Origin: Pristiophorus japonicus | Taxonomy: Eukaryota | DNA: 64,000 bases | Reading direction: 5' to 3' | NCBI RefSeq assembly: GCF_044704955.1 | Contig: NC_091984.1 | Location: 148,738,001-148,802,000 of the forward strand | Shown: positions 1-64,000 of the stretch, one piece after another | How the letters are laid out: every line of letters begins with the position of its first letter | How positions within the stretch are numbered: the stretch's first letter is position 1 | Made by a program: the position numbers and the translations under genes | Notes under the pieces: model-generated | Database searches by the model: none | What the model saw: the letters and a program-made list of their open reading frames with translations, nothing else | Told to the model about the DNA's origin: nothing

Positions 1-184
1 AACATCCATTGGTGGGGCAGGGCACATGGAGGTTTACTCTGCATTTCAGTGTGCTGCACCTGGGAGTCTGTGGGGAAGGGAGAGAGGGAGGGAGACAGAG
101 TGAGAGAAACAGGGGAGGGACTTGGAGGGAGAGGGACCGAGGGAGAGGGAGGTGAAGAGGGAGGGAGACAGAGCGGGAGAAGAA

Positions 185-281
185 GAGGAAGTGAAATGTG
201 CTGACGTGGCTTTATCTGGGTGAAGACATTTACATACTGAGGGATGGGCAGTGAGACTCTCGCAGGCTGCAGGTTTATAAA
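185..281 (+). promoter_or_regulatory. Promoter of Ig light-chain V gene 1
   Basis: GGAAGTGAAA (Ets-IRF composite-like, ~187-196), TGACGT (202-207), octamer variant ATTTACAT (228-235) and TATAAA (276-281), 60 nt upstream of the leader ATG. The region is homologous to the V2 promoter. Confidence 0.65.
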
Positions 282-340
282 GCAGAGCCCAGTGAAGGGC
301 AGTTTATCAGTAAGCAGGCACAGGGACAGGAGCAGACACC

Positions 341-866
341 ATGATTTCACCTATCCGGCTGATCTGGCCTCTGGCATTCTGCATCGCAGGTACAAATCTC
401 TCTCCTTCCACGTTTAATATCTCCCTGCTGTCGATTTCTGTCCAACTCGACTGACCAGTGATTGAAGGGCAAATGCTGACACTAGAGGAGAGCTCAGCAA
501 TCTCTCATTTTACAGCATCTCTCTGTGACAGTGCTTACTTCATTTTCTTTCCCCATTTCCCCCTCAGGTATCAGTGGGGACATCATCATGACCCAGTCTC
601 CCCCGGTGCTGTCAGTGAGTGAGGGACAGACTGCAATGATCACCTGTACCGCCAGTGCAGGTACTAGCAACCTTGTTGCTTGGTATCAGCAGAAAGCCGG
701 GCAGAAACCCACTCTGCTGATCTATGCGGCAATAAATCGTTTCACTGGAACCTCCAATCGCTTCACCGGCAGTTACCAGTCCAACACGTTCACCCTGAGC
801 ATCAGCAACGTGCAGAGCGAGGATGTCACAGTCTATTACTGTCAGCAATATTACACCTACCCTCTA
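341..866 (+). CDS. IGKV: Ig kappa-type light-chain V segment 1 (leader exon 341-389, V exon 568-866), unrearranged, open frame
   Basis: Leader [17 protein letters not shown] with GT at 390 and AG at 566-567. V exon reads [13 protein letters not shown]...ITC...WYQQ...YYCQQYYTYPL with both Cys and the Trp conserved, matching the shark kappa (NS4) pattern. Confidence 0.95.
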
Positions 867-894
867 CACTGTGATACACAGCTGTACAAAAGCC
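867..894 (+). other. 12-bp-spacer recombination signal sequence of V1
   Basis: CACTGTG (867-873) + 12 nt + ACAAAAGCC (886-894). Confidence 0.92.
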
Positions 895-999
895 TCAATA
901 TACACAGCGCCACCTCCTGTACTGACTCACCCCACAGTTCTATATAATATATAATAATGGACACACAGCCCCACCTCCTGCACCGTGCTGTCGGCCAAT

Positions 1000-1125
1000 A
1001 CCGCCTCCTCCCTCGCATCCTCCCCCGCCCCTCTCCCACCACCCTCTCCCGCCCCCAACACCGCCCCTCTCCCACCCCCAACACCGCCCCTCTCCCACCC
1101 CCAACACCGCCATCAACACCCACCT
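1000..1125. repeat. C-rich ~23-bp tandem repeat
   Basis: About 4 imperfect copies of CACCGCCCCTCTCCCACCCCCAA. Confidence 0.7.
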
Positions 1126-1439
1126 TAAACTGACACACACAGCGGGCAGGACTTATATGGGCACATGACCCCCCACGGGACACATCACCACTGAGGGCAC
1201 ATGTCCCCTGGCCTCACAATGGAAACCATGGCAACACAGAAACTGCAGGGGTGGACCAATTACAGCAAAGTGGTAAGACTGTGCATTTGTGCCTGAGAGA
1301 GCAACGAGAAGAGAGCTTCAATCTCTTTAACCCTTCGATCCCTGGCTGCCGTCTGAAAATTAAGCCCGAGTTGGCAGAGGCAGTGACTACATTATTCCCG
1401 CTGTTATTCTGCGCCCTGCTCATTCATCTCAACCCCTGT

Positions 1440-1635
1440 GTTAATGTTTCTCTGCTCAATGGTACAGCTCCCCACAGCAAATCCAACCAGAGATTCCTCA
1501 GCTGGATGTGAAACATGGAGAAGCAGAGATGGGCATGGACTGTATGGGGCACTAAAAGACCCACTGGCTCCGAACAATAATAAAACACATTGAAAAGGGG
1601 GGGGATGGGACCAGATGATGGGGCAAGTCCGACAA
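1440..1635 (+). mobile_element. Diverged duplicate of the segment following the env-like ORF (copy of ~11730-11942)
   Basis: Direct nucleotide similarity: TTTCTCTGCTCAATGGTAC...GAAACATGGAGAAGCAGAGATGGGCATGGACTGT...GGGCAAGTCCGACAA occurs in both places. Confidence 0.85.
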
Positions 1636-1774
1636 TTAGGCTGGCCTCCCAGGGGGGTGAGAGGTGAGGAACATACCATTATTGTCCACAGGGAAGACGT
1701 GGGGAGAGGGAGAGTGAGGAACTTACCATTATTTTCCCTGGCGGGGAGGAGAGGAGAGGGAGAAGTGCGCAACA

Positions 1775-3420
1775 TCCCCTCCCTTCCTGTTCCCACTTCA
1801 TCAGGACACAAGTCCACTTGGTGTGGAGTGTTCCCAAATGAATAGAGCGCGGAATGGAGAATGAGGCAGCCTGCTCGGTGTCTGTGAAACCCACCAAGCT
1901 GTAGGGGACCCCGCTAGACAGAGGTGAGGTGGCGGGGTTAGCTGCATAGACGAGGGGCTTGATCCATTTCACCTTTTCTCCCCCACGCATCGTACTCGAG
2001 GGAACACAGGTGAACAGGCTGTGCCTGTCCTAGTCACTGTTTTGGCTGGGATGGGGTCGATGGGATTTCGGTACCGGTGGTGGTGGCTACCCTTCCAGGG
2101 CCATCGAGCATTGTTCGGAGCGCAGTCATGAATGTGTCAAATGTGTGGGGAGAGACTGGCTTCTCGGTCTTGGTCTTTTGGGCAGGGGCTGGAGAATTCT
2201 TCACTGCACTACTCTTCCATGGATTCCTACAATCCTTTCTCCAGTGCCCACTCTTTCCGCACCCGAAACAGGTACGCTTCGTATCGGAGGGATTTCTCCC
2301 CTCCTGGCGCCTTTCCCTCTTATTCTGACTAGGTCTGATTTCGTGGGCCCTTCCCTTGGGTGGGTGCTCTTCCGTCCCCCTGCCGTTCCGGTAGGTGAGG
2401 GTCAGTTGCCTGACCACTCCCTGTTCGGTGGCCTGGGGATCTCTCGGGTCAAACCAGGCCTCAGCCTTTGCTCTTATTCGTGGCGAACTGTTTGTTGCCA
2501 GGCTTTAGAGCCAGTGGGCTCTCTCTCGTCCCGGTTTACGTGATTCCGGTTGAGGTCCCCTTCACAGCCGCTCTGGTACACAGGCCACAGTTGGTCTGTG
2601 AAAGCCTGTGGGGTTTTCCCTTGAGCTGCACTGTCTTCTCTACTCTGGAGAAGGGACTCCCGTCATTACAGCCCATGGCTTCTAGAATATCTTCTTGGAC
2701 GGTGGCATATGTCCTCTGCCCCCTTTTACTCTCGGCAGAGAGGGACTGGTACTGCTTGCCGCCCAGTGAGAGGAGGAGCATTTTTGCTATCTCAGCATCA
2801 TCATACCCGTCAATATCCCCTGCCTGATCCACTTCCACAAAGTGAGCCGAGGGGTCTCCCTTTGGTGTGAGCTTTCCCAGGTGACTTATCATAGCCCTAA
2901 GCTGTTGGGTAGTGTGGGGAACCACAAATTGACTTTCCAGGGGCCCCTGATCCCCAGCACCGGTGGGCGGGCCAAACCGGACACATCGGCCCCGGCTCTG
3001 GCTCTTCCTGCTATGGCTCACCCACCCCTCCCTGCTGCCAGACCGAGCTGAACCTCGGCGCCACAGGTGGTGGTGGTGGTCCGCTATCCCTGTCCACCCC
3101 ACAACCCGTCCACCCCTCCTGCTGCCGAACCGGTATAGTCACCGGCACCACAGGTGGTGGTTGAACAGTTTCCTCATTCTCTTCCAGGTTTACCCGGGCC
3201 GTACCCGGGTTTATTAGGCATACTATGCCTTTTGCCTTGGACAGAGCAAGGGTAAAACTCTTGATTTGTTGCTGGCAGGGACCGTGGTCTCCCGACTCAA
3301 ACCCATTAGTGCTGGCTACTTTATAAGCTCCTGTACATCTCTTAACTTCTTCTCCAGCTCTTTTACTTGAAGGGTAAGGCGAGTATTTTCCTCCCGCAGT
3401 AACTTTTCATTATTCTTAAC
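1775..3420 (-). pseudogene. gag: Partial second copy of ERV gag/protease (paralog of ~7333-8790)
   Basis: Near-identical to 7333-8790. Contains the CFGCGKSGHWRKDC zinc knuckle and capsid-like LRAMISHLGKL..., with frameshifts. Confidence 0.9.
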
Positions 3421-3424
3421 TTTG

Positions 3425-4015
3425 GTACTGAAAATAGTCCTTCCTCTTCATCTTGCCATTGCCTGGCGAAGGCGATTGATATGCCTGCGGGACAGATCTC
3501 CTCTGACCCCAATACAGACATAAATTCCCTGTTCAGACTCCCACCACTTGTTCCAACACATTTCACTCCTCCCCGTGTCCCCGTGGTGGTATGGTACATA
3601 TCATTACCGAGTCTTTTCTACTCATATTCCTGGTTGCATGCATTTTTGCTCAGCTTCCTGAGCCACTCAGGGGAATCTGCCCTTGACAAGTCAAACACAC
3701 ATGTTTGCCCTCCGTAACACTGACCCGCGCAGCAACGACCCGTATCCCGGGGCATGGAGTGGAGGCCTCCCCACAGGTAAACCCTTCCTGGCTGGAGTAG
3801 CGGGTGGAATTAGACCCCAGCCACCCTGGCCACCTCTCTTCGTGGGCGTAAACGGTGAGCTCTTCCACACCCGGTGTACCATCCCCTACAGTCCCGATCG
3901 GTGCTCTCTCTCCTGAACACCCATAAATGAGGGATTCTTCCACGTATCCTCGGCCGCCGCTGCTCATCCTTATCAAGGCGAGCAGGAATAGGACCCTTCC
4001 CATGTTGTTCTTCCT
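3425..4015 (-). pseudogene. env: env-like glycoprotein gene fragment (copy B) with upstream splice acceptor
   Basis: Acceptor TTTTTTATGTGCCCCTACAG (AG 4015-4014), ATG at 4003, signal-like MGRVLFLLALIRMSSG. Shares WPGWLGSNSTxYS and VxVxEGxxVCLxC with the ORF at 10906. Lies 3' of integrase in the same orientation. Confidence 0.7.
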
Positions 4016-4519
4016 GTAGGGGCACATAAAAAATATTGTCCAGCCCTGAGAAAAGCTCTCTGGCTTGACAAAAGGTGATCGAGTTCCAATTTGGGCTCAT
4101 TCCTTCTCGGAGAACACAATTAAGTCTTTAATCGACTGGCTATCTTTTCCAGTTCCTGTAGCGACTGATGTCTGTTATCAACTTTTGTTTCATCTTACTC
4201 TTATCGATCTTGTAGTGACTCTTTTACGGCCTACAAGATGGGGTCTTTTCCTTTCCCCAAGGAATGTTACCTGTGCTTCCTTCAAATACTACTAGGTCTA
4301 TGTCACTAATTTGGCACCGGCTGGTGTCCGGAACTCTTCCATTACCTATTTATACAAATGCTTTTATCCTATTTTACTCGTTTCACTACTTCCACACGCG
4401 TGGTTTACTTTTGGTCGTGGTGACCCGAACAAAAAAACCTTAGACTCATAATCCTACACTATGCTCGATTCTTCTCATCCTAATTATGTACATCTGCCAC
4501 CCATCTCCGGGTGGCCAGG

Positions 4520-7500
4520 TTAATTTCTGTTCTTATCCTTTCTTCTTGAGCCTCTGGGTTTCCAGCGAGGCCGGTAGTAAGTCGGCCTGTACCGCAGGAC
4601 CCGGAGTGTCCTGACCGGACGTGGGTCTGAGTCCCACACTATTGGGGGAACGTCCCCTCCGGTGCTGCAGCAAACCGCCTCTTTGGGGGTGGCTGCATGG
4701 TTCATTGTGTAACCTGAGGGTTCTACCTGGTCGAGGGCTGCGGGCTGGGGACTCACAATTATTGGCTGGTCCACGACTATCTCTTCCGGGTGTCCTTCAT
4801 CGCCCAAGGCTACTGGCTGGGTGTCCCTGTGTGCAGGCTGGTCCCTGATCCTAGGTACCACTTTGCGGCTGGTCCCTCTCCCGGGGCTGAACCACTTAAA
4901 TTGGGGTGCTGGGGACCACGGTGTCTTAGGCCGTGGCGTGTGGAGAGTCCTTCTCAGGGTTCTGACTACTGGGGGTGCATCCGAGTCCCAAATGATTGGG
5001 GGGATAGCTCCTCCAGTAACACAGTCCACCTTCTCTCTGGGTGCAATCTGTGGGTCTGCCACATCTCTTGTGGGATCTCTGCAGTCGGGAGCTGCTGGCT
5101 GAGGATCCCTGCCTTCTGTACGGTTCACTGTTTCTGGCTGTCCCTTACACTTAGCTGCTATCCCGGGGTTAAACAGTTTGCACTGGTTTATGTGGAACCA
5201 CTTTGTTCGGCGGGGCATTTTCATGGCATAGACCATGGGGCTTTCCTTGTCGACAATGTGGTACGATCCCATGTACAGTGCCTCAAAAATCCCCATCTCT
5301 AGCGTAGTTCCTTACCATGACCTGGTCCCCTACCTCCCATTCGTGGTGTTTGCGGGGTTCTAGCAGCATTCGGTTGCTCCGATGCTGTTTTCCCATGTTG
5401 TTAGCAGCCTGCCAGTAAATCTGTTGAAGGTGTTCAAACAGATTCCTGACAAAGCTGTCCTGGCTTGCTTCCCTGAGCTGATTTTCCGTGAGTACCGGGG
5501 CTAATACATGGGTGGGGGTCCACATGGCTCTGCCGGTCATGAGCTCGTACAGGGAGTACCCCGTGCTCTTTGACTGGCTAGCCCAGATCCCCATGAGGAC
5601 CAGTGGTAGGAACACGAGCCACTTCTTGGGTGAGCCCCCCATCTCCTTATGTAAGCTTTCCTTTATAGTGCGGTTTAAACACTCCACAGGCCCGGATGAC
5701 TGCGGGTTGTGGGCGACATGCCATTTCTCCTCGATGCCGAGCACCTTAAGGGTCTCCTGCATCATCTGCCCGGTGAAGTGATTCCCTTGGTCGGACTCCA
5801 CATACTGGGGTAGTCCCCATCGGGAGAACACCTCCCTTACCAGGAATCTAGCTGTTCCCAGAGCAGTGGCTGTTCTGCATGGGAAAGTTTCCACCCATTT
5901 GGTGAATACATCCACCAACACTAGGCAGTACTCTGGCATCCCTGGGCAAAGGGCAGGGGATCGATGTAATCGACCTGGATCGACTGCCAGGGTCCCTCTA
6001 CCCTCCTGATATATCCCAGAGACACCTTCCTTTTCTGGGGGTCGGGGTTCTTGACAGCGCACACCAGACATCTTCCCTGAGTCCCGGCCACCACCCTGCC
6101 TGTTCCACCCGTTGCCAGGTGGTCTCAGGTCCGGGGTGTCCTGCTCCTGGACCCCCGTGGGCCAGCTGGAGGAATTCTCTCCGGTGTTGTTGCGGTACCA
6201 CCCATTGCTCCCCCCTGAACAGCATGCCTTCTCTAATGACAATCGCTGCTGTGCCGTCCGGGCTGCCTACCTTTTCCCCTTTAGCTAGCATGTTCAGGAC
6301 TGTTTTGAGGACGGGGTCTTGGGCCTGAGCTGTTTTCAGGTCCGGGGGCAATGCTACCCCTGCCTTCACTGTCGTCCTAAACCTGCATCTGACTGCTGTG
6401 ATGGGGCCTGGGTTGTACAGATCCAGCGCACACAGCCAGTCCCAGGAATTTTACTTCTTTCTGGCAGATCTGTGCCTTCTTGGGATTCATTTTAAACCCT
6501 TCTTCTTTCAGCAGCTCCAGCAGCTCAGCCAACAGTGGGCCATGCTCCTCCCCCTCCTCAGTGAATTGGAGCAGGTCGTCCACATACTGTACCAGTTGCT
6601 GGGGTCTGCTGAAGCTCTTTAAACAGTTGGCCATACATTGGTGGAAAATGCTAGGGCTGTTGTGGAAGCCCTGAGGGAGACAGTTCCAAGTGTATTGCTG
6701 GCCTTTAAAGGTAAAAGCAAACTTGTACTGGTCTTCCCTCCTTAAAGGTATGGACCAGAACCCGTTGGAAATATCCAGCACCATGAAGGTGGTTGTGGAG
6801 GCTGGGATACTTCCAATGAGGTCGGCAACAGCAGCAACAGTGGGTGCACAGGCGGGGATGCTACGGTTGAGTACTCGATAATCCACCTTGGCTCTCCAGG
6901 AGTTGTCTGACCACAATGGAGAGTTCAAATGAGTAGCTATGGGTCTCAATACCCACTGTTTAACCAAAGAACCCAAGGATGTTTCCATGTCTGCCTCCGC
7001 CTCCCTGGGGAAGTTGTACTGTTTCTGTGGTCGGGTCATGGGGTCCCCATCTATGCTAAACTCAACCCCGTTTATCCTCCCACAGTTGTGTTTGTGAGTG
7101 GCAAAAGCTGCAAGGTTTGCCCTCACATACTCTTTGTACTCCATCGGAGTGTTACTGACCAGTGATTCAAGGTAATGCCCTCCTTTGGCTTCATGGTGCA
7201 CATCGTCCCTTTTCCCCGTTTCTCTGGGATAACCACCACCTCACTCTCCTGTCCCGTACATACTGCCCCCCAAAGACAGTGGTTCCTTAAATCCACTAGG
7301 ATCCCGTGGCCTAGAACGAAGTCAGCCCTAGGATGCCCCTCCCTTCCTGTTCCCACTTCCTCAGGACACAAGTGCACTTGGTGTGGAGTGTTCCCAAATG
7401 AATAGAGAGCGGAACGGAGAATGAGCCAGCCTGCGCGCCGCCTGTAAAAACCCACCAAGCTGTAGGGGACCCCGCTAGACAGAGATGAGGTGGTGGGGTT

Positions 7501-7572
7501 AACTGCATAGTTGAGGGTGCTTGAGGCACCGGTATCCAGCAGATAAGTCCCTTTCACCTTTTCCACTTCCAT
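4520..7572 (-). pseudogene. pol: Retrovirus-type pol (protease, RT, integrase with long C-terminal extension; RNase H region largely deleted), frameshifted
   Basis: YLLDTGAS (PR). PQKQY, LDISNGFWSIPL, LPQGFHNSP, QYVDDLL (RT). AHGGPGAGH..WWPGL (HHCC), VDVFTKW, SDQGNHF, PQSSGPVE (IN), and a degenerate GPY/F module MGSYHIV..WFHINQCK. Confidence 0.93.
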
Positions 7573-7641
7573 CTGTACGGTCAGTCTCCCCCATGCATCG
7601 TACTCGAGGGAACAGAGGTGAACAAGCTGAGCCTGTCCTAG

Positions 7642-9257
7642 TCACTGTTTTGGATGGGATGGGGTAGATGGGATTTCAGTACCAGTGGCGATGGCTACCC
7701 TCCCAGGGCCATCTAACATTGTTTGGAGCGCAGTCATGAATGTGTCAAACGTGTGAGGAGAGACTGGCTTCTCGGTCTCGGTCTTTTGGGCAGGGGTTGG
7801 AGAATTCTTTCCTGCGCTACTCTTCCATGGGTTTCTACAATGCTTTCTCCAGTGCCCACTCTTTCCGCACCCGAAACAGGTACGTTTTGTATCAGAGGGG
7901 TTGACCCCTCCTGGCACCATTCCCTCTTATCCTGACTAGGTCTGATTTCGTGGGCCCTTCCCTTGGGTGAGTGCTCTTCCGTCCACCTGCCGTTCCGGTA
8001 GGCTAGGGTCAGTTGCCTGACCAGTCCCTGTTCGGTGGCCTGGGGATCTCTCGGGTCAAACCAGGCCTCAGCCTTTGTTCTGATCAATGGCAGAGAGGGA
8101 CTGGTACAGCTTGCCGTCCAGTGAGAGAAGGAGCATTTTTGCTATGTCAGCATCATCACACCCGTTAATATCCCCTGCCTGATCCACTTCCATAAAGTGA
8201 ACCGCGGCGTCTCCCTTCGGAGTGAGCTTTCCCAGGTGACTTATCATAGCCCTAAGCTGTTGGGTAGTGTGGGGAACCACAAATTGACTTTCCAGGGGCC
8301 CCTGACCCCCAGCACCGGTGGGCGGGCCAAACTTCTGTTGCTGGACCGGGCACATCGGTCCCGGCTCTGGCTCTTCCTGCTCTGGCTCGCCCACCCCTCC
8401 CTGCTGCCAGACCGAGCTGAACCTCGGCGTCACAGGTGGTGGTGGTGGTCCGCTATCCCTGTCCACCCCACAACCCGTCCACCCCTCCTGCTGCCGAACC
8501 GGTATAGTCACCGGCACCACAGGTGATGGTCGAATAGATTCCTCCTTCTCTTCCAGGTTTACCCGGGCCGTACCCGGGTTTATTAGGCATACCATGCCAT
8601 TGGCCTTGGACAGAGCAAGGGTAAAACTCTTGGTCTGTTGCTGGCAGGGACCGTGGTCTCCCGACTCAAATCCATTAGTGCTCGCTACTTTGTAAGTTGC
8701 CTGTACGTCTCTTAACTTCTCCTCCTGCTCGTTTACTTGAAGGGTAAGCGAGTATTTTCCTCGCACAGTATCTTTTCATTATTCTTAGCCTCTGTGACCT
8801 GACACTGTAAATAGTCCTGGCTGTTCTTGAATCTCTCCATTAGCTGCGCCTTTCCATGCTTCAGCTTACGGAATTCTCCCCATAACCTTTTTCTTGCCAC
8901 AGCCCTTTCATGTGATATTTCTGCACATTCCCATAGTTCTGCCTGTAGTGACTCAATGTTCTTGTCTCGGAGTTGGAGCTGTCGTTGTAAACAGGCCAAC
9001 CAAATAGCCTTTTCTACCGATTCGTTATTGTCTTTGCTTGCAGTCCACTGGGCCGCAGCGTCTCCCGGATGCTCAGCGCGCAACAGACTAAGCACCCATT
9101 CCTTAGTGACATTCACTTTCTTATACACATAGGAGGAAATCCTCTCTTCCATCTTGGTTCTTTCCTCCAAAACAGCACTCTCTGCATCACATAATTTATA
9201 CCAAAGTCCTGCCGCGGTCGCCATTCTGTAGGGGTTGGCCTCGGGGATCAGATTCAC
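7642..9257 (-). pseudogene. gag: ERV gag with N-terminal coiled-coil region, Pro-rich linker, capsid-like region and CCHC knuckle
   Basis: ORF pieces 8733-9257 (heptad-rich LQRQLQLRDKNIESLQAELWE...), 8068-8766 and 7642-7920 (CFGCGKSGHWRKHC). Confidence 0.85.
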
Positions 9258-9295
9258 CTCTGACCTTCTGAGCAGTTCAAATCGCTCCCACTCCC

Positions 9296-10716
9296 TGTGT
9301 TCTAGACTTTGGATTTAATTGGGGACATGACAAAGTGCAAGAGACAACTGGTTTTGGTGCAAAGAACTTCGATTTTATTAAGGACAAGAAAGTACAATGT
9401 CAGAACTTGCAATCATTAGAATAAAGAACACTTCATCACACGTTCAAAAGGGGTTACAGAAAATAATACACCTCCCACCTCCCAATGCCTGAAACTCCAG
9501 GGCAAACAGGGATCATGCTCACTCGTCCTCTTATTGTCAGTTGGCGGTGTTTCACAATTTAGGGATCGCTGGACTCTGAAGCTTCTGCTTGCCGTACTTC
9601 GAACGTTGTAGACGACTTCTTACTGCATAATCTTTAGTTGGGTGGTGTCCGCTGATGCGGTAGGGTGCATATTGCACTTATGGGGTGAGTACTCACTTTT
9701 CTTCTGTCAGCAATCGGTTATAAAGTTCTTTAGGTAATGTTTCACCTGTTGGTAGCTAGGAACAGATTGTAGAGTGGAAACTTTCGAATCTTTTGTTTCT
9801 TCTTGAGGAGCTTTGTTCTTGGAGTTTAACGATCGCGGTGGTTTTGATATTACCACGTTGGCTGTGGTCAGTTGCTGCCGCGATGGCGATGTCCGAAATT
9901 ACTGGAACTGCTTTTCTCTGCCTTGGTATGTTCTCCCTTCTTCTTCGGTAGCAGAGCAGTGTAGCCCAGGAATGTCGTCGCGGCTGAAGATGTTGATGTT
10001 CAGAAGAGTTGCATCGAAGGTTGTGTAGCAAGCTCTCTGGAAGGCTCGTTAAAACTGCTATGGTGGTCTCTCTCCTTTTCCTCTCCTTCCCCTGCCCTCA
10101 ATCGTTAAAACCAAGGCCCCAGTTATACTTTGGGAGCTGTTCTGATCTGCGTGCCAAATCAGCCCCGATTCTTTGTCTTAATTTTGGTGGGCTTGATATT
10201 TCTTTGTCATATTTTGGCGGGCCCAATAATGGTAACCTGTCTCGGATGTGTCGATCTGTCGAATTTGTTTCTTGATCGGGAAAAATTAGTTTTGGTATTT
10301 GCGATATCTGCCTAGGCCTGGGTTTTCCATGCGGGCTGGATGGGCCAATGTCATTATCTATGCGCTGGAATGGGTTTCCTGCTCAGAGCGATGGCTGGCT
10401 GCCTCTGGGTTGATTGTTGCTATGTTAACGTCTCCTGGAGAGAAGGGTTTTCGAGTTTACACAATTCCCCAGACAATTTGCTTTAGCTTCAATACCCCAG
10501 ACAGCTTCAATACCCAAAACTGGTTTCTTTGGAGGATAGTTATCCTTTAGTTTTCATCCCTTTTCACACAGACCCAATATGTCTTGTAAAATCCCAAATT
10601 CGATTAAAACTCGTAGTTTCTTCCATATGCATTTTAGGATCCCAAACTTTCTGGCTGATAGTTCCAAATTTAATTTCCTTTCCAATGAGTCCAAATACTG
10701 GGGGGGTTTTCCCACA
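9296..10716 (-). mobile_element. Long LTR-like non-coding segment
   Basis: On the minus strand it begins TGTGGG and ends ...CTAGAACACA, with AATAAA (9374-9379) ~80 nt from the end. No TSD or PBS found. Confidence 0.4.
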
Positions 10717-10867
10717 AATTTTGCAATCCTACACAAGCATCGGGATAAAAGGAGAGGGAAGCAGTGATTGTAAAAAGGAGTTATGTACATTTGTGAATAA
10801 CTGAAGAAGGACCTGTGAGGGGGAGGCCCCACAGAGCAAAAGTATTTATTTCATTTTTGTCTTTATA

Positions 10868-11942
10868 GGAGCGAATCGAGCCAAGGGTACGAGAGGAGGT
10901 GGACGTTGTGGATAGGCCTGTGGATGGCCATTATTATTAAAGGATTGGGAGATCGGGGAGACACCGAGACATTCCTTACACACGGGTGTATGGGAGGAAC
11001 CGGCCCCACTGTAACTCAAGGGGGAGCCATACGGAGCAACAAGGGCACAAACACCTCTGCTCACACTGGGAGCTGGCCAGGGTGGTTAGGGTCAAATTCG
11101 ACCAAGTACTCCAGACAAACCGAGGGTAAACTTGGGGAGGTGTCAGTGTCCTGCCCCAGGCTAAACATCACGGCCAGGAATGTACGGGTGAGAGAGGGGA
11201 GACGAGTTTGTCTGGAATGTAAAGGGATTACCCCCATGGGAGGGTGGTGGTGGTTACAGAAAACAGACAGGGGAAAAGTTAATGCATCCACAGAATGGGA
11301 GAAACTGGGTAATAACTCAAACAGGCGGAGCACAGGAACAAGAGAAGGGGTGAAATTGTGTTGGGGAAAAAGGTGGAAGGCGGAACAAGCGATTTGTGTC
11401 TGTGTAGTTGGATCTAGCCACAAGTGCTGGGGAGGTGTGGCGATTGTTTTTAAACAACAATGCCAGGATTCCGGGTCAGGAATGAATTGGACGCAGGGTT
11501 TTGATTCTTGCGTGACCTTGAACCCGCCAAAAACAGTCAACACAACCGAGCTGATCGCGAACAGATTAAAACCTCTCCCTAAAATGCTGGAGATTCCAAA
11601 CCAAGAAATTCCATGTCCTATCCTAAATCCAGGGCCTAAGAACGGGCTGGTGTTAATCCCAACAGGGAAAATGTTGTATCATACTGTGTATTATGAAGTA
11701 GTGTCGGTTATTCTAAATTTAACAGAGTTATAATTTCTCTGCTCAATGGTACTGCTCCCCACGGCAAATCCAACCAGAGAGATTTCTCAGCTGGCTGTGA
11801 AACATGGAGAAGCAGAGATGGGCATGGACTGTGTGGGGGCACTAAAGGACCCACTGGCTCCGACCAATAATAAAACAGTAGGTAAGGACACGGTGAAAAG
11901 TGGGGGATGGGATCAGATGATGGACCTGGGCAAGTCCGACAA
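10868..11942 (+). pseudogene. env: env-like glycoprotein gene (copy A), open for 275 codons (10906-11733)
   Basis: Acceptor TTTCATTTTTGTCTTTATAG (AG 10867-10868), hydrophobic N-terminus, several N-X-S/T sequons (NTS, NST, NIT, NAS, NNS, NWT, NTT, NLT), Cys-rich, homologous to copy B. Confidence 0.7.
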
Positions 11943-12239
11943 GGAGGCTGTCCTGCCGGCCAGAGCAATGGTGAAATACGCTGGCCTCAGCCTGCCTGGC
12001 ATTGTGGAAGGGCAGGCAGCTCCGATCATTACCGTCCCAGACTGTCAGCCAATCACCGTGGCTTCCTCCTTCGGAGAGCTGTTCAAATCTCCACGGGTTT
12101 CACAGCTGCAGCTCACAGACACGCTGGTGAGCAGATTGTTGGGGTGTTTGCTCTACACTTGTCCAGTTGCTGTGTGTCACGGGCCTGGGCAACATTACAA
12201 TTGGAGCCCATTACTGGTCTCATAAAGTGACGGGCACAT

Positions 12240-12915
12240 TGATTAGTCTGAGCTTTCGACCACACATCTGCAGCATAACTAAGACCGCCTATTTCCATCT
12301 CCGTAATATCGCCCGTCTCCACCTCTGCCTCAGCTCATCTGCTGCTGAAACCCTCATCCATGCCTTTGTTACCTCTAGACCCGACTATTCCAACGCACTC
12401 CTGGCTGGCCTCCCACATTCTACCCTATGTAAACTAGAGGTGATCCAAAACTTGGCTGTCCGTGTCCTAACTTGCACCGAGTCCCGCTCACCCATCACCC
12501 CTGTGCTCACCTACATTGGCTCCCGGTTAAGCAATGCCTCGATTTCAAAATTTTCAACCTTGTTTTCAAACCCCTTCATGGCCTCGTCCCTCCCTATCTC
12601 TGTAATCTCCTCCAGCCCCACAACCCCCCGAGATGTCTGCGCTCCTCTAATTCTGCCCTCTTGAGCATCCCTGATTATAATCGCTCAAAATGTTGCCTGG
12701 GCCCCAAGCTCTGGAACTCCCTCCCTAAACCTCTCTGCCTCTCTACCTCTCTTTCCTCCTTCAAGACGCATCTTAAAACCTACCGCTTTGACCTGCGCTA
12801 ATTTCTACTTTTGCGGCTCGGTGTCAAATTTGTATCGCATAATACTCCTGTGAAGCATCTTGGGACGTTTCACTATGTTAAAGGTGCTATATAAATACAA
12901 GTTGTTGTTGTTGTT
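12240..12915 (+). mobile_element. L2-clade LINE 3' fragment
   Basis: AYFHLRNIARL...LIHAFVTSRPDYSNALL...ITPVL..LHWLPV; tail GCTATATAAATACAAG(TTG)n. Confidence 0.9.
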
Positions 12916-13259
12916 GGGAACAAGTAGAAACAGAAGGAGGCGCTGTCGAGCCTCTCCAAGAACATAACCCAGTTGAGAGCAGACACCATCCAACTGTTTG
13001 TAGACAAAACCCACGCAAGGATTCAACCGCTCTGTGATGCCGTGCAATAAAGTGTGGGCTGAAGTACTCAGTGTGCTGGGGAACTTGGCCAAGGGGGGAA
13101 TCAGAGGGTCCAGGTGCTACTGCACCTGGATGGAAACAGTGAGCAGGTCACCAGGTCCTGTCGTTGAACACTGCACTCAGTATTCCCACGTATTGGATCT
13201 GCCAAGGCTTCCTCAGTAACTGAGAATGATCCAGGGGAACCCAACAAGGGCTACATGGA

Positions 13260-14122
13260 CTTCCTCAGTAACTGAGGAACATACCATTAATGTCCATGGG
13301 GGTTGAGGTGGTTGGGGAGAGGTGAAAAACATACCATTATTGTTCCGGGGGTTGTCAGCGAGGGAGCGGTGAGGAACATACCATTATTTTCCCCTGGGGG
13401 CGAGAGGGGGGGAGGTGAGAAACATACAATAATTTTTCCCAGTGTGGGGGAGAGAGGAGAGGCAGAGGTGAGTAACATAACATTAGTGTCCCTGGGAGGG
13501 GAGACGAGAGGGAGAGTTGAGGAACAGACCATTATTGGCACTGGGGAGAGGGAGCGGTGAGGACCATCCCATTATTGTCCCCAGCGGGGGAGAGAAGAGG
13601 GACCAGTGAGGAACATACCATTGTTGTCCCCGGTGGGGTGGGCGGGGAGTGGTGGAGAGGAAGTGGAGAGATTAGGAACATACCATTATGTCCCGCTAGG
13701 GGAGAGGACGAGTTGAGGAAGATATTATTATTTTCCGTGGAGAGGTTGTGGGGGAGAGGAGAGGGAGAAGTGAGGAACATACCATTATTCTCCCTGGCAG
13801 GGTTGGGGGTAGAGAAGAGGGAGAGGTGAGGAACATACCATTATTGTCCCCGGGGGGGAGAGGGAGAGGTGAGGAACGTACCATTATTGTCCCCAGGAGG
13901 GGAGAGGGAGAGGTGAGGAACATACCATTATTGTCCCTGGTGGGGGAGAGGAGAGGGAGAGGTGAGGAACATACCATTATTGTCCTCAGGGGGGGAGAGG
14001 GAGAGGTGAGGAACATACCATTATTGTTACCGTTGGGGTAGGGGCAGAGAAGGAGATGTGAGGAACATACCATTATTGTTACCGTTGTGGGAGGGGCAGA
14101 GAGGGCGAGGTGAGAAACATAC
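13260..14122. repeat. Purine-rich minisatellite, variable ~40-60 bp unit (also at ~1660-1775)
   Basis: About 17 copies of core GAGGAACATACCATTATTGTCCC separated by G/A-rich spacers. Confidence 0.9.
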
Positions 14123-15790
14123 TGTCGTGTATGGAGAAAGAATCAGACTGAACACTGTGAGCTCAAAGTAAAGTGTGACCTGAGTCTTTTATTGCAGGTC
14201 TCCAGAGCGCCTCTTCAACCTGTGAGGCCTCCTTAAATACCTGTGCTTCCAAGGGATTATGGGATCCCTTGGGACTCCAGGGGATGAGCCCTCTGGTGGC
14301 TGTACAGAGTAAATATAAATCCACATATATAACAACACTCCCCCGCCCCACCAAAGTCAATAGTGTAACTATTTACAATGTGAGACGATCTGGGGTCCTT
14401 CTTGCCCTGGTTGATCATCTCAGTGTGAAGGCTGGTGTTGTTGAATCATTTGTTGGGCCCTCGCTGGGCTGCTGTGCAGCTGGCTTTGCTGGGCTGCCTG
14501 GTGTGTTGGGCCCTGCTGGGCAGCTGTGGATGATGGGTTCTACTTCGTGATCAACTGTGGTGCCGGTTGCCACTGGTGTGTATGTTGGGGGATCAAAAAA
14601 GGTAGGGTCCAAGGTGGGTTGCTCAGGGTAGTCTGTTAATCTGTGTTTGATTTGGTCCAAGTGGTTCCGGTGAATGAGTCCATTTGAAAGTTTGACCCGA
14701 AACACCCTGCTCCACTCTTTGACCAGGACAGTGCCGGGAAGCCACTTGGGACCTTGTCCATAATTTAATACAAATACAGGATCATTGATTTCAATCTCAC
14801 GTGACACATTTGCGCTATCATGGTGTGCACTTTGTTGAAGCCGCCTGCTCTCTACCTGTTCATGTAGATCAGGGTGAACTAACGAGAGCCTTGTCTTAAG
14901 TGCTCTTTTCATGAGCAGTTCAGCAGGTGGGATCCCAGTAAGTGAGTGGGGTCTCGTGCGGTAGCTGAGCAGGACTCGGGATAGGCGAGTCTGCAGTGAG
15001 CCTTCAGTTACCCTCTTCAAGCCTTGCTTGATGGTTTGCACTGCTCTCTCTGCCTGACCATTGGACGCCGGTTTAAACGGGGCAGATGTGACATGTTTGA
15101 TCCCGTTATGGGTCATGAATTCTTTGAACTCAGCACTGGTAAAACATGGCCCGTTGTCGCTCACCAGGACATTGGGTGGGCCGTGTGTGGCAAACATGGC
15201 GAGCAGGCTTTCAGTGGTGGCAGCGGACGTGCTAGCCGACATTATCTCACATTCAATCCACTTGGAGTACGCGTCTACAACCACAAGGAACATTTTACCT
15301 GTCGACTTGTACCCTAGACCACGGTTTGGGGGCCAAGACCATAAACTTAGCAGCGCCTTCCTAGGTACATTTCTTAACTGCGAGCATGTATTATATCTGT
15401 GAACGCAGGACTTTAAGTCCGCATCGATACCGGGCCACCACACGTGGGATTTGGCTGTCGCTTTCATCATTACGATGCCTGAGTGGGTACTGTGGAGGTC
15501 ATTGATGAAGGTGTCTCTGCCCTTCTTGGGGACCACTACACGATTGCCCCACAGAAGGCAGTCTGCCTGTATAGACATTTCATCTTTGCGCCGCTGGAAC
15601 GGCTTTATCTCTTCCTGCATTTCCACTGGGACACTGGACCAGCTCCCGTGAAGCACACAGCTTTTGAATAGAGATAATAAGGGGTCCTGGCTTGTCCAGG
15701 TTTTGATCTGCTGGGCAGTGACGGGTGATCACTCACTCTCAAATGCTTCCATAACCATGCCTAGGTCTGCGGGCTGTGCCATTTCCATGA
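14123..15790 (-). mobile_element. Gypsy LTR retrotransposon 3' portion (integrase + 3' LTR 14123-14334), truncated at a CR1
   Basis: ORF 14415-15656: LHSTHSGIVMMK..VWWPGID, VDAYSKW, SDNGPCF, SNGQAERAVQ. A G-rich PPT lies next to a TG...CA LTR containing AATAAA. Confidence 0.92.
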
Positions 15791-18770
15791 GTAAAAGTGG
15801 AGGGCGGAGAAACCCAAGGCAAAAAACAAAAAGGGCCACTTTGCAGTAAAATTCTAAATGGTTAAAATGTGTTAAAAAGGCTAGCCTGAAGGCTCTGTGC
15901 CTCAATTCGAGGAGTATTCGGAATAAAGTGGACAAATTAACTGTGCAGAGAGCAGTTAACGGATACGATGTGGTTGGCATCACGGAGACATGGCTCCAGG
16001 GTGACCAAGGCTGGGAAGTCAACATCCAGGGGTATTCAGCATTTAGAAAGGATAGACAGAAAGGAAAAGGAGGCGGGGTGGCGTTGCTGGTTAAAGAAGA
16101 AGTTAATGCAATAGTGAGGAAAGACATTAGCTTGGATGATGTGGAATCGGTATGGGTGGAGCTACGGAATACCAAAGGGCAGAAAACGCTAGTGGGAGTT
16201 GTGTACAGACCTCTAAACAGTAGTAGTGATGTTGGGGAGGGCATCAAACAGGAAATTAGGGGTGCATGCAATAAAGGTGCAGCAGTTATCATAGGTGACT
16301 ATAATATGCATATAGATTGGGATAACCAAACTGCAAACAATACGGTGGAGGAGGATTTCCTGGAGTGCATAAGGAATGGTTTTCTAGACCAATATGTTGA
16401 GGAACCAACTCGGGGGGAGGCCATCTTAGACTGGGTGTTGTGTAATGCGAGAGGATTAATTAGCAAACATGTTGTGCGAAGCCCCTTGGGAAGAGTGACC
16501 TAATATGGTGGAATTCTACATTAGGATGGAGAATGAAACAGTTAATTCAGAGACCATGGTCCATAACTTAAAGAAGGGTAACTTTTAAGATATGAGGCAT
16601 GAATTGGCTAGGATAGATTGGCGAATGATACTTAAGGGGTTGACAGTGGATGGGCAATGGCAGACATTTAGAGACTGCATGGATGAATTACAACAATTGT
16701 ACATCCCTGTCTGGCGTAAAAATAAAAAAGGGAAGATGGCTATCAAGGGAAATCAGGGATAGTATTAAAGCCAAGGAAGTGGCATACAAATTGGCAGAAA
16801 TAGCAGCGAACCCGGGGACTGGGAGAAATTTAGAACTCAGCAGAGGAGGACAAAGGGTTTGATTAGGGCAGGGAAAATGGAGTACCAGAGAAAGCTTGCA
16901 GGGAACATTGAGATGGACTGCAAAAGCTTCTATAGATATGTAAAGAGAAAAAGGTTAGTAAAGACAAACGTAGGTCCCCTGCAGTCAGAATCAGGGGAAG
17001 TCATAACTGGGAACAAAGAAATGGCAGACCAATTGAACAAGTACTTTGGTTCGGTATTCACTAAGGAGGACACAAACAACCTTCCGGATATAAAAGGGGT
17101 CAGAGGATCTTGTAAGAAGGAGGAACTAAGGGAAATTCTTATTAGTCGGGAAATTGTGTTGGGGAAGTTGACGGGATTGAAGGCCGATAAATCCCCAGTA
17201 CCTGATGAACTGCATCCCAGAGTACTTAAGGAGGTGGCCTTGAAAATAGCGGATGCATTGACAGTCATTTTCCAACATTCCATTGACTCTGGATCAGTTC
17301 CTATGGAGTGGAGGGTAGCCAATGTAACCCCACTTTTTAAAAAAGGAGGGAGAGAGAAAACAGGGAATTATAGGCCGGTCAGTCTGACATCGGTAGTGGG
17401 TAAAATGATGGAATCAATTATTAAGGATGTCATAGCAGCGCATTTGGAAAGAGGTGACATGATAGGTCCAAGTCAGCATGGATTTGTGAAAGGGAAATCA
17501 TGCTTGACAAATCTTCTGGAATTTTTTGAGGATATTTCCAGTAGAGTGGATAAGGGGGAACCAGTTGATGTGGTATATTTGGACTTTCAGAAGACTTTCG
17601 ACCAGGTCCCACACAAGAGATTAATGTGCAAAGTTAAAGCACATGGGATTGGGGGTAGTGTGCTGAAGTGGATTGAGAACTGGTTGGCAGACAGGAAGCA
17701 AAGAGTAGGAGTAAATGGGTACTTTTCAGAATGGCAGGCAGTGACTAGTGGGGTAACGCAAGGTTCTGTGCTGGTGCCCCAGCTGTTTACATTGTACATT
17801 AATGAATTAGACGAGGGGATTAAATGTAGTATCTCCAAATTTGCGAATGACACTAAGTTGGGTGGCAGTGTGAGCTGCGAGGAGGATGCTGTAAGGCTGC
17901 AGAGTGACTTGGATATGTTAGGTGAGTGGGCAAATGCATGGCAGATGAAGTATAATGTGGATAAATGTGAGGTTATCCACTTTAGTAGTAAAAACAAAGA
18001 GACAGACTATTATCTGAATGGTGACAGATTAGGAAAAGGGGTGACCTGGGTGTCATGGTACATCAGTCATTGAAGGTTGGCATGCAGGTACAGCAGGTGG
18101 TTAAGAAAGCAAATGGCATGTTGGCCTTCATAGCGAGGGGATTTGAGTACAGGGTAGGGAGGTGTTACTATAGTTGTACAGGGCCTTGGTGAGGCCACAC
18201 CTGGAGTATTGTGTACAGTTTTGGTCTCCTAACTTGAGGAAGGACATTCTTGCTATTGAGGGAGTGCAGCGAAGGTTCACCAGACTGATTCCCGGGATGG
18301 CGGGACTGATATATCAAGAAAGACTGGATCAACTGGGCTTGTATTCACTGGAGTTCAGAAGAATGAGAGGGGATCTCATAGAAACGTTTAAAATTCTGAC
18401 GGGTTTGGACAGGTTAGATGCAGGATGAATGTTCCCAATTTTGGGGAAGTCCAGAACCAGGGGTCACAGTCTAAGGATAAGGGATAAGCCATTTAGGACC
18501 GAGATGAGGAGAAACTTCTTCACCCAGAGAGTGGTGAACCTGTGGGATTCTCTACCACAGAAAGTTGTTGAAGCCAATTCACTAAATATATTCAAAAAGG
18601 AGTTTGATGTAGTCCTTACTACTAGGGGGATCAAGGGGTATGGCGAGAAAGCAGGAATGGGGTACTGATGTTACATGTTCAGCCATTAACTCATTGAATG
18701 GCCATGCAGTATCGAAGGGCCGAATGGCCTACTCCTGCACCTATTTTTTATGTTTCTATTTTTCTATGCC
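15790..18770 (+). mobile_element. CR1-clade LINE, nearly complete ORF2 (APE + RT) with stops and frameshifts
   Basis: NSRSIRNK, ITETWL, GGGVALLV, NYRPVSLTS, LDFQKTFD, GVTQGSVL, KFANDTK, RPHLEYC; CR1 3' hairpin and tail. Confidence 0.95.
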
Positions 18771-19669
18771 TTCACATTATTAAAGCACAGTCACCACTCA
18801 GTCCCAACCCAAACTGGTGCAAGGCAGGAAATGGCCGGCCCATTGTCTTCCAGGAGATAAGCCGGTTAAGCAAGATCGGTTTGTGATCGAAGCCCATTAC
18901 CTGCTAATGGGGGCCATCAACTCAGGAAACGACAGACATCCAGTAATCAGCACCCATTGTCTCTCCAGACGCAAGGCCTGGGAGCGGAAAAACAAAATAT
19001 CATTTTTCACAAAGATTTCAAAGGATACAAGCGACTCCAGGCCCCGGGGGGATGCAGACAGATCGCCGGATTCAATCCATCGTTCAGTATCGGCGGGAGG
19101 AAAGCTGATGGGTTTTGGGGATATAAGGAGCCGCTTTACAACATTTCGAAGCTCTCTTCATTCAACGAAATACCGCCAGAATCTGAGTGCTGGTCTTCAA
19201 TCCTCACCAACGGACCTCGACTCAAACTGGAACTTGGATTCTGTGTCGGCGGTACGGAACCAGGAGCGAGACGTCCAGGAAGAAGCTGCAAGCAAGACAA
19301 CGGGCAATCCGTGTGAGCATATTGCCTGCGCCTGCACATCCGCAAGACCACTTAGCTGTGTGAGGGGGTGATTGTAAGTCCCAACCAAACCCAAGGGGTT
19401 TAGTGCTGGGGGAGTCCTGTGTTAGTTTATTTCACGGGAAGGTTCTTTTATTGAGCCGTGGTAACTTAGCACGGCAGGGCTTATTGGACAGGCCAGGGTT
19501 GTACTGTTTTGCACTGTTTATGTGTGGTATTGTTAATCTTATTAAACACAATACGGTTGAACCTGAAAAACGTGTGTCCAAGTCTGATCTGTCCATATAA
19601 TCCGTATCGTCCAGAACTTGTCGTAGGAGGTGCATTTTCGGTACGCCCGATAAAACCACCTATAGGCAC

Positions 19670-19935
19670 CCCCTCAGTCCTGCCCCTCCGACAGTGCGGC
19701 ATTCCCTCAGTACTACCCCTCCGACAGTGCAGCATACCCTTGGCACTGCCCCTCCGACAGTGCAACACTCCCTCAGCACTGCCCCTCCGACAATGCAGCA
19801 CTCCCTCAGTACTGCCCCTCTGACAGTGCAGCACTCCCTCAGTACTGCCCCTCTGACAGTGCAGCACTCCCTCAGGACTGCACAGTAGTGTATGTCTTTA
19901 TTTTGCACTCAGATCCCTGGAGTGGGGCTTGAACC
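19670..19935 (-). repeat. Deu-type SINE fragment with a 33-bp unit amplified in tandem
   Basis: About 6 copies of CCCTCAGTACTGCCCCTCCGACAGTGCAGCACT, followed by SINE head sequence (GGAGTGGGGCTTGAACC). Confidence 0.8.
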
Positions 19936-21304
19936 CTCGGTACAACATTGCATCACTGGATGCCGCACAGTCTGAGCTGTGAGTCATATCCCGACCTCAG
20001 TTGGAACAGCTAACTCAGAACAAACAACAACAGTAACTTTTATACAGCACCTTTAACACAGTAAAACTCCCCGAGCGCTTCACAGGAGCGTTATAGAATA
20101 AAGATTGACAGCGAGCCACGTAAGGAGACATTGAAAATTGCAGCTCAGTCAAATTGTGAGGGAAATTGGCAGTGCTGTCTTCATACCAAAAGGGGGCGAT
20201 GTTGGTTCTGAAAAGACCAAATTTTTTGACAATTTCTGTGTCACTCAATTGATTGGTTTGTAAAACCCGTTTGTACCAAACCTCCAGTCAGGTTTGCAGA
20301 ATCATTTCCAGTTCCCCACGTGTCATTTGATGGTGGATCTCAGCGTGTATCTCCTCGTCCGCTCGTGAGGCGGTGTCCCAGATCGATTGGCGGGTCAGTA
20401 GCCACTCCGCACGGCAGCGAGCATCGGCAGGCCATTCCACTGTGGGAGGCCTCACCGCGGAGCTCGGTGCACGGGGTATATCCACAGAGAGAGGCTCTTC
20501 TGCCAGGTAGAGCTGTAACAACCTGCATTGCTGTAGCAAATGGAACAATAGAACAACATCCCGAGGCAGCTGACAGAGGTGTAATCTGGTCCAAGTGGTG
20601 CTGAGCCAAAGGGGGAGGGGCTGGGAGGGTGATCAAAACCCTCAGTCACAGATTGGGTTTGAAGGGAGGTCTTAAAAGAGGAGAAGGGTGGAGTGGCAGA
20701 GAGGTTTAGGGAGCAGGGAGTTGGGGCCCAGGCAGCTGAAGGCACAGCCCCCAATGGAGGGGGAAGGGAAGGGGGGATGGATAAGAAGCCTGAGCCAGAT
20801 ACAGCGGCCCCTGAACACAACAGCAACTTGCATTTATATAGCGAGTGTTGTGACAATGACAGACAGTGAGAATATAACCCTGATAATGTAACACAGTATT
20901 TGCAGCACTTGACACTGTGGGGAAAGCTTGTAATTTTAAATCCATGAGCTGTACATAAGCGAGAGCAGGACCTGTTTGTGGCCGGTGCGGAGATCACCAC
21001 TTACAGAAGGTAGTTACTGCAGGGAATTCAGGGCCACAGTGACCTCCTGGACTAGTTTCCATCGCCTCGGGCGGGGGGCGGGGGTCGGAGAGGAGTTTCC
21101 CAGATTTATTTCCCCCAATGGGTTTTTTACCTGGTTTTTCGCCTCTCCCAGGAGATCAGGTAGTTTTGGGTGGGGTGGAGATTCTATACTGTGATACACC
21201 AGGTATCACAATTGTGTGGGACGGGCTGGATGGACCACAGGGTCTTTACCTGTCCGTCACTGTCCGCAGGTTTGGGTTTCAAAGATGTAGAGCTGATTTG
21301 GAAA

Positions 21305-22172
21305 GAAAGACTTGCATTTATATAGAGCCTTTCATCACCTGAGGACATCCCAAAACGCTTTATAGCCATTGAAGTACTTTTGAAGTGTAGTCACAGCGGT
21401 AATGGAGGAGACACGACAGACAGTTTGTGCACAGCAAGCTCCCACATGTGACTATGACCAAATAATGGCCCAAATTGCGTATCGTCCCCGTTGGGGCAGT
21501 AACATTCCCACACCGAAGTCCCGTCCCGGATGTGAATTTGGGGTCACGACCCCTGACAGGAAGTGGGGCGCAATGTGACACGATGCAATTCCCCTGGGGG
21601 TGGGCTCGAGGGCGAGTGTCGGGCTGCACCATCGCGGCACTGACCCTGTCACATCGGCACAGGAAGGTCCAACCGATAAGTCGGCAAAAACAAATGGCGG
21701 GGCGCAGCGGCGCGCACCTCCTGTTAAGTTTCACCCCGCGAGCGAATTGCGGCCCGGTTCATTCCCACAGGCCTGGGGCGGACACGGCTCACGGGTGCTG
21801 ACACCAATCACGTCTCACACCCCGTTCGCGCCCCCCAGCTGCATGAATGGCAGGCGCACAGCTGGGAATTTTCGTCCCCAATCTGATTTTGTGATGTTGA
21901 TTGAGGGATAAATATTGGCCAGGACCCCGGGGAGAACTCCCCTGCTCTTCTTCAAAGTAGTGGCATGGGATTGTTAACACCCACCTGGATGGCAGACGAG
22001 TCCTCACTTTCACCTCTTGCCTGAAAGACGGCCCCTCCGACAGTGCGGCATTCCCTCAGTGCTGCACTGGGACTGTCAGTCTAGATTTTTGAGCTTAGTC
22101 TCTGGAGTGGGACTTGAAACCACAACCTTCGGACTCAGAGGTGAGTGTGCTGCCCATTGAGCCACAGCTGAC
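21305..22172 (-). mobile_element. tRNA-derived Deu-domain SINE interrupted by a ~410-bp CpG-rich insert (21466-21879)
   Basis: A/B-box head (TGGCTCAATGG, GGTTTCAAGTCC) and L2-like tail; colinear with the SINE at 48113-48553. Confidence 0.8.
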
Positions 22173-22335
22173 TGAGCTGAAAACTTAAGGCCCATTAATG
22201 GCCCATCGACGGTGTTCGCCCTCAGTGGGGTGAACAAATTATGGTCTGAATGATGTAGGCCGGGCCATTTTCTGCTTTTTTTTAGTTTTACATTTATTTC
22301 GGCTAAGTTAGTTCTCAGTCTATTAATTAGAGGCA

Positions 22336-25300
22336 TTGCAGGGCAGTTCTGCCCCATGGAGTGCCATGTGGGAAGTCCTGGACGCTTCTCGTGGCCTGGA
22401 CGACCACATGTGCAGGAAGTGTCACCAGCTACAGCAACTCGAGCTCCGCGTTTCAGAGATTGAGCGGGGGCTGGAGTCACTGCAGTGCATCCGCGAGGCT
22501 GAGAACTTCGTGGATAACACGTTTCTAGAGGTGGCCACCCGACAGCTTAAGAGTGTGCAGATAGAAAGGGAATGGGTGACCACCAGACAGAAGAGGAGGT
22601 CCAGGCAGGTAGTGCAGGTGCCATTATTGTGTTCTGAGTACTGGTGGGGGCGATGGTTCCTCGAGGAAATGCAGCCAAAGCCAAGTCCACGGCACCACGG
22701 GTGGCTCAGCTGCACAGGGGGGAGGAAGAAGAGTGGAAGAGCAATAGTGGTAGGGGATTCGATAGTTAGGGGAACAGACAGGCGTTTCTGCGGTCACAGA
22801 CGTGACTCTAGGATGGTATGTTGCCTGTCTGGTGCCAGGGTCAAGCATGTTACTGAGTGGCTGCAATACATTCTGAGGGGGGAGGGTGAACAACCAGATG
22901 TTGTGGTCCATATCGGTACCAATGACATAGGTAGAAAAAGGAATGAGGTCCTACAGGCAGAGTTAAGGGAGCTGGGAGAGAGATTAAAAAGCAAGACCTC
23001 AAAAATAGTAATCTCTGGATTACTCCCGGTGCCACGTGCTAGTGAGTACAGAAATAGGAGGATAGAGAAGATGAATGTGTGGCTGGAGAGATGGTGCAGG
23101 AGGGCTTTAGTTTCCTGAGGCATTGGGATTGTTTCTGGGGGAGATGGGACCTGTACAAGCTGGACGGGTTGCACCTCAACAGAACCGGGACCAATATCCT
23201 CATGGAGGGGGAGTTTGTTGTTGCTGTTGGGGAGGGTTTAAACTAGCTTGGCAGGGAATGGGAACCGGAAAATAGATTCAGTGGGGAGATAAGCAAAGCT
23301 GGAATTGGAAAGCAGAAAATTAGAAAGTGAATCTGGAAGACCGAGGAAACAAAGCCTAAAAAATAGACAGCAAGGCAGTTTGGCAGTGCTAAACGGCATA
23401 TACTCCAATGCAAGGAGTATGGGGAATAAGGCAAATGAGCTGAGAGCACAGATAGACATTTCTATACTCCTCTAAAGTTCCTGTATTATTGAGCCCTCGG
23501 TATCTATCATAAGCCTTCCTTTTTTACTTTATCCTACACTGTATTTCCCTTGACATCCAGGGGCCTCTAGATTTGTTAGCCCATCCTTTTTCTTTAAGGG
23601 AACAGACTTACTCTGAAACCACAGGATTTCCTCCTTGAATGCCTCCCACTGCTCTGACACTGATTTACCTTCAAGTAGTCGTTTCCAGTCCACTTTGGCC
23701 AAATCTCATCTCATTTCAGCAAAATTGGCTTTTCCCCAATTGAGAACTTTTATTCCTGGTCGATCTTTGTCCTTTTCCATAACTACCCTAAATCTAACTA
23801 AATTATGATCACTGGCACCAAAATGCTCTCCCACTGATACCCCTTCCACCTGCCCCTCTTCATTCCCCAAAACCAAGTCAGAAACGTCCCCTCCCTTGTT
23901 GGGCTTGTTACATACTGGCAAAAAATTTTATCCTGAATGCATTTTAGGAATTCCGCACCCTCTATACCTTTCACACTAATTTTATCCCAGTTAATATTAG
24001 GTATTTGAAATCTCTTACTATTGCTGCCCTATAGTTTTTGCACTTGTCAGAAATGTGCCTACATATTTGCTCTTCTCTCTCCCTCTGACTATTTCGGGGT
24101 CTATAGTACACTCCCAGCAGTGTGATTACCTCTTTTTCATTCTTCAATTCGACCTATATGGCCTCATTTGATGATCCTTCCGACATATCATCCCTCCTCA
24201 CAGCTGTAATTGTTTCTTTCAATTGTTTGAGGAGTATAGAAAGTGCAGGGTGCAATTAAAAAGGAAATTAGGAAAGCAAAGAGAGAGCATGAAAACATTT
24301 TGGCAAGTAAAATCAAGGAAAACCCAAAGAGGTTTTATAAATACATTAAGAGCAGGAGGATAATTAAAGAAAGAGTAGGGCCTATTAGAGACCATAAAGG
24401 TAATCTGTGTGTGGAGGTGTAAGACGTGGGTAGGATTGTTAATGAATAATTTGTGTCTGTTTTCACAAAAAGAGAGGGACAATGCAGACATTGCAATCAG
24501 GGAGGAGGAGTGTGAAATATTAGGTGAAATAAACATAGTGAGAGAGGAAGTATTAAGGGGCTTAGCAGCTTTGAAAGTGGATAAATCCCCAGGGCCTGAT
24601 CAAATGTATCCCACGCTGTTAAGAGAAGCAAAAGAGGAAATAGCAGAGGCTCGAACCATCAATTTTCAATCCTCTCTGTCTACAGGTGTGGTGATGGAGG
24701 ACTGGAGGGCTGTTAACATGGTACGTTTGTTTAAAAAGGGAGTCAGCCTCACCTCGGTGGTGGGAAAATTATTGGAAAAAATCCTGAGAGACTGGATAAA
24801 TCTTCATTTAGATAGACGGATTAATCAAGGACAGTCAGCATGGATTTCTTATGGGAAGGTCGTGTCTGACTAACTTAATTGAATTCAGCGAGGAAGTAAT
24901 AAGTAGGGTCGATGAGGACAGTTCGTATGATGTAGTGTATATGGATTTTAGCAAGACATTTGATAAGGTGCCACATTGCAGACTGATCACGAAAGTAAAA
25001 GCCTATCGGATCCAGAGCAAAGTGGCAAGTTGGATCCAAAATTGGCTCAGAGGCAGGAAGCAAAGGGTAATGGTTGATGGGTGTTTTTGTGACTGGAAGG
25101 CCATTTCCAGTGGGGTTCTGCAGGGCTCAGTACTAAGTCCCTTACTTTTTGTGGTACATATCAATGACTTAGACTTGAATGTAGGGGGTATGATTAAGAA
25201 GTTTGCAGATGATACTAAAATTGGCCATGTTGTTAATAATATAGAAAAAAGCTTCAGACTGCAGGAATATATCAATGGACTGGTCAGGTGGGCAGAACAG

Positions 25301-25465
25301 TGGAAAATGGAATTCAATCCAGAGAAGTGTGAGGTTATGCATTTGGGGAGGTCTAACAGGGCAAGGGAATACACATTAACTGGTAGGACACTGAGAGGTG
25401 CAGAGGAACAAAGGCACCTGGGTTTGCATGTCCACAGATCCCTGAAGGTAGCAGGCCAGGTAGAT
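22336..25465 (+). mobile_element. CR1 LINE with ORF1 (zinc finger/leucine zipper + SGNH esterase) and degenerate ORF2 with an internal inversion
   Basis: CRKC..LELRV, VGDSIVRG, HIGTND, DGLHLN. RT motifs at 24409-25465. The endonuclease part (23459-24220) reads on the minus strand. Confidence 0.9.
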
Positions 25466-25894
25466 GGGTTTTTACGACAATCTGGCAGTTTCATGGTCAC
25501 CATTACTGACACTAGCTTTTTATTCCAGATTTATTTCATTAACTGAATTTAAATTCCCCAGCTGCCATGGTGGGATTTGAACTCGTGTCTCTGGATCATT
25601 GGTCCAGGCCATAGTCGTCCATAGCTCTTTCAAAGAGCCAGCACAGGTTTGATGGGCTGAATGGCCTCCCTCTGTGCTGTGAGATGCTGTGACTAAGGAG
25701 CGGGGCTCCAGCTAGCGTAGGCAATGTGGGATCAAGGGTTGAAAGCAGGGGTATGGGTGGAGCCCATATAGATGTACCACAAGGGGGCACTACAGAATCG
25801 ATTGATCCAATTATTGGCAGCGTGGAAATCGGGGATGGAAATAGCTTCAATAAAATGTCTGCTGCGACTTTTAAAGTGGTCAACATCACCAGCA

Positions 25895-26285
25895 CAATCA
25901 TAGAATCACAGAAAATTACAGCACGGAAGGAAGCCATTTCGGCTCATCGTGTCCACGCTGGCCAATAAAGAGCTGCCCAGCCTAATCCCACTTTCCAGCT
26001 CTGGGTCCGTAGCCCTGTGGTGACCAGAACTGCACGCAGTACTCTCGCTGTGGCCTAACGAGTGTTTTATACAGTTCAAGCATAATCTCCCTGCTCTTGT
26101 ATTCTACGCCTTGGCAAATAAAGGCCAGTATTCTCTATGTCTTTTTAACCACCTTATCGACCTGGCCTGCTAACTTCAGGGATCTGTGGACATGCACTCC
26201 AAGGTCCCTCCGTTCCTCCACCCCGATCAGTACCCTCCGATTTATTGTGTATTCCCTTGCCTTGTTGCCCCTCCCCAAATGCATT
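25895..26285 (-). mobile_element. CR1 3' fragment
   Basis: MHLGRGNKAREYTIN..EERRDLGVHVHRSLK; tail (TTCTATGA-like). Confidence 0.8.
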
Positions 26286-27174
26286 AGAACAAGGCTGCAG
26301 TTAGAGCAGCCTCTCCACCCACTGACAGCGCTCACTGAGTCTGACTCATGGCATCGATCAGCTGGACATTGATCTGGAAACACCAGCCCCCTGGTGAGGG
26401 AATCAAGGCTCTGATGTGACTGATAAAAGTCAAGATGAGATTGCGGAGCGGTACACAGCTGCTGCTTGTCGAAATCTCGACCTCCGAAAAGAATGACTCC
26501 GACACTTACAGCTCCGATGGAAGTTTCCCTTTTAATTTACTTGCTCGCAAGGGGTAGGTTTCACTCAGTCAAGGGCTAAATGAACACCTCCGCAATGGTA
26601 CAGCTTCACAAGATATTTATACAGTAAAACCCAAGTTCTGGCCTCTCCCTGTGTATTGCTCTGTCTCACAGTCAGTGAATACAGATAAAGAGTTAATTAC
26701 TATATCCTGGTCCTGAAATGGTGTCAAGATATTTCCTTTTGTCAGGGTTATCAGAAAGCCAAACGGCCATTACTCCATGAGTCATAGGTAATGGGCTATC
26801 ACCTGTCTTGTATTGTGTCAGGATTATCCAATTTCCTGGTCAGTTTACCTGTTTGCTTCAAATGGATGAGGTCTCGGAAAGAGATAATGGCTAGAAGATA
26901 AGGGTGGGGTGACATGGAACTCCTGTAGTGTAGACAATAGGAGAGCACCATGGGGGGTTACTTGTCTCAGCATGACTTGTCTCCTAGCTGTCTGATAACC
27001 ATCAGCCATCTAACAGCAGGTTTAGCTGTTTATGCAAGCTGGCTGCTAATATGCAGAAAGTTCTGGAAGGGCCAGGACTCCATTTTAATCAAAAGGCACA
27101 CAAATACCGTATGGTATCAGCTTAGATAAAAATACATTTCCACATTCCCCCATTTTGTCCTTCACAAGGACAAC

Positions 27175-27765
27175 TCAATCCATTCTGATCTTGTACAGTC
27201 TCTCCATTTCCATTTCTTTAGTTTCATTACTCACTAGGCATATTATACCTTCAGGATTTCTTATTCTGGGAGTAATGCTTAGGAAGGGAGGCTGATGGTT
27301 ATTATCATAATTGGGCTGGTACCATCCCTGGAAGGCTGTGAGTTTATACCCTGCCGACCTCCATTCTGTTTGCTCCTTCGTTTCTGGCCCTTTAGTTAGT
27401 TTTGTCCTGTTTTGCACTGTCAACCATTCTACCATTTCTGATTCGTTAAAGGGGACAGATCTCAGGGGAATACCCCCCCTGGAGTGGACAGGTACATGGG
27501 AACATATCCAACAACTCGACAAGTTTCTTTCTTGAGCATACCTATGACTCAGTGCCATAAATACGTTTACGTGCAATTCCCTTCGGTGGTGGGTCTGTAC
27601 CCCTGGTGTAATCAATAATGCGAAGTAAAACCCTGTCAAGCCCAGCACCATCAGTCCCCATAGTCCATACAGTTCCTTATTCAGTCTTCCTTTTTCTGTT
27701 CCTCTGATTCCTTCGTCCCTTCCTCCTGGTCGGGTGCCCGTTTGCAATGGGATGCGTGGATCCAT
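27175..27765 (-). CDS. env: Truncated retroviral env (signal peptide + N-terminal SU)
   Basis: Hydrophobic LWGLMVLGLTGFYFALLI, then NLSSCWICSHVP (CWIC). Overlaps the pol 3' end; no TM subunit. Confidence 0.8.
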   Translation of the reverse strand: MDPRIPLQTGTRPGGRDEGIRGTEKGRLNKELYGLWGLMVLGLTGFYFALLITPGVQTHHRRELHVNVFMALSHRYAQERNLSSCWICSHVPVHSRGGIPLRSVPFNESEMVEWLTVQNRTKLTKGPETKEQTEWRSAGYKLTAFQGWYQPNYDNNHQPPFLSITPRIRNPEGIICLVSNETKEMEMERLYKIRMD

Positions 27766-29924
27766 GTTGGTCTTTCCTTTACCTTGATTGCAGTATTGGT
27801 CGCCAGCAGGACCTGGTATGGTCCTTCGAATCTTGGCTGTAGACTGCTTTTCCTTTTAAAAATCTTGATGTAAACGAATTCCCCTGGCTCCAGGTTATGA
27901 CACTTCCCTTCCGCTGGCTTGACTTGGGCTTCCTTTACCTGTGAATGAAAGCTGGAAATATATTTGGTTAGTGCAATACAATAATTCAACATATTTTCCT
28001 CCATTTTGTGGATGTCCATCTGTTTTGCAGTAAATTTACTTGCTGTAAAAGGTAGTCGTTGGGGACGTCCCATAACTATCTCATGTGGTGACAGGCCTGT
28101 TGTTCTGTTGGTTGCAGATCGCATTACCATCAAAGCTAAGGGCAGCAGTTCTGTCCATTTCAGTCCAGTGTCATTGCATAGTTTTGCCAGCTTATTTTTA
28201 AGCATTCCATTATATCTTTCAACAAGTCCAGCTGATTGTGGATGATAACTGCAATGAAAACGTTGATTAATCTGTAAAGCTTTACACATTTCTCTTATGA
28301 CAGTTCCCGTGAAATGTGACCCGTTATCACTGGAAAGCTTAGCAGGGATTCCGAAGCGCGGTACAATTTCTTTTAACAAACATTTAGCAACAGTAGTGGC
28401 ATCGGCCTTTTTACATGGAAAGGCTTCAATCCATCGAGAGAACACATCTACAATAACTAATACATACTTGAATCCCATACACATAGGTAATTCAATAAAA
28501 TCCATTTGTAAATGTACAAAAGGCCCGACTGGATTTGGGTGGGAGGCAGATTCTACTTTTTTCGTCTTACCCGGATTCATTGTCTGACAGGTAACACAAT
28601 TTTCACAGATTTGTTTTGCAATTGCCGAAATACCTGGTGCATACCAAGTTGCCAAAATATAATCTGCCAATCCCCCTTTGCCTGCATGTGTGAATGTATG
28701 AACACATCGGGCAATCCATGGAAGTAAGGATCTAGGGGCCACCACGCGGCCGTCATGGTGAACCCATATTCCTTCTGGATTTTTATAACATTGATCCTTC
28801 GTCCAGGTCACCACCTCCTCCGTACTGGCCTGTGTCTGAAAGGCCAGCACGTCATTAATAGTGGATGGCGGGTCTGAGCAATTATTTTTCCTTAGTGGGA
28901 ACAATGACACCTGCATCCCCCCTTTCGACAGAGCTGCTGACTTAGCTGCATTATCAGCTCTGGCATTCCCAAGTGCCACCTCATTCGACTGGCCTGTATG
29001 TGCTTGGCATTTGATAATGGCAAGTTTTAAGGGGCATTGAATGGCTCGCAGGAGATTTTCCACTTGTTCTGCATTTTTGATAGGGGTTCCTGAAGAAGTC
29101 AGGTACCCGCGAATCTTCCAAATTTGTCCATAGTCATGTGATACCCCAAAAGCATACCTGGAGTCAGTGTAGATATTAACTGTGTGTCCTTCAGCCAGAA
29201 TACAGGCTCGAGTTAACGCAAACAATTCGGCTTGTTGGGCTGAAAAGGAGTCTGGAAGAGAGGCTGTTTCGACAACATTAAACTGAGTTACAATTGCATA
29301 AGCCGCTCTAGGTTGGCCCCTATCATTTCGTAAGGCTGATCCGTCAACATAGTACACTAAATCAGGGTTACACATTGGTACATCTGTTAGATTGATACGT
29401 GGTTTAGTCACTAATTCGGTTACCATTTCACATGAATGGGGTTCGCCGTCGTCTTCCGTGGGGAGTAGAGTGGCTGGATTTAAGGTAGTACATCTTTTGA
29501 TGACAAGGTTCGGATTTGATAACAGTTCGACCTCGTATTTAGTGGTTCTTGCGGAGGTTAGGTGTTGGGTGGCACATTTAGTAAGTAAAATCTCGACAGA
29601 GTGTGGGATATACAAAATGGTCTGATGATTTAGAGTTATTGTCTGAGCCTGTTGCATAGCATAATAAGCTGCTGCCAACGAAGGAAGACATCCTGGTAGT
29701 CCGCGTGCCACTGGGTCTAGTTGGGTACTGAAATATGCTACCGGTCGCTGCCTGTCCCCATGTAACTGAGTCAAAACAGATTGTGCAAAACCCGACTTGT
29801 GATGCACAAATAAGTTGAATAGCTTAGTGTAATCTGGTAATTCCCAAGGCTGGTGCTGAAGTGAGGGACTGCTTAAGGTTCTGGAAAGCATTCCGGGATA
29901 CTTCATTCCACATCCTTTAAGCAT
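27681..29924 (-). CDS. pol: Uninterrupted pol C-terminal ORF: tether, RNase H and integrase
   Basis: RPVAYFS..LDPVARG, YYVDGSA, SAQQAELFAL, YTDSRYAFG, GNARAD, HTFTH..C..C, QMDFIEL, SDNGSHF, PQSAGLVE, FEGPYQVL. Confidence 0.93.
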   Translation of the reverse strand: MLKGCGMKYPGMLSRTLSSPSLQHQPWELPDYTKLFNLFVHHKSGFAQSVLTQLHGDRQRPVAYFSTQLDPVARGLPGCLPSLAAAYYAMQQAQTITLNHQTILYIPHSVEILLTKCATQHLTSARTTKYEVELLSNPNLVIKRCTTLNPATLLPTEDDGEPHSCEMVTELVTKPRINLTDVPMCNPDLVYYVDGSALRNDRGQPRAAYAIVTQFNVVETASLPDSFSAQQAELFALTRACILAEGHTVNIYTDSRYAFGVSHDYGQIWKIRGYLTSSGTPIKNAEQVENLLRAIQCPLKLAIIKCQAHTGQSNEVALGNARADNAAKSAALSKGGMQVSLFPLRKNNCSDPPSTINDVLAFQTQASTEEVVTWTKDQCYKNPEGIWVHHDGRVVAPRSLLPWIARCVHTFTHAGKGGLADYILATWYAPGISAIAKQICENCVTCQTMNPGKTKKVESASHPNPVGPFVHLQMDFIELPMCMGFKYVLVIVDVFSRWIEAFPCKKADATTVAKCLLKEIVPRFGIPAKLSSDNGSHFTGTVIREMCKALQINQRFHCSYHPQSAGLVERYNGMLKNKLAKLCNDTGLKWTELLPLALMVMRSATNRTTGLSPHEIVMGRPQRLPFTASKFTAKQMDIHKMEENMLNYCIALTKYISSFHSQVKEAQVKPAEGKCHNLEPGEFVYIKIFKRKSSLQPRFEGPYQVLLATNTAIKVKERPTWIHASHCKRAPDQEEGTKESEEQKKED

Positions 29925-31962
29925 TGTGAGAATATAGTAGATTCATTCACAGCTCGTAGGTCATGGACAAACCTCCATTTGTGTGGGCTTCTGAACTGGA
30001 CAAATCTGTGTGTTACACGGACTTCTCATTTATGCTTATAGTGATTCACAGATCACAGAATGTAAAGTACTTGTTTTCTAATTTTATTAAAAGGCTTCCA
30101 AACCCAAGATTTTTCCAATACACCCAAAATGTTGATCAAGAGATCACCTGAAATATCTCAAAATCCCAATTCAACTATTGTACTGCCACTCTTTATCAAA
30201 AAAAAATCCTCTTACTGAGCTAGAAGCTTTTGTACCAAGAATTTACACCAAGGACAATGAGAGTGTACTCCCCCAGCCTGCACCTCGAGAGACCCACAAA
30301 GGCTTTTTAAAAAAAAGGCATTACAACTTTTAACCACCGGGACCATATCTCAACAACCTATCCTTTGTGCATTTCCCAGCTCCGTAACCTCTCATCCGAA
30401 TAAATCCACACCTGCGCTTCTAACTTAAAATGTCTTAAACTTCCCACATACAGGACAACACTATGAAGGGTTAAAAAAAAACTTCACTTTGTTTGAAAAA
30501 GTGGGTGGAGCTAAAACAAACAGGCAGTTCCACAACCTTTCCAAACAGGCTTCCAGACACAAGGAAAAAAGACAGAAGCACTCTCATTCAAAGACAAGAC
30601 ATTCAGTCACGCACTCTCATTGAAAGACAAGACATTCACAAGTCTCTCTCCATTCAATAAAGCTTTTTCTTTTGCTAGCTTCATTTTTTTTGAATCCATA
30701 AGTCACTATCAGGTTCTCTTTTTTTTTTTTACATTTGATTTACTTCCTCTGTTAATTTTACATGGACTTGAAGAATCGGAACCCAGGCCTTTTCTATTAC
30801 TTTCCTTTTTTTTTTTCCTACCTGGATCTCTGTTTATAAGACACTCCTGGAGACAAGTTGTTCTCTCTAAATTAAATGAACCATCGGGTGGAAATGGCCT
30901 GTTTTCACCCTTAGTCCACTTTACCGGTTTTTGTTTCTTTGGTCAATTGAAGACTGACCACAATTCTGGAGCATGACATAGGCTGGTGTGCCTTTTGTGG
31001 TGTTTTAACTTGCTCCGGCACCCATTCTGGATGATTAAGATTTTCCCACAGTTTCTGATCTCACAATCCTTTCGGCCAACCGAGTTCTCTACGCCCACTT
31101 CTCCTGGCCGTTACGTGGCCTGAAAAGGCTCTTAATTCGGGCTCAGTCTGGGTGTGTGAGATATGTTGGCACGAACCAATCGTAGTTGATCAATCAGTTA
31201 CTGTTTCTTTTCTTAATCAATCCTTGTGGGTTTTTTTTTTCGAATCACAATATTCCCTAGTGACTCTTCCCGTTTCTCCAATGGCAATGACTCACAAAGG
31301 TATTGCACACAACAGTAATACAAGGACAACACTACAATATTCCCGTGAGTACACAAATCATAACCTCTAAACAAATTCTCAGTCTGCGTTGTATGCCACT
31401 ACAGACCGAGTCCTTAACTTATCCTAATAACAGCTGATAAAACTTAAGGTTCCGTACCCAAACTCTTTGATCGATTGCGCTCTTTTTTTTTTAATAGTCT
31501 TATCACATAAGAACCCCTTCCGAATTAAAAACAATAAAAATCTTATCACATAAGAACCTTCGATCGATTAGCGCTTTTTTTTTAATAGTCTTATCACATA
31601 AGAACCCCTTCCGAATTAAAAACAATAAAAATCTTATCACATAAGAACCTGGAACCCTTTTCGATTGACTAGCGCTCCCTTACCTACTGAAACTTTCCCC
31701 GGGCTGTCTCGAGATTTTTTCCAGAACCTGTTCTCTTCTGCTGGCGAGCTGAGAAAGAAATGGTTATAAAAAAAATACCTTTAACCTTTAAATGCCGAGT
31801 CTTGTAGATGCAGTACCTCAGCTGTGGACAACAGATTACATCTGCGATTCAACAGTGAAGAAACCTCTTGTGAGCAAAGGCTCACCTTGTTTGGCCACCG
31901 AAGCCTTTCACTGGAGAGGCACTATGCCTGTATCCGTTTTACTCACAGGACAGAGAGTATGC

Positions 31963-31980
31963 ATCTCGGTGGAACCTCCA
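31963..31980 (-). other. Primer-binding site complementary to tRNA-Gln
   Basis: Minus strand TGGAGGTTCCACCGAGAT is the complement of the vertebrate tRNA-Gln 3' end (...ATCTCGGTGGAACCT-CCA), 5 nt from the 5' LTR. Confidence 0.88.
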
Positions 31981-33058
31981 ATAACTGTCGAAATCTCGAC
32001 CTCCGAAAAGAATGACTCCGACACTTACAGCTCCGATGGAAGTTTCCCTTTTAATTTACTTGCTCGCAAGGGGTAGGTTTCACTCAGTCAAGGGCTAAAT
32101 GAACACCTCCGCAATGGTACAGCTTCACAAGATATTTATACAGTAAAACCCAAGTTCTGGCCTCTCCCTGTGTATTGCTCTGTCTCACAGTCAGTGAATA
32201 CAGATAAAGAGTTAATTACTATATCCTGGTCCTGAAATGGTGTCAAGATATTTCCTTTTGTCAGGGTTATCAGAAAGCCAAACGGCCATTACTCCATGAG
32301 TCATAGGTAATGGGCTATCACCTGTCTTGTATTGTGTCAGGATTATCCAATTTCCTGGTCAGTTTACCTGTTTGCTTCAGATGGATGAGGTCTCGGAAAG
32401 AGATAATGGCTAGAAGATAAGGGTGGGGTGACATGGAACTCCTGTAGTGTAGACAATAGGAGAGCACCATGGGGGGTTACTTGTCTCAGCATGACTTGTC
32501 TCCTAGCTGTCTGATAACCATCAGCCATCTAACAGCAGGTTTAGCTGTTTATGCAAGCTGGCTGCTAATATGCAGAAAGTTCTGGAAGGGCCAGGACTCC
32601 ATTTTAATCAAAAGGCACACAAATACCGTATGGTATCAGCTTAGATAAAAATACATTTCCACATGCTGGACACAATGAACAGGAGGAAGCCATTCAGCCC
32701 CTCGAGCCTGTTCCCCCATTCAATCAGATCACGGCTCATGTGTATCTGAACTCCATCTACCCGCCTTGGTTCCACAAGTTCCAAGGCCGATACTCTCTCG
32801 AGTTTAGAAGAATGAGAGGGGATCTCATTGAAACATACAAGATTCTGACAGGGCTTGACAGGGTAGATGAAGGAAGGATGTTTCCTCTGGCTGGGGAGTC
32901 TAGAACCAGGGGTCACAGTCTCAGAATAAGGGGTTGGCCATTTAGGACTGAGATGTGGAGAAACTTCTTCACTCAGTGGGTGGTGAATCTCTCGAATTCT
33001 CTGCCCCAGAGGGCTGTGGAGGATCAGTCTTTGAGTATATTAAAGATAAGATCGATAG

Positions 33059-36000
33059 TGTCATGTATTCAACTGTCATTGTAACCCATGTATAAACTGA
33101 CCTAAGTTGTACACTGTGAGAACATTGACCACTAGGTGGTGAACTAGTGGGAGACACTCCTAACCTGGACTTTCAGGTATAAAAGGGGAAGCTCCACCCA
33201 CCTTCATCACTTGAGTGCTGGCTAATAAAGGTTACTGGTCACTTCTCTCAAGTATGGGCCTCGTGTGCATTTATAATGTATAGTAAGGTCATATCATTGG
33301 TGACGAGAAACTAGGATTTAAATCACGCGAGCATGGCCACTAGCAGCACAGACGAGAGGTACTGTGTTGGTGATGATTGGGATGATTTTATTGAGAGACT
33401 ACAGCAAAGTTTCATCAGAAAGAAATGGTTGGGACAGGATTCGGCCGACAAACGCAGGGCTCATCTCCTGACGGTTTGTGGATCCAGGATATATCCCCAA
33501 TGAAGGACCTTCTAGCGCCAGAGAAGCCGGCGGACAAGACTTTTGAAGAGCTCAGTAAGTTAATCGGTGAACACTTTAAACCAGCGAGCAGCATGCACTT
33601 GGCAGGACACCGGTTTTACACGCACCGGCGGCGAGAAGGGCAAAGCGTTCCAGACTTCGTGGCAGATCTTGGGCGACTGGCGAGCCTATGTAAGTTCCCA
33701 GATGCATGAAGAGCACAGATGCTGCGAGACTTTTTTATTGCAGGCTTCGGGCACGCTGGGGTTTCAGGAAACTGATTGAGACCAAAGACTTGACGCTGGA
33801 AAAGGCGGCTTTGATAGCCCAGATGTTTATCTCAGGAGAGGAAGAGACCAGAATGATGTTTGACAAAAATCTTAAATGCAGCAAATGGACAGGGAGTCAA
33901 CATTGTTAATGTAAAGTCCTGTCCCCTCAGTACAGATTCACACGAGGCATGTAGTGAAGTCAAGGTCACTCTGGACCTGCACCTTTTATTTCACAACTCT
34001 GGAATGCTGCACTTGCCTGAGACCTGTGCTTATATACCTGTCTCTTGCAAGTGCACCCCCGGTGGTAAGGTATGCTGGTGGTTACAGGTCATATCTTATT
34101 TCAGTCATGTATAGCATGTTGGGATACAGTTATATATAATAACGTAAGATACATGACATCACCCTCCCCCAAGGTCTTATTGTCTTTATAGGTTCAGTCT
34201 CTCAGGTGGTCTACGCTCTTGAGTGGAGTCTCTGAGTTGTGGTTCAGTTGTTTGCCTTGGTGTCTGTTTTTCTTTGGGTGTGGTTGCTGGTATCTCACCT
34301 GGGCTGTCTGTTTCGATTGGTGTGATTGTTGTTGACTCGCCTGGGCTGTCTGTTGGGATTGCCCTTTCCTCAGGTTGTTCCCTCTGTCTGTCCATCAGGT
34401 GTGGTGCGAGTTCCACATTGTAGTCTGCCTCTGGTTCCGCAGTGCTGTTGGTAAATCTGCTTTTGACTTGGTCGACATGCCTCCGGCAGGTTTTGCCATT
34501 GTCCATTTGTACTACCAGTAGCCTGTTTCCTTCCTTGCCCGTTACTGTTCCTGCAAGCCATTTGGGACCCCTGCCATAGTTTAGTACAAACACATTGTCC
34601 CCATCTCATTCCATCTCCCCCTTGAATTTGTGTCATGGTACTCAGTCAGCTTACGGCGCTTTGCCTCAACGATTTCGTGCATGTCTGGGAGGATTAATGA
34701 GAGCCTTGTTTTTAAAGTCCTTTTCATCAACAGTTGCGTGGGGGGGATCCCAGAGAGTGAGTGCGGACGAGATCTGTATGCCAGCAGCAATCGCGACAGG
34801 CGACCCTGCAGCGTGGGACCTTGGATTTTAAGCATGCCTTGTTTAATGATTTGCACTGCTCTCTCCGCCTGACCGTTGGAGGTCGGCTTGAACGGTGCCG
34901 TCTTGACATGATTTATGCCGTGGTCAATTATAAAGTCTTGGAATCATGCGCTGGTGAAGGACAGACCATTGTCACTGACCAATATGTCAGGGATTCCGTG
35001 CGTTGCAAACATGGTTGCGAGGCTCTCCACAGTGGTGGAGGTTGTGCTTGACTTTAAAATGGTGCATTCGATCCACTTTGAAAATGCATCTACAACTACG
35101 AGGAACATTTTGCCCATGAATGGGCCCGCATAGTCTACGTGCACCCGCGACCACGATTTGGTAGGCCAGGGCCAGGGACTCAGTGGAGCCTCCCTGGGGG
35201 CATTGCTGAGTTGGGCACAAATGGTGCACCTTCGGACGCAGAGCTCCAAGTCCGCGTCAATACCAGGCCACCAGACGTGGGATCTGGCTATGGCCTTCAT
35301 GAGAACAATCAACGGGTGCTCGCGGTGGAGCTCCTGGACAAATGCCTCTCTGCCTCGCAGAGGCATGACTACTCGGCTGCCCCATATCAGGCAGTCTGCT
35401 TGTAGTAATAGCTCATGCATGCGCCTGTGAAAGGGTTTTAATTCCTCGGGGCAGGTATCGCGAGCCTCTGCCCAGTCACCGGTTAGGACACATCTTTTTA
35501 CTAAGGATAACGTGGGGTCGCTGGCCATCCAGGCTCTGATTTGGCGAGCCGTCATGGGCGAACCTGTGGACTCAAAGGCATTGATTGCCATGGGTATCTC
35601 ACAGTCCTGTTCGTCAGACCCTTCCATGGTCGCCAGGGGTAGCCTGCTGAGCGCGTCGGCACAGTTGTCTGTGCCTTATGGTATAGTCGTAGGACACCAG
35701 CATGAGTGCCCACCGTTGAATTCGCACCGAGACGTTGGCGTTTATTGCCTTGCTCTCGGATAGGAGGGAGGTGAGGGGCTTGTGGTCGGTTTCTAACGCG
35801 AACTTGGCCCCGAAAAGTTATTGGTGCATCTTTTTGATACCATACACGCACGCGAGCACCTCCTTCTCTTCTATTCCGTACCCGTGCTCCACCCGCGAAA
35901 GTGACCTGGAGGCATAAGCTATGGGTTGTAATTTTCCCGCACTATTGACATGTTGCGAAACACACCCGACCCCATACGCTGACGCATCGCATGTGAGAAC

Positions 36001-39000
36001 TAGCCTTTTACCTGGGTCAAAGAAAGTCAAAACACTGTTGGAATACAGAAGGTTGCGTGCCTTATTGAAGGCGCGTTCCTGGACGTCCCCCCAAAACCAA
36101 TCGCACCCCTTCCTGAGTAGCACGTGGAGAGGCTCCAGCAGCGTGCTTAAGTTCTGCATAAAGTTCCCAAAGTAATTGAGTAGCCCGAGAAAGGCGCGCA
36201 GTTCGGAGACATTCCGGGGCCTGGGTGCCAGGCGAATTGCTTCTGTTTTGGACTCTGTTGGGCGGATTCCATCAGCGGCAATTCTTCTGCCCAAAATTCA
36301 ACCTCGGTTGCGAGAAACAGGCACTTGGATTTCTTGACTCGTAGGCCTACCCGATCCAACCGCTTTAGTACTTCCTCCAAATTACAGAGATGGGAGTCGG
36401 TGTCCCTGCCCGTGATAAGTATGTCGTCTTGAAATACAACCGTCCCCGGGATGGACTTGAGCAGACTCTCCATGTTGCGCTGGAATATGGCAGCTGCTGA
36501 CCTGATGCCGAATGGGCATCGATTGTACATGAAAAGGCCTCGATGTATGTTGATGGTGGTGAGTAGCTTGGATTCCTCGGTCAATTCTTGCGTCATATAC
36601 GCAGATGTGAGATCTAATTTTGAGATAAGTTTACCTCCAGCCAATGTGGCAAATAAGTCCTCCGCTCTGGGCAGCGGGTACTGGTCCTGTAGGGAGACTC
36701 TGCTTATGGTAGATTTGTAGTCCCCACAGTTTCATACGGATCCATCAGGCTTCATGACTGGGACGATGGGACTTGCCCAGTCGCAAAATTCCACAGGTGA
36801 TATAATGCCTTCCCGCAGAAGCCTGTCTAGTTCGTGTTCAATCTTTTCCCTCATCACATAGGATACAGCTCTGGCCTTGTGATGGACCAGTCTAGCATCC
36901 TGTGTGATGTAGATTTTGACTTTGGCCCCTTTGAAAGTGCCCACACCTGGCTGAAAGAGATGTTCAAATCGCTTTATAACTGTTGAGCAGGAGGTCCGTT
37001 CCTCTAATGACATGGCATGGATATCATCCCATTTCCAGTTTAGTTTTGCCAGCCAACTTCTCCCCAGCAGTGCTGGGGGATCTCCGGGGACAATCCACAG
37101 GGGAAGTCGGTTCACTGTCCCTTTGTGTGCGACAGAGAGCATGGCGCTGCCAAGGACTGGTACGATTTCTTTGGTATAGGTCCTTAGTTTGGTGTCGACC
37201 CTTGTGAGTTTTGGTCTGTCTCTTTTGTTCAAATTGTTGAGCGCCCATGAGAGATTGACTCGCTCCTGTATCCAGCTCCATGTTGACAGATATCCCGTTG
37301 AGTAGGACCCTCATCATTATAGGAGGCATCCTGTCGTAGGAACAGCGGCCATTGATCGTGTTGACCCGCTGTACATCGGTGTCCCGGGTACTGTCCCCAC
37401 CGTCTTCTGGTCCACTTTCCGATCCATCCGATTCGTATACCTGCCGTTCTTTTGCACATGCGGGCCAAATGCCCTGTACATTCACAGTTCCTGCAAACAG
37501 CCTGCTGAAATCGACATCCCCTTGACGAGTGCCCACCCCCACACCTCCAGCACAGACTGCTTGCAAAGAATGAGCTGTGACCGGCTGATCTCTCTTGAGC
37601 TTCTCTCAGTTTGTAGTTAATTGCTCGAATTGTGGGTTGATGAGGTGTGAACGGCCGTTCCTGTGGCCCTTGATGGCTTCTGTTGCCACTGCTTGCTGTC
37701 GAAAGCCTGTTCTGCCCGTTTTGTCTGTGTGTCGGGGTAGCAGCTTTTCTAATGCTGTGAACTCCTTGTTCCATTATTTCGTTAGTTGTCGTACCTGCAT
37801 TGTAAATCAACCTCGTTTTTTCTTCCCCTTCCAAGAATGTCTGTGCAACCAGTGCTGCAGCTCTAAGGTCAGGTTCTTGGTCTCTATGAGCTTTCAGAAT
37901 ATGCCTGCGTGGCCTATTCCTTCAATGAAAAAGTCTCTCAGCATTTCTCTCCTCAGTTCATCGGAGAACTCACCTAAACTAGCCAACCTCCGAAGTTCTG
38001 CCATGAAGTCGGGTATGCTCTGGCCCACACAGCGTCTATAGTTGTAGAACCTGTGTCTGGCCATGTGTAGGCTGCTCGCTGGCTTCAGGAGGTCTCTTAC
38101 CAGTGTGCTCAATTCTTCAAACGACTTGCTTGCTGGTTTCTCAGGTGCCAACAAATCCTTCATTAAAGCGTATGTTTTCGAGCCACAGCTGGTCAAGAGA
38201 TGGGCTCTTCTCTTGTCTGCCTTATCGTCGCCTAACCAGTCTTTGGTTACAAAGCTTTGCTGGAGCTTTTCTATAAAGTCCTCCCAATTGTCTCCCGCAT
38301 TGTACTTTTCATCTGATCCGTTGTTCGCCACTCTGTGGATTCTGTAATCCCGTAACCGGTCGCCACTATGAAGTCCTGTCCCCCAGTACAGATTCACACG
38401 AGGCATGTAGTGAAGTCAAGGTCACTCTGGACCTGCACCTTTATTTCACAGCTAAGGAATGCTGCACTTGCCTGAGACCTGTCCTTATATACCTGTCTCT
38501 TGCAAGTGCACCCCCGGTGGTAAGGTATGCTGGTGGTTACAGGTCATATCTTATTACAGTCATGTATAGCATGTTGGGATACAGTTATATATAATAATGT
38601 AAGATACATGACAGTTAATGCGTCACACAGTTCTCCAGGCAGACAGGGGCAATCGGACATGCCTGAGCATGCAGTCGAACCCAAAGGGGGAATTCAACAG
38701 GGGCAATGGTTAGCTGAATGGCGATTCATGCCATCGCGAGGGACAATGCGCCCAGTAATGGGGCCATCAACACCTGTCAATAGTGTGCTTAAGAGCAGTT
38801 ACAGAGACAGTCAGAGACGATCGACTGGTAATGGACCTTTTGTTTCCAACAACGGCTCATGTTGGAGGTGTGGAGGCAAACACCCAGCCAGAGCTTGCAG
38901 GTATCAGCAATATACCTACAGAAATTGCAACGTCAGCGTTCACTTGGCACGTATGTGCAGGAAGCCGGCAGCCAGGTTGATGTACGAAGAGGACAGGCCC

Positions 39001-42000
39001 AATGTAAGCCCTATGAGGCCAAATGAAAACGGGGAAATCGCAGGAAGCTGAAGTTCAGCGAGTTCATGTGGAGCACATATACAGTTCATACACCAGGACG
39101 CCACCGATAATGATGAAAGTACTCCTTAATGGCATCCCAGTATCAATGGACCTAGACAGGGGGGCCAGCCAGTCCCTGATGAATATCAAACAGTTCGACC
39201 AGCTGTGGGCATCCAAGGCCAGGAGGCCAAAATTATTGCCGATTGATGCACAGCTACGGATATATACAAAGGAGATCATTCCGGTGCGAGGCAGCGCCAC
39301 GGTAGTCATGACCCGCAAAGATTCGGAGAACAGATTGCCACTCTGGATTGTCCCGGGGGACGGTCCCGCACTAATGGGGAGGAGTTGGCTTGCTGTCATG
39401 AACTGGAAATGGGGCGATGTCAATGCAATTTCTTCTGTGGAGCAAGTATCATGCTCACAGATCCTGGACAAATTTGACTCATTGTTTCAAACCGGGATTG
39501 GCACTTTCATGGGGACCAAGGTAGTGATTCATATAAACTCGGACACCAGGCTAGTACACCTCAAGGCCAGAGCGGTGCCGTACGAGATACGGGAAAAGAT
39601 AGAAGGCGAATTGGACCGCCTGCTGAGGGAAGGTATCATCTCGCCAGAAGAATTCAGTGACTGGGCGAGCCCGATTGTGCTGGTGGTCAAGGCGGATGGG
39701 TCGGTCAGGATATGTGGCGATTGCAAGGCGACCATCAATCGGGTGTCACTCCAAGACCAGTACCCGCTACCGAGAGCAGAGGACCTCTTTGCGACGCTAT
39801 CAGGTGGCAAACTTTTTTCAAACTTGGACCTGACCTCAGCTTACATGACCCAGGAGCTGGCGAGTGAGTCGAAGAAGCTGACCACCATCACGACACACAA
39901 GGGATTGTTTGAGTATAACAGATGTCCATTTGGGATTCGCTCGGCCACCGCGATCTTTCAACGAAATATGGAAAGTCTCCTCAAGTCGATTCCAAGGACG
40001 GTGATTTTTCAAGACGACATCCTCATCACGGGTTGCGATACTGAAGAACACCTCCACAACCTTGAGGAGGTGCTACGCAGACTGGACCGGGTAGGGCTGC
40101 GACTGAAAAAGGCGAAGTTCGTCTTCCTAGCTCCAGAGGTAGAATTCCTGGGGATGAGGGTAGCAGCAGACGGGATCAGACCTATTGCATCCAAAACGGA
40201 AGTGATCCAGAGAGCACCCAGACCCCGTAACACGACGGAGCTGCGTTCATTCCTGGGGCTCCTGAACTACTTTGGTAACATTATTCCCAAATTGAGCATG
40301 CTGTTAGAGCCGCTACATGTGCTCCTACGCAAAGGTCGCGAATGGGTCTGGGGGGACAGCCAGGAAAGGGCTTTTGATAGAGCACGAAATTTGTTCTGCT
40401 CCAACAATCTGTTAACGTTATATGACCCATGTAAGAAACTTGTTTTAACGTGCGATGCGTCGTCCTATGGGGTAGGGTGTGTGTTGCAGCATGTTAAAGC
40501 CAAGAGTCAGTTACAGCTGGTAGCTTGTGCCTCCAGAAGTCTGTCCCAGGCAGAACGGGGCTACGGGATGGTAGAAAAGGAAGTGCTTGCATGTGTATAT
40601 GCAGTAAAAAAAATGCACCAGATCCTGTTTGGCAGGAAATTTGAGCTGGAGACAAATCACAAACCCCTAACGTCCCTTTTGGCCAACAAGAAGGCCATAA
40701 ATGCAAATGCATTGGCCCGCATACAGAGGTGGGCACTCACGTTAGCCGCCTATGACTATACAATTTGGCACAGACCGGGCACTGAAAACTGCACTCAGCA
40801 GGCTTCCACTTGCCACCACCGAGGGGACAACCGAGCATGCTGCTGAGATGCTCATGGCTGTTGAAGCTTTCGAAAACGAAGACTCACCTGTGACAGCCCG
40901 TCAGATCAAAGTCTGGACAAATAGAGACCCGCTACTGTCTTTTGTCAAGAAATGTGTCCTGAATGGGGACTGGGCAGCCACGTACGGGGCATGACCTGAG
41001 GAATTCAAACCATTTCACAGGCGCAAGGATGAACTCTCGATTCAGGCCGATTACCTACTATGGGGAAATCGAGTAGTCATGCCCCAGATGGGCAGAGAGA
41101 TGTTCATCAGAGAACTCCACAATGAGCACCCGGGCATTGTCATGATGAAGGCAATTGCCAGGTCACACGTTTGGTGGCCAGGGATAGATGCAGACCTGGA
41201 ACTTTGTGTTTGCAGGTGCAACACGTGTGCCCAGCTGGGCAATGCGCCCAGGGAAGCCCCCCTTAGCCCCTGGTCCTGGCCCGCCAAACCATGGTCACGC
41301 ATCCATGTGGACTATGCAGGTCCTTTCATGGGAAAAATGTTTTTGGTTGTAGTGGACGCCTACTCCAAATGGATCGAGTGTGACATTCTCAATTCAAGCA
41401 CATCCTCTGCCACGGTAGAACGTCTACGGGTAATGTTCGCCGCCCATGGTCTACCGGACGTCTTGGTCAGTGACAATGGCCCGTGCTTCACAAGCATTGA
41501 ATTCCAGGACTTCATGGCAGGAAATGGTATCAACCATGTCAGAACGGCACTGTTCAAGCCGCCCTCAAACAGCCAGGCGGAACTAGCAGTGCAGATAATC
41601 AAACAGGGGATGCTCAGAATCCAAGGGGGTTCCCTACAAAGCCGCTTATCACGCCTCCTGTTGGCCAATAGATTCCACCCGCAGTGCTGCTAATGAAAAG
41701 GATGCTCAAAACCAGGTTATCCCTTATACACCCTACTATGAAAGAAATTGTTGAGAGCAGGCGCCAGGCACAATGTGACTATCATGACGGAAATGCGAGG
41801 GCGTGATGTATTGATGTCAATGACTTTGTCTATGTCCTCAACTAAGCTGCAGGGCCTAAATGGCTTGCAGGCACTGTGATTGCCAAAGAGCGGAATAGGA
41901 TTCTGATAGTTAAATTTAACAATGGACAAATCTGCTGCAAAGACGTGGATCAAACAAAAAGAAGGTTCAGCAACCCCATAGAAGAAGCAGAGGAAGAACA

Positions 42001-42468
42001 CGATGTAGAGTTGACTCCACCACAGGTGACCAAACACCGGAACCAAGCGAAGGAGAGCCCAGTCACTGTGGGCAGTCCGGGCAGGACCGAGGCACCGCAA
42101 ACAGCAGACACTCAGGCCAGCGCCCAACAACCGGAGCCCCAGCTCAGGCACTCTACAAGGGAGAGTAAACCACCAGAGAGACTTAACCTGTGAGCCCAAT
42201 AAGACTTTGGGGGGGAGGTAATGTCATGTATTTAACTGTCATTGTAACCTATGTATAAACTGACCTAAGTTGTACACCGTGAGAACATTGACCACTAGGT
42301 GGTGAACTTGTGGGAGACACTCCTAACCTGGACTTTCAGGTATAAAAGGGGAAGCTCCACCCACCTTCATCACTTGAGTGCTGGCTAAAAAAGGTTACTG
42401 GTCACAGAGTGACCTTCTCTCAAGTATGGACCTCGTGTGCATTTATACTGTATAGTAAGGACATATCA
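33059..42468 (+). mobile_element. Full-length degenerate Gypsy (Mag-like) LTR retrotransposon inserted in a CR1 3' end
   Basis: LTRs 33059-33296 and 42222-42468, TSD GATAG, PBS TGGTGACGAG. gag from ~33333 is split by a nested element; PR-RT-RH at 39023-40846 (FQDDILI); IN at 41079-41693. Confidence 0.96.
33910..38613 (-). mobile_element. Full-length degenerate Gypsy element nested in gag of the previous element
   Basis: LTRs 33910-34158 and 38367-38613, TSD GTTAA, PBS TGGCGACC. gag, PR (MELDTGAS), RT (FQDDILI), RH and IN fragments. Confidence 0.96.
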
Positions 42469-42819
42469 GATAGATTTTTGAATATTAAGGGAATCAAAGG
42501 ACATGGGGACAGTGCAGGAAAGTTGAGTTGAGGTAGAAGATCAGCCATGATCTCACTGAATGGCGGAGCAGGTTCGAGGTGCCAAATGGCCTACTCCGGT
42601 TCGGGAAGGGTAGAGGGGATGGGAGGCTGGAGGGGCATGTGAGGTAGGGGGGCAGGGAGGTGGGGAGGAAGTGGAGGGGTGAGGGATGGGGGAGTTGGAA
42701 TGGGGAGAGGGAGGGTGAGAGATGTGGTGTGAGGAGGGTGGGAGGGAAGTTGGGGAGCAGCTCGAGGTGGGGGGGGAGAATGGCTCGGTGGGGGGAGGGG
42801 GGAGGGTAGAGACCGACAT

Positions 42820-43235
42820 CGACTTCTTGTTAAGCAACGCCTCGATTTTTTTAATTCTCATCCTTGTTTTCAAATCCCTCCATAGCCTCGCCTCTCCCTA
42901 TCTCTGTAATCTCCTCCAGCCCCACAACCCCCCACCCCGCCCAAGATGTCTGCGCTCCTCTAATTCTGCCCTCCTGAGCATCTTTGATTATAATCGCTCA
43001 AACATTGGTGGCCGTGCCTTCTGTTGCCGAGACCCCAAGCTCTGGAACTCCCTCCCTAAACCTCTCCGCCTCTCTACCTCTCTTTCCTCCTTCAAGACGC
43101 TCCTCAAAACATACCTCTTTGGTCACCGACACTAATTTCTTCTTATGTGACTCGGTGTCAAATTTTGTATCTCATAATACTCCTGGGAAGTGCCTACTTT
43201 AAAGGCGCTATATAAATACAAGTTGTTGTTGTTGA
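42820..43235 (+). mobile_element. L2 LINE 3' fragment
   Basis: Same family as 12240-12915 (IGGRAFC..PKLWNSLP; GCTATATAAATACAAG(TTG)n). Confidence 0.88.
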
Positions 43236-43299
43236 ATTGAGGCAAAATCTGATATTCTGGATGTCGCCGCTCCTTTTAACGCACTCTCCAAAGCACACA

Positions 43300-45975
43300 C
43301 AGCAAATGCAACGCCCCTATTTAAAAAAGGAGGTAGACAGAAAGCAGGAAACGATAGACCAGTTAGCCTAACATCGGTCGTTGGGAAAATGCTGGAGTCC
43401 ATTATTAAGGAAGCAGTAGTAGGACATTTGGAAAAGCATAGTTCAATCAAGCAGAGTCAGCATGGTTTTATGAAAGGGAAATCATCTTTGACAAATTTTC
43501 TGGAATTCTTTGAGGATGTAACGAGCAGGGTGGATAAAGGGGAACCAGTGGATGTGGTGTATTTTGATTTCCAGAAGGCATTCGATAAGGTGCCACATAA
43601 AAAGCACAAGCTAAAAGTTCACGGGGTTGGGGATAATATATTAGCATGGATAGAGGATTGGCTAACTAACAGAAAACAGAGAGTCGAGATAAATGGGTCA
43701 TTTTCCCGTTGGAAAATGGTAACTAGTCTGGTGCCACAGGGATCGGTGCTGGGGCCTCATCTATTTACAATCTACATTAATTACTTAAATGAAGGGACTG
43801 AGCACAATGTAACCAAGTTTGCTGATGATACAATGAAGGACATTGAGCTATCCAACAAACACTGTTACACATTACACCAAATAAATGAAAAAGTAAGGGA
43901 GGAAATCGAGGAAATAATGGCCGCTCCACAATGGGATTTGGGATTCAATATTCAGATTCTCCCCTAGGTTCGAATGGTGTCTCACGTACTAGTTATTGTA
44001 CAGTTGGTTGTAGTGTTATAACTATTTATCTTGTTCTGTAAGTTAAAACAGAAAACAAAGGAAGGGAATATTGAAGGATTGTTAAGACAAAGCCAAAGTG
44101 TTTGTATGTAAACCTGAAGTCAGATCAAGGCCGAACATTTTTGTTGTAAAAGTGTTGGTTTGCCAGGAAAAAGTACTGTTTTTTGATGTAAAAAAGGAAT
44201 GTAATCTGGAATTTTTGACTGAGACTGCAATGCACCCAAATAGATCTCATGGAAAAAGAACAATTCCACAAGTAATGTCTCTAGTTTTATATTTACGAAA
44301 CATTAAAGGAGGGAGTGTAAGGTTACTAATCTTCAGAAAAGCACAGAAGGAGACCATGAACTAAAGATTAATACTAGCTTTTGGAATGTAATACAAGCTT
44401 TTGAAATGAAGCTGGACAATTAAGGACATTTTGGTCAGGAATCAAAACTGACTCCATGCATAACAAGAATGGAGTTGTTACGTGAGGCCCTGAACTTGAT
44501 TGACCAGGGTGGGGAAAACAAGCTCATTGGAGACACCAAGACTATAAAAAGACTGGACAACACCGGAACCACACCAGGTGTACATTTTCTGGGACGAGGT
44601 GTTAAGATGAGAAATCAACTTGAGTCTTGCAGACTCAGTGTGCAAATGGGAAAACAGATGAGTCCATTATTGCAGACAATCAACCAAGGGGACCAAAAAA
44701 CAATGTATAGATGCAAACACTTTATCAGAAACCGCAGTGGCGGGAGATCAATCATAACCTGGATATAAATATGTGAGCTAGAAGCAGCTCAGCAGAAGAC
44801 GGAAGAAGGACAGGAACAGACGGAAGAAGAAGCACACGTGTACAGGTGGACACAGGTCGAAAGAACGAACAGACGAATGGACGGAAAGACATGTTGTTCG
44901 GAACATACACAGAGGGAACAGCACTGCAGAGAACGGCCAGAAGAAGAACCAACCGGTCACAGAACCAACAACCACAAACCTACAATAGCTACAGCCGGGA
45001 AGGGCGATTGTATGTCTTCAGTCGATTTCTAAGAATCAGAGTGGAGAAAAAACAATCACCCTAGAATAAAAGATGGGTGGGAAAGCAAATTGTGAGGTGG
45101 ACACAAATAGTCTGCAAAGGGATATAGACAGGCTAAGTGAGTGGGCAAAAATTTGGCAGATGGAGTATAATGTGGGAAAATGTGAGGTTTTCCACTTTGG
45201 CAGAAAGAATAGAAAAGCAAATTAATTTTCAAATGGAGAAAGATTGCAACCTGCTGCAGTACAGAGGGACCTTGTGCATGAAACGGAAAAAGTTAGGATG
45301 CGGGTACAGCAATAATCAGGAAGGCAAATGGAATGTTGGCCTTTATTGCAAGGGAGATAGAGTATAAAAGCAGAGAATTCCTGCTACAACTGTACAGGGT
45401 ATTGGTGAGGACACACCTGGAGTACTGCATACAGTTTTGGTCACCATACTTAAGAAAAGATAGACCTGCATTGGAGGCAGTTCAGAGAAGGTTCACTAGG
45501 TTGATTCTGGAGATGAGGGGGTTGACTTATGAGGATAGGTTGAGTAGGTTAGGCCTACAATCATTGGCATTCAGAAGAATGAGAGGTGATTTTATTGAAA
45601 CATATAAGATAATGAGGGGGCGACAAGGTGGATGCAGTGAGGATATTTACACTCATAGGAGAAAATAGTACTAGGGGTCATAGTCTCAGAATAAGGGGCT
45701 GTCAATTTAAAACTCAGTTGAGGAGGAATTTCTTCTCTCAGAGGCTTGTAAATCTGTGGACTTCTCTGCCCCAGAGAGCTGTATAGGCTGGGTCATTGAA
45801 TATATTTAAGGTGGAGATAGACAGATTTTTGAGCGATAAGGAAATAAAGGGTTATGGGGAGCAGGCAGGGAAGTGGAGCTGAGTCCATGATCAGATCAGC
45901 CATGATCTTATTAAATGGCGGAGCAGGCTCGAGGTCCCAGGTGGCCGACTCCTGCTCCTATTTCTGATGTTCTTA
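43300..45975 (+). mobile_element. CR1 RT/3' fragment split by a ~1.2-kb insertion (43834-~45068)
   Basis: [16 protein letters not shown] at 43389-43833 resumes as (K)MGGKAN at ~45070; CR1 tail at ~45960. Confidence 0.88.
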
Positions 45976-47477
45976 TCCCTTAATACCCTTACCCAACAGG
46001 GCGCTGATGGTGCTGGAGAACCAGCCTGAGCCTCAGATCCTGAACTGCACAATGGACTGAGACAAGGAGGGAGTAAAGTGATTGCAGAGTGGCGACTGGC
46101 TGGACCCCTGGTCCCCGAGCCCCCTCCCCGACTGCCACCCCCCACCCTGGTCCCCTGAGACCCCTCCCCTCCGCGACCTCCCGGCCCCAGTCCTCCCGAC
46201 CCTGGTCTCCCCAGATGCCCTGTCCTTCCAGGGACCCCCCCGATTGCCTCAGTTGCCCCGTTCCCCTCAGTCCCCCGTTCCACACAAGGGCAGTCCCCGA
46301 TCACTGCACCCTCCCGCCCCCCACTCCCCTACCAACACCCCAGGAGCTGGAGCTCATACACGCACACACTCACACACCTACAGACGGTGCTGGGTAACAT
46401 TCACACACACACACACACACCTACAGGTGGTGCTGGGTAAGCCACACTAACACTCAGGGACATGTACATGGTGATACACTGATTGCTCTTCTCCCGAAGC
46501 TGAGGCCTCACTCGGTACAGTTTTGTGCTGCTGCTACGAGCCACATGTGAAGGAGAGAGAATGCAACGTTGTGACTATGGTCTCCTGTCCCCAGATTGCC
46601 CCCAGCAGTCAGCACAGAGTGCACAGTGTGATCCCACCATCGGGGGCTGCCCCAACACCCGCAGTGTGCAGAGTGAGAGCCAATGCTCAGACTGGGATGG
46701 TTTAATCCCAGCAGCTTTTAGTGTCTCTATGTTTAATCTTGTGCACTCCAGGGTTTCAAGGTCAAATTTATCATTTTAAAATGATTGATAATTGGCTTTG
46801 AATCAAAACTCCTGCTGCCGTGCCATTGATTGACAGCCCACCCAGCCAATCAGGACAGACACTTACTGAAATGCAGCCAATCCAGCTGAGGGGGAGGTGG
46901 GACATTTCCAAAGCACTCGCCAGACACAGACTGAATATTCTTCACGTTTATTGCCTTTTACAGATTCACATTTACAGAAACAAGATTTGAATAAACAGCC
47001 CAGCGAGAGCGAGCTGGAGACATTCACAGGGAGAATGCAGCTTTATTAAAACAGTTGTGGGGATTTTCTCCACACCGTGAGAATCCTGTCCCTTTAAACG
47101 GGGACAAAACCTTAAATTGTAACAGCAGGGTGAGCAGGGAGGAGGTCTGCTTACTGAAGCGGCACTTCGCAGTTTAACATTAGTTTTACTCTGCTGACAG
47201 TCTTCAGCATCTTCGAGAGGTTTTACTTGGCAGCACGAGTCAACACTGTCCCATCAAACCCTCCCAGGGCAGGTACAGCACGGGTTAGATACAGAGTAAA
47301 GCTCCCTCCACACTGCCCCAATAATGTGCCTTACCCCCTGACCCTCAGATGCTTTCCCTGACCCAGGCCCGAGAAGGAAGAGAGTAGAAATGCAGTGCTG
47401 ACAATGATCTTTGCCCTCCCGGCTCACCCCCTGTTCTATTTAAAGTTGTGTCTCCCCCGCGGACTGTCCCTGACACA

Positions 47478-47805
47478 CTACGCACATTCTGCTCTCCTGA
47501 CTCCCTTGCTGAGGGGAGAGGAGAGGCTCTCGTGGGTGAGGCTGCAGGAGAAGCTGGCGTTGGACTCCCAGTCGGAGCCAGAGAGGGTCAGCAGGCTGCT
47601 GACACTGTAGGTGTTGTCCGAAGCTCGCAGGTAGTCGCTGGTCTGGACCCGGCCGAAATGGTCGCCTCGTCCTTCTTCCACTCCACCTCCACCGCATCGG
47701 GGTAGAAGTGATCGGTGAGGCACACCAGGGTGGCAGTGCCCTTGGTCTTGACCTCCTCCGGGGAGGGGGGCAGCAGGGTCAGCGTGGGTGGTGTCTTCCC
47801 TCGGC
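47478..47805 (-). pseudogene. IGKC: Ig kappa-type light-chain constant exon with a 1-nt frameshift near 47649
   Basis: Acceptor TTTTCAG, then RGKTPPTLTLLPPSPEEVKTKGTATLVCLTDHFYPDAVEVEWKKD...[shift]...VQTSDYLRASDNTYSVSSLLTLSGSDWESNASFSCSLTHESLSSPLSKGVRRAECA*. AATAAA at 47042-47047 and 46947-46952. Confidence 0.93.
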
Positions 47806-48112
47806 CTGAAAATGAGGAGAAGGATGTTTAATAGGTGTATATTAGTGTGTCTGTAAGTGCATCTGTGTGTTTCTCTCTCTGTGTGTGGGTGTGTGTGATT
47901 CTGTGTGTGTGTGTGTGTGTGTGTGTGTCACTGTGGGTGTTTCCGTGTGGGGATAATTCACATCGGATAACGGAGAGCTGGGTTAATGAACTCCTGGCTG
48001 GCGATTAACCATTAGCGGCGAGCAACACAAATTCTTAATCTTCTTTGCCTCGCTTGATCAGTTTAATCTAAATATAAATGCGTTTGATGTTAATGTGATT
48101 AAAATTTTTTTT

Positions 48113-48553
48113 AACTTGCATTTATATTATGCCTTTCACAACCACCAGACATCTCAAAATGCTTTACAGCCAATGAAGTACTTTTGGAGTGTAGTCACTG
48201 TTGCAATGTGGGAAACACAGCAGCCAATCTGTGCACAGCAAGCTCCCACAAACAGCGATGTGATAACGACCTGATAATCTGTTCTTTTGTCATGTTGGTT
48301 GAGGGAGAAATATTGACTAGGGAGAACTCCCTTGCTTTTCTTAAAAATAGTGGCATGGGATCTTTTACATCCACCTCAGAGGGCAGACATGCCACGTTTC
48401 ATCCAAAAGATGGCACCTCCGACAGTGCGGTACTCCCTCAGCACTGCACTGCAGTGTCAGCCTCGATTTTTGTGCTCAAGTCCTGGAGTGGGACTTGAAC
48501 CCACAACCTTCTGACTCAGAGGCGAGAGTGCAACGCACTGAGCTACGGCTGAT
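48113..48553 (-). mobile_element. tRNA-derived Deu-domain SINE (SacSINE1-like), near full length
   Basis: Head TAGCTCAGTG..GGTTCAAGTCC, central conserved domain, L2-like tail. Further fragments at ~49570-49760, 52130-52405 and 53630-53830. Confidence 0.85.
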
Positions 48554-49759
48554 ACTCAAAATCATATTGGCCTGTTGTATAAACATCTGCAGTGCAGGGT
48601 TGGCACACATTCAGCACTGAAATGGTTAACAGTAAGAGTCGGTAAAGACTGAGTGTCCCGTTAAGACATTGTTCACTGGCAGGAAGCTCGAACTGTGGAT
48701 GGGTGGATACAGGGGAAACAGGCTCAGCAGTGAGAAAGCTCAGATCACACACAGATCGGGAGAACTTTATCCGGGAACATTGCGGCACACTTGTATAAAC
48801 ACACTTCAGCAAGGCTTCATGTTGGGTGTCGGTGTAGAAGCTTCTCGATTGCATTTAAAAGCTTGCTGCCCAGCACCGGGTGAGTCAAAGGTGATTTACA
48901 ATTAGCCTCAGTGTACCGGGGTCAGGCAGGGTCACTGCTCCCAATGATCCCGTGACCTCCTGGAAGGTCAGAGTGCGCGGACAATGGGCGAGGGTCAGGA
49001 TCAGGGCCCTCCCACTTCAATGAAAGAAAGCCTTGAATTTATATTGCGCCTTTCACAACCTCAGGATGTCCCAAGGTGCTTTACAACCAATTGCACACAG
49101 GAAGATTTACGAGGATGTTGCCTGGACTGGAAAATTTTAGCAATGAGGAAAGATTGGATAGGCTGGGTTTATTTTCTTTGGAATAGAGGAGGCTGAGGGG
49201 AGACCTTATTGAGGTGTATAAAAAGATAGTGTGGATAGGATGGACCTGTTTCCCTTAGTAGGCTGGTCAACAATCAGGGGATATATTTACAATAATTGGT
49301 AGGAAGTTTCGAGGGGATTTGAGGGGAAATGTCTTCACCCAGAGGGTGGTGGGTATCTGGAACTCACTGCCTGAAACTATGGCAGAGACAGAAACCCTCA
49401 CCATATTTAAAAAGTACTTGGATGTGCACTTGACGTGCGATAACCCACAGGGCTGTGGACCCAGAGCTGGAAAGTGGGATTAGGCTGGATAGATCTTTGC
49501 CAGCCGGTGCGGACACGATGGGTCAAATGGTCTCCTTTCATGCTGTAAATTTCTCTGATTCTATGAAGCTCCCAGACTGCAATGAGATTATGACCAGATC
49601 ATCGGTTTTAACTATGTTGGTTGAGGGATAAATATTGGCCAGGACACTGGGAAGAACCCCCTTGCCCTTCCAATAGTAATTATGGGATCTTTCATGTGCA
49701 CCTGAGAGGGCAGATGGGACTTCGGTTTAACATCTCATCAGAAAGACGGCACCTCAGAC

Positions 49760-52090
49760 AGAGGGATGATATGTTAGAAGGATCATCAAATGAGTTAAAC
49801 TGATGAACATAAAAGGGGCGATCACACTGCTGGGAGTGCACTATAGACCCCTAAACAGTCAGAGGGAGATAGAAAAGAAAATATGTCGGCAAATTGCTGA
49901 CAAGGTCAAAAATATTCGGGCAGCAATAGTCGGGGATTTCAACTCCCCTCACATTAACTGGGATGGAATCAGTGTCAAAGGTATAGAGGGCGCAGAATTC
50001 TTCAAATGCATTCAGGAGAACTTTTCTAGCCAGTACGTAGCAAGCCCAACAAGGGAGGAGACGGTTCTGGGCTTAGTTTTAGGGAATGAAACTGGGCAGG
50101 TGGAAGGGGTATCAGTGGGAGAGCATTTTGGTGCTAGTGATCATAATTCAGTTAGATTTAGTGTAGTTATGTAAAAGAACAAAGATAGAGCAGGAATAAA
50201 ATTTCTCAATTGGAGAAAGGCCCATTTTACGAAGCTGAGAGGTGATTCAGAAAAAGTGGGCTGGAAACAGCTACTTGAAGGTAAATCAGTGTCAGAGCAG
50301 TGGGAGGCATTTAAGGGGGAGATAGTGAGGGTTCAGAGCAAGTATGTTCTCACAAAGGAAAAGAGTGGCGCTCCCAAATCTACGGCCCCCTAGATATCAA
50401 AGGGCATAAAGGGTAGGATAAGGCTAAAAAGGGAAGATACTGTCAGATACCCAGAGCTAAATGCTGCAGAAAGCCCAGAGGTGTATAGAACGTGCAGGGG
50501 TGTAATTCAAAAGGAAATTAGGAATGCAAAGAGAGGGCATGAAAAAATATTGGCAAGTAAAATCAAGGAAAATCCAAAGATATTTTAGAAATACATAAAG
50601 AGCAAGAGGATAACTAAGGAAAGAGTTGGGCCTATTGGAGAACAAAAAGGTAACCTGTGTGTGGAGGCGGAAGATGTGGGTATGGTTCATAGTGAATACT
50701 TTGCGTCTGTCTTCACAGAAGAGAGCGACAATGCAGACATTGTAATTAAGGAGAAGTGTGAAATATTAGATGAGATAAACATAGTGAGAGAGGAAGTATT
50801 AAGGGGTTTAGCAGCTTTGAAAGTGGAAAAATCACCAGGCCTGGATTAAATGTATCCCAGGTTGTTAAGAGAAGCAAGGGAGGAAATAGCAGAGGCTCTG
50901 ACCATCATTTTTCAATCCTCTCTGGCTACAGGTGTCGGAGGACTGGAGGACTGCTAACGTGTTACCTTTGTTTAAAAATTGAGACAGGGATAGACCGAGT
51001 AATTACAGGCCAGTTAGCTTAACCTCGGTGGTGCGAAAATTATTGGAAACAATTCTGAGGGAGAGGAAAAATTGTCACATAGAAAGGGACGGATTAATCA
51101 AGGACAGTCAGCAGGGATTAGTTAAGGGAAGGTCGTGCCTGACTAACTTGATTGTATTTTTTGCGGAGCTAACAAGGAGGGTCGATGAGTGTTGCACCTC
51201 TGATGTAGTCGACACGGATTTTTGCAAGGCTTTTGGCAAGGTCTCACATGGCAGAAAAGTAAAAAGCCCAGTGATCCAAGGAAAAGTGGCAAGTTAGATC
51301 CAAAATTGGCTCAGTGGCAGGAAGCAAAGGGTAATGGTCAACGGGTGTTTTTGTGACTGGAAGGCTGTTTCAAGTGGGGTTCCGCTGGGCTCAGTATTAC
51401 GTCCCTTGCTCTTTATAATATACACCAATGAGTTGGACTTCAATGTAGGGGACATGATTAAGAAGTTTGTAGATGATACAAAAATTCACCGTGCGGTTGA
51501 TAATGAAGAAGAAAGCTGTAGACTGCAGGAAATAATCAATGGACTGGTCAGGTGGGCAGAACAGTGGCAAATGGAATTCAATACAGAGAAGTGTGAGGTA
51601 ATGCATTTTGGCGAGAGCTAACAAGGCAAGGGAATACACATTAAATGCTAGGACCCTGAGAAGTGTAGAGGAACAAATGGACTTTGGAGTGCATGTCCAC
51701 AGATCCCTGAAGGTAGCAGGCCAGGTAGATAAGTTGGTTCAGAAGGCAATACGGGATACTTGCCTTTATTAGTCGAGGCATAGAATACAAGACCAAGGAG
51801 GTTATGCTATAACTTTACAAAATTATGAGGGGTCTAGATAGAGTGGATAGAGCAGAGAGATCAACAACCAGGTGACGTAGATTTAAAGTAATTGATAGAA
51901 GGATTAGAGGGTAGTTGAGGAGAATCCATTTCACCCAGAGGGTGGTGAGGTCTGGAACTCACTGCCTGAAAGGGTGATCGAGGCAGAAACCCTCACCACA
52001 TTTAAGAAGTACTTGGATGTGCACTTCAAGTGCCGTAACCCACAGGGCTATGGACCAAGAGCTGGAAAGTGGGATTAGGCTGGATAGATC
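49760..52090 (+). mobile_element. Degenerate CR1 ORF2 in the J-C intron
   Basis: VGDFNSP, SDHN, GVPLGSVL, KFVDDTK motifs with many stops. Further CR1 3' pieces at 49090-49565, 53085-53535 and 54365-54860. Confidence 0.9.
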
Positions 52091-52464
52091 TTTGTCGGCA
52101 GATAAGCCGAATGGTGTCAACAAGTAGCCCAGTTGGTAGCACCCTCGCATCTGAGTCAGAGATTGTGGGTTCAAATCAGACACTGGTGTCCTGGCCAATA
52201 TTTATCCCTCAATCAACATAACAAAAGCAGGTTATTTGGTCATCAGCACATTGCTGTTTGTGGGAGCTTGCTGTGCACAAATTGGCTGCTGCGTTTCCTA
52301 CATTACAACAGTGACTACACTTCAAAAAGTATTTCATTGGTGGTAAAGCACATTGGGATGTCTGGTGGTCGTGAAAGGCGCTATATAAATGCAAGTCTTT
52401 CTTTTCTCAGAGCCGAGTGCTAGTGACTGAGCCATGGCTGATATCTCACGGTCGATTAGCCTGA

Positions 52465-52860
52465 CACACTCAGTCTCTGGGCTCACACTGGGACAGTGAG
52501 TGCACTTGGGGAGCTCAGTCTCTGGGCTCACACTGGGACAGTGAGCCCACTTGGGGAGCTCAGTCTCTGGGCTCACACTGGGACAGTGAGCCCACTTGGG
52601 GAGCTCAGTCTCTGGGCTCACACTGGGACAGTGAGCCCACTTGGGGAGCTCAGTCTCTGGGCTCACACTGGGACAGTGAGCCCACTTGGGGAGCTCAGTC
52701 TCTGGGCTCACACTGGGACAGTGAGCCCATTTGGGGAGCTCAGTCTCTGCGCTCACACTGGGACAATGAGCCCACTTGGGGAGCTCAGTCTCTCAGCTCA
52801 CACTGGTACAGTGAGCTCAGTCTCTGGGCTCACACTGAGACAGTGAGCCCACTTGGGGAG
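52465..52860. repeat. 45-bp tandem array (~8.5 copies) in the J-C intron
   Basis: Unit CTCAGTCTCTGGGCTCACACTGGGACAGTGAGCCCACTTGGGGAG. Confidence 0.95.
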
Positions 52861-54951
52861 GGGAGCTGTGCCCCAGAGGTAGTGCCTTCAGGAGTGAGAT
52901 GGGGAGCAGATCATGGGCAGTCTGTGGTGCAGAGCCCGTTTACCCATAAGAATGTGGTAAGTGGATGGGGAAAGTGGGCCGGGCACTGAGGTAACGTCCT
53001 ATGTTGCTGGTGGAACTCCTGCTGTCTGCTCCGTCACGTGTGACAAACACGCAGACACATCAGACGGACATCTGGGATGGGGGGATTGTCCTATGGAGAG
53101 ATTGAATAGACTAGGCCTATATTCTCTAGTGTTTAGAAGAATGGGAGGGGATCTCATTGAAACATACACAATTCTGACAGGGCTTGACAGGGTAGATGCA
53201 GGGAGGATGTTTCCTCTGGCTGGGGAGTCTAGAACCAGGGGTCACAGTCTCAGAATAAGGGGTCGGCCATTTAGGACTGAGATGAGGAGAAACCTCTTCA
53301 CTCAGAGGGTGGTGAATCTCTGGAATTCTCTACCCCAGAGGGCTGTGGAGGCCCAGTCCTTGAGTATATTCCGGAGATCGATAGATTTTTGGATATGAAG
53401 GGAATCGAGGGATATGGGGACAGTGCAGGAAAGTGGAGTTGAGGTAGAAGATCAGCCATGATCTCATTGAATGGCGGAGCAGGCTCGAGGGGCCGAATGG
53501 CCTCCTCCTGCTCCTAATTCCCAAGTTCTTATGGAACATTAGTCCGTGTTCTGGGGATTTTCTGCTGGGTCCAGGTTTAATCAGCAGGGGAATTGTGCGA
53601 GTCCCAGTTCATAAAAAGAAAAGAGAAATTAAAGAAAGACCTGCATTTATATTGCGCCTTTCACACCTCAGGATGTCCCAAAGTGCTTCACAGCCAATGA
53701 AGTACATTTTTGAAGTGTAGTCACTGTTGTAATGTAGGAAACACGGCAACTAATTTGTGCACAGCAAGCTCCCACACACAGCAATGCGGTAATTGAGATT
53801 TTTAAGCGATGTAGGTTGCGGGATAAATATCGGCCTGAACTCGAGCCACAGAAACAGCAACTGAGAGTCTCTCCACAACCCTGGAGCACTGCAGCCGCCG
53901 GATTGCGAGCCCTGCTGCCCCTGTTTGTGATCAGAAGTTGGACAGGAGGTGAGCGGGGGCTGGACAGATCAGAGTTGGAGCTGGGGGAGGCGGGACCTCG
54001 GGAGTGTCAGTGTGCTGAGGCTGAGCTCAGTTATATCAGAGACTGTGACAGGAGCACAGACTGCCCCCAGCGAGCTCACTCACTCACACCCACACTCTGC
54101 CCGTGTCTCACACACCGTGTCTGTCACACTGAGACAGGCAGGAGGCTCGGGAGCGATTTCCGGGGATGGTGCAGGGATGGGACCGCAGTGTGCCAACATC
54201 CAGATCTCCTCCACACGGTGGGTAACAGTTCGTTACTTATACTTTGCTGGGTGAAGGGGGAGTGTGGGTAAAGGAATACAGCCAGGCTCCCTGTCATACA
54301 CAGCACTCTTCAATTAACCCTTTCATTCACCGCAGCTCCCCACCATATTATATAACCCATACACAGGCACTGGAGAGGGTGCAGAGAAGGTTTACAAGGA
54401 TGGGACCAGAAGTGCGAGGGTTTACATATCAGGAAAGGATGAACAAGCTGGGGCTCTTTTCTCTTGAGGCTGAGGAGTGACCTGATAGAGGTCTTTAACA
54501 TTTGGAAAGGTTTTGATAGAGTGGATACAGAGTGAGTGTTTCCACTTGTGGGGAAGAGCAGAACTGGAGGCCATCAATATAAGATAGTCAGCAAGAAATC
54601 CAATCGGGAATTCAGGAGAAAATTCTTTACCCAGCAAGTGGTGAGAATGTTGAACTGGCTACCACAGGGAGTGATTGAAGTGAATAGTATCGATGTATTT
54701 AAGGGGAGGCTAGACAGGGATATGAGGGAGAAGGGAATCGAGGGTTATGCTGATAGATTTAGATGAGGAAAGACGGGAGACTCGAGTGGAGCATAAACAC
54801 CGGCATGGACTAGTTGGGCCGAATGGCCTGTTTCTGGGCCGTATATCCGATGTATTCCTGTGTAAACTAAAATCTTCCACTATTCAGCATTTGTGTCTTC
54901 GAAAGATTCAGCATTTAAAGTGTTAATAACGGAGCATTGGGGTTTACTTAT

Positions 54952-54986
54952 TTAGTCTGAGCTTGGTTCCTTCACCGAACGTGAGC
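54952..54986 (-). pseudogene. IGKJ: Ig light-chain J segment with mutated splice donor
   Basis: LTFGEGTKLRL (FGxG motif). The phase-1 donor needed to join the C exon reads ATAAGT (54951-54946) instead of GTAAGT. Confidence 0.92.
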
Positions 54987-55025
54987 CACAGTGACAGCTT
55001 CCAATGCAGTGGCTGTACAATATCC
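54987..55025 (-). other. 23-bp-spacer RSS of J
   Basis: Read on the plus strand: CACAGTG (54987-54993) + 23 nt + ACAATATCC (55017-55025; 2 mismatches to ACAAAAACC). Confidence 0.9.
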
Positions 55026-55039
55026 TCTGTCCCTGGCTC

Positions 55040-55410
55040 ACTCAGTCTCTCTCCCCCTCTCTCTGTCTGTGTGTGTGTGCGTGTGTGTGTCTCACTCTGT
55101 GTCTCTTTCTCAGTGTTTCACTCACTGTTTCTCACACTCTCTCTCTCTCTCAGTCTCACTGACTCTGTTTCTCCCTCCCTCCCTCTCGCACTCTCTCTAT
55201 CTCCCTCACTATCCCTCCCTCCCTCTCACACTCTCCCTATCTCACTCACTCTCCCTCCCTCCCTCCCTCTCTGTCTATCCTTCCCTCTCCCTTACTCTCT
55301 CTCCCTCCCTCCCTCACTCACTCACTCAATCTCTCTCCCACTACAATCGCGCTCTCTCGCTCGCTCTCTCTCTCACTCCCTCCCTCCCTCCCCCCGTCTC
55401 TCTCTCTGTC
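55040..55410. repeat. CT/GT-rich low-complexity tract between V and J
   Basis: Polypyrimidine (CT, CCCT) runs. Confidence 0.9.
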
Positions 55411-55679
55411 CGAGTTGCCTGTGGCAGTGCCCGGGAGAGTTGGGGATCCGACGTGTTTGGGACAAATCTCCCAGCTGCCCTTCCCGCCCCATCAGACGGT
55501 AACCCTGGGGCCACGGAATTGCTGGAGAATGAAAGTCCCCGTCACACAGGGCTCACCTCTTTGTGCCCCTTGAATAACGGGCTCCGTCTGCAAGCGAGAT
55601 GTTTGTGTTGCTGACACAGGCCTTCCTCGGGGATCATTATAAAATAATGAGTTTCAGGGGCTTTAGAAACCTGTTTCCT

Positions 55680-56190
55680 CAGTGAGTGAACCGTGTGTAC
55701 GTGGCGTGTGAGAGGATGCAGTCCCTCTTCCACTATTTGAAGGGGCTGCTCCTCGATTTCTGGCTCCACTTCAGTCCCACGCTCCTGGGCCTGGTCACCC
55801 AGTGCGGAGGGAGTGGGCAGGTCAGAGGGCCTTACTGTGGGCCTGCTCCTGGGCCAAGCCACCCGGTGCGGGGGGAGCGGGCAGGTCGGAGGGCCTCCCC
55901 ATGGGCCTGCTCCTGGGTCTGGCCAAGATGGCCATCCACAGGTCCCAGTTGGACGGGGCCCATGGGGTGGTCGCACTGCCTGCCTGCCTCCCTTTGGGGG
56001 CTTTGTCCATTTCCAGGTGGCCCTGGAGATGGAGCCTAGGGTAGGCCTGAGGCCTTCTGTGATGGGAGGGCACCGCAGGGCCTGGAGTGTGGGGTGGGCA
56101 GGGAAAGAGCACGACCATTTCACTTGTTCACTTTCCTTTCATGTTTATGCTTTGGGTTTTATAATTTGTGGCCCTCTCAATAGTGGGGGG
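55680..56190 (+). mobile_element. Tx1-clade LINE ORF2 C-terminal fragment
   Basis: CERMQSLFHYLKGLLLDFWLHFSPTLL...GLLLGLAKMAIHRS resembles the Tx1 ORF2 C-terminus after the zinc knuckle. Confidence 0.65.
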
Positions 56191-56492
56191 TTTGTGAGAT
56201 TATTCGGATTGAGGACACAGGGACCACCCAGTGTCTCCGTGCTGTCTGAATGTACAGAGTAGAGCTGTGAGATTCTCAGTGATGAAGACACAGCCCCAAC
56301 TCCTCTCTGACCCACTCCATCCTTTCCCAATTCACTGCAGCTTCCAGCTGAATGTTCCTGCCGTCACTCCCATCGAGCTGTGTGTCAGTCATGTGTAAAA
56401 CCGTACAGGAGGTGGGGCTGTGTGTCCATTATTATATATTATATATAACTGGGGTGAGTCAGTATTGGAAGTGGCACTGTGTATATTCAGGA

Positions 56493-56520
56493 GGTTTTTG
56501 TACGGCTGTGTATCACAATG
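56493..56520 (-). other. 12-RSS of V2 with non-canonical heptamer
   Basis: CATTGTG + 12 nt + ACAAAAACC. Confidence 0.9.
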
Positions 56521-57055
56521 TAAAGGGGTGCTTTGACGTTGCTGACAGTAATAGTTTGCGACATCCTCGCTCTGCACGTTGCTGATGCTCAGGGTGAACG
56601 TGTTGTACTGGTAACTGCCGGTGAAGCGATCGGAGGTTCCAATGAAAAGAGTTGATCCCGAATAGATCAGCAGAGTAGGTTTCTGCCCGGCTTTCTGCTG
56701 GTACCATTGAACATAATTGCTAATGGATGCACTGGCGGTACAGGTGATGGTTGCAGTCTGTCCCTCACTCACTGACAGCACCGGGGGAGACTGGGTCATG
56801 ATGATGTCCCCACTGATACCTGAGGGGGAAATTGGGAAAGAAAGTGAAGTAAGCATTGTGACAGAAAGATGCTGTAAAATGAGAGATTGCTCGAGACACT
56901 GAGCTCTCCTCTAGTGTCAGCATTTGCCCTTCAATCACTGGTCAGTAAAGTTGAACAGCAATCGACAGCAGGGAGATATTAAACATGGAAGGAGAGAGAT
57001 TCGTACCTGTGACGCAGAATGCCAGAGGCCAGATCAGCTGGATGGGTGAAATCAT
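56521..57055 (-). CDS. IGKV: Ig kappa-type V segment 2 (leader 57055-57007, V exon 56819-56521), unrearranged, open frame
   Basis: [17 protein letters not shown] / [16 protein letters not shown]...[16 protein letters not shown]...[11 protein letters not shown]; GT/AG intact; TATA at ~57116-57123. Confidence 0.95.
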
Positions 57056-57734
57056 GGTGTCTGCTCCTGTCCCTGTGCCTGCTTACTGATAAACTGCCCT
57101 TCACTGGGCTCTGCTTTATAAACCTGCAGCCTGTGAGAGTCTCACTGCCCATCCCTCATTCTGTAAATGTCTTCATCAGAGAAAGCCACGTCAGCACATT
57201 TCACTTTCTCTTCCCCTCCCACCTTCTCCCCCTCTTTCTCTCTCCATTCCTCCATCTCTCTCCCCATCTCCTTTCTCCACAGACTCCCAGGTGCAGCACA
57301 CTGAAATGCAGAGTAAACCTCCCTGTGCCCTGCCCCACCAATGGATGTTAACCCTTGACCCCAGAGCATGCCTTCTACTGGAGTAAGGCCCCATTCCCCA
57401 CAGTGGCCATCCCTTGGCCTCTCTCAGTACACTGGCTGTTTATTGCCCAATTAAGGGCCGTTCTGTGCTGTGGGCCTATTCTCAGTGGGGAACGGTTTGG
57501 ACAGAAAGCTAATTTCATGAAGTCCCAGCAGAGGGAGGAGATCCTCATCCCATCAGTGTGAGCTGGAGCAACAGGACAGGGTCTGACCCACTGCCCCATC
57601 CTGTCCACTCAGAACATCTTCGAATCCCTTCCCCTTTCCTTCCCCTTCCATGGCCCCGCTTCGGGTCAGGGTGTTTTTACTGGGATCAGGTGCCGACGAT
57701 CCCACATTTACAACAGGAAAGGTCCACACTCCAT

Positions 57735-58078
57735 CTCCCACTGGTCCTCCAATAGAGCCCAGGAAACATGGCTCCTTTCTATTGGTCCCACAATAGGGCC
57801 CAGGAATTATGGCTCTTCCTATTAGTCCTCCACTAGGACCCAGGCAACATGGTGCCGTCCTATTGGTCCTCCAATAGGGACCATGAAACATGGCTTCTTC
57901 CTATTGGTCCTCCAATCGGGAGCATGAAACATGGCTACTTCCTATTGGTGCCCAATAGGGACAAGGAAACATTGTTCCTTCCTATTGGTCCTCCAATAGG
58001 GACCAGGAAACATGACTCTTTCCTATTGATCCTCCAGTCGGCACCAGGAAACATGTCTCCTTCCTATTTGTCCGATTG
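57735..58078. repeat. ~41-bp tandem array with internal palindrome
   Basis: About 8 copies of TTCCTATTGGTCCTCCAATAGGGACCAGGAAACATGGCTCC. Confidence 0.9.
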
Positions 58079-58959
58079 AACATAGAAAATAGGTGCAAGA
58101 AACGGCCATTCGGCTCTTTGAGCCTGCACCACCATTTAATAAGATCATGCTTGATCATTCACCTCAGTTCCCCTTTCCTGCTTTCTCTCCATACCTGTTG
58201 ATCCCTTTAGCCGTGAGGGCCATATCTAACTCCCTCTTGAATATATCCAATGAACTGGCATCAACAACTCTCTGCGGTCGAGAATTTCACAGGTTAACAA
58301 CTCTCTGAGTGAAGAAGTTTCTCCTCATCTCAGTCCTAAATGGCTTACCCCTTATCTTAGATTGTGACCCCTGGTTCTGGGCTCCCCCAAAATCGGGAAC
58401 ATTCTTCCTGCATCTAACCTGTCCAGTCCCATCAGAATTTTAAAAAAAGTTGATCTTGCTGCTCGCAGAGACCTCACTGATGTACTGCCCCTGACCTCAC
58501 TGTCCTCTGAGAGTCTGTGCTGAGGGTGAAGCGCCCTGTGCTCCGATATCCTGCTGGCAAGCGTCTTGACAACTTTAGCACCTTAAAGGCTCCCGATCAA
58601 TGCAGACTGTGTGTGGATTTCGGGTGAGGACAGTGCTGGACATAGTGGTGAGGCCTCCTGCAGTTGGATATCCTTCTGAGAGGGTCCAGGCTTACACACG
58701 TGGAAAGGGGAAGTGGGTGAGGTCGGAACATGCTGTCGGGGCCCATTGAACTGGACCCCAGCATGAAGCCTTCCTCAGGAGAGGAAGGGGAATGTTCAGA
58801 GCCCTGGGCTCCATTTCCCACAGCAGGCATTTCCTGTCCCACTGAATGAATGAGATGCCAATGTTGTGCCCAGGTTAAGGGCAGTCTAGTGCTGTGGGCC
58901 CAGGTCTGCAAGACGGAATTGGATAAATATTTGAAAAGGAACAATTTGCTGGGTTACCG

Positions 58960-61542
58960 GGGTTGGAACTTAACACAATCACAATCACTAAGGAGGTGGT
59001 ACTCAGTAAGATAATGGGACTAAAGGCAGATAAATCCCCTGGACTTAATGGCTTGCATCCTAGGGTCTTAAGAGAAGTAACATCTCGGCCTTTTGGCTAA
59101 GATCATGTGTAACTGACCTGACAGGGGAGTAACCACCATAACCCAAGGTGGTTCTCCCTGGATCAGGAAGGTATATGCTTGCTTTTTTGGAAATAGGAGG
59201 TGGGTGGGGTGGCTTGACCCATCCACCTCCATGGCACGAACCTGGTATTGCAGTACTTCCAGGAACGGTGCAGTGGCTCTAGGCCTTTTGGCTAAGAGCA
59301 TTGGCGCAGAGTGATCCTTGAATGGGCCCAAGGTGACCTCTGGCGTTTGTGAGTTGACAAAGAATTGGAACGATTGGCTACGAATTTCAAAAAAAAAAAC
59401 AGCAGGGATACTGGATGCATTGGTTGTAATTTACCAAAATTCCCTGGATTCTGGGGAGGTCCCAGCAGATTGGAAAACTGCAAATGTAATGCTGCTATTT
59501 AAAAAAGGAGGCAGACAAAAATCAGGAAACTATAGACCATTTAGCCTAACATCTGTGGTTGGGAAAATGTTGGAGTCCATTATTAAACAAGCAGTAGCAG
59601 AACATTGGGAAAAGCATAATTCAGTCAGGCAGAGTTAGCATGGATTTATGAAGGGGAAGTCAAGTTTGACAAATTTTCTGGAATTCTTTGAGGATGTAAC
59701 GAGCAGGGTGGATAAAGGGGAACTAGTGGATGTTGTGTATTTGGACTTCCAGAAGGCATTGACAAGGTGTCACATAAATGGTTACTGTACAAGGTAAAAT
59801 TCACAGTGTTGGGGGTAATATATTAGAATGGATAGAGGATTGGCTAACGAACAGAAAACAGAGAGTCGGGATTAATGGTTAATTCTCGTTTTGGCAATCA
59901 GTAACTAGTGGGGTGCTGCTGGATCTCCAACTATTTACAATCTATATTAACGACTTGGAAGAAGGAATCGAGTGTAACGTAGCTGAGTTTGCTGATGATA
60001 CAAAGATGGGAGGAAAAGCAATGTGTGAGGAGGACACAAAAAACCTCCAAAAAGGACATAGACAGGCGAAGTGAGTGGGCAAAAATTTGGCAGATGGAGT
60101 ATAATGTTGGAATGTGTGAGGTTATGCACATTGGCAGAAAAAATCGAAGAGCAAGTTATTAGTTAAATGGAGAAAAATTGCAAAGTGCTGCAGTACAGCG
60201 GGACCTGGGGGTCCTGGTGCATGAAACACAAAAGGTTAGTGTGCAGGTACAGCAAGTGATCAGGAAGGCCAATGGAACCTTGGCCTTTATTGCAAAGTGG
60301 GTGGAGTATAAAAGCAGGGAAGTCTTGCTACAGTTATGCAGGGTATTGATGAGGCCACACCTAGAATACTGCGTACAGTTTTGGTTTCCATATTTACGAA
60401 AGGATACACTTGCCTTGGAGGCCGTTCAGAGAAGGTTCATTTGGTTGATTCTGGGGATGAGGAAAGGTTGTGTAGATTGGGCCTCTACTCATTGGAATTC
60501 AGAAGATGAGAGATGATCTTATCGAAACAAGGTGGATACAAAGAGGATGTTTCCACTGATAGGGGAGACTAGATCTACAGGGCATAATATTAGAATAAGG
60601 TGCCCTCCATTTAAAACTGAGATGAGGTGGAATTTATTCTCTCGGGATCTCTAATCTCTAATTATTCTCTAATCTCTGGATTACTCCAGTGCCATGAGCC
60701 AGTGAGCACAGAAACAGGAGGATAGAGCAGACGAATACATGCCTGGAGAGATGGTGCAGGCAGGAGGGCTTTAGTTTCCTGAGGTATTGGGACCATTTCA
60801 GGGGGAGGTGGAACCTGGACAAGCCGGACGGGTTGCACCTCAACAGAGCCGGGACCAATATCATCGCGGCGGGGAGGGTTTGTTTGTGCTGTTGGGGAGG
60901 CTTTAAACTAGCTGGGCAGGGGGCTGGGAACCTGAAAATAGATTCAGTAGGGAGGGGAGTAAAGCTGGAATTAGAAAGCAAAAATAAAGTGAGTTTGAAG
61001 GAGAGAGGAAACGAGCGGAAAAAAGGTTAAAAAACAAATTTAAAGGCTCTTTGTCTAAATGTATGTAGCATTCGTAACAAAATAGATGAGTTGACGGCAC
61101 AAATAGATACAAATGGGTATGATCTGTAGCCATTACAGAGACATGGTTGCAAAGTGACCAGGACTGGGAACTAAATATTCAGGGGTACTTGACAATCTGG
61201 AAGGACAGACAGAAATGAAAAGGAGGTGGGGTAGCTCTGTTGATAAAGGATGGAATCACTGCAATAGTGAGAAATTATATTGGCTCAAATGATCAGGATG
61301 TTGAAACAGTTTGTGTGGAGATACAGAATAATAAAGGGAAAAAGCCACTGGTGGGTGTAGTCTATAGGCTCCCGAACAGTAGCACCTCTGCTGGTCGGAG
61401 AATAAACCAGGAAATAGTGGAGGCTTGTGAAAAGGGAACAGCAATAATCATGGGTGATTTTAACCTCCACATTGATTGGACAAATCAAATTGGTCAGGGT
61501 AGCGTTGACGAAGAGTTCAAAGAGTGCATAAGGAACGGGTTC
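58960..61542 (+). mobile_element. Degenerate CR1 pieces (RT/3' part 58960-60650; ORF1 end + endonuclease 60670-61542)
   Basis: DKSPG..GLHPRVLREV, NYRPFSLTS, RPHLEYC; DGLHLNRAG, ITETWL, MGDFN. A minus-strand CR1 3' piece lies at 58080-58440. Confidence 0.88.
59083..59399 (+). mobile_element. Poly(A)-tailed chimeric U2/U1 snRNA-derived retroposon (SINEU-like)
   Basis: 59083-59105 equals U2 nt 7-29 exactly. 59112-59167 is U1 5' end/SL-I-like. 59183-59272 is the U2 Sm-like U-tract, SL-III and SL-IV. 59276-59300 is a second U2 SL-I. A11 tail; interrupts a CR1 RT. Confidence 0.85.
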
Positions 61543-64000
61543 TGTTGGTGTATTGCTCTGGTGCATTAAATGTATGATAAGTACAATGGTGCACCACAGA
61601 GGGCGTTGTGGTGGGAGACCTGGAAGTACCTGCACAAGGCAGTATAAAAGGCTGCCCACCACACCTGTGGAGCACTCTGGAGCTGTTCAATAAAGGACTA
61701 AGGTCACAGCAGTTAGATTTACACCAGACCGTGTGGAGTCAGTGATTTGTGTGCTACATACACCACATTGGCGACAAGGAAGCGGACGAATTCCACGCAA
61801 CCATGGCTACTCTGGGCTCGCTAAAGGATTTTACCGTGGGCAATGATTGGGAGGCCTTTACGGAAAGGCTCGAGTACTACTTCACAGCAAACGATCTGGC
61901 GGAGGACACGAATGCACTGAGAGAGAAGCGTAAGACGATATTGTTTTCCAGTTGTGGCGATGAGGTTTTCTGTCTCATCAGGGATTTGCTGGCACCTGGG
62001 AGCGCCAGGGACAAGTCATACGAGGAGCTGACTGAACTTATTCATGACCAGTTGAAACCGAAGGAGAGCATCCTCATGGCCAGATTCAAATTTTACCACC
62101 ACTGCAGACCCGAGGGCCAGGATGTCACCAAATATGCTGCAGACCTCAGGAGACTCGCGGCGCCGTGTGATTTTGGGGCACACCTTGATGAGGCGCTGTG
62201 GGACGTTTTCGTTATGGGGATTGGACATGAGGGCCTCCTTCACAAGCTGCTGGCCACGGAACCCACAGTCACTCTGACAAAGGCCATCACCATCAGCCGG
62301 GCATATATGACCTCGACTTGTAGCACCAAGCAAATAATCCACACAGTCTCGAACCCGGCAGGCACTGTCCACAGGATAGCGCCCACCATGGACAAAACTG
62401 CAGAACGTGGCTCTGCCCAGGGCAGAGAGCACAGACCTCGGGGTCCTGGAACTCAGAGTCCGCTGAGGGGGGCCAATCAAGCAGCACCATGCTGGTGCTG
62501 CAGAGAAAGCCATGGGGCTCACCGGTGCAGGTTTGTGGAGTACACATGCAATACCTGCCACATTAAAGGCCATCTTCAGTGTATGTGTAAAAGAAATCAG
62601 ACTCACCGTGTGGCTGGGGAGACGGGGGATGATCCACTGTTCAGTGAGGAGCAGGCAGAAGAAGATGAGGTGTTGGGACTGTATACGTGCACCGACGATT
62701 CTCCCCCAGTGATAATGGAAGTAAAAATTGATGGAGTCCCAGTGAGTGTGGCAGTGGATACGGGATTGGTTCCGTCGTTGATGAGTCAGAGAACTTTTGA
62801 TAAACTGTGGGGTAACCCGGCTGCACGATCCAAGCTGGTCCCGGTCACGGCAAAGCTGCATACTTACACCAAGGAACTGGTACCTGTTCTCGGCAGAACG
62901 GATGTACAGGTATCTCACAGGGGCGAGTTGCACGGTTTACCTTTATGGGTCATTGCAGGCGATGGGCCGACGTTCCTCGGCAGAAGATGGATGGGTAAGG
63001 TCCGTGGGAGCTGGGAAGACTTCTTCACTCTCCCACAGACTGCTGCTCCCTGGTTTCCAAAGGGCAGTGGCAACCGAGCTGGAGCTGCAGCAGCAGCCCA
63101 GAACTCCTGGCCCCAAGCAATCCTGCAGCCTCAGCTACAGGTGCGGGCCCATTGCTGGGGTGCGGGCTGGCGGGGCGCTGCGGTCCAGCGGTGGCCGGGT
63201 AACCCACGCAGTGGAACAAGCGGGCGGCAGCAGCGGCCGCGATGGTGGCGGCCATGGAGCCAGCAGGAGAGGCGGCCACGGAGCCAGCAGGAGAGGCGGC
63301 CACGGAGGGAGCTGTAACGAAACATCGCGCCGAGTTTGAGAGCGCCAGCATCGAGTAAGTCCAGCATCAGCGCCAGAGGAAGAGGATCGTGGACAAATGC
63401 CTGAAACCTTTCCCCAAAATTCCCTCTCCCCACCTTCTATATTTCCCTTTCCCTCCTTCCGTGTTTCTTCTTTTTTCTCGGCCAGCTGAACACCTAAGAT
63501 GGCGGCGCCCAACGGAAGCCTCGTGGGAGCCACAAGATGGCTTCTTAAAAGGGAAATGCTCCCTGGCGTCTTAAAAGGGCCTCACACCACTGCGGTCCCC
63601 ACATAAAGACTTTTGGACTTTTGTAAGATTAGAGCAAGCCTAAGTGTGCCATGTGAATGTAGGATGATGGATTTATGACAAGAAATAATATTTTAATGCT
63701 GGGTGGTCACTGTGTTTAAAATAATAGACGTGAATTGCGAATTACGACAAGAGTTAATATTTCAATGCTAATGGTCACTGTGTTTAAATTCAGGGACGTG
63801 GATCCGTGACCAACATTACCAATGGGCTAATGCATTTTTCGATTCGGGGATTCTAGCAAAGGCTTTTTGAACTGGGAGCGCAGTGATGTTGTGTGTTGCT
63901 CTGGTACATTAAACATATGATAAGTACAATGGTGCACCACAGAAGGCGCTGTGGTGGGAGACCTGGAAGTACATGCACGAGGTATAAAAGGCTGCCCATC
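61543..64000 (+). mobile_element. Short Gypsy element with gag-protease only; 5' LTR 61543-61767, 3' LTR from 63887 (cut by window edge)
   Basis: TG...CA LTR with TATAAAA and AATAAA, PBS TGGCGACAAG. The LTR sequence recurs at 63887. No RT/IN motifs between the LTRs. Confidence 0.92.
61803..63317 (+). CDS. gag: Gypsy Gag-protease ORF
   Basis: MATLGSLKDF..DWEAFTERLEYYF, two zinc-knuckle-like motifs (CNTCHIKGHLQCMC), VAVDTG and FLGRRWM protease motifs; no internal stop. Confidence 0.85.
   Translation: MATLGSLKDFTVGNDWEAFTERLEYYFTANDLAEDTNALREKRKTILFSSCGDEVFCLIRDLLAPGSARDKSYEELTELIHDQLKPKESILMARFKFYHHCRPEGQDVTKYAADLRRLAAPCDFGAHLDEALWDVFVMGIGHEGLLHKLLATEPTVTLTKAITISRAYMTSTCSTKQIIHTVSNPAGTVHRIAPTMDKTAERGSAQGREHRPRGPGTQSPLRGANQAAPCWCCRESHGAHRCRFVEYTCNTCHIKGHLQCMCKRNQTHRVAGETGDDPLFSEEQAEEDEVLGLYTCTDDSPPVIMEVKIDGVPVSVAVDTGLVPSLMSQRTFDKLWGNPAARSKLVPVTAKLHTYTKELVPVLGRTDVQVSHRGELHGLPLWVIAGDGPTFLGRRWMGKVRGSWEDFFTLPQTAAPWFPKGSGNRAGAAAAAQNSWPQAILQPQLQVRAHCWGAGWRGAAVQRWPGNPRSGTSGRQQRPRWWRPWSQQERRPRSQQERRPRREL

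Follow-up and report, generated by a model that had tools for sequence, protein, structure and literature searches.

The DNA studied here carries a decayed, rearranged minus-strand copy from a many-copy endogenous retrovirus (ERV) family. With good confidence we read this family as probably SnRV-like (class III, "clade Huo"), placed within the canonical retroviruses and endowed with an envelope predicted to be of the F type. The features of the window, by which we mean the whole 64,000-nucleotide stretch that was analyzed, are collected in Table 1. Gene order on the minus strand (coiled-coil-gag(CCHC)-PR-RT-IN-env) and the reverse transcriptase (RT) motifs are as an earlier, sequence-only reading had described them. 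That reading set the extent at 3425..9257; the element is real, but the end was wrong, as the 5' LTR carries it to 10733.

Table 1. Features of the provirus and its neighborhood (window coordinates).
Feature	Position	Strand	Description
Provirus	10733 to 3439	minus	Decayed; 5' LTR, PBS, gag, PR, RT, IN, partial env
5' LTR	9227..10733	minus	1507 nt; ends TGTAGG...CCTACA; matches both LTRs in sister proviruses
Primer-binding site (PBS)	9206..9223	minus	18/18 complementary to 3' end (+CCA) of tRNA-Arg(TCG) of the same genome
gag	7642..9224	minus	ATG at 9224 or 9152 (uncertain); interrupted by frame switches
gag coiled coil, N-terminal	~8805-9026	minus	Crude heptad score only (ORF 8736-9314, aa 97-170)
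gag capsid-like middle	between coil and CCHC	minus	Weak retrotransposon-gag leads (Atlas, capsid region)
gag CCHC knuckle	~7837-7878	minus	zf-CCHC E=0.024, under the curated cut-off
gag/pro junction	7638..7644	minus	In-frame TGA, then CTAG
Protease (PR)	7162..7641	minus	LLDTGAS; P0020 tblastn
RT	6424..7222	minus	Truncated by deletion
Deletion junction	6423..6424	minus	~1.16 kb gone: rest of RT, tether, RNase H
Integrase (IN)	4520..6423	minus	H2C2, core, SH3-like C-terminal domain, long proline-rich tail; frame-broken
env, 5' part only	3439..4096	minus	~aa 1-203 of the 706-aa Env frame of a sister copy; F-like part and 3' LTR absent
Second gag-pro fragment, same family	1776..3441	minus	Adjoins truncated env
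env fragment, related ERV subfamily	10819..11960	plus	Outside the provirus; partial repeat at 1440-1650

All 40 genomic matches that were scored, from 3269 candidates, are at least 91% identical, and six LTR pairs of the family differ by K2P distances of 0.041-0.097. Neither the window nor the preceding 10 kb holds a second LTR copy, and the flanks that we examined showed no clear target-site duplications. The repeats spaced 5.4 kb apart were considered as LTRs and rejected, as they are the duplicated gag-pro piece, which is 91.5-94% identical to 7336-8787. Over aa 5-284, the plus-strand env fragment shares 43.5% identity with the sister Env, and the surroundings contain dispersed Ig light-chain V segments. 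The gap at 6423/6424 is seen relative to all nine sister loci compared, and tblastn finds aa 389-776 of P0020 missing from the window copy. The deleted domains are found in sister copies, the tether with E~1e-18 to 1e-20 and the RNase H with E~1e-15 to 1e-21. A comparable PBS occurs in six of the eight sister loci scanned; ARAGORN called Arg-TCG at two of four scanned tRNA loci and tRNA-??? at the remaining two.

In sister loci L016 and L022 the Gag coil and capsid share a single open frame, with no separate smc gene. The knuckle is better preserved in the duplicate at 2034-2504 (Pfam zf-CCHC E=1.4e-4), and it is the only part of Gag that BLAST matches to SnRV. A coiled coil together with a CCHC Gag is indeed present, as the sequence-only reading held, but does not serve as a sign of lokiretroviruses (Loki), since SnRV Gag has both. 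The TGA-CTAG context at the gag/pro junction was found in the window copy, in its duplicate and, by a strict-pattern scan, in 2 of 10 sister loci; from its sequence it is likely a readthrough signal. Two Loki sequences read TGA CTAGG (L069) and TGA CTAAG (L068) at this point, and SnRV, WDSV and MLV read TAG G. The protease gives a weak Pfam match (E=0.17, sister copy).

The position of the element is seen best in its RT. ORF 6377-7240 holds PQKQY, LDISNGFW, QYTWNCLPQGFHNSP and YVDD (Pfam RVT_1 E=1e-33); in a published alignment SnRV RT has LDISNGFWSI and LPQGFHASP, and Loki has PFGYxNS/xG. Identity of the window-copy RT is 44.8% to SnRV, 30-40% to gamma/epsilon, 31.5-33.5% to foamy, 28-31% to Loki and 24-30% to Gypsy, and reaches 48-60% with amphibian and coelacanth ERV proteins. 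The earlier view that the RT is nearer to foamy than to Gypsy holds narrowly by these values, but in a PDB search MLV RT (187 bits) beats foamy RT (174 bits). In the RT tree (46 rows; 17 of 62 dropped, 1 restored) Loki+Gypsy are separated from all others at 100/98, and foamy joins class I/II at 96/94 with the element outside and the position of SnRV relative to it not fixed. The RT+tether tree (31 rows; 7 dropped, including the lentivirus) repeats both splits (99/96 and 97/96) and unites the shark, amphibian and coelacanth proteins at 80/90, their grouping with SnRV itself being weak (72/75). These trees contain three Loki rows only and foamy rows of mammalian type only, and ERV-L/S, fish foamy-like ERVs, Odin, CGIN1 and CmiERV are outside their sampling. 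Labels of reference viruses on IMG/VR contigs were inferred from motif and tree position, SnRV being checked against its published motif and Loki against the published alignment. The RT trees (99/96) argue that the element likely sits among canonical retroviruses and not with Loki.

The same trees bear on whether this is a foamy-like (spuma) ERV, as had been suggested from the sequence, or an env-bearing Gypsy element. The long LTR, the Gypsy-like tether, the foamy Env fold match and the foamy IN as best PDB match of the integrase (107 bits) point in that direction, but the PDB returned no SnRV- or Loki-labelled IN that could compete. The element falls outside both the foamy (100/100) and the Gypsy (100/99) clades, its gag-pro is in frame unlike that of foamy viruses, and a second RNase H is present. 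We consider such an origin hardly credible.

The other proposal was that the element is a genuine lokiretrovirus and that the host range of Loki reaches into the cartilaginous fishes. Its premise stands: in the supplement of PMC7947760, none of five chondrichthyan genomes is reported with lokiretroviruses (see also PMC9040795). The F-like Env has its best hhalign score with Loki, the IN grouping, TGA-CTA junction and dual RNase H agree, and a shark+Loki constraint on RT alone is not rejected (p-AU 0.096); on RT+tether, identity to Loki (33.3%) is about that to SnRV (32.9%). Against this, placing the shark+amphibian+coelacanth group with Loki is rejected on RT+tether (p-AU 0.0068, the constraint being chosen post hoc from the trees), the RT motifs differ, and the coil lies within gag rather than in a separate smc gene. 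The RNase H tree (154 columns, weak deep nodes; 7 rows dropped, including all class II) joins Loki to foamy at 91/89 and leaves the shark rows out of this group. Searching this genome with a Loki RT gave no match above 40% among the 150 that were scored from 192,689 candidates, and all six top matches checked were of the SnRV-like type; the Loki RT motif pattern had 0 matches in this genome, which does not itself prove that true Loki is absent. We reject lokiretrovirus membership on RT (trees and RT+tether AU) and RNase H, and regard the host-range extension as very unlikely.

The integrase tells a different story from the RT. Pfam recognizes H2C2 (E=1e-11) and rve (E=6e-11); ORF 4520-5311 was considered as an accessory gene and rejected because it continues the IN in sister copies, of which it is the C-terminus. 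Identity is 38-40% to Loki IN versus 30.5% to SnRV IN, and in the IN tree (4 rows dropped; CGIN1 not included) shark IN groups with Loki IN at 91/91, with SnRV IN placed elsewhere. A Loki-like integrase in the family is moderately supported. The RT/IN phylogeny that had been called for is split: RT lies away from Loki, foamy and Gypsy, and IN leans to Loki.

A further reading sets the shark+amphibian+coelacanth family apart as a separate lineage near the base of the canonical retroviruses, beside rather than within the SnRV clade; its Gypsy-like tether, IN, UGA-CUA readthrough and F-type Env would then be ancestral features that Loki has in common with it. The trees tie SnRV only loosely to the group, Loki IN nests within it at 91/91, the gag/pro stop context is common to Loki, and the tether scores better on Gypsy RH profiles (E~1e-18 to 1e-20) than that of SnRV (~1e-11). 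However, the AU test does not reject an IN constraint that includes SnRV and leaves Loki out (p-AU 0.15), taxon sampling is thin, and coelacanth, amphibian and shark ERVs are already counted in the SnRV-like clade (PMC4977317). A separate lineage is in our judgment unlikely, and we retain the SnRV-like assignment. An SnRV-like shark lineage is already in print: in the elephant shark, CmiERV lineage I falls together with SnRV (PMC4422223; for SnRV-like and clade Huo ERVs see also PMC6001957). It may be the same family as ours, and it comes near to the known shark ERV clade that the sequence-only reading had named as a counterargument; a motif search in the incomplete DNA sequences listed for it gave no match.

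The envelope was analyzed through sister copies. The sequence-only reading was right that env is present, but only its 5' part remains, between a fifth and a third of the gene; the F-like region begins at ~aa 245 and the window copy ends at ~aa 203, so this region is invisible in it. Close relatives of the Env are a Pristiophorus protein (80%) and a Rhinoraja protein (57%), which, together with the dispersed Ig light-chain V segments, suggest a cartilaginous fish, likely a shark, as the host. With a profile of the 30-sequence Env family, hhalign gave 98% for Loki (E 3e-14), 95% for WDSV, 94% for SnRV Env (E 1.4e-7 over 291 columns) and 70% for foamy, compared with 3% for the MLV Env control. 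Pairwise BLAST gave borderline values (E 0.069 to SnRV, E 0.002 to Loki). Sequence searches of Env in Pfam and the PDB had no match: Pfam Fusion_gly was found in 0 of 30 family members, and the family profile retrieved no F protein from the PDB sequences. Atlas features gave Baculo_F 0.94 and Fusion_gly 0.92. The AF2 model of a sister-copy Env (pLDDT 68) matches paramyxovirus/pneumovirus F and foamy Env, with TM-scores of only 0.3-0.48; the top Foldseek match is hPIV3 F (E 7e-11), with WEHV-1 Env at 4e-8 and foamy Env at 2.5e-5. In VIA, F proteins and foamy Env fill the first 12 rows (best Z 11.6 at rmsd 18 over 352 residues; foamy Env Z 8.3). The Env also has a furin-type RPRR site. Profile and model together predict an F-type fusion protein for the family. 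The Mononegavirales F-like Env anticipated earlier is predicted for the family and is not specific to Loki, which suggests that F-type Env is old in retroviruses. The amphibian/coelacanth-type Pol protein P0001 has a tail with 40% identity to an Env of this family from a frog (E 8e-35), which links this type of Pol to this type of Env. Foamy Env has been shown to be F-like (PMC11468914). Our literature search, which left out most subscription journals, found no F-type Env in print for SnRV-like ERVs.

A life cycle can be proposed for the ancestral virus. The 1.5-kb LTR would drive transcription and tRNA-Arg(TCG), whose match is observed, would prime reverse transcription. Direct translation would yield Gag, which carries a coiled coil at its N terminus and a single zinc knuckle, and readthrough of the in-frame UGA in its CUAG context would yield Gag-Pol. 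Pol would supply the tether and RNase H seen in sister copies and the putative Loki-like integrase; Env, with its furin-type site, would adopt a fold like paramyxovirus F and foamy Env. This copy presumably integrated among Ig light-chain V segments; a 1.16-kb piece of pol, the greater part of env and the 3' LTR were then lost, and the second gag-pro piece was acquired. The region was also segmentally duplicated.

The locus is one dead copy of an ERV kind already known in sharks, and the interest lies in its family. A bolder reading, which we hold to be somewhat less likely than not, is that the elasmobranch family and its relatives in amphibians and coelacanth form an early-branching lineage of canonical retroviruses that keeps an ancestral toolkit shared with Loki (F-type Env, Loki-type IN, UGA-CUA readthrough). 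With foamy, WDSV/WEHV and SnRV Env read as F-type as well, the original retroviral envelope would have had the F fold, and the gamma/beta type would have taken its place later. The lokiretrovirus paper left the origin of retroviral Env open and regarded F-like Env as peculiar to Loki. If true, early branching would decide between the four scenarios that Wang and Han left open, and the "replaced" integrase of Loki would either descend from this lineage or have been donated by it. A predicted F fold in the SnRV-like lineage, alongside the profile matches of SnRV and WDSV, makes it possible to test on public genomes whether F-type Env is ancestral.

Among the known systems compared, SnRV has the nearest named RT, and it shares with the family a coiled-coil and single-CCHC Gag, an in-frame gag/pro stop, tether plus RNase H, and a homologous Env; the Gag arrangement and the in-frame stop are traits of SnRV itself, the clade being defined by Pol phylogeny. 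SnRV differs in its 518-bp LTR (~1.5 kb in the family), its TAG-GGC stop (TGA-CTAG in the family), an unlike PBS sequence, an IN that is just 30.5% identical and placed apart, and a longer Env. Nearest in both RT and IN trees are amphibian and coelacanth ERV Pol proteins annotated "NYNRIN-like" or "Gypsy integrase-like" (P0001, P0003, P0022, P0023), at only ~45-50% identity. Loki shares the F-like Env, an IN of 38-40% identity, the TGA-CTA junction and a dual RNase H with Gypsy-like tether, the dual RNase H being common to all retroviruses; it differs in RT clade and motifs, RNase H position and PBS, in the separate smc gene of some members, where the family instead encodes its coil within a CCHC-bearing gag, and in lacking ~240 additional N-terminal residues of the family Env. 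Foamy viruses share the F-type Env core and a long LTR and differ in RT clade and gag-pol layout: their pol, expressed separately from gag, overlaps it in another frame, whereas gag-pro of the family is in frame. To our knowledge foamy Gag has no zinc knuckle, unlike family Gag. Metaviridae (Ty3/Gypsy) usually have a single RNase H where the family has two, and the family RT lies outside Gypsy.

The window element is a real but decayed ERV. The gene order described in the sequence-only reading (gag, pro, RT and IN, then the beginning of env) is borne out on the minus strand of 3439-9224, and the RT motifs quoted there are present as stated. Reference rows comprised SnRV (snakehead retrovirus), gamma, epsilon, foamy, alpha/beta/lenti/delta and three lokiretroviral (Loki) elements. 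RT identity of the window copy is 44.8% with SnRV, against 31.5-33.5% for foamy viruses, 28-31% for Loki and 24-30% for Gypsy; the nearest named relatives in database searches are amphibian and coelacanth ERV proteins, with one further relative at 81%. The Loki alignment in the available part of PMC7947760 has LDISNGFW also in SnRV, DISNGF in one Loki row, and PFGYxNS/xG in Loki at the position of LPQGFHNSP here. Both the RT tree and that of RT plus tether (the Gypsy-like domain between RT and RNase H) place the family on the canonical-retrovirus side of the starred branch and outside the foamy and class I/II group, while its grouping with SnRV is weak (at best 72/75). The family RNase H falls outside the Loki+foamy group. 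With these placements, the proposed extension of the lokiretroviral host range to sharks is not borne out. On RT alone, the data did not reject a constraint joining the shark family to Loki (p 0.096); one joining the wider group to Loki, picked after the trees were seen, was rejected on RT plus tether (p 0.0068). By the defining RT test the element is not a lokiretrovirus. It likely belongs among canonical retroviruses in the SnRV-like group, which is already known from sharks: elephant-shark ERV lineage I groups with SnRV (PMC4422223, available text). The long coil and CCHC knuckle that had seemed odd in the window Gag are also features of SnRV Gag.

The list of Loki hosts in the sequence-only reading, which excludes chondrichthyans, agrees with the accessible text of PMC7947760 (Loki in 0/5 chondrichthyan genomes). 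No true Loki was found in this genome by motif pattern (0 matches) or by Loki RT query, for which the best match reached 40% among the 150 scored of 192,689 candidates; all six top matches inspected were of SnRV-like type. Two further SnRV-like lineages occur in the genome, one with RT 53% identical to the window family (L098) and one with RT 66% identical to a Xenopus tropicalis protein (L100). Title searches, with partial literature coverage, returned no publication on shark lokiretroviruses or on F-type Env in SnRV-like ERVs.

Since a 601-nt RT query gave 3269 first-look candidates (not a copy number) in the 5.9-Gb genome, and all 40 of these that were scored were at least 91% identical to it, the ERV family is large. 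Nine sister copies with flanking DNA were each aligned against the window. These LTR-flanked proviruses of ~11 kb supplied the LTRs and RNase H whose recovery from other copies had been suggested, and also the tether. Relative to 9/9 sisters, the window copy lacks ~1.16 kb at 6423/6424, where the sisters have both the tether, which is Gypsy-like, and a second RNase H. Its env is truncated at 3439 after ~200 codons, and a second gag-pro fragment adjoins. The same arrangement without the deletion is found at sister loci L027/L028, 2.8 Mb away, at 85-94% identity; the region therefore underwent segmental duplication. Paired LTRs differ by K2P 0.041-0.097 (six pairs, ends taken from BLAST). Age is poorly constrained because the rates in print (2.2e-10 and 5e-10 in the available text of PMC4422223 and PMC10699275; mammals, 2.2e-9) give insertion ages from ~9 to 220 Myr. 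The primer site is complementary (18/18) to the genome's own tRNA-Arg(TCG). An ATG at 9222-9224 (-) overlaps the first PBS bases in frame with gag, and no stop codon interrupts the frame between it and MEERISSY in the window or in 3/6 sister loci; judged from sequence, Gag may start at the PBS, almost without a leader.

The ERV lies within a segmentally duplicated region that holds an Ig light-chain cluster (L027/L028 match window 1-10725). In the epsilon-like fragment, IN and RNase H both group with WDSV. Both subfamily env fragments lead into a minisatellite-like repeat of ~45-50 nt, also present at 13270-14130. The LINE fragments are presumably CR1-type.

Features of the window at and around the provirus
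Feature	Position	Strand	Basis or detail
5' LTR	9227-10733	-	comparison with sister LTRs
Ig light-chain V segment	486-947	+	V-set E 4e-15
Ig light-chain V segment	56389-56910	-	
Epsilon-like ERV fragment	27175-29942	-	tether, RNase H, IN with MLVIN_C, env start
Env fragments, related subfamily	10819-11960, 1440-1650	+	43.5% identical
Gypsy LTR-retrotransposon fragments	14415-15728, 34944-38415, 37894-42223, 61746-63317		
LINE fragments	15850-18073, 24379-25546, 43236-43967		

An in-frame TGA CTAG terminates Gag, and pro continues in the same frame. UGA-CUAG promotes readthrough in other systems, and the SnRV junction reads UAG GGC (PMC13517186, available portion); by analogy, this ERV family would use readthrough. 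In two Loki elements, L069 (3733-3740) and L068, the gag/pol junction is an in-frame TGA CTA, which suggests UGA readthrough in lokiretroviruses, a signal of which the accessible parts of the Loki papers (PMC7947760, PMC9040795) make no mention.

The F-like part of Env is absent from the window copy and was seen in a sister copy, whose natural 706-aa frame served as query. A representative library yielded 39 relatives at E<=0.001, with hosts (8/10 looked up) Mustelus, Chiloscyllium (2), Heterodontus, Scyliorhinus, Pristiophorus, Rhinoraja and the frog Pelodytes. Neither Pfam nor PDB sequences gave a match. A 30-sequence profile aligns with Env of Loki (98%), WDSV (95%), SnRV (94%) and foamy virus (70%); the MLV control gave 3% and no alignment. 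Gamma-type Env is the class treated in the available text of bioRxiv 2021.11.23.469661. Modelled with AF2, residues 239-706 (pLDDT 68, pTM 0.53) best match paramyxovirus and pneumovirus F, then foamy Env, and in a viral structure library lispivirus-type F, baculovirus F and WEHV/WDSV Env. TM-scores are only 0.3-0.48 and rmsd values are high, as can be expected when a two-state protein is modelled as a monomer. An F-type Env is thus predicted at fold level. Foamy Env is demonstrated to be F-like in PMC11468914, whose accessible text leaves SnRV, walleye viruses and Loki unmentioned. Env models of WEHV-1/WDSV were among the Foldseek matches of the sister Env; the exogenous fish retroviruses SnRV and WDSV may carry unrecognised F-type fusogens. 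The N-terminal ~240 aa (window 3439-4096, -) show an Ig V domain-like C...W...G-I-Y-x-C pattern, and one relative is annotated 'Ig-like domain-containing'; this region is a possible receptor-binding domain.

The integrase is an exception to the RT and RNase H placement and is probably Loki-like: identity is 38-40% to Loki versus 30.5% to SnRV, and Loki nests inside the family's group (91/91). The alternative without that grouping was not rejected (p 0.15). We tentatively entertain, at somewhat less than even chances, that the elasmobranch family and its amphibian and coelacanth kin form an early-branching canonical lineage that kept a toolkit shared with Loki, F-type Env being ancestral. The mosaic of SnRV-like RT with Loki-like Env and probably Loki-like IN and readthrough signal bears on whether that Env type is ancestral in retroviruses. 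Compared with lokiretroviruses, the family is alike in Env type and probably also in integrase and readthrough signal.

What the first reader, a model, noticed from the sequence alone, without database searches (positions are those of the whole stretch)
59083..59399. U2-U1-U2 chimeric snRNA retroposon with preserved stems
Seen: the ~317-bp insert splits a CR1 RT sequence, ends in A11 and has a possible short TSD (AACA). Its order is: U2 nt 7-35; a U1-like 5' end (ACTGACCTGACAGGGGAG...AAGGTGGTTCTCCC) placed where U2's branch-point-pairing GUAGUA and SL-II should be; a U-tract; U2 SL-III and SL-IV (loop TATTGCAGTAC intact); a second U2 SL-I; then ~90 nt of unknown tail. The diverged parts still pair: AACCACC/GGTGGTT with GGGAG/CTCCC and CCTGA/TCAGG, GGAGGTGGGTGGG/CCCATCCACCTCC, and GCTCT/AGAGC. 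Known: U1/U2-derived SINEs (SINEU) are described in crocodilians, and Keno/Utopia LINEs target U2. Inference: random pseudogene decay would not keep these stems, so the source RNA was probably structurally constrained. It may be an undescribed shark SINEU family, or a hybrid snRNA able to bind snRNP proteins.
Basis: partly seen in the sequence, partly recalled or inferred. Interest (0 to 1): 0.85.

Follow-up and report, generated by a model that had tools for sequence, protein, structure and literature searches.

The report
Shark retroposon built from U2/U1 pieces
A 316-base poly(A)-tailed mobile-element copy stitched together from pieces of the U2 and U1 spliceosomal RNAs sits inside a CR1-like LINE; it is a dead retroposed copy of a SINEU-type element, a design published only for crocodilians, not a working RNA gene.

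Summary
Rfam finds a full-length U2 match at 59077-59278 (68.8 bits, cut-off 46). Searched alone, 59110-59180 matches the 5' end and stem-loop I of U1 (E = 9e-4). A second U2 stem-loop I follows at 59278-59297, then an 88-nt tail with no Rfam match and an A-run. An uninterrupted CR1-like copy in the same window shows that codon ACA is duplicated at the insertion, so this is a clean retroposition.

My reading is one copy of a SINEU-like snRNA-mosaic retroposon. This scan has noted the same design at 13 or more other places in this genome, and two were followed up. Those notes are unchecked by me.

One new hint: the 12 bases upstream of the nick match U2 nt 27-38 at 9 of 12, in register with the Keno/Utopia cut site (38|39). 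The outer U2 piece ends at nt 35. This suggests a U2-site-directed partner LINE, at about 35-40% odds.

A working hybrid snRNA is unlikely.

The parts
59068..59079 (+). Target DNA just upstream of the inferred first-strand nick, TTAAGAGAAGTA; resembles U2 nt 27-38
   Evidence: 9/12 identical, ungapped, in register with the Keno/Utopia cut 38|39. Background rate of 9/12 or better in this window is 4.3e-4 per position and strand. Cut site taken from PMC4640811.
59080..59082 (+). Left copy of the target-site duplication, ACA (AACA if 59079 is counted)
   Evidence: Reading-frame comparison with the uninterrupted LINE copy at 17123-17460.
59083..59111 (+). U2 snRNA nt 7-35: stem-loop I and the start of the branch-point box, ending 3 nt before the Keno/Utopia site
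   Evidence: cmscan U2 alignment; hairpin in the fold.
59112..59167 (+). U1 snRNA nt ~3-56: 5' splice-site-pairing end (one change, ACUGACCUG) plus stem-loop I, replacing U2 nt 36-~82
   Evidence: RF00003 positions 1-73, 19.9 bits, E = 9e-4. The fold gives 5 + 7 bp plus a CCUGA/UCAGG extension.
59168..59195 (+). U2 single-stranded region with an Sm-site-like CUUUUUUGG; the T6 at 59183-59188 would stop RNA polymerase III
   Evidence: cmscan U2 alignment; sequence.
59196..59230 (+). U2 stem-loop III, remodelled into an unbroken 13-bp stem with a 9-nt loop
59231..59277 (+). U2 stem-loop IV and 3' end.
59278..59300 (+). Second, inner U2 fragment, nt 7-29 (stem-loop I), starting at the same U2 base as the outer one
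   Evidence: U2 model 7-26, 14.5 bits; 22/24 identical to 59083-59106; GCUCU/AGAGC extended stem.
59301..59388 (+). Unique 3' tail, origin unknown; holds an imperfect ~14-bp hairpin
   Evidence: No Rfam family at E up to 10; no similarity elsewhere in the window; fold z = -1.5.
59389..59398 (+). Poly(A) tail, A10 (A9 if the TSD is AACA)
   Evidence: Sequence.
59399..59401 (+). Right copy of the target-site duplication, ACA
58960..59660 (+). Host: decayed CR1/L2-type LINE reverse-transcriptase region, split by the insert, same orientation
   Evidence: Translated flanks match LINE RT copies at 17123-17460, 43299-43462, 24520 and 50766. The 17-kb copy carries Pfam RVT_1.

Best explanation
This is one retroposed, non-functional copy of a SINEU-like non-autonomous retroposon of an elasmobranch-type genome. 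Shown: its RNA was a mosaic of U2(7-35) - U1(~3-56) - U2(~83 to 3' end) - U2(7-29) - unique 88-nt tail - poly(A). It was integrated by target-primed reverse transcription into a CR1-like LINE, leaving a 3-4 bp target duplication. Inferred from the layering: the oldest unit was a short U2 head plus the tail, as in crocodilian SINEU-1J. A U2 3' part was then joined almost end to end onto its 5' end. That part had been recombined with U1 (from my memory of the human sequences, at a shared CGAGG). Finally an outer U2(1-35) head was added. Inferred, about 35-40% odds: the partner LINE is a poly(A)-type, U2-site-directed Tx1/Keno-like element. Master copies would then sit in U2 genes at the nt 38|39 site and be transcribed from the external U2 promoter. 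That would explain a head that stops at nt 35, how an element with no internal promoter and an internal T6 gets transcribed, and why this copy landed at a U2-like sequence in a LINE.
For: U2, U1 and second-U2 modules by covariance models. Internal duplicate 22/24. Exact insertion boundaries and duplicated ACA codon from an uninterrupted LINE copy. A-tail and T6. The design matches Kojima 2015 (PMC4494074): snRNA heads, unique 3' part, poly(A), repeated 5' additions of U1/U2, oligo-T arguing against pol III. Keno and Utopia cut U2 at 38|39 (PMC4640811). The outer U2 piece ends at nt 35. The 12 nt upstream of the nick match U2 27-38 at 9/12, background 4.3e-4 per position. Leads only, not tested by me: 13 or more notes of the same mosaic at other places of this genome in 251 windows, two of them followed up (one as two tandem copies inside a CR1 LINE), and two notes of nested insertions at the U2 target site.
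Against: I saw only this one copy. None other lies in the 64 kb, and every route to other copies failed, so family status rests on unchecked notes. For the Keno-like part: the register needs the TSD to be ACA, and with AACA the match is 2/12. I noticed the match post hoc. By my own count, downstream of the nick only 2 of 7 bases match U2. The inner U2 fragment ends at nt 29, not 35-38. No Tx1/Keno LINE or shared 3' tail was found in the window.
Confidence: 0.72

Rival explanations
1. Same family, different way of building and transcribing it. All U1/U2 pieces were added by reverse-transcriptase template jumps onto the 5' end of an existing element (Kojima's model for SINEU). Transcription comes from whatever promoter lies upstream of a master copy. 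The partner LINE has no U2-site preference, and the U2-like target here is chance.
For: The inner junction joins a U2 3' end almost directly to the 5' end of the next U2 piece, as end-to-end jumping predicts. Kojima documents many independent 5' additions. Both U2 pieces begin at nt 7, which fits a reverse transcriptase stopping short of the 5' end. The 9/12 target match was noticed post hoc.
Against: A jump from the 5' end of U1 into the interior of U2, at the known LINE cut site (nt 35 against 38|39), is not what end-to-end jumping predicts. The target match is in register with the nick at a background rate of 4e-4. Unchecked notes report nested insertions at the U2 site.
Confidence: 0.4
2. 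A one-off chimeric retropseudogene, made in a single LINE retrotransposition event by several template switches between a polyadenylated RNA, U2 and U1 (Buzdin / Garcia-Perez type). It would not be a propagating family.
For: No second copy in the window. Short homologies at the junctions (UA at U2/U1; CGAGG at U1/U2, from my memory of the human sequences). snRNA-containing chimeras are known.
Against: It needs four switches in one event, two of them into internal positions. At least 13 notes, two followed up, describe the same module order elsewhere in this genome (unchecked by me).
Confidence: 0.08
3. A retrocopy of a functional hybrid U2/U1 snRNA that assembles with Sm and U2A'/U2B'' proteins, with stems kept by selection.
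For: Stem-loops I, III and IV, the U-tract and the stem-loop IV loop are intact. The left part folds far better than shuffles (z = -4.9). Several differences from the Rfam consensus keep or extend pairing.
Against: The element carries an extra U2 hairpin, an 88-nt non-snRNA tail and poly(A), which no snRNA has. The branch-point box and stem-loops IIa/IIb are absent. About half of the ten U1 loop positions differ from the consensus. The Sm-site A is a C. This copy has no promoter. No covariation test was possible.
Confidence: 0.05
4. A plain decayed U2 retropseudogene whose middle resembles U1 only by chance.
For: In the 2.5-kb search only U2 was reported.
Against: Searched alone, the segment's best hit among 4227 families is U1, from model position 1, E = 9e-4, with stem-loop I pairing kept. 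The U2 model has to skip it as a 34-nt insertion.
Confidence: 0.02

Closest known systems
SINEU-1 of crocodilians (Kojima 2015, PMC4494074)
   Same: Short poly(A)-tailed non-autonomous retroposon. The oldest layer is a short U2-derived head on a unique 3' part that matches no known LINE. Later subfamilies were made by repeated 5' additions of U1- and U2-derived pieces and partial duplications. Internal oligo-T argues against pol III.
   Different: Different host lineage (elasmobranch-type genome against crocodilians). Here U1 sits inside a U2 in place of stem-loop II. Sequence relatedness of the 3' parts was not testable, and independent origin is likely. The crocodilian families prefer Mariner-N4_AMi; this copy is in a CR1-like LINE at a U2-like site.
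SINEU-2 and SINEU-3 of crocodilians
   Same: SINEU-2 is a 5' U1 piece joined to a 3' U2 piece, the same order as 59112-59277. SINEU-3 is a U2 with an internal ~50-bp deletion (5' 32 bp plus middle 83 bp), close to the breakpoints here (nt 35 and ~83).
   Different: Here the deleted U2 middle is filled by U1, and an extra U2 hairpin plus tail follows.
Keno (Tx1 clade) and Utopia, U2-gene-targeting non-LTR retrotransposons (PMC4640811)
   Same: They cut U2 between nt 38 and 39. The outer U2 head here stops at nt 35, and the target DNA matches U2 27-38 at 9/12 in register. Some crocodilian Tx1 relatives of Keno carry U1 or U2 heads.
   Different: This element has no ORF. No Keno-like LINE or shared 3' tail was found, so the link is an inference.
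L1-mediated snRNA chimeric retropseudogenes (Buzdin 2002; Garcia-Perez 2007, as cited in PMC4494074)
   Same: An snRNA piece joined 5' to another RNA, with poly(A) and TSD, made by template switching.
   Different: Those are independent one-off events with one junction. This has four junctions and, by the scan's notes, recurs with the same order.

Membership tests
SINEU (snRNA-headed SINEs, Kojima 2015) | 5' region derived from U1 or U2 snRNA | tested here: met
   U2 at 68.8 bits; U1 positions 1-73 at E = 9e-4.
SINEU (snRNA-headed SINEs, Kojima 2015) | Short (<500 bp), non-coding, 3' poly(A), inserted by retroposition | tested here: met
   316-bp insert, A10, duplicated ACA at an otherwise intact LINE site.
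SINEU (snRNA-headed SINEs, Kojima 2015) | A propagating multi-copy family with shared junctions, not independent chimeras | not testable with these tools
   No other copy in the window. Searches blank. Only unchecked scan notes of 13 or more similar elements.
SINEU (snRNA-headed SINEs, Kojima 2015) | No pol III promoter; internal oligo-T | tested here: met
   T6 at 59183-59188 and two T4 runs. No tRNA, 7SL or 5S match.
SINEU (snRNA-headed SINEs, Kojima 2015) | Common descent with the crocodilian SINEU-1/2/3 consensus sequences | not testable with these tools
   No Repbase or Dfam sequences on hand.
Elements mobilised by U2-site-specific LINEs (Keno/Utopia type) | Insertion at, or at a look-alike of, U2 nt 38|39 | tested here: inconclusive
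   9/12 match to U2 27-38 in register if the TSD is ACA, 2/12 if AACA. One site only.
Elements mobilised by U2-site-specific LINEs (Keno/Utopia type) | 3' tail shared with the partner LINE | not testable with these tools
   No matching LINE 3' end in the window and no Tx1/Keno sequences on hand.
Functional U2 snRNA gene | Branch-point recognition box GUAGUA and stem-loops IIa/IIb | tested here: not met
   GUAGUA is cut to GUA and nt 36-~82 are replaced by U1 sequence.
Functional U1 snRNA gene | Full four-stem U1 with Sm site, reaching the Rfam gathering score | tested here: not met
   Only positions 1-73 align, at 19.9 bits against a cut-off of 69.5.

The most novel reading that the evidence does not exclude
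The family is driven by a Keno-like, U2-site-directed LINE. Its master copies would sit inside U2 genes at nt 38|39 and borrow the external U2 promoter, so each round of re-insertion and co-transcription adds another U2(1-35) head. That would answer the question Kojima left open, how SINEU elements are transcribed, and explain why snRNA heads pile up. It would also show the same solution arising independently in sharks and crocodilians.
Probability: 0.3. Interest if true: 0.7.

Novelty: new member of a known kind. Interest (0 to 1): 0.5.

Why it matters
SINEU is the only SINE class whose heads come from pol II-transcribed snRNAs. The 2015 description found it only in crocodilians and left open how such elements are transcribed and which LINE moves them. 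A second, apparently independent family in a cartilaginous fish would show that the design is recurrent. If the copies are young and numerous, their insertion sites, master copies and partner LINE can be read straight from the genome. The U2-like target seen here gives a concrete, checkable prediction. For annotation, these copies will be called U2 genes by Rfam-based pipelines (68.8 bits, above gathering) and should be masked as repeats.

Tried and rejected
So there is no depth, no copy number, no expression data and no look at related species. Folds, scripts and searches used 59083-59238 and 59275-59399 only.

2. Finding other copies through spurious ORFs: the 52-aa open frame on the minus strand of 59083-59238 had no candidate in the protein collection. 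The 45-aa LINE fragment that reads into the element (58963-59097) also had none. That collection evidently lacks such short shark ORFs, so these blanks say nothing.

3. DNA pattern scans: the 20-mer across the U2/U1 junction hit one metagenome contig (L001) that shares nothing beyond the 20-mer. A 20-mer from the tail hit three bacterial MAG contigs with about 13-23% flank identity, about the number expected by chance. A stem-loop III 29-mer had no hit in viral contigs.

4. Tail origin: no Rfam family at E up to 10. Note s1-874793 calls the tail U6-like. From memory, the 12-mer AATTGGAACGAT equals U6 nt ~33-44, but the U6 model did not report it, so I do not claim it.

5. CpG content as an age clue: too few sites to mean anything.

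7. Literature: no paper in the held library describes SINEU or U1/U2-derived SINEs in cartilaginous fishes. Repbase and Dfam could not be searched.

Full report
**What is there**

Window 59083-59398 is a 316-bp insert in the + orientation (sequence).

- **U2.** Rfam's U2 model (RF00004) aligns end to end over 59077-59278 at 68.8 bits, against a gathering score of 46. It is the only gathering-level RNA family hit in the whole 64 kb.
- **True start of U2.** The first six aligned bases are host flank, so the U2 sequence starts at nt 7 (59083) and runs unchanged in length to nt 35 (59111).
- **The skipped segment.** The U2 model then has to skip a 34-nt insertion. It resumes with the Sm-site region, stem-loop III, stem-loop IV and the 3' end.
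- **U1.** Searched alone, 59110-59180 has U1 (RF00003) as its best hit among 4227 families. The match covers model positions 1-73 at 19.9 bits, E = 9e-4, and 10 of the 11 stem-loop I pairs are standard.
- **Second U2 hairpin.** Directly after the U2 3' end comes a second U2 nt 7-26/29 at 59278-59300. It is 22/24 identical to the first.
- **Tail.** An 88-nt tail follows with no Rfam match and no similarity elsewhere in the window. Then comes the A-run.

**Insertion site**

The flanks translate as ...LHPRVLREVT and TAGILDALVVIYQNSLDSG.... An uninterrupted, related LINE copy at 17123-17460 (Pfam RVT_1) reads ...LHPRVLKEV-ALK-IADAL.... There are three residues between V and I in both, so exactly one ACA codon is duplicated. 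The TSD is ACA, or AACA if one more A is counted. Nothing of the host was lost. This is a clean target-primed retroposition into a decayed CR1/L2-type LINE, and this copy has no snRNA promoter.

**Structure**

RNA 59083-59238 folds into U2 stem-loop I, the U1 stem-loop I with a CCUGA/UCAGG extension, and an unbroken 13-bp stem-loop III. The energy is -71.3 kcal/mol, z = -4.9, and none of 200 shuffles folds as well. The part from the second hairpin to the end of the tail is unremarkable (z = -1.5).

Whether they are kept by selection cannot be decided from one copy. I had neither other copies nor the species' own U1 and U2. Several features argue against a working particle:

- the branch-point box and stem-loops IIa/IIb are gone;
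- about half of the ten U1 loop positions differ from the consensus;
- the A that opens the Sm site in the consensus is a C.

**Layers**

Reading from the 3' end, the layers are: tail plus A; short U2 head (nt 7-29); U2 from about nt 83 to its 3' end; U1 nt ~3-56; and U2 nt 7-35.

The junction between the U2 3' end and the inner U2 head is nearly end to end. From my memory of the human sequences, the U1/U2 junction lies in a shared CGAGG and the U2/U1 junction in a shared UA. These are memory-based and not tool results.

This layering is the design Kojima described for crocodilian SINEU (PMC4494074):

- SINEU-1J is a short U2 head on a unique 3' part.
- Younger subfamilies arose by repeated 5' additions of U1 and U2.
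- SINEU-2 is U1 followed by U2.
- SINEU-3 is an internally deleted U2.
- All have poly(A) and internal oligo-T.

Here a T6 at 59183-59188 likewise argues against pol III.

**Is it a family?**

I could not show this myself.

- There is no second copy in the window.
- All listed runs are kept as contigs.
From then on I sent none of those letters to any search tool.
- Two protein searches meant to catch ORFs called across other copies were blank.
- Three DNA pattern scans gave only chance hits or none.

The scan's own notebook lists at least 13 other notes of U2/U1 mosaic poly(A) retroposons of about 300-375 letters in this genome, among 251 windows. Two were followed up by other agents, one as two tandem copies inside a CR1 LINE. 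Two notes report nested insertions at the U2 target site. These are unchecked leads. They raise my odds for a multi-copy family to about 0.8, but they are not my evidence.

**A new hint on the mechanism**

Keno (Tx1 clade, poly(A) type) and Utopia both cut U2 between nt 38 and 39 (PMC4640811). Two features here fit that site.

1. The outermost U2 head stops at nt 35.
2. With the TSD taken as ACA, the 12 bases upstream of the first-strand nick (59068-59079) match U2 nt 27-38 at 9 of 12 without gaps, in register with the cut. Such a match occurs at 4.3e-4 of positions in this window.

The caveats are real. The register fails if the TSD is AACA (2/12). By my own count the downstream side does not match. 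The inner U2 head ends at nt 29. I looked for the match after reading the paper. It is one site only.

If it holds, the partner is a U2-site-directed LINE. Master copies could then lie in U2 genes and be co-transcribed from the U2 promoter, which would explain both the head and the missing promoter. I give this 35-40%. The main alternative is Kojima's template-jump model with unrelated promoters.

**Comparison and verdict**

The element works like a SINEU and meets the features I could test: snRNA head, short, poly(A), TSD, no pol III signals. Family status, shared descent with the crocodilian families and the partner LINE were not testable.

The 2015 paper found no SINEU outside crocodilians, and I found no later report for cartilaginous fishes in the held library. 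Repbase and Dfam could not be checked.

I rate it a new member of a known kind, of moderate interest.

Noticed in passing
window 57742-58073: Tandem array of about 8 copies of a 41-bp unit (80% matches), about 1 kb upstream of the element and just 5' of the LINE fragment.
   Followed up: no
window 27681-29924 (-): Intact 747-aa ORF with RNase H, integrase core and MLV-type integrase C-terminal domains: the pol end of a gammaretrovirus-like endogenous provirus. Observed only.
   Followed up: no
window 61749-63317 (+): 522-aa ORF with no Pfam hit, but with a CCHC-like zinc knuckle and a protease-like VDTG motif in the translation. It is probably the gag-protease of an LTR retrotransposon. It ends in a 24-bp tandem repeat at 63247-63307.
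   Followed up: partly
window 39023-40846 (+), 14415-15656 (-), 5283-7201 (-): Further LTR-retrotransposon pol fragments (RVT_1, RT_RNaseH, rve). The window is almost wholly transposon-derived.
   Followed up: no
window 22336-23118 (+): 260-aa ORF with a GDSL-lipase/OSK-like esterase domain, as in ORF1 of CR1/L2-type LINEs of fishes.
   Followed up: no
window 59113-59117: The single change in the U1 5' end (ACUUACCUG to ACUGACCUG) creates CUGAC, which reads like a vertebrate branch-site consensus. Note s1-874923 remarks on the same thing at another copy. It cannot be told from chance here.
   Followed up: no
window 59362-59373: The tail 12-mer AATTGGAACGAT equals, from memory, U6 snRNA nt ~33-44, but the Rfam U6 model reports nothing.
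   Followed up: partly
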